Assembly: GCA_030264375.1 (NCBI GenBank)
Contig: JASCQW010000109.1
Location: 37,875,919-37,939,918 of the forward strand
DNA from: Carcharhinus longimanus
Taxonomy: Eukaryota
Direction of reading: 5' to 3'
Length of the DNA: 64,000 bases
Shown: in pieces, positions 1-64,000 of the stretch
Layout of the letters: each line of letters begins with the position of its first letter
Position numbering within the stretch: position 1 is the stretch's first letter
Notes under the pieces: model-generated
Databases searched by the model: none
The model's input: the letters and a program-made list of their open reading frames with translations, nothing else
Told to the model about the DNA's origin: nothing
Made by a program: the position numbers and the translations under genes

Positions 1-35
1 TTCTATGTTCTATATTCTCTGTTCTATGACTATGA
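1..35 (+). mobile_element. 3' tail of a CR1 LINE
   Basis: Degenerate (TTCTATG)n tail, the same type as at 36213 and, reverse-complemented, at 53318. Confidence 0.6.
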
Positions 36-43
36 TGTCATTG

Positions 44-1200
44 TCACCTGTTTAAGACTTTGAGGCAAGTTTGTGTCCTATGTTCTGCAGGATACACCAG
101 AGCACCATCTGGTACATAATGAAGGCTGTTCCAGATCTGTCCAAGCATCTTCAAGTACCCAAAGGTTTGCTCGACGATCACTCTTGTGCTCAAATGGGTC
201 CAGTTACACGTTTTCTGTGAAACAGTACTAGGGCTTCTCACAGGTGCCATCATTCATGTCCTCAAAGAGTAACTTTTGCTTGCAAGGAGCCAACCCAAAC
301 TCTGCTTAAAAATGTGAAGATCTGTGATAGACTTGAGTAATGCAGAATGAAGGGAGCTTTCTCGTTATTTTTCCACAGATATGTACAAATATCTTCTAGT
401 GACTACATAACATTACTGATGAATATTCCTGGATAACCTGAGGGGGTTTAGATTGCTAGGTACTACCTGTACCTGTGGGAATCTATCCAGAGCAGCAGAT
501 CTGAGGGCTCTCTCATTCTGACTGACCTCAGCAGTAGCAAAATGGACGTTTTTGAACAACTCTGACAAGAGTGGCATCTGGCTATCTGGTAAACACACTT
601 GTGTGCGTCGGATTGTGGAACCCTACAGATGTCACCAGCAGGTCCATGGAATGAGCCATAGGTAAGGAACTGCAAGATTGTGATGATCTGGAAAGCCACC
701 AGCAATCCATCCCATCTGATTGACTTAGAATCATAGAATCAAGAATCCCCACAGTGTGGAATGAGGCCATTCGGCCAATTGTGCCTGCACCGACAGCAAT
801 TCCACCCATGCCCTATCCCAGTAATCCCACATATTTATATTGCTAATTCCCTTGATACTAAGGGGCAATTTAGCATGGCCAAACAACCTAATTCGCACAT
901 CTTTGGAGGAAAGCGGAGCACCCAGAGGAAACCCATGCAGGGAAAATGTGCAAACTCCACACAGACTTTCACCCAAGGCAAGAATCAAACCTGGGTCCCT
1001 GGCACTGGGGGGCAGCAGTGCTAACCACTGTGCTGCCAAAAGAGTTCTTATTCCAGAAGACTGCAGATGTCGCCAAGACCTGACATAAATGTCTGAACCT
1101 CAAGATATTGGTGCTCAGCTATGTCCTGAAAGCTGATCCTCTCTGCCTGTATATCTCTGATGGGCGTATTGTCTGCTGTGAGCTGGAGCTCTGGGTTCAT
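44..1200 (-). pseudogene. Decayed Harbinger/PIF transposase (HARBI1-like DDE), interrupted by a SINE
   Basis: Frameshifted pieces LQFLTYGSFHGPAGDICRVPQSDAHKC, SQNERALRSAALDRFPQVQ and HLSTRVIVEQTFGYLKM...GALVYPAE are collinear with Harbinger transposase motifs. Confidence 0.85.
726..1037 (-). mobile_element. V-SINE (HE1-like tRNA-derived SINE)
   Basis: Minus strand reads GGCAGCACAGTGGTTAGCACTGCTG...TGTGTGGAGTTTGCACATTTTCCCTG...GGCCATGCTAAATTGCCCC, with a CR1-like TTCTATGATTCTA tail. Confidence 0.9.
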
Positions 1201-1899
1201 TACCTTTATCCTGTAAAAGTGAAGGTGACTACTGCACCCACTAGTCCTTCACTTGCAAAGTCGCTGGAGGCTGATCCCAAACTTCTGAGAATGCTGAATA
1301 GCCGAGAAGTGCTGATCAAAGACAGAAAATGCTCAAAGTAGTAGAAACAAAGTCCAAAGTGTTGGAAATCACAACTAAAGCATTGAAAGAAAAGTCCTCT
1401 GAGCAAAAGCCTTTCATTTAAGAAAATAAATGACTGATATAGCTCTGCATTTAAAAGCATTCTGCCATGTCAATTACTTTGTCTTATTAATTACTGCTGT
1501 ACTTGCACTTTGTTGAACTTGGTGAGCTTCAGATAGCCTGGGAAATCCTTATGCTGGCAGTTAAAGCAGGGTTAAAGCTGCAGCCAATTTGCTAATGGAA
1601 TGTTTAAATCTCAGACTGGCTACTTTGACAGCTTTTCGGATAGTTTGAAAAATGCACCAGTTAAACGCAGATGTCATCAGGTCTCTGCTGAGCTCTCAGC
1701 ACTATCCTCATGCACCCCTGCTCTAAGCACCAAACAGCATCTGCCACGGCATCCTCCACACCACCCGCCTGAAGGTTAAAACTTCCCCTTCCCCTTGGCT
1801 TGAGGAAGATTCCGCTGATCACTTCATTACCAGGTTTAATTTGAGATTTTAACACCCCAGCCAGGATATTCTAACCTTGTCTGGTGATTTCTGTCATTT

Positions 1900-2060
1900 G
1901 AATGAGGTGTTAAACTCTGCCTTTTTAGGTGAATGTAAAAAAATGGCACATTTGAAGAACAGCAAAGGCATTTTTCTCTGTCTTTTGTCTAAGGGTTACC
2001 CATAAATCAGCATCACTAAAATAAATAGATTTACTAGTGATTATTTCATTGCTGAAATCC
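1900..2060 (+). mobile_element. Old Deu-domain SINE fragment (SacSINE1/AmnSINE1-like)
   Basis: GGTGAATGTAAAAAAATGGCACATTTGAAGAACAGCA...CATCACTAAAA...TCATTGCTG, similar to 44100-44360 and 62090-62335. Confidence 0.55.
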
Positions 2061-2865
2061 TTCTCGATGAGCCAGAGCTGCATACTTTTCTAGCTGGGCG
2101 TAATACATGGTTTACATTTTTATAAATCGTGTAACTTAAATTGTTCTCAGAAATAAGTATAAAAATCAGATTTGAAAATGATATCCAAGTAAAAAGTTGA
2201 TACTTAAATTGTCAGACATTTGCTAGTATTCAAAGTCAGATACAGAATTAACTTATGATGAGAAACAATATGAACAAATAGAATCATTAGCCCCATCATT
2301 AAACCAACAGTTTCATCTCTCTTCACATTTCATTATTCATTCACATTTTTTTGATGTTTTCCTTGTAGTGACTGCAATTTTCTTGTAAACTCCTGCATTG
2401 AAATAGCTGCATATTACTTGAAAGCACTTCACAATGATATTACTCATGACCCTTCTCCTTGAACAAGATTTGGGTTCAACTCTTGAGGTTAATCTTTTTT
2501 CTTGAAACTCTTAAAAACATTTTGAGAACAGAATGTATCTCAGTGTGAATTTCAAATGTCAGGAATTTCCTCCTGCTGCATCTGTACCACTGTCAGAATA
2601 TTGCCAGATGTACAGTGGAAACCCCATTTACGCTGATAATTGGAGTTTCTCTTGCATTTTCAGTAAAGATCCAATGTTGCAGCAGCCCTGAGAAAATTTT
2701 CAGATGTCTTCTGTTAATTTCTAAAATGGATTGTATTGTATACTTGGCAATGTGTAGTCACAGTTCCTTGTTTGACTTAATATATTCACAACTAAAATCT
2801 GCATTTTTACTTGGCAGTAAAGCTGTTTCATGACTCAAAATATTTATGTATCTATGCAATTCTAC

Positions 2866-3066
2866 CTGTCACAGGAGCTTCTATATCCAACATTGTTTTC
2901 TCTTGGCGAAGAATTGATGCTCCTTCATTAACAATTCGAAGTGCTACAATTTCCTCTACCCGTCCCTCCTTGGTGAGATGAGCCTTCAAAAGATCGACCC
3001 GTGGCTTGCCATCACAATCGAACACTTCCTTCATGGTCAGTCGATGGCTGAGTGGAAAAGGAACAG
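2866..3066 (-). CDS. PPP3CA: Calcineurin A (PP2B catalytic subunit) alpha, coding exon 2 (201 nt, phase 1/1)
   Basis: Translates (A)[89 protein letters not shown] and APVT match the alpha paralogue better than beta or gamma. Acceptor ttttttctctttctctgttacAG (AG at 3068-3067), donor G|GTAGAA (GT at 2865-2864). The 201-nt length matches human exon 2 as I recall it. Confidence 0.95.
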
Positions 3067-4099
3067 CTGTAACAGAGAAAGAGAAAAAAAGGCAAAAGAC
3101 TTCAGTTACTTCTAAGCAAGCACTACGCAAGTACTTACTATACATCAACAGTTCTCAAACAATGGATCGCAGCCCCAAATGGGGTTGCAGAAACAACAGA
3201 TGGGGTTGCGAGCCCCCGTCTTTTGAGACTGCACCCTACACTGAGGCCACAACAGTGTCCTGCTTGTTTCTCAGTCTCTCTGAATCAATAAGGTTAGTTC
3301 CGCCTGGGGCCAACAGTATGAACAACAAGTTTGATACCCGAATCATTGATATTTTCCCCCCCACTTCATCCTTCCTCCCATTAAATCTTTCTATTAGATC
3401 CTATCTCGACACTGATAGCATAGTTCCTTGAATTTTTTTTTGGTCTTCGCATGACCATTTTGAAATATCATATGCAGGGGATTCATTAACTCAACAGATC
3501 CATGGTCTTATTAGAACCCACTGTGTATTAAGCAGTAAGAAGGTGAATGAACAAATGGATAATGTAAAAAAGATTAACTGGAGTCTGAGGAGATGTCAGT
3601 TCTTAAATTAATGACTATGTGGGTGGTGAGGGAAAGGGCTAGGGAAGGGAGGGGGAGTTGGTAAGGGAGTAACCTTCCTAATTATTACATGATCCAGTCT
3701 GAAAGGGAGCCGCACCCATTACGCAGTGATCCTCCCAGCATTGCTTCACTCTCCCATACTCCACTCAAGTAAAACTTATAAGAGCAGTATGTATTCATTA
3801 CAAATATGTTAGGAAAACATGAAATTGTTAAAAGGCAATAGCTGGTAGGCAGAATAGTGGCATGGAGTTGAAGAATCAAATGCACACAGGCATGGACTGG
3901 GGCATGTGCTTTCAGAACTGCTTAATGTCCTCAGTGGTTGCCACTGGCTGGCTGACCTGTGCGCTGTGTGGGGGAGAGCAGCTTATTATAGTGTATGGTG
4001 TAGAGAGAGGGACTAGCAATTGGTTTATGTGTTTGGGAGGCTGTGCGGAGATAGGGGCCAACTTGATGTGTGCGTGTATACATGTGTGTGTGTGCAACT

Positions 4100-4382
4100 T
4101 ATCACAGAATCAGCAGAGTACAGAAGGAAGCCATTCTGCTCATCGGGCCTGCACCAACAACAATCCGACCCTTAACCCCACTTATTCATTAAGAGGCAAT
4201 TTACCATGGCCAATCAACCTAACCCGCATATATTTGGACTGTGGGAGGAAACCGGAGCACCTGGAGGAACCCCACGCAGACGCAAGGAGAATGTGCAAAT
4301 TCTGCACAGACAGTGACCTGAGGCCGGAACTGAACGTTAGTCCCAGGCAGTGTGAAGCGGCAGTGGTAACCACTGTGCCACC
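4100..4382 (-). mobile_element. V-SINE (HE1-like)
   Basis: Central V domain ...GCGTGGGGTTCCTCCAGGTGCTCCGGTTTCCTCCCACAGTCCAAA and tRNA-like head on the minus strand. Confidence 0.9.
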
Positions 4383-4984
4383 AACATATCTGTATGTTAA
4401 CAGGAGAATATAGAGGGGGTTCACTGATCTTCTGTCCAAGAAATATGAAGGACTTGCCTGAAATATACATGAGTAACAATTTTACAAAGTACTTTGAAAA
4501 TGCATATTTTCAACTAATGTGATGTATTACATATCAAACTATCATTTGTAAATTTTAATAATTATATAGCGAATGCAGCTATGCTGCTTTATTTGTTGTT
4601 TTTGTTGTTGTCTGGGATCAGATTAGTTTTCAAGTGTTAACATGGTCTGTCATATTGGAAAATACTTTGGGGAAACACTGCTAGATATTGTCATATAGAT
4701 CACTAAATTGACAAATCTAATATTCTTGTACAATAAAGTTATACATAATTTATTGATGCTATGAAGAGCCAATAACTTAGAATAAGTAAGATTTGGATTT
4801 GGTATCTGCGCAGTAGCCAATATGAAAACTAATTTAAGTTAAAATCATAAGTAACAGGTTGCACTGTTGCTTTGAGTTCTAAAACAAACAATACAGTGTG
4901 CTCTGAATTCTAAATATGCACATATTTTAAATGGTAAGTATGTTTTTTTTCCATAAATGAAATCAGTCAACCATGGTATTACTT

Positions 4985-5290
4985 AAAAAGAACTGCATTG
5001 TAATGGGCCATTCAGCCCAACTGGTCGTCATAAGCATTTGTGCTCCACACAAGCTTCCTCCCAACCCTCTTCAACTAACCATATTAAGGCTATCTTCTAT
5101 TCTTTTCTGTCTCTTATGTTGATACAACATCCATTTAATTCCACCAATGCCATTCACCTCAAATATTCCTTGAGTATCAAGTTCTACATTCTAAGTGCAC
5201 TCTGGGTAAAGAGATTTCTCCTGAGGTCCCTATTGTTTTTACTTTCTTATATTTGTTTTCTCCCAACAGGTGGCAACATTTTCTATACTG
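4985..5290 (-). mobile_element. Old CR1 3' fragment
   Basis: GGCCATTCAGCCCAAC...GTTCTACATTCTAAGTGCACTCTGGGTAAAGAGATTTCTCCTGA, the reverse complement of a CR1 ORF2 end/3'UTR. Confidence 0.65.
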
Positions 5291-5558
5291 AGGTGCATTT
5301 ACCATTGAATTAATTTTAATAAAACAAGTATAAAATACCCTATGATTTTAACAATGTATGGAATACAAAACATAATGAAAATTCCCCAGATTATTTTTCA
5401 TAACATTTCAGTACTTCAGGGTTGGTTTTTGGCTTTAATTGAATATATGGACATGTTAGAGTTCTGAAAGCGGTAGTTACACTGAAGTAAAATTTCACTT
5501 CAGATTCTGCAAAACGTGTAGTCATGTAATAGTTTAATTATTTATCATATAACTAATT

Positions 5559-5672
5559 TAATATTCAGGTACAACAAAATATAAGGAACAGGCCACTGGA
5601 ATCTTTTGCACCTCATGTAATATTCAGGTTTAATGAAATATAAGGATCCGGGCACTGGAATTCTTTGCACCT
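5559..5672. repeat. Two-copy 59-bp tandem duplication
   Basis: TAATATTCAGGT...AAATATAAGGA...CACTGGAAT...TTTGCACCT starts at 5559 and again at 5618. Confidence 0.85.
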
Positions 5673-6292
5673 AAATCTGAACTGGATTTTCTCTTTGTTT
5701 TGGAGAATCAGTGTCTTTTACAAAATGTATAGAAATGTAAACCGTGCATTATGTCTCTGCAAATGGAGCATGTAAACTGTTTGCAGGTCTCTATTAATGC
5801 TGTTATGCAACTAACTACCAGTTACTCTGGAGGCCACTAATGTTGACTCCAGCTTTCTCTCTCCACTAACTGGGAAGGTATGGTGTTATTACTGAGCAGC
5901 TTTATCTGATTATACAACTAGGATTTATTATGTCAAAGAAATTGCAGCCGAATACCTGTCATACCACAGTGCGGCACATCTATACACACAGCTCAAATGC
6001 ATTTTTCAATTTAAAATATTCTACGATAAACAAGGTAAATTCCAATTTTATCACTTTTTCTGCTGTTTATGAAAAATGCTTCTCAAAGACTTGAACTTGA
6101 ATTCACCACATCAGTCAGTAAAATATTAACATCAAACAAAATAAACTCCAGCTGCTTATCCATGATTACATTGTTCAGCTAATGCACATGAATTGGCTAT
6201 TTTCAGAAGAGAGCTTGGAAGACGAAAGTAATCCACTTGTCGGACTAGCCCTCCTTGCTTCCCAGTCACCGTCCCCTCCTCCCACTACCCTG

Positions 6293-6320
<28 letters not shown>
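6293..6320. repeat. (AC)14 microsatellite followed by a CT-rich tract
   Basis: Read directly from the sequence. Confidence 0.95.
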
Positions 6321-6323
<3 letters not shown>

Positions 6324-8179
6324 CTGTCTCTCTCTCTTTCTCACTCTAATGTGGTATCGACCTTGTCTTTTCACTAATTCATACGATCAGATAGGTATGA
6401 TCATCATAACTCCAAAAACTCATTTTCTACCTGACTGCTAAACTATTTTTATGTTCTATGCTTTTATTTTTCTGTACCGAAATGCTTACACTTAACATAA
6501 TGCAATGCAGTCCAAGTATGAAATGGACTTTCAAGATAACCAGCAGTAGCTGGTTGTTTCAGCAAATTCAAGCGTCTGGTGAAAAAATGGACAAAAAGGA
6601 ACACAAATACGTTGGCACTTGGGGCTCGAGTTGGAAACAAGCTGGAGCGGGGAATGGACGTGATGGGCTTGAAATTTCCTGACATCAACAGCACATTTGT
6701 ATTTTCCCACCTCCAGACCAAGGTGACCTCTCCAAGTTTCAGGTATTGAATGGCTAATCAATGTGATACAAGGTTACACTTACATTCAAGAATACAAAAT
6801 GAAGCCATCCTCATCCCACTTATTTCCCATTTTGTCTCTCAGTACCAGTAAGTCTCTCTCAATCTCATCACTGTGAACCTCAAGTTCCATATCTGTGACA
6901 TGAACAGAGGCACTTCTCGTGTGAAAATGATGGTCAAATAATACACAAGTGACCCTTGCATCTAAGATTATTTGACCTCACAAAGATTATTCATTAAGAT
7001 TTGTGATTGTCTTGATGTTATTTCACTGAAGTCTGTAGTTTGTGGATGTTTTAAGTATTAGTCACAAACAACGTCGGAGTCTTTTCATCCATGTGAAATT
7101 TGCAATGGCATTTATTTTATGACAGTGACATGTAGTATTCATCATTGAGTACCATAGCCTTTCAAGCTTCCCTGTAACATTTTCCCACCTTGGTGTTTAG
7201 GGCTGAAATGTATTAGTTTCCATTCACTCTATGTGAGATGTTGAATGATAGAAGTTGATTTCAGTCAATAACATTTGAAATGTCTGCTAGAAGGGAGTGT
7301 GAGAGTGTGGTCAGAGGTGTGTACTTATCTGATGAACCTGTCTAGTTACATGTGAGGATCACAATCTTCTCCTTAATGGCTGCCTGGCACTGCTTGGCGT
7401 AATCCCCCTGTGAAGTCACAGAATGCAAATTAATATGGAATTCATTACATGACGGGGCATTTGCTGACTTAGTGTTCCGAGAAGGGATTGGCCTTTGTGA
7501 GATGGACAATGTTGAGAACTATAATAGCATGAAAGNNNNNNNNNNNNNNNNNNNNNNNNNNNNNNNNNNNNNNNNNNNNNNNNNNNNNNNNNNNNNNNNN
7601 NNNNNNNNNNNNNNNNNNNNNNNNNNNNNNNNNNNTGTTCCGAGAAGGGATTGGCCTTTGTGAGATGGACAATGTTGAGAACTATAAGAGCATGAAAGAG
7701 ATGCTCCAGAACATCTGTGTGTTCAACAGGATTTATGAAGGGAGTAAGTTATCATGTGAAAACCGCCTGGACCACATCTCTCTCAAATGCCAAGGCAATG
7801 CAATATTTAAGCCTGGCAGGCTTCCAACAAATGCAGAGTAATAAGTAACGCAGGTACTCACATGAGTGCATCTATGTGGGCAAAAGTGTTTCAGTATTTT
7901 GAAGGATACCATGGCCATGACTTGTTGTTGTCATGCTTGAAAGACCTCTACTATGTGTAGTTGCTTAAGGATGTGCACGGCTGGATTGTTTATCACATTC
8001 CATCACGGTCACAGTGACTGGGCCACTTCACCTTCCAAGGATGACCCCATTGTTAGGGCTGAAGGTGGCTCATGCTTCCTGTGTGATCACTGCAAGATTG
8101 ATGACCTTTTGTAATGTGTTAAAGATGTCAATAAAGGTGTTGTTGTATCACCTGTGTTGAAGCATGAAGAGAACTGTAA

Positions 8180-8790
8180 CCATAAAAACTCGTCTTCACT
8201 TGATTCCTCTTGAAATCATATAGGGTTGAGATTGTCATAGGTACATCTGCCATGTCTTGTCCATGCAACGGCATCCTCATGCAGCTGGTCTACTTCTTTG
8301 CTTTCATCAGATTCATCCTCCTTCAAGTCCTCTCTTTATGGCTTCCACTGGCAACACATTCTTCCCTTTTTACAGCTAGGTTATGCAGGGTGCAGACAAC
8401 AATGATAATGCAGGAACCGTCTGTAAGAATTGGAAAGCCTTGTCTGACCAGATCAAACTTCTAATCTGCATCTGTGAAGAGTTCAATAGTCTGCTCTATT
8501 AAGGATCTTGTGGCTAAATGTGCAGCACTGCATTCTTCCTCACATGCACTCTGTGGCCAACGAACATACAACATTACCCATGTCTTCTGAGGGTATCCCT
8601 AATCACGAAGAACCAACCCTCTAAATGCAATGCTCCCTCAAGTATCTCTTGCACCTGGGAGTGATTCAAAATGTATGCATCGTGGGAGATTCCTGGGTAT
8701 CTCATGGAAACATGGTGACTCAGGCTTATGACTTTTTGGCAACTTTGTGAGCCTCTTCCTTTGACCGAAAACAACCTTTAACATTTCTTA
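8180..8790 (-). pseudogene. Decayed Harbinger transposase, C-terminal half
   Basis: RYPGISHDAYILNHSQV, then GYPQKTWVM...AAHLATRSLIEQTIEL in a shifted frame. Confidence 0.85.
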
Positions 8791-8909
8791 TTTGCCCTGG
8801 TTGAACCTTTCCTGTTGTGTTTTTGTGCCTCAATGGAATGCAAATTTGTTGCAAACCATGTGTTAATTGGTTAAATGCCAGTCAATCCCTGCTTACAATC
8901 ATATCTTTC

Positions 8910-9035
8910 AATAAAATAAAGGCAAAATACTGTGGATGCTGGAATCTGAAACAAAAACAGAAAGTGCTGGAAAATCTTAGCAGGTCTGACAGCATCTGTG
9001 GAGAGAGAATAGAGTTAAGATTTCAAGTTGATGGC
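8910..9035. mobile_element. Penelope-like terminal-repeat fragment (family B)
   Basis: TGCTGGAATCTGAAACAAAAACAGAAAGTGCTGGAAAATCTTAGCAGGTCTGACAGCATCTGTGGAGAGAG, shared with copies at 12840, 19640 and 32632. Confidence 0.6.
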
Positions 9036-12000
9036 CTATATACACAATGATAACTGGAGGCTGTGTATAAAGTCAAGGCACTACAACATCATGGGTGGAA
9101 TGTTTCCATCCTGCCCACCATGGGAATTGTAGTGCGTGGGACATGGACCATGCAGAGGTCCAACGACCTTGGGAAGGACTTGTGGGGCAAGCGCAACCGG
9201 AAAATCCCGCTCCACATCCTGTCTCGGTGGTAGTACAGACAGCAGTTTAAAATGTGCACAAGTACATTATATCACAACTATGGCCACCCATCTGAAAGGG
9301 GCAAATAGCTTGCTAACGTAAATGAAAGGCCTATTAAAGTCAATGGTCAGCAGGAATTTTCTCATTGGCCTGCGGGCTTTCTGCTGCATCTAGAACCTGA
9401 CAGGTGCCTGAGGACAACCTCCAAGTGGTAGATTAGGAGACCAATGCTCCAGGGTCAAGCTGAGAAACATCGCTGTCTCCCTGCAATCGCCATATTTCCA
9501 TGCCCATGGCTGGCCACAGACTGCCCTGTGGGGGGATTTCCCCCAAATGATGGTGTCTGGCAGCTAAAGCCATTTCTTTTTCCTAAAAATTGCTGAGAGG
9601 GCACTTCTTTCTCCCCTATTTGTACCAGCAGTCTGCAGCTCCTTCAGTGCTGGATGGCATCCTTGTGGTGATTGTGTCTCTGGTGATTTAGGCAGCAATC
9701 CTTTGACAATTGCCTGGGTGACTAATTCTGGCACACTGCAGGTTTGAGACCTGGATTTGATCCCATTGTTGGGGTCCAAACCACAAACCAAAAATCTAGT
9801 ATGTGGCATTTCTAAAGACTTTGGGGCCCCAAATTTACTGACGAGAACTAGCAAGGTTAAAAATACATTACCTGTAATGTGTGGGTAGTTTCTAAAGCAG
9901 AGTCCATTTCTACCAGGTGATCATGACAGTATTGTAATTTCCATTCAAATTTGAGTCAAAATCCCATGAATTGTATGTCTAGTGCACCAAGGATAATTAC
10001 AGAGATTTTAAAAAACACATAAGTAACTGTTGCCAGCATCAGCAGGTCTTTTAACTTAGAGTGTGGAACTTGTAGAAACTTTGTAAAATCTTTATGAAGT
10101 AGCTTTTGGAGTGTTTTGTTTTTACCCTCCTCTCGCTGGATTTGCGTCAGACAACCACACAGCTATTTCTGTAACCACCAAGCCATTCTTGTGTCCATGC
10201 ACAGTGATGTCTTCTGAATTCCAGGTATGGCATTGCAAATGGGCATTTGTTTGCAATTTTACTAGAGAAAGACAAGGGGCAGAACAGGAAGGAGGAAAGG
10301 GGACTGAGGTTAGATACAGGGGCGATGCAATCTATAAAATATTATCCACCCCAAATAATCTACACATCACAGAGACTTCATAAAGATCTCACAGTGTTGT
10401 ATGAGAAGACTGCACCTACCAAACAGATAACAGTGGGACTTTTCCAATGAACGGAACCAAAATGGCTGTAAAAGTGTCAACAGCACAAATATAGCTAACT
10501 GACACACCTTTCAGGGAAACTCAGGAATTCACCTACTTTGGTCAAGGTTAAAGCACAATATGGAATTACCGTTCTAACACATTTCTGGATTCTCTACTGT
10601 GCAACAGATACCCTAAGTGACACTGCAAGCTCATATAATTAGGCCCATCAGTTAAGAGGGACATCTCACTGAAAGTACATAATTGGTGAAATTTAATGGA
10701 GCCTGCATGAGTATGGGTGGTGGAATGCAAAATCTCGATTTCTCATTGGCAGGTTGAGATGCAGAGCTGAAGTCAGTGGTGTGTTTGCAGCTGGTTCATA
10801 CTTGTAGTATATTTGCATTCCATGAATATTAATGAACATAAATTATTTTTAATTATGTCCTACATTCAAGATGAAGTCAGCAGTGCATGAGAACCTCATC
10901 GCATCAAGTTAATATTTGTTTTAAGGTGGCATGCTCAAACTGGCATTGTGCAATTGTGAGTAACATCAGTGGTTTAACTCTACAGTACCAAGGAGAGGAG
11001 TAGGAAAATGGCAGTTTGCACAGAAGTTCAACCTGGCAAAGGTGAGTCAGTGGTGATGGGGACGGTGGGTATAGACATGGGTTGGACTCACAGAGGAGAG
11101 GAGATTGGTCTGAGGGAAGACAAAGGGTGGAATCAGGGGCATGGAGTGAGAAGGGCCCAGCATTTTAAGTGAGGTGGGGGCAGGGTGACGACAGTCAGTC
11201 AAGCTGAGAAAATTAAGGAGCTAAAGGGCAATTTCACTGCTGCCCAAATGTCTGTCAATTTCAGTGTGTTGGATGGCAGAGTCATTACAGGATTATTTGT
11301 TCACCTACAGCATTTCAATTGTCCCTGCTGAAAGTGATATTGGGCAATGTCCTTTACAATGTATAGAAGGGAGGGTCACCTGAGCAAGCAAGTTTAACTA
11401 TGGTTCAGAGTGATGAGTACAACACTGGACACTAACATAAATATTAAACACAACATTGTTCTTTCCCACAATAAAAGAAATGTCCTCAAAATCTCCAGCA
11501 ACCATCAAGTTGTGTCAACCATGAGAAGTTTAGATCTCTAAGTTAGCCCACATGGATAAAGTAAAGCCAATGTAATCTGAAGTATTTAATTTTGAAAAAC
11601 ACAAATGCCACTTTTGCTTTCTCAAATCTTATATTGATGACAATGGATTTGGGACAGGAAAGCTCCCTGTTTGGCCAGAGGCTTACTCATAGCGGCAGCG
11701 TTTTCAGCTGATGGCAGGTTTCACCACTGAAAAATATTCCCTACCACATGATCGCACATGTTTTTCCATGTGGTTATTCAAATTTTAATTGTAACCACAT
11801 GGCAAATGGGAAAAATCATGAGGAGAAGTGATGCTCATTTCTGGCTATGCCATCAGGAACAGCACACTGTTGACAAAATCTCCTCATTATATGACAAAAA
11901 AGCCATTAAATGATGGCCAGATTTATTGGATGTTGATATGAGGCTTGTATTCTGAGCCATTCTGCTCTTCTTGAGCTCCTGGAAGAAAGTAGACAAATGA

Positions 12001-12259
12001 ATGTAAGACTTGTGGATAACAAGGCATTTAGCTTGCCACCATGGATGATAACTTCTCTAAAATATATACAGCAGCAACTGAGGCATACACAACTAACAGA
12101 GTAGGCATAGAGAGAACTACCAGTGGCTTAAAGTAGAGCTTTAGCTGCCTGATAGATCAAGGGGAGCACTTCAGTACTTTAACTTGCTGTATTCTGGGCA
12201 ACTCTGACATCTAAAAAGACCTTCATATGTAAATTTTTGGGAAGGTGATTGCAATTGCT

Positions 12260-12665
12260 TCTGAGGCAAAAAAGCCTCAGATACATTGTCACTTGAAGGA
12301 CCCCTGAATGATAGCTATAAGGGGTATCAGGCTCAATGAGGCCTCATCCTCCCTCATTTTTATGTTCTCGTCCAACCCCATGACCCTCCAAGATATCTAT
12401 GCTCCTCTATGCCTGGCCTCTTGTGCATCCCCAATTTTAGTTGCTCTGCTATTTTTGGCAATGCCTTGAGTTTCATAGGCTCCAAGCTCTGGAGTATCTT
12501 CTCCATACCTTTCCATCTCACTTTCTTCCTTTGCAACATCTCTATGACCAAAAGCTTGGTCATCTGGCCTAATATCTCCATCTATGGCTCAGCATGATAC
12601 TTGATTTTATAATGCTCCTCTGAAGAACTTTGGGACTGCTGCTACATTAAATACGCCACAGAAAC
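12260..12665 (+). mobile_element. L2 LINE 3' fragment
   Basis: ...AAGCTCTGGAGTATCTTC...GACCAAAAGCTTGGTCATCTGGCCTAATATCTCC...AATGCTCCTCTGAAGAACTTTGGGAC; the reverse complement occurs at 21280-21620. Confidence 0.7.
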
Positions 12666-12839
12666 AAAGGTTGTCTCACAAGTGTTTTCATCCTGAGCGT
12701 TTTCAGACATTTCCAGTGCATGACATTTTACTGACATGCAGTAAGGGTGCCTGGTCCTTTAAATAACATAATTGCACAGCCATCTTGCCTCCTCAGGCTT
12801 CTTTTTTTAAAGAGTGGAAAACCCAGGTGTTTCCAGGAC

Positions 12840-12990
12840 ACCAAAACAGAAAATGCTGGAAAATCCTGGAGCCATCCAGACTTGAAACGTTAACTCTATT
12901 CTTTCTCCACAGATGCTGTCAGACTTGCTGAGATTTTCCAGAATTTTCTGTTTTTGTTCCAGATTTCAACATCTGCAGTCATTTACTTTT
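12840..12990. mobile_element. Penelope-like family B fragment with internal inverted repeat
   Basis: AAAACAGAAAATGCTGGAAAATC...GATTTTCCAGAATTTTCTGTTTT; contains the hammerhead remnant GAAACGTTAAC. Confidence 0.65.
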
Positions 12991-13814
12991 CATGTTACAA
13001 GGACAGCATTGTTCAATTTTGGTATCCTGGCATCACAAATCAAGGTTGGGCTATGTGATGTGAGGATAGCACTTTGTCACATTTCTGGGCAGTTGATGGG
13101 GATGCAAGTGTGTGCACCCATCTCAATGACTCACAGACTCTAAGTATCGGCCATGGGGTTGCCTGCCCTCAAAGAACAGAGGGAAGTCTGGCAGTGCTGT
13201 GCAATTGAATTTCTTGCATCTTATTTTAGCTATTTGTAGGTCTTTGGGTGTACACATATTGGTTGACATTTAGGTTAATTCCCTGGTTGCAATGCACTTT
13301 GAGATGTCCTGAGCATACATTAAGAAATCACATAAATTATAGTTCTTTTTACAAAGGATCAGATAGTCTGAGTGATTAGGACTAGTCATACAAGACTGAG
13401 TTTTTTTCACTAAACTAAAGAATATTAAACTAAGTTACTGACCCACCACCTATCATTGCAGCAACATATACATACTAAGGGACAGTTTGGAAGAATTTTT
13501 AATGTTGAACAATACGTGTGCTTAGATATCTGGTTAGCGGCAAGGGTGTTGTTAGGAATGGGGAGGGAATGGAACTATTAAGTTCACTATTTTTCAACTA
13601 TTAAAAATTATGCAATTGAAACAATCAAAAAAAAGTAATCAAAACAGAAGATCTGAATCAATAACAATCTTGACTCATGGCATTATGACAAGCTTAATGT
13701 TAGAAACTTCAGAATGATACTGCTTATTCTCTCATTCTTTCCATTGGTTACAAACTCTAGGACATGTCCAGTAATTAATTTTAGTTGTTGGTTATTTTCA
13801 TTACCTGCAGTGAC

Positions 13815-13899
13815 CGAGGTACAGAGGTGGAGACACTCTTCCCGCTCAGAAAGGACAGTAGGACTAGGGGGCACAGCCTCAAGATAAAGGGGGGGCGGT
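13815..13899 (+). mobile_element. Young CR1 fragment running into a gap
   Basis: Encodes EVETLFPLRKDSRTRGHSLKIKGG, a CR1 ORF2 C-terminal motif. Confidence 0.8.
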
Positions 13900-15059
13900 N
13901 NNNNNNNNNNNNNNNNNNNNNNNNNNNNNNNNNNNNNNNNNNNNNNNNNNNNNNNNNNNNNNNNNNNNNNNNNNNNNNNNNNNNNNNNNNNNNNNNNNNN
14001 NNNNNNNNNNNNNNNNNNNNNNNNNNNNNNNNNNNNNNNNNNNNNNNNNNNNNNNNNNNNNNNNNNNNNNNNNNNNNNNNNNNNNNNNNNNNNNNNNNNN
14101 NNNNNNNNNNNNNNNNNNNNNNNNNNNNNNNNNNNNNNNNNNNNNNNNNNNNNNNNNTGGTATTTGCCTACTGCCTTCCATCTCGGCACTCTTTCATTCA
14201 AATCACATGAAGGTCTCTGTTCGCCATGACTCATGCATTCCCTTTGAAATCACATCTGCAGAATAGGCTTCCCTCACAAGGTGACCTCCTGTTCCTGCAC
14301 TGTTCAAATACGATTAGAAAAAAATGACAGCATTTGATATTTCCCAGCAATGGCTACATCTAAAACAGTCGCTAATACTGCTCTTCATGTTGTGAACCAA
14401 ATGAAGGAGATCAATGTGTGTAGGTTGCTAGAGGTTAATTTAACTACCATTGCACATATTTAACTCACTAAGCGCTGACAAGCTTGTACTGCCACATTTG
14501 CACTGTGAAGGAAAGCCTGCTGTCAAGCACACAAACTGCCCGCCAAATGCACAATTAATAGCGTACATTTTGCCACTGCAAAGTCAATGGAGAGAGATTA
14601 GCATGTAGATTAATGACAGAGCCATCTGATTCAGTAGAAAAAAGGGCATTAAAAATCCATTGTTTACATATTAAAGCAAATTTCAAAGAACAAATGCAGC
14701 ATTATGAGAATGTTTGGAACACTCAAATTCAGAACAAATTGATTCATCATTGGTTATATTAATGTTATTATTTGTATGCAAGCTGGAGAACATAACGTAC
14801 TTTGAAAAAAGTGACTAAGTGTAGTTACAATGGTCATTAGAGTCACAATACAATTGTGCAATGGGATCACCACTGGTGAGTTTATTCTGTTAGCATATTG
14901 AAATATACACATTATATGACTAAGTTTCAACAAAATTGTCCACCATTTAAATAATGACAGTACTTGCTCATCATTAAGACTAGATTTTATTTTGCCATAT
15001 CTGTGACTAAGGCAAATAGCACATTCTGACAGCAACTCCACACTTCAATTTTACTTAGA

Positions 15060-15350
15060 ATTACACAGAATTTATAACACAACAACAGCTCATTCATCCC
15101 AACCACTGCAGACTCCTGCTTCCCCCATCCTTCTTCATCTAACTCTATTAGCCCCCTTTACTCATTTCTACCTCATATGGTTATCTAGCCTTACCTTAAA
15201 TATATTTATACCATATTCACCTAAACCAGACTCTGTGGGAGCAAGTTGAATGTTCTCATCACTCCGTAAATGAATTTATTCTAAATTCCCTACTTGATGG
15301 CTAACTTAAATTAATTACCTTTAACTTTGCTTCTCTCAATAAGTGGAAAC
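15060..15350 (-). mobile_element. Old CR1 3' fragment
   Basis: Similar to 4985-5290 and 27520-27890. Confidence 0.55.
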
Positions 15351-15356
15351 CCTCAC

Positions 15357-16151
15357 GGTTGAATCTTACCAGCCATTTGAAGACGGTGGGGTGGGGGGGA
15401 GGTGGGGAGGCGGATGAGGGGATGGGGGGCGGAAATGGTGGTGATAAGTCTTCCATGGCATATGGGGACTACCAAGTAAACCCTGGAAGTTTCTCAGTTT
15501 GCACCATGGATGGAGGAGATGCCATCCACTTCATGCATTCTTTGGCCCACCAGCTGCATTGACCAATCTTGTGGCAATGCTGCCACTTTCCCACAGCAAC
15601 CACCCATCCTAGCCACCACCCTCCCCACCTCAGTGGGGTATGTCTAACTAGCTCCACTGCCCCCAGACCCCACTTACCTGACTTGAATGCAAGAACGCAG
15701 TCTCATACTGTAGATACAGTCACAGCAGTCACCATAGTTGCACTGTTAAGGATGCCAAACTGTTAGCCCTCTGATTGGATGCCACTAACAAAATGTGGCC
15801 TGGAATCCCACTATCCATCAAAGCTGTGTTGCTACCCCTCTGTCCTCTCATTCCAACCCCACCCCTGCTTTCCATCCCAGTGTGGAGATATTGGTGTTGA
15901 ACTGGGGTAAACACAGTAACAAGTCTCACAACACCAGGTTAAAGTCCAACAAGTTTATTTGGTAGCAAAGCCACTAGCTTTCGGGCTTCTGACCCTTCGT
16001 TAGGTGAATGGAGAGTTCTGATCACAAACTTTTATGTGCTAATGGCTTTCGCTACCAAATAAACCTGTTGGACTTTAACCTGGTGTTATGAGGCTTCTTA
16101 CTATATTCCATCCCGGCGACAGCGGACTGGCCGCCCCTGCAAAATTCAGCC
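15357..16151. mobile_element. Non-autonomous DNA transposon (Harbinger-type MITE) hosting a Penelope insertion
   Basis: Imperfect terminal inverted repeats GGTTGAATCTT / AAAATTCAGCC; GC-rich interior. Confidence 0.5.
15879..16105. mobile_element. Fold-back Penelope-like element (family A), internally deleted
   Basis: Inverted arms CACCAGGTTAAAGTCCAACAAGTTTATTTGGTAGC / GCTACCAAATAAACCTGTTGGACTTTAACCTGGTG. Flanking direct repeat TTCCATCCC at 15870-15878 and 16106-16114. Confidence 0.8.
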
Positions 16152-16344
16152 TTCTCCAGCCTTCTTTAAAAATTAGTGGATCAATAATGCTCTTCCACAT
16201 GTCAGTGTGTAACAAAATTTCTTGAAAGAATACTAAGATTATAGTTACTTGGTTTTTCCCACTTTTTTTCCTTTTTTTGCCTCAACCAGGAAACAGCATT
16301 ATTAGAGGGTGGCAGGGTTGTGTGCAAAGTTATCACTTACTTTT

Positions 16345-17140
16345 TATTGTTTGTTCACAGATGTGGGCAATGCTGCATTTATTGCCCAGTTCTTGTCACT
16401 CTGAAAAGATGATGACGATTCTTCTAGTTTAACTGCTGTAGAGGATGCTGATAATGCTCTCACAATGATCTGAAGTGGGGACTTTGAGGATTTGACCAAA
16501 CAGGAGTATTGAAATGGCCTTATATGTCCATGTCAACATGCTGAGATTCTTGGAGGGCTGCATGATTTTGTTGCTCCAGTCCATTTTTATTTTAGTGGTC
16601 TGAGCCTAGTGGATGATTTTGAAACACACTTAGTGATCTGTTGAATTGCATTATGGAAATGGTACAAACTATGCTATAGTATACTTGTGGTGGAGGGAGG
16701 GGATTTTCAGTTCAGTGTCAAGGATATCAATCAAGTAAAATGCTTTGTCTTTAGTAGTGCCAAACTTCCTGAATGTTGTTTTGGATGTGCCCACCCATAC
16801 AAGTGGCAATTACCACTTCACACATCTGATTTGAGCTTTCTAGATACTGAGGAGGCTTTGAGGGGTCAATTATCACAGAGTATTTCTTTCCTCCTCTTGA
16901 GGTCACAGTGCTGATATGGTTATTCCAGTTAAGCTTTTGTTCAAATGTCATCTGTGAGATGCTGATAGTGAAAACTTGATAATGAGGTTTCAAGAGAAAT
17001 TGCAGTGGTTTTCACTTGTTGGAGATGGTTATTACCTTGGACTTCTGTGAGATGAATGGTACTTGTCAACTCATGCTCAGATATTTTAGAAAACATGCTG
17101 TAGGCTTTTATATTACTGGAGGAATCATCAGCAAATTACC
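16345..17140 (-). mobile_element. Highly decayed CR1-group LINE (same family as 47960-49283)
   Basis: GATGTGGGCAATGCTGCATTTATTGCCCA...TTGTTGGAGATGGTTATTACCTTGG aligns by eye to the reverse complement of the 48500-49283 copy. Confidence 0.6.
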
Positions 17141-17535
17141 CTGACATTCACAGAATGATTACAGCATGGGAAGAGTCAATTTGGTCCATTATTTCAGTAC
17201 CAAACTCTGCAAAAGAAAATCAACTGCTTCCACTCCCTTGTCCTTTTTTTCCCCTTCAAGTGCCTATCCAGCTCACTTTTGAAAGCCACGATTAAATCTG
17301 TCTCTTCCAGGTCTGAACCAAACATTGCATAAAAACATTTTAGTTCATGTTGCCTTTGGTTCTTCTGCCAAACACCTTAAGTTTATATTCTCTGATTATC
17401 AACCCTTCTGCTATTGGGAACAGTTTCTCCCTATCTATTCTATTTAGGCTTTCATAATTTTGAACACCTTTATCAAATCTCCTGTCAATGTTTTCTGCTC
17501 CAAGGAAAACAATACCAATGTCTCCAATCTTGTTC
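17140..17535 (-). mobile_element. CR1 3' fragment
   Basis: ORF 17340-17558 contains RIDREKLFPIAEGLIIREYKLKVFG. Confidence 0.75.
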
Positions 17536-18074
17536 ATTTTGGCAGGAAGAATAAACAAAGCAGCATATTATATATAAGGTGAGAAATTGCAGAGGTCTGT
17601 GATGCAGAGACAACTAAGTATATGAATCACAAAAGATTAGCATGAAGGTACAGCAATTAATTGGGAAAGATAATAGAATATTATTGCTTATTGCGGGGGG
17701 AACTGAATGTGAGAGTAGGAAAGTTATGCTTTAGTTCTAAAGGGCATTGGTGAGCCAAAATCCGGAGGACTGTGTACAATATTGGTCTCTTTATTTAATG
17801 AAGGATGGAAATGCATTGGAAGCAGTTCAGAATTACTAGACCAATACCTGGAAAGACCAGGCAGGTATTTGCAGGAGTTTAGAAGAGCATATATGATCCT
17901 GAGGATTCTTGACAGGGTGGAAAGGAAGTTTCCTCTTGTAGGAGAATTGAGAACGAGACTCACTGTTTAAAAATAAGGATACACCTATTTAGGACACAGG
18001 TGAGGAGAAATATTTTCTTTTGGGGTGGAACTCTCATTCTCAAAAGGCGGTGGAAGCAACCTTTGAAAGTTTTT
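17536..18074 (+). mobile_element. CR1 ORF2 3' fragment
   Basis: ILDRVERKFPLVGELRTR and MRRNIFF motifs. Confidence 0.8.
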
Positions 18075-19639
18075 NNNNNNNNNNNNNNNNNNNNNNNNNN
18101 NNNNNNNNNNNNNNNNNNNNNNNNNNNNNNNNNNNNNNNNNNNNNNNNNNNNNNNNNNNNNNNNNNNNNNNNNNTGAGAACAAAAAAAAAAGCACAGATT
18201 GTTCATCCAAAACACAGACAAAGCCAAGGCTTAAAAAAAAATCAAATAGCACAAATCATCAACATCTGCTACCACCGTTTTTAAAAAGTGAACACAGTCA
18301 ACAGCTGGCAGCGTGAAATCCGGTTTTTGCGTTACTGTAAGGAATTCACAATCAAATACCGGATAGCTGCTTGTAGCTTAAAAAGATCCCAATCAATACC
18401 TGTCATTGATTTGATAGGCGAATATAAACTTTACACAAAACAACATCCGGGCAAAGTTTACACATAAAACGCAATGTGATTTTTTTTTAACATTTCCAAT
18501 GCATTTAGGGTTTCTTAGTGCAGAAGAAACTTTGAAATATTTTGGCTGCAACTTGTAAAATCAAAGGAATCTTCATTCAGAACCAGCTTGAGGTTATAAA
18601 TGCTGGCTGGGTTTCCTTAAAAATGATTTTTCAAACAGAATGAGAAACAAGTCATTAAAAAGTATTCGATTAAAATGCCTTGATCTAGAACACACCTGTT
18701 TTCAATTGTCAGATGCGGAGGAATGCACCATAGTTCCAGATTCTCTCAGAAATCCACAGTGAACAATCCACCTTACCATGTAAGGCATCAAATTCAGTGT
18801 TATATAACACTGCAGACTGCATTAGCCACATTTCTCCATTGGCTGTCATAGCTCAATTGGCAAAAGCCCTTTCTGGTGAGGCGCACAAAACATCCAGGAT
18901 TGTTTTTACAGTAAAAATGAGTTAATTTTTGCTACGACATTAGAATTTCTAGTGGGATTAAGTACAGTAGCACCTTGAAACTATTCCTCTAAGTTGACCC
19001 ATTCATGTTTGCCCTTGCTGACCGTAAACTCCCAGGGTTCAAAAAAAAAATATCAACCCTCAGCCATTTCCAGTTCCCTAAATTATCACATTACCACAAT
19101 CAGTGTTCAGTGACATCGGAACAACCTTTCCCTCATTATACCATTGTTAAAGCATTGAAAGGACAACGGTTGAAACAGAGCACTCAAGCACAAGAAAACC
19201 TACCCTACACTTGGTTCAGTTTGTGATCACCATCAGTAAGAGGCATATATTTAGCAATGAAACTGTGGGGCAGTGGTGCCTGACACACACAGTCTCCCAC
19301 AATCCCAACGTTCTACTGCACACTGAATTTGTGCTTCTATGGTGCACATCATGGTCAGGAATACACAGAAAAATCTCAAGTGTCCAAGCAACACTGCAAA
19401 GCTGTTTTTACATAGCTACAGATATCAGCCCCTGATTAGCACAAGAGGAAACTGGCCAGGATTCTAAGGCCATTACATGCCAGCCTTGGACAATCCCAGC
19501 TCGTTTACTTTTCAGTTGTGGCCTGCAGTCAGATAGATAGATACCTGTACAGCAAGAATTTAACTTGCTTTAAATTGTGCAAGCCCCACGTTAAGCCCAA
19601 ACCAGGGAAACCAGTTTTAAGGATTACAAGAGCAACGAA

Positions 19640-19736
19640 CATAAACGCAGAAAACTGCTGGAGACACTCAGCAGGTCAGGTAGCACTGGTGAGGAGGGAA
19701 AACAAAATTAACATTTCAGTTCAAATGATCAGAACT
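19640..19736. mobile_element. Penelope-like family B fragment
   Basis: AACGCAGAAAACTGCTGGAGACACTCAGCAGGTCAGGTAGCAC, as at 8955 and 12845. Confidence 0.55.
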
Positions 19737-20330
19737 GGGAGACAAGAACAGGAACAAAAGATGGCCTTCAAGGAGGCCTACATGGTTATGGTAGAATAGC
19801 AGAAAGGGTGGAGGGAAACTTGGAAACTCCTGCAGAGCGAAATAGATATAGGGACATCAGCAGTGCATCTAGACCACTGAGCCAACCATGTAGAATTAGA
19901 GAATTCCCACCCAATAAAAGTGATTTCAGTGTATGACAAATAAAAGGTCACGCTAGAACCGGGTTAGATTTTAAATCCTGGTAGCAGAAGCTGTCAAATG
20001 TAGCAGATTCAATCGCTCCAGCTGCTGCTACTGGATTTTGTATTAGTGAATTTATGTAGTCTAGAAACTGGCAAGCACTAATGCTGGTGGTAATTATACA
20101 ATATTAACTGTGGAACATGCTCTCGAGCTCGAAGCTGATTTTATCTTATCGAGTGCGTAAGCGAAGAAGAAACCAAGATTCTATATCCAGAAAACTTTTA
20201 ATTAACATCAATCACAGCCATTGCCCGATACATTTTATCTGGGCATTTTAAACTGGTGGGGTATTAAAAAGATGTAGAACGCCTTGTTCTCAGACAATTC
20301 AGTTCCCATTCCATTTGTTGACTTCAATCA

Positions 20331-20346
20331 GGCCACTAGATGGCAC
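20331..20346 (+). promoter_or_regulatory. CTCF-binding motif
   Basis: GGCCACTAGATGGCAC matches the CTCF core CCASYAGRKGGCR and lies in sequence with no recognisable repeat. Confidence 0.6.
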
Positions 20347-20379
20347 ATTGAGCAATTTCAACAGTCCTCTTGTACTTAC

Positions 20380-20440
20380 ACAATAAGGAGAACTTTGAAT
20401 AATCCTGTATCGAGTGACTGACACACACCCACTCAATCAT
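20380..20440 (-). CDS. Candidate alternative first coding exon (MIEWVCVSHSIQDYSKFSLL + 1 nt)
   Basis: ATG at 20440-20438, 20 codons + 1 nt, then GTAAGT (20379-20374). Phase 1 joins exon 2 in frame. In-frame TAA just upstream; weak Kozak context. Confidence 0.25.
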
Positions 20441-21004
20441 CCACCTCCCCGTATTTTACCATTCAAGTTAAACCAGGGGATCAGTGCTGAGGATGTCACA
20501 ATTCCAATCTCAGGGGCATTTTAATATGATTACACTATTTCTTAAATTAATTTAACTTTGTACACTGTTTTAGCATTAAACCACGTTAACGTTAGTCAGC
20601 ACAGCATCTGGCCAAGTATTTAATTTTTGACCTCCCAATGGATGGAAGGAGGAAGAAGCAAAAGCAAGAATGTAACTGAATAACTTGGCTTTTTTTTTTG
20701 TTTAATAATGGATTTTACAAGCACTTAAATGTTCCCTTATCTCATGACAAAGAGGAAGCAATAGAATGTTCCGGGATTTCCACTGGGTGAAACAGCACCA
20801 CAGAATAAGAAACCAAAAGGCAAATGCTGGATGTGTGTGTGTGACAGACTTGGAAGAGAATGCTCAGACACAGCTGCCTTCCATCGTGAGAACCCTTTTC
20901 TTACAATAAAGACATCCCTTGCTTCACATCTTCCCAAGCATAACAGGAAACAAATTTTGTTTCTTGGGAAGTGAAGCTGAACGGTTTTATCATACTTCTA
21001 GTAT

Positions 21005-21207
21005 GTTGGTTTAGCTCAGTTGGTTGGACAGCTGGTTTGCAATGCAGAGCGGTGGTTACAGCGTGGGTTCAATTCTGATACCAGCCGAGGATATTGATGA
21101 AGGTTGCTGCTTGCCTGAGATGTGGTGATTCTCAGGTTAAATCACCACCTTTGAGGGTTAGAGCAGCCTGCGGTCACCTGGGACTATGACGACTTTACCT
21201 TTTACCT
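21005..21207 (+). mobile_element. tRNA-derived SINE (not V-SINE)
   Basis: Box A TAGCTCAGTTGG, box B GGTTCAATTC, body CTCAGGTTAAATCACCACC, (TTTACC)n tail; no cloverleaf. Confidence 0.75.
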
Positions 21208-21279
21208 AGTGTTAACTAGTTAGCCCAAAATATATTGTTTAAACACACAAATGATTTACAATCAAATATTCCACTATTT

Positions 21280-21620
21280 TGACAACAATACAACTTATAT
21301 TTATACAGTGTCTTTAACGTAATGGAATGTCCCATGGTGCTCTACAGAAGCATTATAAAACAAAGAATGACACCCAATCACATGAGGAGATGATAGGTCA
21401 GATAACCAAAAGCTTGGTCGAAGAGGCAGCTTTTCAGGAATATCCTAAAGGAGGGAAGCGAGGTGGAAAGGCAGAGGGGTGTAGGGAGGGTGGTTCAGAG
21501 CTTGGGGTGTAACCACAGACCTCAATCTTGCAGCGATTCAAATTGGGGGTGCATAAAAGGCCAGAATGAGAAGACTGCAGATATCTCAGCGTTGTGGGGC
21601 TGCAGTGGATGAGAGAGATA
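21280..21620 (-). mobile_element. L2 LINE 3' fragment
   Basis: Reverse-complement match to 12260-12665. Confidence 0.7.
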
Positions 21621-22384
21621 GGAATGGCACCACCATCCTAGAAGAAATCAGCTGACATAAAATAGACCAGGGATAGATAGACAATGAGAATAGGAAAATC
21701 ACAATGAGATTTGGGATGAAACAGCAGGGTCTGTTATTGAAGGGTTCCACCGCATCAACACCATTTTTTGGAATTAATGCAAATAGAATCTAAATATTGG
21801 AACAAATGGCTGGACCAAAGGCAGCTTTCCTACGATTCAATATTTGAAGCATTGGTGTGAAGTACAAGCAGCAACTTCTGTTTCTAAAGAATAAATGAGG
21901 CAAACTGGTTAAAATTAAAATAATCTTGCTGATCTCTGCCACAGCGAGCAGTCTTTTATAAACGATTACCACTGATTTAACTAACAAGCACTGATGGACC
22001 AAACAAATTGCTCCCTCTGATTACCGTATTTTCCAGATCTCCATTCTTCACTAGCACACAGTTCAAATGTTGAGCCATATTATCAGCTTCATGCACTTTA
22101 AGCTCCTGGTTTGTTCCCTAAAAGAGTAAGCAAAGAAAATTCAGTGTCAGCTTGTGGAGAAAACAATAGAAAATAAAACAGAAATGTAAACTCACTATAG
22201 GCAATCAGTAAACAGTATTAGTCCCTGGATAAATACACCAGGTAAGCTCATGAAGGTACGTCTTTTGTTCTACATGTTACATTAAAGTTAAAATTTATTT
22301 ATTAGTGTCACAAGTAGGCTTACATAAACACTGCAAAGAAGTTACTGCGACAATCCCCCGAGTCGTCACGCTGAGGTGCCTGTT

Positions 22385-22525
22385 CATAAGAACATAAGAA
22401 ATAGGAGCAGGAGTTGGCCATCTAGCCCCTCGAGCTTGCCCCGCCATTCAATAAGATCATGGCTGATCTGTCGTGGCTCAGTTCCACTTTTCCGCCCTCT
22501 CCCCATAACCCTTAATCCCCTCGCT
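22385..22525 (-). mobile_element. CR1 3' end
   Basis: CATAAGAACATAAGAAATAGGAGCAGGAG...GATCATGGCTGATC, the reverse complement of the tail at 46150-46238. Confidence 0.85.
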
Positions 22526-23603
22526 TATCAAAAACTTTGCAGAACTTTTTTTAAAGCAAAGGTGTTTATATGTTTCCATATTCTTATCTATTTGATTTTA
22601 TTGGTTTGGGGAAAGGAACTTGCTTGATAACCTGAGTTAAAAGAATGGAGCATGTGAAAATGCGATAACTGTCAAACTGTGATGGGCCCTCAGCTTTATA
22701 TCATTTTCTTTCTGGTGGCCTCTTATTGCACATAATCTTGAAAGATATTTTTATTACGTTCTATCAGTACTGGGATTTGCTCCAGTTCACGCTTGGGACT
22801 TACTAAAAAAGATTAGACAATGATAATTCCCACAAATTTCAAGGTAGATTGGGTTTCTTGTTGATACAGAAATTTGAATGGAGAATATGACAGCTTTATG
22901 CCATTTGTTTGCAAATTACAAAAAAAATTCAGCTTTGTACATTTGCTCAGAAACAAGTAAAAATTACTTTTCTAAAGATAAAGGTCCACATTATTTAGAA
23001 TTGTACTTGGATTTTGTAGGAGTGAAAACTGGCTGCAGGTTCTCATTTGAACTTTCTCCATAGTCAGGAATGGCATATTTGGACCCATTATAAATCTGTT
23101 CTCTCAAATAAACAGGATTTTACTGCGAGCTACCTTACAGCACTTGGGGGTAAATTCCCTTTGCCTCTTCTAGTGCTAACCTTCCCACAAGCGCATTGGT
23201 TGGCAGCTCTGTTTAAAGTTTATTTACTAGTATCACAAGCCCATTCAAAATGTTCGATAATCCTTCACAGATGTACTTTGTGCTGACATGTGGGTTCTAA
23301 TCCATGATGTGAGACTATGCTGGTAGCTGTAGAAACAACTGTCTACAACCCAGTCAAATACCCTCTAATCTTACACTTTGCCATGCCTCTACATTCCATT
23401 CTCTCTCCGCCCCAGTCCTGTCTAGTCATGTGTCCTATGGTGTTGACTGCAATCCTCCAGGGTGTTCTTACCCTCACTGGTATTTAGCATTGGACATCGG
23501 TTTTGACAGTGCAACATTCCTGGTGGATTCTTACACTGTCTGCCTCTTCCTAACCTTTCTAACCCACCTTATTATCCTCCACACCTGTACAGTAATTGTT
23601 CTG

Positions 23604-23965
23604 ATGTGGAGGTGCCAGCATTGGACTGGGGTAAACACAGTAAGAAGTCTCACAACACCAGGCCAAAGTCCCACAGGTTCACTTGGTAATAAACACCACT
23701 AGCTGTCAGAACGCTGTTCCTTCGTCAGGTGAGTGGAAGTTCTGATCACAAGCAGGGCATATAAAGGCACACACAATTTACAGAATACAGATTAGCTGTA
23801 AAGACTCGCATTCTAATCAGTATTCTGTAAACTGTGCGTGCCTTTATACGCCCTGCTTGTGATCAGAGCTCTCCATTCACCTGACGAAGGAACAGTGTTC
23901 CGAAAGCTAGTGGCATTTACTACAAATAAACCTGTTGGACTTTAACCTGGTGTTGTGAGACTTCT
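23604..23965. mobile_element. Fold-back Penelope-like element (family A) with two opposed hammerheads and a target-site duplication
   Basis: About 155-bp inverted arms (23640-23795 / 23813-23968). TSD TACAGTAATT(G/A)TTCTG at 23588-23603 and 23966-23981. Confidence 0.85.
23877..23913 (+). ncRNA. Minimal type I hammerhead ribozyme (Penelope type)
   Basis: TCAC-CTGACGA-A-GGAAC(AGT)GTTCC-GAAA-GC-TA-GTGG: intact CUGANGA and GAAA core, 5-bp stem II, palindromic AGCT stem III, stem I TCAC/GTGG. Confidence 0.75.
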
Positions 23966-26389
23966 TACAGTAATTATTCTGTCAGATGAGCACCTCCTGG
24001 AACTGCAATGCAGGAAATCTCCACCTTTAATACATCCTGTCAGGGCTTTAGCTATTCTTCAGAACTCCTGAGCTTGATTTTGAATACCTGGAGGTACTTC
24101 CTGCATAAATGATTATCCAGGATGCATGGAGAGTTAACTCATCCTTACAACTACTTATGAATCAATTACTCATGCATAACTTTTTTTTATTTAATGCATT
24201 TTGGACTCCTTTAAATGTTGGTATCATCTGCTAAAATTTTATTTGCATCCCTTTAGACCTAACTAATTACTGCAATTTATCACTTCACTGCTGCCTCTTG
24301 TTTAAAATATTTAGCACCTCTTCATAAAATTCCCACTCTCATCAAATTCCATTGTCAATGAGTTTTGCAGATTCTCCCACCTCTATGCGGTAACAGATAG
24401 CCCATTAATGTATAACTTGTAGAAATATGCTGGTTACAACTAGCTAGTCAACTGCAAGTGACAATAACTCATAAATCAGCAGGGACCCACCTTAACTGCC
24501 ACTGAAGGAAGAAAGCTACTTTCGATCTCATTTTTTAACAGCACACCATCTACATTACTTAACCAGTGAAGACCCTTCTCAGTGAATTCCATTAACATTC
24601 TGTTTAGCGAGCCATTCCAGTTAGAAGATCCTCTCAACTCTGTGTACACAGCTCTCCACCAGAACTTCAGAACTGGCATTAGCAAAAATGGAGGGAAAGT
24701 CCTTGACACTTTATTGAGAAAATTTCTTTTAAAGCTGTACAAGTAGATGTCAAAGTGGAATTGCAACCTTGCCTTAACTTTGTCCTGGATAATCATATAT
24801 GTGGGAAGTACCTCCTGAGCTCGAGGAGTCACTGGAATTCTGGCATGACATATTAGTAGCTGAGAATTTCCTGCCCCACCTGGGGGAGACTACCCTACGA
24901 GAATTACAGCTGGCTGATCATTCAGAAGTGTAGGAAAAGGCAGATATAGGAATCCACGCTGTACGACTAAGGGTAAGAACGCCCTCAGCACCATGGGACA
25001 CATGACTGTGCTAGATTGGGGAGAGGGAGGTTGGAGCAAAATGTAGAAATACATGGGACACCTGATTTAAATAGAGCATGTTGGAAATTATGCAACTTAA
25101 GTTGGCTGATGATAAAAATGGAGGGTTGCAAGATGGAGTAAGTTGAAGGTTGCAGGCATATTTTGAAAAAATGGGTGAACAAACCTGGCTATGGCCCAAT
25201 TTTAAATCTGGCCAGAAGACTGAAACTGAGCATAAATTGAACACTGATCAGAATAAAAGCCACTAAAGATTGACAGCACCAGTAATGCAAACAAGTCGTT
25301 CAGTCAATGCATGCATTGAGCATTAAGCAGTGATTTGTTTGCAAGACAGAAAGTGCTTAAAAGTGCCAACCAGTCAACAAAGGTTTCGAACAAATTGATG
25401 GACATTCAGTCTAAGGTCACCATGGGTATGCAATGGTGCTCAGAACAATAGCATGCAGTCAGAACAATCCTATCTCAATTCATGTGGACAAATAATATAG
25501 CATGTGCATTGATTTAGGAAAATTTGTCCATGCCAGAGGTGCTTGTTAGGAAAATTAACTTAGGAAAAGGTGGCTGGGGGCTAAAAGCCAATTGTCGACT
25601 AAAGGTTGAGATGTTGGGAGCTTTAGTTATCGAGAAAATAAATCAACTCTGCTTTTATCTTAGGATGCGAGTTAGGCATTGGAGTGGTGGAAGGGTGGGG
25701 CTTGCCAGGCCTAGTTGGAAAGCAGCCTGCATTGTTAGGCCTCAGTTCCATCTCCCAGATGAATCTCCTGCCTGAACTTGACAGAATCAGTACTTGGCTG
25801 GTAAACTCAGACGTCACAGTTACAGTACCAGCAATCAGCAAGTGCCATCAGTGATCCTCAGAGATGAACACAATCAGGGAAGTATGGCTGGAGAGAGAGT
25901 GGCATGGAGCCAAAGATCAAGCAAAGCTTCTTTGTTGTCTCCAGGGAATCACATGTGGTTCCTCCTGGACCAGAAGAGGTGATCTTGGACCATATGTTCA
26001 AAAAATTCAAAGGCATAGCTTCCTGGTTGCTTCCTCGAGTGAGCCTCACACTAGTTTTAGGTTGCATAATTGCGGGTTAAAATTTTGTTGACGTCTTATT
26101 TACATTGCAAGGCCATGGCTCTTACATATTCATGAAAGGCCTGAAACAATCTGTTAAAATAGCAGTTGGAGATATGGACACAACCCACATATCCATTCTT
26201 GTTGAGTGCAGAGAGGTATAACTGACCTATGGTGTTTTGCACTGTGTGGTCAGCAATGCTGTACTGAATGAATGAAGACAACTTCATAGCTTTGACTGAT
26301 TGATTTGCAGAACAAATGCAGCAGCCAAATTTTGAAGAGATTTCAAGGCTCAAATACTAATAATGCTCCCAGACCAAGATAAATGTTAT

Positions 26390-26530
26390 GGAATAGAATC
26401 CCTACAGTGCAGAAGGAGACCATTCGGCTCATTAAGTCTGCACTGACACTCCAACACAACATCCTACTTGGGCCCTATCTCCGTAACCCCACATATTTAT
26501 CTGGCTAATCCCCTAACCTACACCTAAAAA
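26390..26530 (-). mobile_element. V-SINE 3' tail fragment
   Basis: TAGAATCCCTACAGTGCAGAAGGAGACCATTCGG...CTAATCCCCTAACCT; compare 50360-50453. Confidence 0.7.
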
Positions 26531-27519
26531 ATGTTGAACAACAAGGGCCCCCCGGCCATCAGCTCAGAAGGCTCAAGTAAGCAATTCGCCCCAAAATGGC
26601 TGTGCCAATTACAAGTGTCACAAAATCTCAATAGGTGATATTGCAACAGAGTTCCAGTCAAATTTCAGAATAATGTGAAAATAGTAGGATCCACCGCATA
26701 TCTGACCTAAACTGAAAATACGTCAAAGTATCTCAGATTCTCCAGTAAAAAATAAATGACTGATATGAAAGAAATTTGCAAATCATAAGTTCCAAAACAA
26801 ACTGTATAAACTGTTTCTGAACAAACACAACAGGTGATGCTATATTACGTCTGGCTGATCATTTATCCAGAAAAAAAAATTTCAGAAAATACATACAAGG
26901 AAAATATGAATAGGCAGTCAGACTGTGAAAACTGCTCCAACATCTAATTAGACCATGGCTAATCTGTATCTGAACTCCATTTATCTACTTTAGCTCCAGT
27001 AGCGCACTTAAGACAGTTTTTATACAACTATACCCACGTATTGTTTCTTTCTAATAGTTTTGATATCTGTGAAATAACTACCTATTTCTACAATTCATAA
27101 TTACACATACATTTTTTCAATAATCTTTCAACATACAATGACAGAGATGAAAATTTTGCCAGGTAATCATAAACGTTGCCTTGCAATTAATATTTATTTG
27201 TTTGTGGTTATTGGTGATTGTTAATAGGTATTAATATATTCTAAACATCTAACTTGGAAACCAGTCATTTCCCACAAATATATGCAAGTTAAAAACCTTT
27301 GTAAATTGATATGATGTTAAAATCTGTAACCCTGTATCTAAAAGCAAAGAAAAAAATTATCCAAAGATATTTTACTGCACTTGAATTTAAATCTTCACTA
27401 ACATTCATAATGCACTTAAATGCTTCAATAGTGATTTTCCTATTACTTGGTAGTATTTTCAATTAAATATGCAATATCACACTTAAAGTACAGATAAAGT
27501 AAAATGATTCAAGCATAAA

Positions 27520-27890
27520 ACTATATAGAACTGACAGCACAGAAATTGATCATTTGGTTCAACTGATCTCTGCCAGCATTCATACTTCACACAAGCTCCA
27601 CCCTTTCTAATCACTCCTTCCTACCCTATTTAATTCTTTTCCCTTTAATGTACGCATTAAGGCTCTCCTTAAAAGCACGTATGTTATTTGGTTCAATTAT
27701 TTCATGCGACAACGAGTTCCACGTTTTCAGTATTCTTTGTGCAAATAACTTCCTCCTAATTTCCACATTTGATGTTAGTGGAGATGTTCCATTTATTCCT
27801 TCTTGTTCTGGACTTACCTATAATTAGAGCAGCTCTGCCACATCCACTGAATTGAAACGCTTCATAATTTTAAAGAGGTCTATCAATTCA
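27520..27890 (-). mobile_element. Old CR1 3' fragment
   Basis: Ends in CTTCATAATTTTAAAGAGGTCTATCA, the reverse complement of CR1 ORF2 sequence. Confidence 0.6.
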
Positions 27891-28559
27891 ACTCAATAAT
27901 AATTGAGAGTGGGAAGGAAAAGGGAAGGAGGAAAAGGAGGGGATTGTGGAGGAATAGTTTTTGTGGCCATCAGTGATCCTGCCAAGTGTAAAGTATAGAG
28001 TTGGACATCAGGTGTGGTGGGTTATATGAGTGGAGTGGGGTGGGTGGGGGTTGTTGGGGAAATGTCAGGCACGGGGGAGAGGGTGACCATGCAGGGTGAT
28101 GTTGGGGATGGGTATCTGATCAAGGGAATGGAAACAGGTAAGCTTAGTGGGCTGGAGGAAGCACTCCTGCTCCTCTTGACCCATAAGAAGTGCTGGAAAG
28201 GCACTTACCTGTTCCATCCAGCCGTTCTCGCCTCCCTTCACCTTTCGGATTTCCCGGGGTTCGGGAAACCCGGCTGGCCAGCGTTAAATCTGCAACAGAG
28301 ATAAAATCTTAGGCATGCAGCCTCATTAATGACCAACCAGCCTCTACAGGGCAGATTAGGTGCCCAACCCCCAACGCATCCCAGTTAAAACTGGAAGTGG
28401 GCATGTTGAAGCTGGGTTGGTGTCAGTTTTCCCACTTTTATATTTGTTTTCACTCTTCATGGACTTATCAAAATTGTGTTACTACATTCAATAACATATG
28501 TATCTATTGTACCAATATATTTGTTCCTCTATTCCATTTAAACTTCATACCTTACAAGG

Positions 28560-28800
28560 AATAAATGTGCTCCTTATTTCTTCTGCCAAAATGTCTCCCT
28601 GGATTTTAGTGCAATCTTCCACCTTATTAGCTATACCACATAATTTGGTATTATCGACAAATTTTAACACCACACCTCCAATTTCAGAATCCAAATCATT
28701 TATGTGATGTCGGACAACAGTGGTCTCAATACAGATCTTTAGTGGGACACCACTTCCCATTTTCTGCAGCTCCAAGAAAGTTCCCTTATTGTCTATCCTC
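28560..28800 (-). mobile_element. CR1 reverse transcriptase fragment
   Basis: INDLDSEIGGVVLKFVDNTKLCGIAN (decayed FADDTK motif). Confidence 0.8.
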
Positions 28801-29764
28801 TGCCCTCAGTTTCTTTTTTCCGGGAGTGGGAGGTGGGGGTGGCAATCATTTAATCCACACTGTTCCTGGCCACTAACTCCACATGTCTGGACCTTTGCTT
28901 CTTTCAGGTGACTGCCTACTCCAATCAACAAATGACCTGCAGTTTTTCAGGTAATCTATTATTTTCTGTTACAAAAATGAATGGTCAGTACACTTATGGT
29001 ACAGGACATTTAAACATAAGAAACCATAATCTGAATTTGTCTTCCACTGATGAATTAGCAGATAGCCATGGCTAACACCTTTGCTTATTGTCACTACAGC
29101 TGAATTACCCTAACTTTCTTTCTGGTGTTTTCACAATATACATAGAGTGGTAATATTGTTTCTGATAGGTTCCCAGCCACTAGGATGGAGGTGATTTCAA
29201 TGTTGCACCCTTTTAGAAGGACACCCAGAGTTCTGCAGAGTGGCAATTAAAATGTCAAGCAGTCCTAAAGTTATGAATAGTTCAAAGTGCTGACAGATCT
29301 TTGGAGATATTGGTGGTGATTCGCTTGATGGAAGTGATTTCTCCTCTTCCTTGTCTTAAAAGTAGCCTGTCATGCCAGGTCCCTTCTAACCTTATCAGAG
29401 CTGAAATTGCACATGGGACAATGCTATCTTTGGGCAGCGTTCTTGTTGCTTATAATTTAGTGTTGGAGTTGACCAGATCGGAGTGGGAAGGGAGTGAGTA
29501 AACTGCCACTCAACTTTAACTGCCCACTGCCTGATTTCTGCCAATTAAGAGAAGTTAAAATGAAGTTCAATATTTTTATGCTACCTTTGATATACACTGC
29601 TGCTTCTTACGTTATCACTGTTTTGCCTCTTGATCCCTTATTTTCCTGAATATGAATGTGAATTAGTCAGTCCTTAATATATTAAGATTAATAGTTTGGA
29701 TGGATAGGTAACAATGTCTAATATCCCAACCAGAGGACATAAAGTTGACTCATGCATGTCATCA

Positions 29765-30580
29765 TGAAGTCAGAAGTGGGGTTGTTTGCCAATTATTGCA
29801 CTGATCATTTTCTTCACAATTTCTCAGATAATGAAGCAGTCCCTCATGCAGCAAGACATAGACAACATACAAGCTTGGGCTTGTAAATGACTTGCAAATA
29901 AGATTTATGGGTGCCAGAGCATAACCATCTGTAACCCTCACCACCTCCACATAATATTGAATGGCTGAATCTCCATGAAAGCAATAAGCTCTGGTCTCGA
30001 TTGGCCAGGAACTCACAGGATCAGCCATATAAATCCTGTGGCCACAACAGGTCAGAAGATAAGCATTCTGTGATGAATTGCTCACCTCTCGACTACCTGA
30101 AGCTTTTCTGCTATCTATAAGACATAATTGAGGAATATGATGGAGTATTCTCTATATGCCTGGATTACTGCAGCTCCAATAACACTCAGGAATCTCAACA
30201 CCATCCAGGTGAAAGCAGCCCACTTCATTATTAGACCATCCAGCCATTTTGTGGCTGCAGAGTGTACAGATCCAAGTCACAAAGCCTTGATAGACAAGCA
30301 AATTCAAAACACACAAGCTCCATTATCTGAAAGAACATGGCAGCGGGCAATTGGGCACACCAATAACTCCAATTTCCTGTTCCAGTAACACAGCATCCTG
30401 ATTGAAACATGCATTGCTGTCCCTTCTTGGTCAAAATTCTAGCACTTCCTACTTTCTTCACCTCATAGACTGTAGTATTCACCTCATAGGCTGCAGTAGT
30501 TCAAGAAGATGCAAACACATTCTGAAAGGTAGCTAGAGATGATAATAATTGTTGGTTTAACCATAACACCCATATCTAAA
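29765..30580 (+). mobile_element. Decayed CR1-group LINE (47960 family)
   Basis: MRNMMEYSLYAWITAAPITLRNLNTIQVKAA, homologous to ORF 48836-49093. Confidence 0.75.
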
Positions 30581-32019
30581 TTTATTTATTTATGTAACCT
30601 TTATTTAGCCAGATCAACTGAAAACCAATTCTCACTTAATTGTCAAGAAGTAAATAACAAAGTCACTAATCATTGACAAATTTCAGTGGATCAGAATGCT
30701 ACTGTGGTAATTGTCATCTGATTTGTACAGTAACTCAAAATATAATTCCAGTTGTAACACTGCACTTGATATTTACTCAAGGTCAGCAAGAGAGCAAGGT
30801 TGGATAGTGCATGGAGTTGGTTGCTAAAGGAGGATTTTTGGACTGTAAACATAGCATTAAAGACTTCCTATAATCTGTTAAATTTAACAGCAAGATTCCC
30901 ATTAAATGCTTGCAATAGATTTCCTGCCGTTCAGATTGATAGATATGCGAATAAGCTTGATAAGCTAGGGCATGCATTCCTGCTCCAGTTGTCTCACCAG
31001 CAATGCAATACAAGCATTTTTTTCTCATGGAACCAGGCATTTTTCCCTCTTTTTGGCTGCCAGGATTCCTGCAGGTAATCATGTACATTAAAATAAAACT
31101 GAGTTAAAAAGCATGTATGCAGCCTCCTTAAAAACGTTTGGGACCCAACCCACCTCTGCTTGCGCTTTAACATTCCATGCCTAATTACATGCACAATGTA
31201 CATATATACATGCTCACAAGGAATAACTTAACTTCAATAATTGGTTAAAATGGCAGGTAAGAAAATCATGGGGGCACACCGTATATGAATATGTCATATT
31301 GTCCCACATTTTGGCAGTCAATAGATCTGAAAGCAGGGCTTAATTCCACACATTGATGCATTACTTTGCAATGACTCATGTACTCCTTGTGTGTGCAACA
31401 AGATGCACAAACAGAAGGTACTTGAAAGATGTAGATGAAATATGCAGTGCTTATTGAAGCCCATATCACACGACTGCCATTGCAGACTGACCTGCGCAAG
31501 TGGACTGTGAGCAGGTGTGAGGATGGAATCCTTGCTGTGCACCAATCTGCATTATGCATATATGCACTGTGGTTAAGTTACATATTTCTTTTGAAAATTG
31601 AATTTTTAACTCAAAACCATGAGTACAGGCACACTGCTGCATCCAGCACCCACAAAACTGTGCTACAGTACCAATCACATAAACAGCAGCACAGTATGCA
31701 ATGCTGTTTAGGTTGGATGCTCTGCCTTATTATTGTACTGAAATCAGTATGCCCTGACCTTTCTTAAACAAATCTATTCTGCACACTTGCTGAATATCAC
31801 ATCAGGAACTATCTGCCCACTCATACTAAGACTGACAGTTTGAAATAAGAAACATCAGGACTCCTACAACTTGCTTTCTCATTGGATCAGCTGCATTCAA
31901 TGCATTGAAACCTCTGCTTTCTCTGTCAACTCTGTCTCAGTAAGAATCAATAATAAATTCTATTGTTTCTCATCCTGCTTTCCAGAGAATCAGCACAAAT
32001 GGTTTATCTTCCCACTGTC

Positions 32020-32630
32020 ACTGTTGTTTCAGGAGCCTGAAAGGATCTATTGTTGATCCCCTTCTATTCCTCATTTACATTTGCCCTTGATCAGCAACCT
32101 CATCCCCAGATACAGCATTTATTTCCACGTGTGCTGATGGTACCCAGTATTACATTGCGACTACCTCTCTTGATTTCTCCGTTGTCTCTAAATTGTAATA
32201 ATGGAAGTGCAGAAATTTCCTCCAAATAAATCTTGGGAAGACCAAAGCCATTGCCTGTGGTCCCTGCACAAATTCTGTTCCCTAATTATCAACTGCATTC
32301 CTCTCCCTCAAACCACGTAAGACAGATACAGAACATTTTAAACCTTGGTATAATATTTGACCCAAGGATTACCCTGACCACATATCCACATCATTACCAA
32401 AACTGCAGGTTTCCACCTCTGTAACATCATCTGACTCCATGGCTGCTTCAGCTCATCTGCTGCTGAAACCCACATCCATGCCTCTGTTACTTTAGACTTG
32501 ATTATTCCCAAGCACTGTGAGGCAGCCTTCCACATTCTACCCTCTGTAAACTTGAGGTCATCCAAAACACTTACCTGTGTCCAGACTCTCACCAATTCCC
32601 ATTCAACCATCATCCCCTGTGCTGGTTGGT
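32020..32630 (+). mobile_element. L2 LINE RT-region fragment
   Basis: CCTGAAAGGATCTATTGTTGATCCCCTTCTATTCCTCATTTAC...GTGCTGATGGTACCCAG...CATCCATGCCTCTGTTACTTTAGACTTGATTATTCC, typical of L2 ORF2. Confidence 0.75.
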
Positions 32631-32631
32631 C

Positions 32632-32765
32632 TGTTCTGGTGAAAGGTCAACTGACCTGAAACCTAACTCTGTTTCTCTTCACTGATGTTGCCTGACCTGC
32701 TGGATATTTCCACTGTTCTTTATTTTTATTACAGATTTCAACCATCTTCAGTATTTTGCATTTGG
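32632..32765 (+). mobile_element. Penelope-like family B fragment with degenerate hammerhead
   Basis: GTT-CTGGTGA-A-AGGTCA(AC)TGACCT-GAAA-CCT-AAC followed by the family B body. Confidence 0.65.
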
Positions 32766-34004
32766 GTAGAATTCAGAGGAATTTGAGTTTGAAACATAGA
32801 AAGTGGCTGTTAAAAAATGGATTTCAGATGGGCAAATAATTTGCTGCAAATAATTTGTCAATACATCGCTTGATGAATTTCCAGTAGCAGAAGAAAGCCA
32901 CAAAGATCACTATTCTAGAAATTGGAGGAAGAAGCTTGTTGTGACACCAAGAAATGGAGGCTGGCATTGACTAAGGCGGTGGTCAGCATGAGTGTACTGC
33001 TGGATTCAGTATAATACAGAAAGCACTTAAATCTCGTAAGCAAGCTGGATAAGTACTGTTGCACCTTCACCAACATCCTGCTTTGCATATCATCCCACCA
33101 TCTCACTCTGTTTTCTTAAGTCTTTTCCATCACTTATATACATTTACTTGCTTAACCAGCTTCTCTTTTAGGCACATATATCTATCTATCTATCACTCTC
33201 AATCACCCTCATCCTTTTGCAATTTCATACCTCTCCCTTCTAGTCACTCTGACCAAATGCATTACATCCAATGCATGAACTACATGCTGTTCCTCCCCTT
33301 GTTTCAGGAAAAGACAGCACAGAATTTAAGGCCAGGAGGCAGGTCTATTCCTAGTCCACAAGTGCAGAAGTGACAGCCCTATCAATAATCAAAGTTGCCG
33401 ACTGAGTTTGGGAGATGGGGATCTCCCAGCTACATGGCATCCATATATATTAGCTGCTTGCATGTCAAAAGGCACTCAGTCATATTGACTTGATTTCAAC
33501 AGTAAGTGAAGTGTAATAATATTCATTTTGATAACTTGCAACATTTCACTTCGCCAGCACTAATACATACCTTATTTCTGACACAGAATTGATTGGAGAT
33601 CATGGATGTCCATTTCTTAGAAGAGCTGAATCCTCCTGATGATACACCGTCACAAGAAGCATAGCTCAAGATGTTCTCACATCGATGGGACAAGTAAGGC
33701 AGATAGTTGGGTTTTCACTTCGACTTGCAATTAACTCTGAACAATCACAACAGTATCCAGCAATTATTGGTGAGTGCAACTTCTCCAAACAGTGCATGGT
33801 TGCACATAGATGCTATCCCTATGGGGGCCACCCACGGTAAAGGAGTCATTGAGTAACAGCAATGTGCAATGCACTGACAGGTCTTCCAAACACACTGATA
33901 TCAAGTGCAGAGAGAATAGTGAAGTCCAGTTCAAACACCCTGCTTTGCATATCATCCCACCATCTTACTGTGCCTTCTCAAGTGTATTTCATCACATCAT
34001 CCAT

Positions 34005-35172
34005 AAATGTTGTCCACATCGTCTTTAGCAAGGCCTTTGAGAAGGTGCTGCATGGTAGGTTGGTGCATAAGGTTAAATCTCATGGAATCCAGGGTGAGGT
34101 AGCCAATTGGACACAAAATTGGCTTGATGACAGAAGACAGAGGGTGTTAGTAGAAGGTTGTTTTTCAACTTGGAGGCTTCTGATCAGCAATGTGCCTCAG
34201 GGATCACTACTGGTTACTTGCCACTTATACTAATAAATGAGAATTTAGGAGGCATAGTTAGTAAGTTTGCAGATTACACCAAGATTGGTGGCATAGTGGA
34301 CAGTGAAGAAAGTTATCTAAGATTGCAAAGGAATCTTGATCAATTAGGCCAGTGGGCTGATGAATAGCAGGTGGAGTTTAATTTAGATAAATGCAAGGTG
34401 ATATATTTGGTAGATCAAACCAAGGCAGAACTTATTGGTAGGTCACTGGGGAGAGTTATAGAACAAAGAGATCGACGGGTACAGGTTCATAGCTCCCTGA
34501 AAGTAGAGTCACAGGTGGACAGGATTGTGAAGAAGGCATTTGGTATACTTGGTTTCACTGGTCAGAACATTGAATACACGAGTTGGGATGTCTTGTTGAA
34601 GTTGTACAAGACATTGGTAAGACCACACTTGGAATCCTGTGTTCAGTTCTGGTCACCCTATTATAGAAAGGATATTATTAAACTAGAAAAAGTGGAAAAA
34701 AGATTTATTAGGATGCTACCAGGACTTGATAATTTTGAGATACAAGGAGAAGCTGGATAGACTGGAGTTTTTTTTCCCTGGGGGATAGGAGGTTTCGGGG
34801 TGATCTTATAGAGGTCTAGAAAATAATAAAGGGTACAGATAAGCTAGATGATCAACATCTTTCCCCAAAGGTAGGAGAGTCTAAAACTAGAGGGCATAGG
34901 TTTAAGATGACGGGGAGAGATACAAAAGGGTCCAGAGGTGCAATTTTTTCACACAGATGGTGGTGAGTGTCTGGAATGAGCTACCAGAGGAAGTTGTAGA
35001 GGCATGGACAATTTTGTCTTCTAAAAAGCATTGAGACAGTTACATGGAGAAGATGGGTGTAGAGGGATATGGGTCAAATGCAGGCAATTGGGACTAGCTT
35101 AGTGGTTAATAAAAGGGTGGCATGGGCAAGTTGGACCGAAGAGCCTGTTTCCATGCTGTAAACCTCTATGAC
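34005..35172 (+). mobile_element. 5'-truncated CR1 LINE (RT to 3' end)
   Basis: FSKAFEKVLHGRLVHKVKSHGIQG, VPQGS, SKFADYTKIGG, LYKTLVRPHLESCVQFWSP; tail ACCTCTATGACTA. Confidence 0.95.
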
Positions 35173-35879
35173 TACGGGTGGCTTAAAGTCACAGAGTACT
35201 GTGATAATGTATTCTTCTATGGATAGACTGACCAGCTCAGTGGAACGTCATGCGCTCCAATCAAATGAATCCATGCACTCTTTGACCACGCAGGCAATAT
35301 GTAAGTAATATGCCCACCACCTTAAATATGAGGACAAACACTTGGCCTTCATCTTAGAGTTGCATTCATTTGTACCAAAGTGCTCTCTAGTATGATGGTA
35401 GCAAAGAAATGTAGCTGGACCAGAATAGGATTGAATGAAACAGGAGATATGGAAGTGCACTCCACATAAGGCATTTCCATTTCTCAATAACAGGCTCCAC
35501 CCTCCGTCATCTCCTGACAAGCTGCCTCATCTTGAATGGCGAAGTGTGTCCCTGCACAGATGTAGGTAGTGCAGCCATTGACAGGGCACTTGTGGGATCC
35601 ACATCCATTGGCCAAAAGCACCTCAGCTGTCAGATCATGGATCAAAGTGGCCTGCTTCTAACTCTGCCGAAGGCAAAGGGTTCCACGTTGGAGCATGAGC
35701 AAAAGGATGAGAAGAACTTTGAGCATTGTAAGGGTATGCACATTGCGTGTTTGAGAAAATGCTCTGCTGCTAAGTTTCTGCTGTTTATTCTTTTGTATCA
35801 AAAAAGGTGCTTTTGTGATGAGAAGGCTGTTTTTAGTGGGGTTCTAAAAGGTCAGTGATAGATTCACAATAATTGTTAT

Positions 35880-36510
35880 TCTGGTGATGAGAGACTTCAG
35901 TCATGAGGATAGATTGGATCTGGACAAAGTACATTAGGGAGGAACTGTTCCATTTGTGGAAAGGTTTACAAGACCCTTGTCAGGCCTCATTTGGAGTATT
36001 GTGCGCAGTTCTGGTCGCCTCACTATAGGAAAGACGTAGAAGCTATNNNNNNNNNNNNNNNNNNNNNNNNNNNNNNNNNNNNNNNNNNNNNNNNNNNNNN
36101 NNNNNNNNNNNNNNNNNNNNNNNNNNNNNNNNNNNNNNNNNNNNNNTATAGATTGGAAGGTGTTGATGTGATCGGCGCAACTCGTGGGCCGAAGGGCCTG
36201 TTTGTGCTGTAGTGTTCTATGTTAAGAACCAGAGGGCATCAATTTAAAGTGGTTGACAAAGTACAAGAGATGACACGAGGAAAAATTATTTAATGCAGCA
36301 CATTGTTAAAATTTGGAATGCATTCGTCAGAGAGTGGTAGAGGTAGATTCAATTGTGGCTTTCAGAAGGTAAGTGAGTAATTATCAAAAGAGAAAACGTT
36401 TTCAGGGCTATGAGGAAAGACAGGGGAGTGGGATTAACCCAGTACAGAGCCAGTTGGGACTAAAGAACCAAATGGGCTTTCTTATTTATGTTGTAACTAT
36501 TCTATGATCC
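35880..36510 (+). mobile_element. Old CR1 3' end with a younger CR1 nested at about 35965-36223 (gapped)
   Basis: Young insert encodes LVRPHLEYCAQFWSPHYRKDVEA and ends GTTCTATGTT; the older element resumes AGAACCAGAGGGCATC. Confidence 0.75.
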
Positions 36511-36559
36511 TCTGATTGGAGATTCCTTGATTCTCGCAATATATAGTCAATCTGAGTCT

Positions 36560-36910
36560 TAAATACAATAGATATGATTAACTTGTTTGTAGGTGTCACA
36601 AAGATTGGTTGTGTAATAGATATGAAGAAAGCTATAGATTCCAAGAAGATGTCAGTGGACTTATGAGGTGGACAGAAATGTGACAAAGGGAACTTAATCT
36701 GGAGAAGGGTGAGGTAATATATTTGGTAATGACAAACAAGGCAAGGGAATCCACAATAAATGGTAAGGCACTAAAAAGCATAGCAGGGCACATGTCTATA
36801 GATTCCTAATGGTTAGCAGAACAAGGAGATAAGGTGATTAAGGCATGTCAGAGACTTTCCTTTATTTGCTGAGGCATAGAACACAATGGCAGGGAGGTTA
36901 TGCTCAAACT
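36560..36910 (+). mobile_element. Decayed CR1 RT fragment
   Basis: CACAAAGATTGGTTGTGTAATAGAT...GGCATAGAACACAATGGCAGGGAGGTTATGCT, collinear with 34270-34600. Confidence 0.65.
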
Positions 36911-38049
36911 TTGGGTGGAATTATGAGCCTCCGTCCCCCATGAGTGTAAATGGCAATGTGGGCACAAATCCCACAAAAATCAGGAATCGAGACTCTTGCC
37001 ACAAAGGGTAGGAACATAATTTAAATACATTTTAATATGAACGAGTCTCCCCGGCACATGACCACCCCTCACTGAATATTCAAACCACGCCCACGTGATG
37101 TCAATTTTGTTGGTTTTTTCACTCCCTGGCTGCACCCAAATCCACAAACTCGTCTGGTTAAAAGAACCCCAATATTACACAGCCTGATAGTTTAGTTTAC
37201 AGACTCAAAATAAGTGTTAATTTAAATTTTATTAGATAAGTATGGTTGTTTAATTGAGAACAAAATCAATTTGTACAGTGATAAGTTGAATGTTGCTGCA
37301 TCAGTAGTCAACAGTATGCATTCCGATGTGCTGACCTCACCATCATCCAATACTTTTACTGTTGTCAACTTTAGAAACTATCTTTCTTGCTACCTTATGG
37401 TTATGTTGTCACTCCCATGTTACCCTGCTGTTGTGTTTATGAGGAAGGGCTATCATGTCGACCCATAGAAGAGGCCAAAATCAACCAAGAATTTATCAAA
37501 CCTTCACCTGAGACTGATCACTCAATCTAACTAATACATCACTGCTCTATAAAAATGTTCACGCAGAAGGATGCATTTTCTTTGTGCTAGCTAGTAAACT
37601 GCAGTGGGCTGGATGTTGTGGGAGCTCTTTAAATTACTCACAGAATACCCAGCCTGGATGAGCTAGATTTGTTGACAGGATCAAGTACACTATAGAAGTT
37701 TTGCCTGGCTGTGACCATTCCAATGCTTGTTTTCAGGGAATAAATAGAATTTGTGCTCAGTGGTGCAATATATTCAATGCATGATTTTCAGGTGACACAA
37801 CTGTACTTTACTGCATGTAATAATTGGGAATTTGCCACTACAATGCTAGAATTCCATCTGAGTTATCAGTTAGCTAGGATCTTCATGCCCTAGTTAAGCA
37901 GATCTGTAGAATCTGCCAATGTGGAAATAAGCCTAGTGTACTAGATGTCATTGGGATACAGATAATGTATGTTCAATGAAGTCAACTACCTTTGGAATTA
38001 CATGGAGTCTGCAAGGAACTTCTCTACTTGGAACGATATGCGATGCTGC

Positions 38050-39220
38050 AGATATATGAGGGGGAGCAGTTAAATCAATAGAGGCTCAGCAGGATGCACC
38101 AGTCCTGTGGAGGGCACATCTTGTTATATGTTGGAACTCCAGAACACCTGTCACCAAGGAACCTCCAGACACCACAGAAAGTCTGCCCGTCATGGTCAAG
38201 CTGGATACTGAACCTACAACGGAGGAGCTGAGCAAAGTGCCAGGTGCTGTGGTTATACTACCTGAACTCAACAAGCATAGGAAACAGGCATTTCTGCAGT
38301 ATCTGCACAAACTTCTCAGTTGCTGTTGAATGAAGGGGGCATAAAATGCATGATGCAAAGATTGTGACCATTCACAAGAACCAAAATGATCACAGCAATT
38401 GCAACAACTATCACAGCATCTGCCTGCTCAATATTACAAGAAAAGTATTTGCCCATGCTGTCCTCGTCAGACTTTAGATCCTGGCTGAATACATCTATCT
38501 CAAATTCCAGTCCATTTTCAGAACTTGCAATTGACACAGACCAGAGTTCTCAACCCCACCGCAGCAGAATCAAATGCATCACAAAATCTACAGCTGTTTT
38601 GTCTAAGCTGAGTAAAAGAGTGTTGAATAACGGCAAACTGACTAAAAATACCAAACTGCGAGTCTACCAAGCTTATGTCTTCAACACACTCAGACACAAG
38701 AAAAAGCTGAAAAGTTTGCACCTTTGCAGTCCCAGATGTATCCTCAGCAACCTTTGGCAGGACAAAATCATCAACTCAAGAGGTGCTGGAATACGCTAAT
38801 TCCGTCAGCATACATGTATTGCTAAGCCACAGTGTCTGCACTGACTTGGTCATATTAGACGGATGAATGACAGCCGTCAATCCATAGACCTTGTATGTGG
38901 TGGAACTGACCTCCTGGGTGTCCACACCTAGTCCACAAGGACACCTACAGGCAAGATATAAAGATGGCAGAAATTGACAGCTAACTGAGAGACTCTTGCA
39001 AATTGTTGTGACCACTGGAGGTGGACTGCTTGGAAAGGCACTGGAAAATGTTAGCAGAAAAATGCTAGCAGAAAAATGCTCAGCTGGTTAAGAGGGCCCG
39101 GAGAAAGCAGAAACCAGCGGATCATGCAACTCCTCAGCCCATGTCTTGCTCTGTAGCAAATGGAGCAGAGACCGTCATGTCAGAACAGGGCTCCTCAGTC
39201 ACACCAGGCCATGTTTCACA
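38050..39220 (+). mobile_element. Decayed RTE-clade LINE
   Basis: STAVLSKLSKRVLNNGKLTKNTKLRVYQAYVFNTL...LHLCSPRCILSNLWQDKIIN, an RTE post-RT signature. Confidence 0.8.
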
Positions 39221-39524
39221 TAGGTGGTGGAGCTCATAAAATTCCCTGGGTGGTCATCTCACCACAATATGCCCACTCTCAACCTAATTTTTACATGGGG
39301 TAGTGAGGCCAAGAGAAGCCCTCTCACCCTTGCCCAATTGAGGCTTCCAAGTGATCAATTGTTGACTACCAAAGGACTACTTCCCACTTAGCCTCAATTT
39401 TTAGGCCGGTGGGAGGAATCCAGGGACAGGGCAGAAGCCCAGCCTGCTTGGTCCCCAAGTAGGAAAGGGCTGTGGTTTGCCTCTCTGCATCAGAACTCCC
39501 TTCACTCAACCTTAGGCTAAAGGG

Positions 39525-39786
39525 ACAATCTTTAAAACAAAAATGAGGAGGAATTTCTTCAGCCAGAGTGTGGTGAATCTGTGGAACTCGTTGCCACAGA
39601 AGGCTGTGGAAGACAGGTCATTGAGTGTTTTTAAGAAAGAGATAGGTAGATTCTTGATTAATAAGGAGATGAGGGGTTATGGCGAAAAAGCAGGAAAATG
39701 GGGATCAGAAAAATATCAGCCCTAGTTGAATGGCAGAGCAGACGCGATGAGCCAAGTAGCCTAATTCTGCTCCTATGTCTTATGGT
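39525..39786 (+). mobile_element. CR1 3' end
   Basis: MRRNFFSQSVVNLWNSLPQKAVE; tail CTCCTATGTCTTATGG. Confidence 0.9.
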
Positions 39787-40999
39787 CACTCCACTTGCCC
39801 CATAAAGTCTGACACCACCTCGTCCACCCGGTACTCCTTCACCCCTTGACCTTTCTATCAAGACCCCTATTCCCCTCTCCCCACCTCCATAGGCTTTATT
39901 CCCCCTCACCACCATGAAACCCCAAGGCCCTACACTTTCCTGACTCTGGATTCTGAGCCTTAGAATCTGAAGATTGCCTATAGTCCCAGTTCTTAAATGT
40001 GGCCTAGTTTTATGATGACATTAACGTTCTGAATTTGCATAATGCAAGCACTGGCCATCGAGTCAATTTGGGGAAAAGGCTTACAGGTCAGGTGGTATCT
40101 TTGCAGGAACAACAGGCTGTAGTCTTGTGAGAAACAGATTTTGGATATTTAGAGGTGGAATTCTTTTATTCTTGTACAGATGTCCTGTGCTGGAGACATA
40201 AGCCTAGATTTTCTGATTGCAATATCATTGGCGTTACAGTCAGATAATCTAGGCCATCGACTCCTATTTTAAAATAGCTGAGCTTGTAACTGAGAGGCAG
40301 CTGATGTATCTGCTGAAATTTTTCCCAAATGTAGGACACCAGTGTCATCAAAGGTAAACTGGAGCACAATGATTCTATTACAGGAAAAAAAAGAGATTGC
40401 AGGCTGACAATCCTGAAAAGATTCTTCACATTTACCCTAGAGCAGCAGGCAATGAGTGGAAATATTAGGTCCCATTTTGTAAGACTAGCATAAAAACAGG
40501 CTGGAGCTGCCCCGTGATGCAGAAGCACACGTGCCGAAAGCTCGCGGGGGGGGGAAAGAAGGGAGGGAGACCATGCCAAATCATCTGATCAGAATTTCTT
40601 CCCTTAATTTGAATGGACCATTGGCTGGAATAAGCCCAGCAAAGCCAATCATCCAATGTACTTAAAATGCAGGAGGTAAATTTTATTTTGCTGCAGGCCA
40701 AATCATCATTTTCCTTGAAAAAAATCACCCGCCCAGTTCAGGTCCCAAGCCTCTCCACACCTCAGCTTTTGTGTGAAATCTTATGTGAAATCATGCTTGG
40801 GACCTGCTTAGCGTTTAATCAAGCCCTCTGTAGCAAATGCAGTCTCTGAGTCACACTTAAAATGAGCAGCACAAAATGCAGCATGCCATCAGACAAGCCA
40901 GATCACATAACCCATGTGACAGTCCCAATTGTTTACATTTAAGAGAACTCCTCGGAGTTAAATGTTATTGCCGCACGATACACTCAGTGGATTTCAGAG

Positions 41000-41380
41000 C
41001 CAGTCTAAAATTAAACATGGTGAGGCCCAGATGATGATATTAGGGTAGATGATCAAAAACCCGGTCAAGGAGATAGGTTTTAAGGAGTGCCTTTCAGGAT
41101 AAGAGGCAGAGAGATTCAGAGAGGTAATTCCAGAGTTTAAGAGCCTTACAAGCTCAACGTATGACCACCAATGGTGGAGCAACAGAATTTGGGGATGCCC
41201 ACAAGGCCAGGACTAAAAGGGATTTTTAAAAGGGCTAATTTTTAAAATTGAAGCATTGCTGAACCATGAGCCAATGTAGGTCAGCAAGGACAGAGGTGGT
41301 GGGTGAACAATATTTGGTGTACATTTGGACACAGGCAGCAGAATTTTGCATGGCTTCAAGTTTACAAAGGGTAGAATGCA
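41000..41380 (-). mobile_element. L2 LINE 3' fragment
   Basis: Similar to 21280-21620 and extends to GAGCCAATGTAGGTCAGCAAGGACAG. Confidence 0.7.
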
Positions 41381-41495
41381 ATATGTCTCAAATCTTAATA
41401 AACAGAGGTGCGATGAAACCTAAGGATGACGAAAATATTTCAAAAACATCACATTTATACTTGGTTGATAAAAATGATGATTCTGAAAAATGTCA

Positions 41496-43680
41496 AAGAA
41501 CAAAGAACAGTAAAGGACAGGAGCAGGTCCTTCGGCCTACCATACCAGCACTGATCACATTGCCCTATCTAGACCCACCAACTGTATCCCTCTATTTCCC
41601 ACCTGTTCATGTGTCTATCTATTCAGATAAGTCTTAAATGTTGTCTCAATCACCTCACTTGGCAGTGCATTCCAGGCCCCCACCACCTCTAAGTAAAAAA
41701 CTTGCCCCCGAACATCTCTAGTGAACATTTCCACCCTTGCCTTGAATTTGTGCCCCCTTGTAATTGTCATTTCTGCCCTTGGAGAAAACTTCCAACTGTT
41801 CACTTTATCTATGCCCCTCATAATTTTATAAACTTCTATCAGATCGCCCTCCAGCCTTCATCTTTCCATGGAGAACAATCCCAGTTTATTCAATCTCTTC
41901 TCATAGCTAATACCCTCTATGCCAGGTAACATCTGGGTAAACCTTTTCTGTACTCCCTCTAAAGACTTCACATCCTCTGGTAGTGTGGTGACCAGAATTG
42001 GACACAGTATTTCAACTGTGACCTAACGTTTTATATAACAGTAATATAATTTGCCAACTTTTATACTTGATGCTCCAGCTGATGAAAGCAAACATGCCAT
42101 ATGCTTTCTTGACCACTTTTTCCACCTGTGTGCTGCCACTTCTAAGGATCTGCAGACCTGTACTCCCAGATCCCTATGTAGTGTTTATGCCCCTGATGGT
42201 TCTGCCATTTATTTTATAGCTACCACCTGAAGTGGATCTACCAAAATGCATCACCTGGTATTTGTCCAGATTAAATTCCATTGCCATTTCTGCAGAAAAT
42301 TTTATAACCTATCTATATCCTGCTGTATTCTCTGACAATCTTCATTACTATCCACAACTCTGGCAATCTTAATATCATCCTCAAACTTGCTAATCAGACC
42401 AGCTACGTTTTCTTCCAAGTCATTTATATATATGTTACATACAATAGAGGTCCCAGCACTGATCCCTGCGGAATGCTAGTTACAGACCTCCATTTGGAAA
42501 AACACCCTGCCGCCGCTACCTCTTTCTTTTATGGCCAAGCCAGTTCTGAATCCATCTAGCTAATTCATCCTTGATCCTGTGTGATTTAACCTTTTGCTCC
42601 TGCCATGAGGGATCTTGTCAAATGATTTACTAAAGTCCATGTAGACAACATCCATGGCCCTTCCCTCAATCATTTTTGTCACTTCCTCNNNNNAAAGTCA
42701 ATCAAATTAGAGAGACATGAACTGCTTTGTACAAAACCATGCTGTCTGTCACTAATAAGACCATTCAATTTCTAATGTGTATAGATCCTATTCCTAAGAC
42801 TCTTCTCCAACAATTTCACTCTCACTGACGTCAAGTTCACTGGCCTATAATTACCCAGGTCATCTGTACTACCATCCTTAAACAACAGGACAACACTGGC
42901 TATCAGCAAATCCTCTGGGACCTCATGTGTGGCCAACAAGGAAATAAGGACTCCTGTTAGAGGCCCAGTGATTTCCTCTTTTGTCTCCCTCAGTAACTGG
43001 GGATAAGTGCCATCTGGCCCTGGGGATTTGTCTATCTTAATGCTTTTTAATACACCTAACACTTCCTCCCTCATAATGATGACTTGCTCTAGAGGGTTTA
43101 CATATCCCTCTGAGACACCATCAATCAATGTGTCCTTCTTTTTTGTGAATACCAATGCATAGTACTCATTAAGGATCTCACCTACTGCCTTTGGTTCTAC
43201 ATACAATTTCCCTCCTTTTGTCCTTGAGTGGACCAACTCTTTCTGTAACTACCCTCTTGTTCCTAACAGTTATATATATAAAATGCCTTGGGATTCTCCT
43301 TAATCCTGCCTTCCAAGGAGATTTTGTGATCCCTTTTCCCCCTCCTAACTTCTGGAGTTCTTTTCTATTTCCCTGTATTCTCCAAGCGCTTCATCTGTTT
43401 TTTGTTGCCTAGACCTCATCCTTTTTCTTTTTAACTGGACTTGTGTAACTTCCCTGATCATCCATGATTCTCAAATCCTGCCTTTCCTGTCCTTCCTTTT
43501 CATAGCCACATGCTTGTCTTGCACTCCAATCAACAGCTCCTCAAAAGGATCCCACATGCCGGATGTGGATTTACCCTCAAACATCCTCTCTCTAACAACA
43601 GCCTCCAAATCCTGCCTAATCTGGTTGTACTTAGCCTTCCCCCCAGTTTAGCACCTTAGCCCTAGGACAACACTTCGCCT
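41496..43680 (-). mobile_element. About 2.2-kb CR1 LINE
   Basis: IKIDKSPGPDGTYPQLLRE...NYRPVNLTS (42772-43236); MRGIDKV...TRGHKFK (41615-41821); tail CAAAGAACAAAGAACAG. Confidence 0.95.
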
Positions 43681-43969
43681 TTTCCAAAAATTTCAAGCCA
43701 CTTTAGTTTCAAGGGATATTAATTACTACAATCTCAATGGAATAACTGCAAATAAAATAAATGGGATGGCAACAAGTATACTAACTGCACCACTGGATTT
43801 CTTTCATTACCAGGATAATTAAACCTGCTACTTCTTTAACATTACAGTTTATTACACATAACGTTAATTTTACTTGTTTTCAACCACACTGTTGGATGCT
43901 CAGCTCCATTTTGCTATAGCTTGCTCCATGCAATAGAGTGACACAGAAAATCATGCATTATTGTAAAAC

Positions 43970-44365
43970 TAAGTGTCAGTGTGGTCTCAGTCTCACCCCC
44001 GAGTCAAAAGACCATGCATTCAAGCTTCATTCATGAACCAGACCTTCCAGTAAAGCACAAAAGGACTGCTTTATTATTAGAATTCTTTTGCTTCAGAGGA
44101 GACATTAAACTGATATCTGCCTGTTCTGATGGAAAAATACATCCTGTGACATGATTTGGGGCAAGGGAGGGAATTCTCTTTGTAACCTGGTCAATTTTGT
44201 TTTCCCACATACAGCATAAATAAAGTCATTTCATTGCTGTCTGTGTAATCTTGCTATGTGCAAAATGGATGTTATTTGCTGACACAGCTACACGTCAAAT
44301 GAAATCATTGCATGACAAATGCTTCGAGAAACGATTGGTACTATATAAATGCAAGCCTTTCTTTT
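43970..44365 (+). mobile_element. Deu-domain SINE (SacSINE1-like), near full length, old
   Basis: tRNA-like head CTCACCCCCGAGTCAAAAG, Deu-like core CATTGCTGTCTGTGTAATCTTGCTATGTGCAAAATGG, tail CTATATAAATGCAAG. Confidence 0.6.
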
Positions 44366-44823
44366 TGGTCTTTCACTGTTCGCTGATGTTCATTGTAGCA
44401 ACTATCCACTTATATGGAGAAGAAAAGAAAGAAGCAAAGAAATTCAGAATTGTTCTTTAAAATGTCAGGCAGCTGATAATTCTAAAGTCAAAAACTGTTT
44501 CAGATTTACAATTGTTTGTAGAAGTTTTGTTAAGAAGGGGTGTTATTTTAAAACATGCTTTAATAATTCTGAGGAAGCTGTCTTGCTTTGTGAAATGTTA
44601 TACAAGGGAAACACTGTAAGAGACATGCTCAAATGGGGCATGGAAAACATTTCATGTCATTAATAAGGCATGCAGGTCATTCCCAAATGATCTTTTTCTG
44701 CATTCTAGTCACCAACCCATAATACTCTATTTATTCCATGCTTATTTAAAAAATTTGGTGATTTTCATGAGTCTTCAAGTGACGAGAATGAAGGAAAAAT
44801 CAGGACTTTAACCAATCACTTAC

Positions 44824-44958
44824 TTTTACGTTGGAAGGAGGAATCCTTTGAGACTTCATGCTGAGCTGTTGGGTTCGTGCTATAAGCGGAAGTCTGGCTC
44901 AGGATGGTGCTGCCGTCCGTAGAATGGGGGTCTCTGTTCTCAGTTTGAGCTGTATACA
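44824..44958 (-). CDS. Candidate in-frame cassette exon of PPP3CA (135 nt, 45 aa)
   Basis: tttctgttttAG acceptor (AG at 44960-44959) and AAA|GTAAGT donor (44823-44818). Only the phase-1 frame is open: (V)YTAQTENRDPHSTDGSTILSQTSAYSTNPTAQHEVSKDSSFQRK(T). Confidence 0.55.
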
Positions 44959-45409
44959 CTAAAACAGAAATTTGTGTGATGTATGTATGTGTGCATCTGA
45001 AAATAATTTATTTTGGAATTGTTCAAGGCATCAAATGGTGGCTAAAATTGCTATAAAATATACTGCTACATTAATACAGTAAATGGTGCCTCATCTTTGG
45101 TGACTGTGACTTGGATTTGAATACAAGGAGATTTGGTACCACATATTTCATAAAACAAGTATGTTTCTTAAAGAAATGTACATTCTACATAAAATATGAT
45201 TGTTCAGCTTACTAAAAAGTTCTAGCCCTTGGTTTCAATAATCTTTTCCAATACTCCCCTACATGACTTTTCGTAAATAAGTGAAAAGATGTTCATACTC
45301 CAGAGAATTAGATTAACAAGTTGATCATTCCTACCTTGTACTTTTTCGGCCTTCATGATTTTTGGCCTCATTATGCCACAACCTCGACGAGGACATCTAC
45401 ATCTTCCCC

Positions 45410-46238
45410 ATTACAGACAGCTATGGATAGGCCAGGAGAATGGGTCAAAATTTGACAGGTGGAGTTTAATGTGGATAAGTGTGCGGTTATCCATTTTGGT
45501 CAAAAAAAAAGAAAGACAAATTATTATCTGAATGGAAAGTTTCAAAATGCATCTGGGCAGAGGGATCTGAGCATCTTTGTTCATGAATCACAGAAAGTTG
45601 GTATGCAGGTAGGCATGTAATAAAATGGCAAATGGAATGTTAGTATTTATTGCAAAAGGACAGGAGTATAAAAGTAGAGAAATGTTGTTGCATTTGTATA
45701 GGGTGTTGATGAGACCAGATCTGAAGTACTGTGTCCAGTTTTGGTTTCCTTAATAGAGGAAGGACGTGGTGGCATTGGAAACATTACAGAGGAGATTCCC
45801 CAGATTGACTCTGGAGATAAAGGGGTTGACCTATTAGGAGAGATTAAACAGCTCGCTGGAGTTTAGAAGGATGAGAGGGGATTTGATTGAGGTATATAAA
45901 ATACTAAAAGGGATTGATAAGGTAAACTTAAATGTTTCCCCTTGTGGGACAATCTGGAAGAAGAAGTCACAGGTATAGGTTGAGAGGTGGTAGACTTAAA
46001 ACTGAGATGAGGAGGGATTACTTCTCGCAGAGGGTGGTGAATTAGTGCAACTCGCTGTTGGAGTCTGCATCATTAAGTGGTTTCAAGGAGATAGATATAT
46101 TTTTGAGGTTAGAGGGATATGGGGAACAGGTAGGCAGGTGGATTTGAGACCAGCAAGAGATTAGCCATGATCTGATTAAATAGTGGAGCAGGTTCAAAGG
46201 ACTGATTGACCTACTTCTGCTCCTAGTTCCTATGTTCT
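45410..46238 (+). mobile_element. 5'-truncated CR1 LINE
   Basis: GAGACCAGATCTGAAGTACTGTGTCCAGTTTTGG; GGAGTTTAGAAGGATGAGAGGGGA; tail TAGTTCCTATGTTCTTA. Confidence 0.9.
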
Positions 46239-46384
46239 TAAAGCTACCTCCATGAAGCTTAATTTACTCTTCCTAAACAAATCTTGCTTCCATGTTTTAA
46301 ACTCATATCTCTTAAATAATGAAAATAGATCAATGCCTGGGCACTCCAGTAACTTACAGGGTAACCATCTAATTACCATTGAAG

Positions 46385-46790
46385 GCTCTTATTTAATTCT
46401 TTTATGAGATGTCAGCATCACTGGTAAGGCCAGAATTTATTGCCCACCTATATTTGCCCTTGAAAAGGTGGTGCTGATTCACCTTCTTGAACTGCTGCAG
46501 TTCATGTGGCGTAGATACACCTGCAACACTGTTAGAGGGTCCCAGGGTTTTCACTCAATGAGCATGAAGGAAGTGTAGTTTCCAAGTTATCATGGATGTG
46601 TCTTGTAGGGAAACTGGCAGGTGGTGTTGCTCCCATGCATCTATTCCCCTTATTTTATCTGGCTGTCACTGTTACGGATCTAGAAGGTGCTGACAAAGGG
46701 ATAAGGTGCTGTAGTGTGTCCGGTAGATGACACACAAAGTAGCCACGGTTAATTGGTGGTTGAGGAAGTGAATTCCTCAATAATGTGGAG
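46385..46790 (-). mobile_element. CR1-group LINE 3' fragment (47960 family)
   Basis: ATTTATTGCCCACC...GCCCTTGAAAAGGTGGTG is the reverse complement of 49220-49260. Confidence 0.75.
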
Positions 46791-47032
46791 GGAGTCTTAG
46801 GTATATTGATTGCAGAGATATGAAGCCAACAATGAATTTCAGCTCAGCAGGCACCAACCATGACGTTATTTGCACTTGTGCAAAGCCCAGATCCATCTAA
46901 GCTTAAAATACTGCTCCCATTCCATACCTTTATCATTCAAACTCTCTTTATCAAAACATGCAATATCTCAAGACAGGAAGAGATCAAGTCAGTCTAGGCT
47001 CCTTTCCAGTCTTATTAGCTGTAACAAATAAT

Positions 47033-47418
47033 GGGGAGTGATTTTCCACTCCCGTTTTTAAGGAGGCACATAGATGAGCACAGCAGTACTGGGGACAGTG
47101 CCAAGAGGCGAGTCCCATGGTGGCACAATGGGATGGGGGGAGTAAGGGGGCAGTGAGGCGGGGCAGAAATCTGTGATGGAAGGGGTGGTTGTTTATTTCA
47201 GTGAGTCCTTTAATAACAGTACCCTGATCAAAGTTACTGGTGGGGTGGGTTCAACCAAAATCTGCCCCGCCAGCATGACATTGTGCAACCTACTCCCTAC
47301 ATTTTTTGGTGTATCAGTTTAAAATCCAATGGGAAAACCTGCCAATACCACCAGTGAGCTAACCTCCATTTTTCCTGTCCAAGATCACACTTCCCAAAAA
47401 GATGGCAAAATTATACCC
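47033..47418. mobile_element. Harbinger-type MITE
   Basis: Imperfect TIRs GGGGAGTGATTTTCC / GGCAAAATTATACCC, flanked by AAT on both sides (possible 3-bp TSD). Confidence 0.55.
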
Positions 47419-47959
47419 AATGTGCCTCTCTTGAGAAAAATTGTACATTTTTACATTGGAATCCCAAGTTACATCTCCTGTAACAAACTCTCTTGATCAG
47501 TTAATTCAAAATCCAACTAACCTCTCAGTAAGCAAATATTTTCTTTCATCCTTCATGAATTTAACTCTTCGAAGTTCACACATTTATCCCCCCAAGACAA
47601 TGGGTGACATTCATTTGGCATTCACAGCAAATTCTGTACCCTGACCAATGCTCTATATAATTACAAGATTACTATGCACTCCTGAGGCATCCTGTTTATA
47701 ATATTCATCTAAAATATAAAGAGGTGACCATACTGGCTTGTCATGCCAGTTGGTTGGCATGGCGAGCTGGTAAGATTGGGCGAGAGGGCAAAAACCAGGT
47801 TCGGAACTGGTTTCCACCACTTGCAATGTTACCGGCCTCATTCTACTAGTGTAAGGCTGATTGAAATACTTGAGGTTTTTTTTAATATGTTGAGTGAGTC
47901 CCGGATGCAATTGTTGGGGCTCATTTGCCTGAACGACCTTGCCAGTCGAGGAGAGGATG

Positions 47960-49283
47960 ATGACTCTTCCACTGGCATCTACCCAACAATGCGGAAAATT
48001 GCCCAGGTATATCCTGTACACAAAAGCAGGACAAATCCAACCCAGCCAATTACCGCCCAGTCTACTGTCAATCATCAGTAAAGTGATGGAAGNNNNNNNN
48101 NNNNNNNNNNNNNNNNNNNNNNNNNNNNNNNNNNNNNNNNNNNNNNNNNNNNNNNNNNNNNNNNNNNNNNNNNNNNNNNNNNNNNNNNNNNNATTACCGC
48201 CCAGTCTACTGTCAATCATCAGTAAAGTGATGGAAGGAGTGATCGACAATGCTATCAACCAGTACCTGCTCAGCAATAACTTGCTCAGTGATGCCCAGTT
48301 TGGGTTTCGCCAGGGTCACTCGGCTCCTGACCTCATTTCAGCCTTGGTCCAATCATGGACGAAAGAGCTGAATTCCAGAGGTGAGTTGAAAGTGACAGCC
48401 CTTGACGTCAAGGCCATTTTTGACTGCATGTGGCATCAAGGAGCCTTAGCAAAACTGGAATCAATAGGTATCAGGGGCTAAACATGTTTAAATACAACAA
48501 GAAATGGGCAATATCCAGACTTAGGTTGACAAGTGGCAAGTAGTATTCATGCCACACAAATGCTAGGCAATGATCATCACCAATAAGAGACACTCTAACC
48601 ACTGCCCTTGACATTCAATGGTGTAACCATCACTGAATCCCCCACTATCAACATCCTTAGGTTTGCTATTGACCAGAAATTCAAATGGACTCACCACATA
48701 AACACAATAAGTACAACAGCAGGCCAGAGGCTAGGAATACTGCGGTGAGAAACTCACTTCCTGATTCCCCAGAGCCTATCCACCATCTTCAAGGCACAAG
48801 TCAGGAGTGTGATGGAATAGTTCCCACTTGACCAGATGAACGCAGCTGCAACAACACTCAGGAAGCTCGACACCATCCAGGATAAAACAGCCTGCTTGAT
48901 TGGTACCACATTTACAAATATCCACTCTCCACCACCAACACTCAGTAGCAGCAGTGTGTACTATCTACAACATGCGCCGCAGCAATTCACCAAGATCCTG
49001 AGACAGTACCTTCCAAATCCAGAACCACTTTCATCTAGAAGGACAAGAGCAGCAGATACATGGGAACACCGCCACCTGCCAGTTCCCCTCTAAGCCACTC
49101 ACCATCCTGACTTCGAAATATACTGACATTCCTTCACAGTCACTAGGTCAAAATACGAGAATTCTCTCCCTAATGGTCAACCCACTGCATGTGAACTGCA
49201 GTGATTCAAGAAGACAGCTCACCACCACTTTCTCAAGGGCAACTAGGGGTGGGCAATAAAGGCTAGCCAGCCAGCGAGGCCCA
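47960..49283 (+). mobile_element. CR1-group LINE, RT to 3' end
   Basis: SLLSIISKVMEGVID...LLSDAQFGFRQGHSAPDL...ALDVKAIFDCMWHQG; ends GAATGAATAAAAA. Confidence 0.9.
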
Positions 49284-49989
49284 TGTCCTAGGAATGAATA
49301 AAAATGGTCCCCAGTCTAAAGGGAGGGGTGGGGCCTGAAGAGGCAGGCTCATGATGGGGACAGGGCCATGACAAAGAGATGGGGGGGTGTACTTCCCACT
49401 TGTACAGAGTGCACTGGGAGCTCAGGGCACCTGTGCAATGGTGCCCCTGTCATTCAGCAGCCAAATTCCTGGCATGATTAGGCTCTTGTCAATCCCTCTA
49501 CCGGCAAGAATGACACTTCCCAGAAGTTTTTTGGTAAGATTGCCCCTATAGTGTTGAATGTGTATATTCTATATATTATATATATGTATTTATCATATTA
49601 CGCTGATGCAACAAACATGGAGGTGCAGTTTTTAATGAGTCACACAAAATAATTAACATAAGCTTGTTCTGGGGGATTTGTTTTCTGCTTAAAATAGCAC
49701 TTGTTCCATGAATTATCATTTTTGTGTTTTAGAAATTCTGGACCATAGACATAGCATAATTGCAAAAATAAAATGTTACATTTAAATGTAGAACGGATAC
49801 ACAAAATCAATCATTGCCAAACGAAGTACTTGAATGATATTATTTTCTAACTGAATTTGATGCAATTTATTTTAGATTTCATTTAAAAATTAAAGTTATT
49901 TCTGGTGTTGAAACCTCTTTATATTACTAAATTCAAATCATTAATATTATTTTTGAAGTTCAGTGTAATCTAGTTCTGTATCTTCAATC

Positions 49990-51600
49990 TCAGGATTTTT
50001 AAAAATTTTCTTCTGGGATGTGGATGACACTTTATTTCAACATTTGTTGCCCATCCCTATTTACCCTTGAAAAGGTAGTATTGCACCACCTTCTTGAATC
50101 ACAGCAGTCCATGTTGTGCAAATACATGCACAGTTTTGTTAGGAAAGGAGTTCTAGGATTTTGACCGAGGAATGGCATAGTGATTAGCACTGCTGCCTCA
50201 TAGCACCAGGGGACCAGGTTAATTCCGGACTCGGGTCACTGTCTGTGTGGAGTTTGCACATTCTCCCCGTGTCTACATGAGTTTCTTTCGGTGCTCCAGT
50301 TTCCTCCCATAGTCCAAAGACGTGCAAGTTAGGTTGATTGGCTATGCTAAATTGACCCTAGTGTCAGGGGGATTAGCAGGAGTATACATGGAGTAGTGGT
50401 CAGTGCTGGCTTGATGAGCCAGTTGGCCTCCTTCTGCAATGTGGGGATTCTATGGATATTGTTTCAAATCAGGATAATATGTGGCTTGAAGGTGAACTTG
50501 ATGGTGCTGGTGGTGTTCCCATACATTTGCTGCCCTTGTTATTCAAGATGGTAGGAAGGTGCTGTCGAAGGAACCTTGGTGAGTTCCTGCAGTGTATTTT
50601 GTAGCTGGTACACACAGCTGCCACTGAGTCAGTGGACGGGGGAGTGGATATTGAAGGTGCTGTCCAAGGCTGCATTGTCCTGAATGATATTGATCTCCTT
50701 GGACCTTTTTGGAGCTGCATTCTTCCAGCCAAGTGGAGAGTATTTCATCACACTCCTGACTTGTGCCTTGTAGATGGTGGACAAACTCTGGAGGGTCAAA
50801 GGTGAGTTAATAGCCACAAAATTCCCAGCCTCTGACCTAGTCTTGCAGTTACAGCATACATATGGTTAGACTAGACCAGTTTCAATTGTAACCCCCAGGA
50901 TGTTGAGAGTGGGAACTTTAGTAATGATAATGCAATGGAATGTCAAGGGGAAATAGTTAGTTTTACTCTTATTGGAGAAAGTCATTACTTGGCACTCATG
51001 CAGCGTGGTTGCTTGACAATTATCAGCCCATGCCTGGAAGTTCTCCATACTTTGCTCCATATGGGCACAGTAGCTGCTTCAGTAGCTGAGTCGGCTCAAT
51101 AGATGCTGAACATTGCACAATTATCAGTAAATCCCCCCACTTCAAACCTTATGGTGGGAGGTAATTGATAAAACAGCAAAGAAGGTTGAGCATAGAACAA
51201 TACTCTAAGGAATGCTCACTATCTTGGAGCTGAAATGACCTCCAATAACCACACCATCTTCCTTGATGAAGGTATGACCCCAACCAGTGAAGAGTTTTCT
51301 CCCTGATTCCCACCTACTCCAGCTTTACTGCGCCTTCTTGAGGCCACATTTGATCAAATGCTGTTTTCACTCTCTCCTCAACTCTTGAGTTTAGTTCTTT
51401 AGTCCATGTTTGGACGAAGGTTATATCGAGGTCAGGCACTGAGTAGTCCTGTCAGAATCCTAACTGAGAATCAGTGAACAGGTTATTGCTGAGTGGGTGT
51501 CACTTGATAACACAATCAATGATATCTTCTATAACTGATGGTCAAGCGTAGATTGATGGGGTGGTAATTGGCTGATTTGGATTTGTCCTGCTTTCTGTGG
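49990..51600 (-). mobile_element. CR1-group LINE (same family, inverted relative to 47960-49283), interrupted by a V-SINE
   Basis: QSLSTIYKAQVRSVMKYSPL and QAWADNCQATT ORF remnants; 5' end matches 48020-48070. Confidence 0.85.
50172..50453 (+). mobile_element. V-SINE (HE1-like)
   Basis: GGCATAGTGATTAGCACTGCTGCCTCA...TGTGTGGAGTTTGCACATTCTCCCCGTGTCT...GGGATTCTATG. Confidence 0.9.
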
Positions 51601-52956
51601 GCCTAAATTGTACACCTAAGTTAACTAAAATAAAAATACCCTTCAGAGAAAAATGTACTTTATAGTTGCAATAATGGAATAGTTTGGGTCTGCTTAAGGA
51701 GCTTATGAGTAAAATATTTATACTGAAATACAATAGCTTACAATAATTTAAAAAAGCATGCACTGTGATATTTATACTGATTGAACACAGATAAATCAAC
51801 AAATAATAGATTAGTTTTTGTAATGAAGATAATGGAAGCATGGAGCAGAGTTAATGCTTGTAAAGATTAGATGAGGCAGTTCTCCCATTCCACTGTGCTG
51901 CTTTTGTAGTGCAGCAGGCCAGGTGACTTGAACGGAAGCTGTTTTGTTGGCTCCCTACTCGGCACCATGGCCTCTGCATGTATCCCAGTGCTGGATTTCT
52001 GGCGCCAGCAGCTCCGTGCCAGATATTGGCACAGAACTGCCGAATGTATTCAACAGCTCATTTTGATACAATTTAAATGCTCTTAGTGGGCTCAGAACTG
52101 AAATCTTCAGGCCCGCTAGGCCCCCCCCCCCCCCCCCCCCCCCNNNNNNNNNNNNNNNNNNNNNNNNNNNNNNNNNNNNNNNNNNNNNNNNNNNNNNNNN
52201 NNNNNNNNNNNNNNNNNNNNNNNNNNNNNNNNNNNNNNNNNNNAATAGGTGTAGGGTGATGCGGCGGCGCGGGCTTGTTGGGCCGAAGGGCCTGTTTCCC
52301 GTGCTGGGTTGTTCTTTGTACCACCACCCACCCGCTTGTGCTATTTCACTCCATTGGTATTTAGTTTGGCTCTCCAGTCGGGAGACCTGGCGGCCCAACC
52401 CCACTGCAGTGAAAGGGACACAATTGAGTCCCCCCACCCCCAGAGAGCATCTTGGCACTGCCCATGGGCATGGGGCTGTGCCAAAAAGGCAATGTCTGAT
52501 ATGGGCAGATCCATCAGTGAGGGTGAGTGAGCCCGCTGCCACTCTGCATTTGGGCTGAGGGACAGAGGGAGTGAGTCAAGCAACTGGGGCTGGTCATCTG
52601 GCTGGCTGGGAGGAGGAGAGGGGGTTAGAAATTGGGGCGGGAGTACTCGCAGAATGGAATTCTCTTTTGGCCTCGGGTGGGATTTTACAAGCCTTGCCCA
52701 GCCAATTGCTTCAGTTTTCCCAATATTTAACTGGAGGCATTGTATGCTTATCCAACACCAGATGTTGGACTAGCAGTCCAACAATTCAGAGACAGGTAAT
52801 GGTGGTAAGGCAATGTTTGATGTTGTTAGTGTACTTGTTGAAACTTGTGTGTTTTCAGGTGGTATCGTCAAGGGGTAGGATGTAAATGAGAAACAGGAGA
52901 GGCCATTGGCAGACCCATGGGGGACACTAGATGTAAAAGTGAGAGAGTGTTATGAT

Positions 52957-54763
52957 TGTGATAGAAACAAGAAACGCTTTTAAGAATCCAAAAGCTCAGG
53001 TATTTGCGAAAAGAATGAACAACAAGTTTCACGGTTTAAACCAAAAGAATTTTGCTGCACAAAAATCAAAGATGATGAATACTAATAACTACATTCTATC
53101 TTAAATATGTTAAAGATATTGAAAGCTCAATGAATATAGTTATTTCCAGATCAGAGTTCTCCCATCAGGGACTAAGTCCCGTGGTAGGGACAGCTACATA
53201 GAGTGTTTTCTGTGGGAACATGGAGTGCTTCTTGCTGCAGAGGCTAGCAGAAAAAAATGCCAAATCTTTCAGCCTCGACCTCATTAATTGTACAGTTGGG
53301 TATTTTGTACCGTATTTCATAGAACATAGAACATAGAACATACAGCGCGGAACAGGCCCTTCGGCCCACAATGTTGCGCCGGCCAGTCTTGNNNNNNNNN
53401 NNNNNNNNNNNNNNNNNNNNNNNNNNNNNNNNNNNNNNNNNNNNNNNNNNNNNNNNNNNNNNNNNNNNNNNNNNNNNNNNNNNNNNNNNNNAATTCCCAG
53501 GGAAGTCTCTGTTCCCCTTCTTAAACAATGGGACAACATTCGCTGTCCTCCAATCTTCCGGTACTATATTTCGTGGCAGGACAGGCCTGATGGTGCATCA
53601 TCTGCAATCATATCCAAGTGCCAGATTGAAAAGTCACCCAATTTCACTGACCCACTGTTGAAGGTGGTGAACCTCCTGGAAATGAAGATGGATCTCCAGT
53701 AACACACTGAGATTGGACCTCCTCAATGACAATGGATCCGCAAGGTCCATCTATAGGTGCTTGCCCCATTGACTGCTGTGGTGTGCCGGGATCCAGCGTG
53801 CAATTGGCCTCCATCCTGAACTCCGGATGGAGTCCCAGGCGTTGTTCGGGTGAGTCCTTACATCTCTATGCCACACTGTTCCAAAACATGTTTTGCACTG
53901 GCGTGTTTTCCTGCCGGTGCCAAGGAGAATCGAGCACATGGCTGGGCCTTTATCTGCATCCCATTTGTGGGATGCAAATTGCTTCCACACTGGCCTCCAA
54001 AGGGTTTCCCTATCTGCCACAGTGAGCTTCAATGGAAGATCCCACTACAAATGTAAAATCCGATGTAAAACCAACTTTTGGGTCTCCTGCCGAACTCTTC
54101 TCTCCACTCGACAGCCATTGAACGTGCCAGTGGAGACTTGAAAGAATTCCACCCTCAGACTCTAAATTGAACTTTAAACTCAATTTTCCATCCACAGCCA
54201 TTTGACTTAAACAGCAAAAACTCAAGTCAGATAATTATCACAAATTGAAAGATACAGGACCTAGGCTGAGTATTGCTTCAAGGGTTCATACAGAGTTGAG
54301 ACTTCTTGAGCTATTTGTCTATTTGCAGTAAGATTCTTCCTTCAAATCTCTTCCAACTGTCCCACAGTGGTAGGTTCCCCATTCAATACAGGCATCACTA
54401 ATATCTAATGTATTGCCACCTCACATTCAAATTCTCCTGGTTCGAATGATCCTTAACTCTGGAGTATTATCTCAAACTCTCTCTCCCTTTTCACAGCTTG
54501 GTTATCTCAGAAGTCCAACTCACTGGCAATAGGATCCTTTAGTTACTGAAATTTTTAAAAACCCTTTTAACTAGCACATAGAATTTCAACTGAGAAGTGC
54601 TCAAAAGAGATGTTTCCTGCATCCAGCTTGTTCTAATCCAAACTGCTTGAAACAGAGCTTGGGACCTACCCATTCCCATAATTAACAAGATCAGTTACTG
54701 GTAGCAAGCTGTTCTCAAAGAGACCATCCAACGTAAAACATGTTTTTTTCTTGCAAAATCACA
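52957..54763. mobile_element. Solo-LTR-like insertion
   Basis: Begins TGTGAT and ends ATCACA (TG...CA, 6-bp inverted termini); non-coding; no clear TSD. Confidence 0.45.
53319..53560 (-). mobile_element. Young CR1 insertion, mostly hidden in a gap
   Basis: (CATAGAA)3 tail; the far side encodes PEDWRTANVVPLFKKGNRDFPGN; flanking repeat GTACCGTATTTC / GTACTATATTTC. Confidence 0.85.
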
Positions 54764-55784
54764 TTGGCCATCCCAGGGGCCAGCAATGACATTTGCCTGG
54801 CTATGTTTACATAGATAAAAATGAAACCAGTAGAGTGCAATCCTACTCAGCTGGACCATGATGTTGGGCTAGAGTGTTGTGATCAACAACGTCAAAGTCA
54901 AAACATGGACCAACGATAGCCTGCTTGGAAGGTTTGCCTCTGTCATCTCACATAGGATGACATTTGTGACTTTGATAAAAGCTGCTTCAGCACTGTGACC
55001 AAAACTGGAATCTCACTGGAGGAATTCAATCACAGAGGCTTTGGAAAGATGAACATGATTTTGAGAGGCAGCAACACATTCAAGAACTTGGAGAGGAAAG
55101 TGTCCATTACATATGAATGGGAGAAGTACAAATTATTCAACATATTTTGTTCTCCAGTCATTTTCATTTGCAGAATGAATTCAGGTATGCCAACAGGCTC
55201 TGTTATCCCATATGCCACTTAGTCTTTAGAGGTGCAAATTTAAATCACTAAAACGTACAGTTTTAGAACACTATCATAGTACAGTATGAAATTTCTATTT
55301 CCCTTACTTAATGGCATTTTAAGTGTTATGGCATAATTTTTACTTTACTTGGGACTAATGCAACAGAAAAGTCACTTTGTAACCTCCTATAGTAACTTTA
55401 AAAATTAAACAATTCTTTTGTTGGATATCAAATCATGTATATAGCATAAATATAATATTTGATAAGTGATGCAATTTATTCTGAAAGAAAGCAGAAATCA
55501 AAGCAGTAACTTGCTGGGTAAATTCTGATTCAGTGTGCTAATGGGTACCCTCATACTGCATTACGTGACAAACAAGGCATTATTATCCATTTTAAACAAA
55601 AATTATTTCAATATTATAAGCAATATTAACTTATACTGCATGTTCCTTGTGTATTTCTAAAGTGTTGCAATGTCATTTTTGTTGTTATCTCACATATTAT
55701 AATTTAGGGAGCAATAAATAAGGTTTTGTATGCTGGGCATGGCTTTGTTTGTATGCCTAACCACAAATTTTAGAGGTTAATTTT

Positions 55785-56150
55785 TTGATTTGATTTATTA
55801 TTGTCACATGTATTGGTACACAGTGAAAAATATTGTTTATTGCACGCTATACAGACAAAGCATACAGTTCATAGAGTACACAGGGGAGAAGGCAAGGAAA
55901 GGGTTCAGAATGTGGTGTTACTGTCATAACTAGGGTCTCGAGAAAGATCAACTAAATATAAGGTAAGTCCATTCAAAAGTCTGATGGCAGCAGGGAAGAA
56001 ACTTGAATAGACTAGTGCACGATTTCAGACTTTTGTATCTTTTTCTTGACCAAACAAGGTGGAAGAGGGTACGTCTGGGATGCGTGGGGTCCTTGGTTAT
56101 GTTGGCTGCTTTCCGAGGCTGCGGAAGGAGTCAATGAATGGGAGGCTGAA
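55785..56150 (-). mobile_element. Rex1/Babar-like LINE 3' fragment
   Basis: ATTTGATTTATTATTGTCACATGTA...TCAAAAGTCTGATGGCAGCAGGGAAGAAACT...GGGTCCTTGGTTATGTTGGCTGC, recognised from memory. Confidence 0.6.
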
Positions 56151-59100
56151 TTATTTTAACAATAGTGAATTCCAATTAATTATGAGAGGCATGACTGCCT
56201 CTTATATAAACAAGCAGGAATTATACATTCACCTCACTGCAAACAGCTATGTTGAACACACTTTGTTTATACCTTCCCAACAGGGAGGGTAGCAGAGGGG
56301 TAGTATAACATTATGCTCAGCTGACATAATAGATGACACAAGACGGTCTTGCCATTTTGAAATTGGAACAAATTTGAATGAAATTCATCTTAGAATCAGC
56401 TTTTAATTTTGGAATCTATTCCAATTTTTTGATGGAAAAGATAGGTAACAAATATTAGTGCATAAAGTGATATGCAAGGTCTGCTTTGGTTCCACATTGA
56501 ATGCTTTCAATTGAAAACATAATGTAATCATGAGATATATGAAACTTGTTACAAACAAGCAGACTTTATATTGAAAAAGTGAGAAAGATATCCCCATCAA
56601 AGACCAAATGCTCTCTTCCAGTCTTCCTCCTACTTTCTTAACTTTTCATTTACCATCATGTAGCCAAGCATCGCTTGGAAAAGGATTGATTTATTCCTAA
56701 AATTGGAACTGAAGGCTTCCAAGTACAGCCTGCAGACATTTTTCAACAAATTAACACCCTTCCTCCCTGTGTTGGAACAACTTATTCTCTATTCAATGCT
56801 AGTGCAGCAACACAGTCAGACCTGAAGTCACAGCTGTCAGGACATTGTTCCTTAGAACATCAAGATGCTGCAATAGACCAGATTTCAATTGTGATATTGG
56901 GCAGAATCTGGCTGAGGCATCAAGGATCTCATCTGTCAGCTGGTGAGCTGACAAGGGACCCACTCTGCTCCTTGTTGGGAGGGACCACTGAACCATAAGC
57001 CAGTCAGGCAGCAGAGGGGCCAGGGTCTTCCCCTGAAATCAAGAGGGGAATGATAAACGGGGGACAGATGGCATGTTCCCCAGAAATCAGGTCAGATCCA
57101 CCCTGCAGCAATGAAGCTCCGCAGAGCTCCTTAATGAGGGTGTGTAGCAGTCATTGAGGCGGATGTCTCGCTCTCTGGAGCTGCCAGTGAATCTGGTTGG
57201 CCAGTAACTCCCTCAGTCCTGACAGCACCAGAAAGGCATCAGAATTACAGGTGAGGAATGGAGCCTAATGCCTAGGAACCTCTGAGTGGGTAACACTTAG
57301 GAGGGTTAGGGGAGGGGTTGAGGTTAAGGGAGGGAGCGGGTATGAGGGAAAGGGGTGTTCAGTCTAAGGGCGGCTGCAATGTGATCAGCCCACTTCTTTT
57401 CACCCGTTAAACCATTTCAGGTTAAAAATAAGACTTCCTGATCCTGCTCTGCTGCCCATGCCAAATATATAATGATGCAGGGAGTGTTTTGACATGATTA
57501 GTTGGGCTTGAAAACAAGCCTAGTCGGCTCTTAATCATCGACTTAGGTGTGACATGCAGGCTGCCAATTTGAGACAGACCCCTTCCTCCCCCCATATTAC
57601 CAGGATTAGCTCTGGGGCAGACTGGAAAATGGCGAGATGCCCCCTCCCACCCCCACATTTTATGTGCCCATTCTGGCAGGAATCACATCTGCCAGGGCAT
57701 TTCAAATTCAGCCCCAAAACCTCCCAGGGAAGGAAGTCTCGCCTGCCAAGAGCTACCAACTAATCTGAGGTTGGCAGCTCCTATACTCAGCTGTGCCACC
57801 TGGGGAGGCAATGGCTACTGCCAGAATGATGTTATTACGTAACCAATGACAACACTGGATCTGTTATAATGTAACCAATGGCAAAATGATTTGGTGGTCA
57901 GCTGACCCAATATAAATAAGAAAGAGATGTGGAGCTTGTATGGCCCAGGGTGTGGCCCCAAGTGTTGGAGAAATGAAGTTTTTTTAATTACTTTTTTACT
58001 TACTTTCTGAAGTTAGTTATTGCTTGTGACCACCTCTTACTGCCAGATGAACAAAAGACTGACGTCCAAGGATTGTGCAATGATGCAGGCCACAGGTAAG
58101 TAATGTGGGAATGGAGGTGGGGTTTTGCAGGGTGGAGATCACGGGTGCAGGAAAGTCCACACAAAGGGCAGGAGTGACTCTTAGCAGGTATCTGTCCATT
58201 CCCCCGATCAGGCATTGAATACCTTTGATCAAGGAACAACCCCATAATCCACCCCATCCCACCTAGGGGTCACCCGCAGCTTGTTTGATGGCGATGGTGA
58301 TGGTGATGGGATGAGGCACTAAATGGCATTAATTGGCCATTTAATGGTACCAACTGGCAGCAGTGCAATAAGGTCCACCATGGGTCTATTCCCTCCCAGA
58401 ATTTAATTTTGGTAGAGATGGGAAGACATTGGACTTCTGGTTTGCCACCTCCCATATTGCCAATTACATGTCCTTCCCACTCCAAGCTTGTCACCAGTGA
58501 CAGGAGAAGATTCCATTCCTAATTTGAATTGTAAATAAAGTCGGCGATGACAGCTTAACAACAATAAAGATGATAGTTCATTATAACATGTGTGAATCTG
58601 GGTTTTAAGCTCAAACCAAAAATTATACGGTCAAGCATTTTAAGGGTGACAATGAAGTAAAGAATAATGGTGTTTTTTATATTACCAATCAAATTCAATG
58701 CAACAGCAAACATTTTAAAGTGGAAGTGTTTATGTTGCAACATTTTTCATCTTTTCTCATTTTCATGGACAATTTTTAAGTCAATATTACTCGGGTCAAT
58801 CTATTAGAGGTGAATGTGGTTAGTCAATGATGATATCCTTTTAGACTTCCATGCAGTCCCTTTCACTGAACATCAGTCATTGGCTTGCTGGCAAAGCCTA
58901 TTTGAATTCTGTAGGTCATCATTAAGATAAACCTCCACTTAGAAATATTCTTGGACCACGAGTTTATCAATGCCCACAAAATGCTAGTTATGACTATAAT
59001 CTATGAGAAACTTACACATATTGATACTAATAAGATGGTGATTATTAATAATATATGCAAATAACAAAATTATAAACTTGACTTGTTTATAATTTTGCCA

Positions 59101-60717
59101 AATTAACAAAAGTCATTGCATTTTAAGGGATTTAATTGTGTGCAAAGTGCTTTAAGATGATTCTGAGATACAAAAGACACTTTAGCTCAGGTCAGGAATT
59201 ATGCATGCTGCAGCCAAGTAGGTCAATAAAGCATCCGGGCTTTGTCTGCAATGAAGCCGATGAGCTGTTAACTCCTGGGCTCCACCTGCACAAGCCCCAT
59301 CAGTCTCCCGCTCAAACCTGGCTGATGGGCAAGAGTGGGATGTTGGAAAGTAGTGAGTCTCCACTAGACAACTGAAAGAATGCACCTTGGCACTCAAGTA
59401 AGTAGGTGAGTAGCGAAGATTTGGGAGTGCTTTGTTTTCACGTGGAATGGGCGATGGAGGGCAGAGCAGGAGGTAACAGCGCCCAGGACAAATTGCTCCT
59501 CATGATCATCATATTGGGAATCATATTGTTTTAGGCCTCTTCTAGCCCAGGTTCCTCCGGTTGGCTACATAAAGAAATCACAACATCTTCACTGTGAGAT
59601 CAGGTATTTTAATAAATGTTCATGCGATGTGAATAGTGTTCATACCACCTGCCTGCAGGATGAGCAGCCCAGAGAAATGCAATGTAATTTTATGTCTACT
59701 TTTCCAACATTTTTTGTCTCTCACCTTTTCTGCATCCAAACACACCCAGAAGAATCAATTTTTTAATTTTAATATCCATGTTTGTTTTATGAAATGAGTA
59801 TAATGCCTCAATTAAAGCCATTGAGTACCAGATGCTGCATATTAAACCTGGCAGACATTCACCAACTGAAAACGTTTCCTCAGATTACACAGATATTTTC
59901 TCAGGTTAATATATAATATCTTTAGCAGTTTTGAAGTAACTTGATTTCAGATGATTACGAATAATTCTTGTTTTGATTTTGGTGCCTTCCAGTTACATAG
60001 GATAGAATACTGTCTTCTATAGTAGGTGGTGAATTGCGATTAGATTTTTTAACAATATTAAATCTGAGTTAAAAACTGTGGTAGTGAAGTGCTAAAGACA
60101 GGACATGGGTGCAGTGTGCACTTGAAGTGACGTCTTTGCACCAATTTTTTTGTGGCAACCACATTAGAGTTTCTACAACTTATTTAAAAGGAAGGAATGG
60201 TTGAAAGTAAATATGGGTCCCTTAGAGACTAAGGTAGGATAAATTATAATGGGGAATAACAAAATGGGTGAGACAGTAAAGAAACATTTTGGGATGGGGT
60301 CAGGAACGAAGGTGGTTTGGTGCTAAAAACAATGCTGCCACCCAGCATGCTGGCTCTCCAGTTCCATTCTGCCTTGGTGCTACTTTCTCAGAGGCAGGAT
60401 GGGGTGGAGGGGAAGGGTGGCAGCAGACCAAAATGCAGATGGCTGATTAAACAAATTAAAAGGCTGCTTCAGGCCAACTGAAGGAGGCCCATTTGGAATT
60501 TCCAATCGGCATCCAGGTTTTTGGCCAGATCTCAGTTTAAAGTGCCCGAAAGGAAGTGAAAGCCAGGCGCTCTCCCTGTTTGCCTGGTTGCTGCAGCAGC
60601 TGCAGGCCACCCTGCTGCAGATGGGATTGATTGGCCTAGAGTGCAACCCTGCGGGCGAAAAAAAAGCACAGGGACATTAAAGAAAAGCTAATATTAAAAA
60701 AAAACTTTGAACATTTC

Positions 60718-60751
60718 TCTTTACCAGATATAAAATTATATCTGGTAAAGA
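60718..60751. repeat. Perfect 16-bp inverted repeat with 2-nt spacer
   Basis: TCTTTACCAGATATAA-AA-TTATATCTGGTAAAGA. Confidence 0.95.
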
Positions 60752-61554
60752 CTGTTTGGTTGACAGTCAAGCATCTTTCGGTTGGATACAGACTTCTTTC
60801 TTTCCAATTGCTTTAAGACAGTAAGCAGTACGTCACAAAGGTGGTTGGCTGGGGAATGATTGGGAACATGGGGTCAAGTTATGTAATGAAACCTCCAGGA
60901 ATAAGTTTGATCAAAAGTTGGAAACCCTGCCCAAGTCACACACCCACTTACCCTTGACCTCCTGACCTGGGGGGGTGGGGGGACTTCAATGGTCTTTGGT
61001 TCTACCGGCAAGGCCATCAGATCTGGTCCCCATTGATGGGGGAACCATATGTGCTCTTACTGGAGAGGACATCCCGCAGCGAACCTGCACAGGCAAGAGC
61101 CTAGATGATTGAGTCCCAGGCTCACTAATTCCACTCAAATAAGTATTTCAATAAATTTAAATAATTTATTTAGCCTTGTGCTAGAAATGGACGCAAGGCT
61201 GATCGTGCCAGACATCCCGTGCTGGTAAGGTCAAGAAGTGGTAAATCAAGTGTGAACCTGATTTCTGAGCTCTCTCACGATCTTACCAGCTCGCTCCGCC
61301 CATTGGCCAGTGGGGGCCGATGGTAAGATCCACAAGAAACTAGTCTTATATTTGTTGCTTCCATCTTGTATTATAGTTTTTACAAATGATTTTAAAAACC
61401 TCTTCTGAATGAAATAATTCCCAACAAAATCATCAACATTTTTCATAAAGTGTTTAATTCAGTGAGACAAGGCATGTGACTAGAGCAACTATCTTTTCGT
61501 TGGTTTATATCAAGAATTCAAAAACACTCCAAAAAAGTAAGGTGCGAATGTTAC

Positions 61555-62085
61555 TTGCCACTATCAATTCACGCCTGGATAGCTTCCAGGTCTTGCTCCA
61601 GACAAGCATAGATTGCTTACAATTGTTTGAAGAATTTTGGAATGCAGCTCAGTATTACAATCATCAGCAAACAATCCCACTCACGAAGGAATGAAGATCA
61701 TCGCTGAAGAGAATTGAATTTAGGATGCTACCTAGAGGAATTCTTGTCTCTGTATCTGGGATTTAAGGTGATTGGCATTCAACAATCACAACTATTTTCA
61801 CTTCTGCCAGGTATGCTTCCAATCAGTAGAGCGCTTTCCACCTGTCCTCATTCACTTCAGTTTCATCAAAGCTCCTTGATTCTATACCTGGATGAATGCT
61901 GCATTGATTATTAAATCCAGTGACTCCAATCTCATCTTGGATTTATCTGTTGTGTTCATGTATGGACCAAGGTTGTAATGAGGTCTGGAGTTGAGTGGAC
62001 CAGGTGGAACCCAAACTGGGTTGAAAAGTAAGCTACTCACGAGCGAGTGGCAGTTAATAATACTGTTCACATCTTCTTCCATCGG
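61555..62085 (-). mobile_element. Decayed CR1-group LINE fragment (47960 family)
   Basis: TGTATGGACCAAGGTTGTAATGAGGTCTGGAGTTGAGTGG is the reverse complement of 48310-48360. Confidence 0.7.
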
Positions 62086-62089
62086 TGCA

Positions 62090-62335
62090 TGTAAAAGAGC
62101 CCATGACACTATTTTGGAGAACAGTAGAAAAGCAATCCCCGGTATCCTAGCCAATATTTATTCCCCAAATCGACATTACAAATATTGATTGTCTGATTTT
62201 TATCACATCATTGGGTCTTGCTGTATACAAATTGGCTGTCACGTTTACAAAAAGTACTACACTTCCAAAGTACCTTATTGGCTGTAAAGTGCTTTGATGC
62301 ACCCTGAAATGGTGAAAGGCACTATGCAAATACAA
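62090..62335 (+). mobile_element. Deu-domain SINE 3' half
   Basis: GTAAAAGAGCCCATGACACTATTTTGGAGAACAG...GCCAATATTTATTCCC...CAAATTGGCTG...GAAAGGCACTATGCAAATACAA. Confidence 0.7.
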
Positions 62336-64000
62336 ATTTACTCACATCAGGCCCAGATGAAAATTGAGATATCACCAATTTCGCTGGTTTGAAAAGTTTG
62401 CACTCATTTTCTTAGTTTCACATCCAACCAGTGAGCATGTTTTACGGTTTTTTCATTTAAAAAAATGCTGAATTTCCTAAGTAAGTGATTATTATACATC
62501 AGTCAAACAATTTTCCACGATTTAAAATTTGGTGGCTTACAGACAGAGGATTGAACAACCTTCTTAAAAAAAGTGGATTTTTAATTTGCTCAGACTTGCT
62601 CGTGGGCTTAACCTTTCCAGGAACAACAAGACCTTGGCGCTGATAAGACATTTTTTGATACATGTTACACAATTTGTCACTGTGCACTGTAGGAGAGCTC
62701 AGTGGAATAGCTTTGAGCATTTTACACACCAAGACAGCTTCTGATGTTGTTTCTCTGCCATCCATTATTTAATGATTTCTGTCAGTGAATTGAGCTTCTC
62801 TAAGAACTCTTGCAGATCACAAAGACAGCAGCAAACCACAGTTCAGCATTAGGCATCAAAGACATTGACCATGGCTCCACGCTACAGTCTTGAAAATCTG
62901 TATATCCAACTGTTGTATTATTTCTCACACTCCCAAGATTTCAGACTTTGCCTAAGAGAGAGACAGAAATACTTTTCCAGTACATGTGTAAGATACTTGA
63001 GGGTCGATTTTAATTATGCCTGTCCAAAAGGAACAAGATTGGTGGGCAAGTGATTAAAATGTCAATTTCCTACTTAGGCTTTGCCCACATTCTTACTCCT
63101 TGCGGTTTTAGTTGACAGATTTTCAACATTATCGAGGTGCCTGGTGTAGTAGGCAAGCAGGGGCAGCATTACTTATTTTTTCACTGTCATTGCCCCTGTA
63201 ATGCAATTAGGACATGAAAGTAATTTTAGCAGTTGATTACCATAGTCATGCAGTTCTGGACCCACCAGTAAAATCTGGTGAGGCGCAGAAGTGGGAAAAA
63301 GACCAAGAATGTATGCAACATTTTAAAAAATGACTCCCTACTGAGCCAGCAGAAATGTCTTCCCCCCCGCCCCCCAGCTCAACCCCTTGCCACCAACCTT
63401 TCACCATTTTACCCTCATGTCCCTTCCAGTGGCCTCTTGGTGCCGAATTCCTGCACTCATAAGCTGGCCAAAGAGCAATTCCCATTAGATTCAGGCAGGA
63501 AGTCAACCTCACACAAGAAAGTCAAGCCCCGGAATTAAAATCTCTGCAGGTCTCATGCCATTAACTCTGGCTATTCTCTCACATGCCACACTCACAATGC
63601 AATTTAAAATCAAACTTTAATCATTCCTACTTGTCTATTCCATTCCCTCTCACCTTTTTTGTGGTTAAGGGTTTATTTGGTTCGATCAATCACTGACAAA
63701 TAATTTATTTGCAAACCAATGAATTGGAGATTTTGGATGAAATTTGTCCACAGCAATTATGCAAACAGGCTTAGATCAAATCAACAACTGATTTTTCAAT
63801 GCATCAGCTTTTTAGTTCCAATTGACTTGGAAAATATTACTAAGAATTTTTGTGCTTAATCAAGCAAAAATGATAGTGATACCAAGATCTGAATTTTCAC
63901 CAAAACAAAACCTCTCATGGTGAATCTAGCAGAAGTGCCTGAATATCAGAAGTCTCTCTAATCAAATACAACACTTAACCATTTTTGTCCAGGGGTGGTT

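Follow-up and report, generated by a model that had tools for sequence, protein, structure and literature searches.

Few signalling enzymes are as conserved as calcineurin A (CnA), and to our knowledge the splice variation described for it to date lies in the C-terminal regulatory region. The LR1/LR2 cassettes (exons 10 and 13; 13a/13bc in C. elegans tax-6) preserve the reading frame and lengthen disordered CnA linkers by about 10 residues; they belong to the C-terminal regulatory domain and are common to the paralogues. In the available text of the respective papers, mammals have three CnA genes (PMC12503234, PMC9170610, PMC7456046), and the variants given for them are exon 10, exon 13, the CnA-beta1 tail and the 16K form, with no intron-1 cassette described there (PMC12503234). 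A paralogue-specific N-terminal element is found in CnA-beta, whose polyproline domain is constitutive, proline-rich and located upstream of the ordered N-terminal arm. According to the accessible parts of the sources, this N-terminus binds the scaffold CIP4 (PMC12909058) and sets a compartment (PMC12503234), and more generally such an element can set compartment or substrate (PMC12909058, PMC7456046, PMC12503234).

The window analysed here, i.e. the whole stretch of 64,000 nucleotides of Carcharhinus longimanus DNA, contains a 135-nt exon, termed exon B, in the first intron of a calcineurin A gene. Exon B is real, conserved and so far restricted to sharks; it is one of three cassettes of a probable fourth CnA paralogue, and it is annotated in databases, yet we did not find it in print. 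Like the LR1/LR2 cassettes, those of the shark preserve the frame and would lengthen a disordered linker, but they are N-terminal, contribute as many as 85 residues and were seen in a single shark paralogue only. The shark insert shares with the CnA-beta element that it is N-terminal and paralogue-specific; it differs in being optional, in having 2 prolines in 44 residues and no PxxP, and in interrupting the ordered arm. Mammalian CnA-alpha (PPP3CA; 1AUI) has the same family and architecture and provides the closest solved structures, and is likely a paralogue of the host gene, not its orthologue. Taken as a whole, an optional shark exon in a likely fourth paralogue, with an insert that likely serves as a targeting or regulatory linker, is the account that on balance we consider probable.

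The features are as follows (window positions unless a contig is given).

44824..44958, minus strand: cassette exon B, 135 nt, phase 1-1, adding 45 residues; from contig edges, loose ends and database proteins P0003-P0008
44959..44975, minus strand: acceptor of exon B, a pyrimidine tract (9/14) followed by TAG; contigs joined to exon 1 begin exactly at 44958
44818..44823, minus strand: donor of exon B, GTAAGT in the sequence; contigs depart from the genome exactly at 44824
28209..28289, minus strand: cassette exon C, 81 nt, phase 1-1, adding 27 basic/Gly-rich residues; CAG acceptor and GTAAGT donor; from gene models
28130..28329, minus strand: old interspersed repeat around exon C and its splice sites, with copies elsewhere in the genome
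2866..3066, minus strand: exon 2, constitutive, where the catalytic domain begins; runs X1 and X2 join it to exon B
3067..64000, minus strand: the part of intron 1 inside the window (whole intron 154 kb)
C109:37958475-37958437, minus strand: cassette exon A, 39 nt, beyond the window, at a repeat end; modelled in Mustelus RefSeq
C109:38032873-38032819, minus strand: coding exon 1, beyond the window

Exon B and its splice junctions

On the minus strand exon B extends from 44958 to 44824, with ...TTTCTGTTTTAG directly 5′ and GTAAGT directly 3′, and the 135 nt that the original prediction had placed between an acceptor and a GTAAGT donor are present exactly. Translation confirmed that the phase-1 continuation is the sole open frame, both other frames containing stops. 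The predicted retention of five CpGs in CpG-poor surroundings was also correct (5 versus a mean of 1.33 per 135 nt over intron 1); windows with five or more CpGs numbered 22 of 999 in this intron. Exon 1 had been expected to end in K-G and to give V as junction residue. It ends in K plus T instead, so that the first inserted residue is L when exon B follows exon 1, and L is indeed found in database proteins P0004, P0007 and P0008.

Exon B had further been predicted to be no repeat, a match to a repeat family being named as grounds for rejection. Genome-wide DNA searches with exon B and its flanks and protein searches each returned only the exon's own place (1/1 candidate), and hence there were no detectable copies from which a repeat-derived exon could have come; the DNA search passes over very common words, and an old or simple repeat could escape it. 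An Rfam scan of window positions 27500-46000 gave no matches. Repeat fragments do lie near exon B, at 45420-45500 and 44330-44370, where they attract many unrelated contigs.

For a census of intron 1 we collected AG...GTRAGT segments that preserve the frame and are free of stops, using the antisense strand as control. At a pyrimidine threshold that admits exon B, the 154-kb intron contained eight such segments in sense and eight in antisense orientation; at a stricter threshold, which exon B fails, there were five and four. By themselves, the sequence features of exon B are therefore no better than chance, and its reality has to be decided by transcript and protein evidence. Three further AG/GTGAGT segments that preserve the frame were noted in intron 1 at 95992-95951, 129899-129846 and 144837-144790 (42, 54 and 48 nt; numbering continued from window base 1 beyond the window), and these probably arose by chance because their number equals that of the antisense control.

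A search of public sequencing runs listed 24 runs, 20 of which contained the exon B stretch or part of it. Six of the 24, from six organisms and six studies, were examined; they were taken as RNA by guess, none being recorded as RNA. A contig on exon B was present in all six, covering exactly 44824-44958 in five and 44824 to 44943 in the remaining one, and the adjacent non-repeat intron had no contig cover in these runs. Among the loose ends listed, those upstream of exon B matched the end of exon 1 in three runs, as the junction from exon 1 to 44958 proposed originally requires. In X1 the match was 28/30, compared with 7/30 to exon A and 16/30 to the intron; in X10 and X14 it was 27/30, as judged by eye. 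The second proposed junction, 44824 to 3066, was recovered from the downstream loose ends listed for X1 and X2, which matched the start of exon 2 at 29/30. Exon 1 is located 112 kb upstream and exon 2 42 kb downstream of exon B. When at least 31 letters are demanded on each side of a junction, only X10 (exon 1 to exon B) and X2 (exon B to exon 2) bridge, since X1 and X14 offer 30 letters.

In X1 the contig consists of 30 + 135 + 30 letters, which would be the expected shape of a branch between skipping and inclusion. The X14 contig ends at the donor of exon B, and this stop would fit a branch to two downstream exons. Contig depth on exon B was 236 in X14 and 3.7-6.7 in the other five runs, depth being a poor measure of expression. 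On 44824-44958, X14 is thus covered some 35 to 60 times as deeply as the other runs.

The contigs end at both canonical sites and carry on into exons 1 and 2, i.e. the AG and GT of exon B are used. Together with the frame, this bears out the proposed cassette of a calcineurin A gene, spliced in frame between exon 1 and exon 2. One could suspect that exon B is a pseudo-exon arisen by chance, or the artefact of a retrocopy, given the equal frequency of splice-site patterns on the antisense strand (8 versus 8) and the guessed RNA status of the runs. However, contigs from six organisms stop at the edges of exon B and run on into exons 42 and 112 kb away, and the genome contains one copy of exon B; the junction letters refute this explanation unless all contigs derive from retrocopies, and we regard it as next to negligible. 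That exon B is spliced to exons 1 and 2 with the frame kept, and is conserved across two shark orders, we hold to be nearly certain.

Gene models, companion cassettes and conservation

Searching with the 44-residue exon B peptide yielded three clusters among nine candidates. Their members are RefSeq isoforms of Mustelus asterias, Hemiscyllium ocellatum and Rhincodon typus and GenBank proteins of Scyliorhinus torazame and Chiloscyllium punctatum. The models carrying exon B (XP_078087147.1, XP_078087150.1, XP_060693134.1, XP_048459925.1, GCB72917.1 and GCC23556.1) are automated predictions without description. A model of the skip form exists as well: Chiloscyllium isoform X5 (P0035) goes from exon 1 to exon 2. 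Exon B is thus already part of automated annotation in both states, skipping being seen in gene models only. The isoform had been put forward as unknown, which does not hold for the RefSeq and GenBank models of several sharks; in the openly accessible literature, our search found no paper on exon B or on a fourth vertebrate CnA gene.

Nor is exon B a lone exon, as had been assumed. The 81-nt cassette exon C lies in the same window at 28289-28209 and the 39-nt cassette exon A farther upstream, giving three cassettes in intron 1, all of them frame-preserving (A, 39 nt; B, 135 nt; C, 81 nt). Their eight combinations all stay in frame and add 0 to 85 residues. The automated shark models carry the exact exon B always with exon C, which follows it in 6/6 database proteins containing B, whereas X1 and X2 join exon B straight to exon 2 without exon C. 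Both forms therefore exist. Co-inclusion of exon B with the 81-nt and 39-nt cassettes is known from gene models only.

The three cassettes differ in their surroundings: exons A and C lie in interspersed repeats and exon B does not. Of 95 candidates for the segment of about 200 bp around exon C, 40 were scored, and 39 of these are other places in the genome, with 68-90% identity. In copies chosen for likeness, 20 fetched and 18 aligned, the acceptor AG is present in 16/18, and most donor letters are in the majority (G in 9/18, T in 15/18). For exon A the repeat is a different one, partly palindromic and with dozens of copies (723 candidates, 40 scored), at whose end the exon is situated. Exonisation of repeats, as judged for exon C from these selected copies, fits exons A and C; exon B, for which no copy was detected, is not accounted for in this way. 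One intron would hold cassettes of different ages and origins. In intron 1 of the related gene on contig C1, no homologue of A, B or C was detected (180 kb searched, 54 kb of it N).

The exon B peptide is identical in Mustelus asterias (44/44) and shares 42/44 residues with Scyliorhinus torazame, Hemiscyllium ocellatum, Chiloscyllium punctatum and Rhincodon typus. It is as well kept as exon 1, for which 17-18 of 18 residues are retained; exon C keeps 23-25 of 26 across five sharks. Three distinct base differences in exon B were listed (each contig having 2-6), and all three are synonymous third positions. Between C. longimanus and Mustelus, 4/12 residues differ in exon A (8/12 identical), 0/44 in exon B and 1/26 in exon C, and the divergence of exon A is significantly greater than that of exon B (Fisher p = 0.0013, the control being one short exon in one species pair). 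The pattern suggests selection on exons B and C.

Sharks evolve slowly, and exon B could be real and its insert nevertheless a passenger, included at a low level, tolerated at a permissive floppy terminus and kept mainly by this slow change. Contig depth is low in five of the six runs, as far as this poor measure goes; two neighbouring cassettes are repeat-born, so the intron tolerates new exons; and the insert has no known motif (see below). Against this stand the 42-44 of 44 residues kept over two shark orders, which match the retention of exon 1, the much faster divergence of exon A, the synonymous nature of the three listed base changes and the depth of 236 in X14. We consider a mere passenger unlikely, and tentatively favour a conserved insert with a role of its own.

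A homologue search with residues 1-125 of P0006 gave 19 matches among 149 candidates, two of which carry the insert, and the exon C region gave two matches among seven. All insert matches were from sharks; none came from rays, chimaera or bony fish in these protein searches clustered at 90%, and absence outside sharks is weak evidence since the clustering hides insert isoforms behind representatives of the skip form. An insertion in Collichthys protein P0009 is unrelated in sequence to exon B, and we discounted it as probably mispredicted. The best score in an ESM Atlas search was 0.85, and its matches serve as leads only.

The host gene among the calcineurin A paralogues

The host encodes a calcineurin A: the protein contains a Metallophos domain and, in the catalytic, CnB-binding, CaM-binding and autoinhibitory regions, shares high sequence identity with CnA of solved structure. 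In this shark four calcineurin A genes were located:

C1:169.97-170.26 Mb, minus strand: calcineurin A gene
C109:37.72-38.03 Mb: calcineurin A gene, the host of exon B
C166:10.5 Mb: calcineurin A gene
C168:0.48-0.56 Mb: calcineurin A gene

Apart from these, two to three calcineurin A exon matches were seen at C61:84.85 Mb; they may belong to the C166 gene and be misplaced, or represent a fifth fragment.

The original prediction named the host PPP3CA, i.e. calcineurin A alpha, a name for which the C1 gene is the better candidate by synteny and C-terminal similarity. In the C1 neighbourhood, LAMTOR3 (168.49 Mb) and a DDIT4-family gene (169.88) are followed by calcineurin on the minus strand (169.97-170.26) and a DBB-domain gene on the plus strand (170.40), and we take the human order to be LAMTOR3 - DDIT4L - PPP3CA - BANK1. 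LAMTOR3 has one match in the genome, which is near the C1 calcineurin gene, and the BANK1-type DBB gene stands head-to-head with the latter. At the host gene the only element of this neighbourhood is a DDIT4-family neighbour, the LAMTOR3 and DBB matches being found at C1 instead. Moreover, against human CnA-alpha the last exon of the C1 gene reaches 88.2 bits and that of the host 79.0 bits.

Calsarcin and DDIT4-family genes occur on each of C1, C109 and C168, and the four CnA genes on four paralogous contigs with duplicated neighbours form the pattern of a whole-genome duplication. SKP1 adjoining a PPP-family phosphatase match was observed at C1:160.48-160.60 Mb and at C109:47.89-47.94 Mb; this SKP1 pair and the three DDIT4-family genes (C1, C109, C168) are retained duplicates.

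The host could still be the true orthologue of PPP3CA and the C1 gene an extra copy. Its best matches among solved structures are CnA-alpha, both genes have a DDIT4-family gene downstream, and the nearest bony-fish proteins are named 'alpha isoform'. Yet the sole LAMTOR3 match and the BANK1-type DBB match flank the C1 gene, the last-exon scores point the same way, and at NCBI the proteins of shark, gar and coelacanth carry the name 'alpha-like'. We judge this assignment very unlikely. Given the PPP3CA neighbourhood and the higher last-exon score at C1, the pattern of duplicates and the three genes of mammals, the host is, from synteny and similarity, very probably a fourth vertebrate CnA paralogue rather than PPP3CA.

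Ten fish proteins, from coelacanth, gar, a bichir-type fish, teleosts and one shark, are nearer to the host than to the C1 gene in the first, second and last exons, in a set retrieved with the host as query and not by a survey of fish genomes. Most of the compared fish proteins are named 'alpha isoform'. The fourth paralogue is likely shared by sharks and bony fish, as far as these similarities indicate.

The insert and its possible role

The insert had been predicted to be rich in Ser/Thr and probably disordered. Ser and Thr indeed make up 15/44 residues (34%), with two prolines in 44, and FoldIndex, a prediction, gives -0.19 for B and -0.18 for B + C compared with +0.18 for exon 2. Pfam returned no family for the exon B insert. 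The patterns PxIxIT, LxVP, PxxP, S/T-P, PKA and CK2 are absent from the insert (P0008 residues 11-100), and as no known motif was found, no partner can be named.

In the alignment to 1AUI, along which the skip form of the host runs without a gap through the N-terminal arm, the insert is placed behind the residue that corresponds to human K19. In CnA crystals only residues 1-13 are unobserved at the N-terminus, according to the available part of PMC7456046, so that the insert interrupts the ordered N-terminal arm just before the catalytic domain. The catalytic domain itself is untouched.

We propose that the insert would enter six residues into the ordered arm and shift the exon-1 peptide at least 45 residues from the catalytic domain. 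It might offer a surface for docking or phosphorylation in those tissues that include exon B, and as a disordered Ser/Thr-rich linker it would alter targeting or regulation and leave catalysis intact. These steps are drawn from the composition of the insert and the analogy with CnA-beta, and we put them forward tentatively. A linker that changes targeting or regulation is favoured because its nearest precedent is the polyproline N-terminus of CnA-beta; tentative as it is, we prefer it both to the passenger considered above and to a direct effect on the enzyme.

In such a direct effect, displacement of the exon-1 half of the ordered arm from the core would alter the hold on calcineurin B or the calcium/calmodulin threshold, giving a new site at which activation is tuned, outside the LR1/LR2 splice hotspots. 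Residues of about 14-23 of CnA presumably touch the C-lobe of calcineurin B, and the insertion after the K19 equivalent falls within the part visible in crystals. Elsewhere in calcineurin, tuning by spliced linker variants is described in the available text of PMC12503234. On the other hand, the exon-1 peptide would be able to redock if the insert looped out flexibly, and fungal and truncated PDB constructs begin later in the sequence. We find an action on the enzyme itself quite unlikely and return to the disordered linker, by which the conserved 45-residue insert would likely tune the location or action of the phosphatase, if the analogy with CnA-beta holds.

A bolder proposal, which we regard as doubtful, is that the N-terminal arm of the fourth paralogue in sharks is modular and tissue-switched, its three in-frame cassettes (two of them recruited from repeats) providing a new control point for targeting or calcium that would be dominant in at least one tissue, and that the ppp3ca genes of fish may be the same paralogue. 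Since the ten fish proteins are nearer to the host than to the C1 gene, studies of fish 'ppp3ca' may deal with a paralogue absent from mammals. A conserved optional insert of 45-85 residues within the ordered N-terminal arm would be evidence that large insertions are tolerated at this site and perhaps put to use, and the shark insert would be a natural probe of the role of the N-terminal arm.
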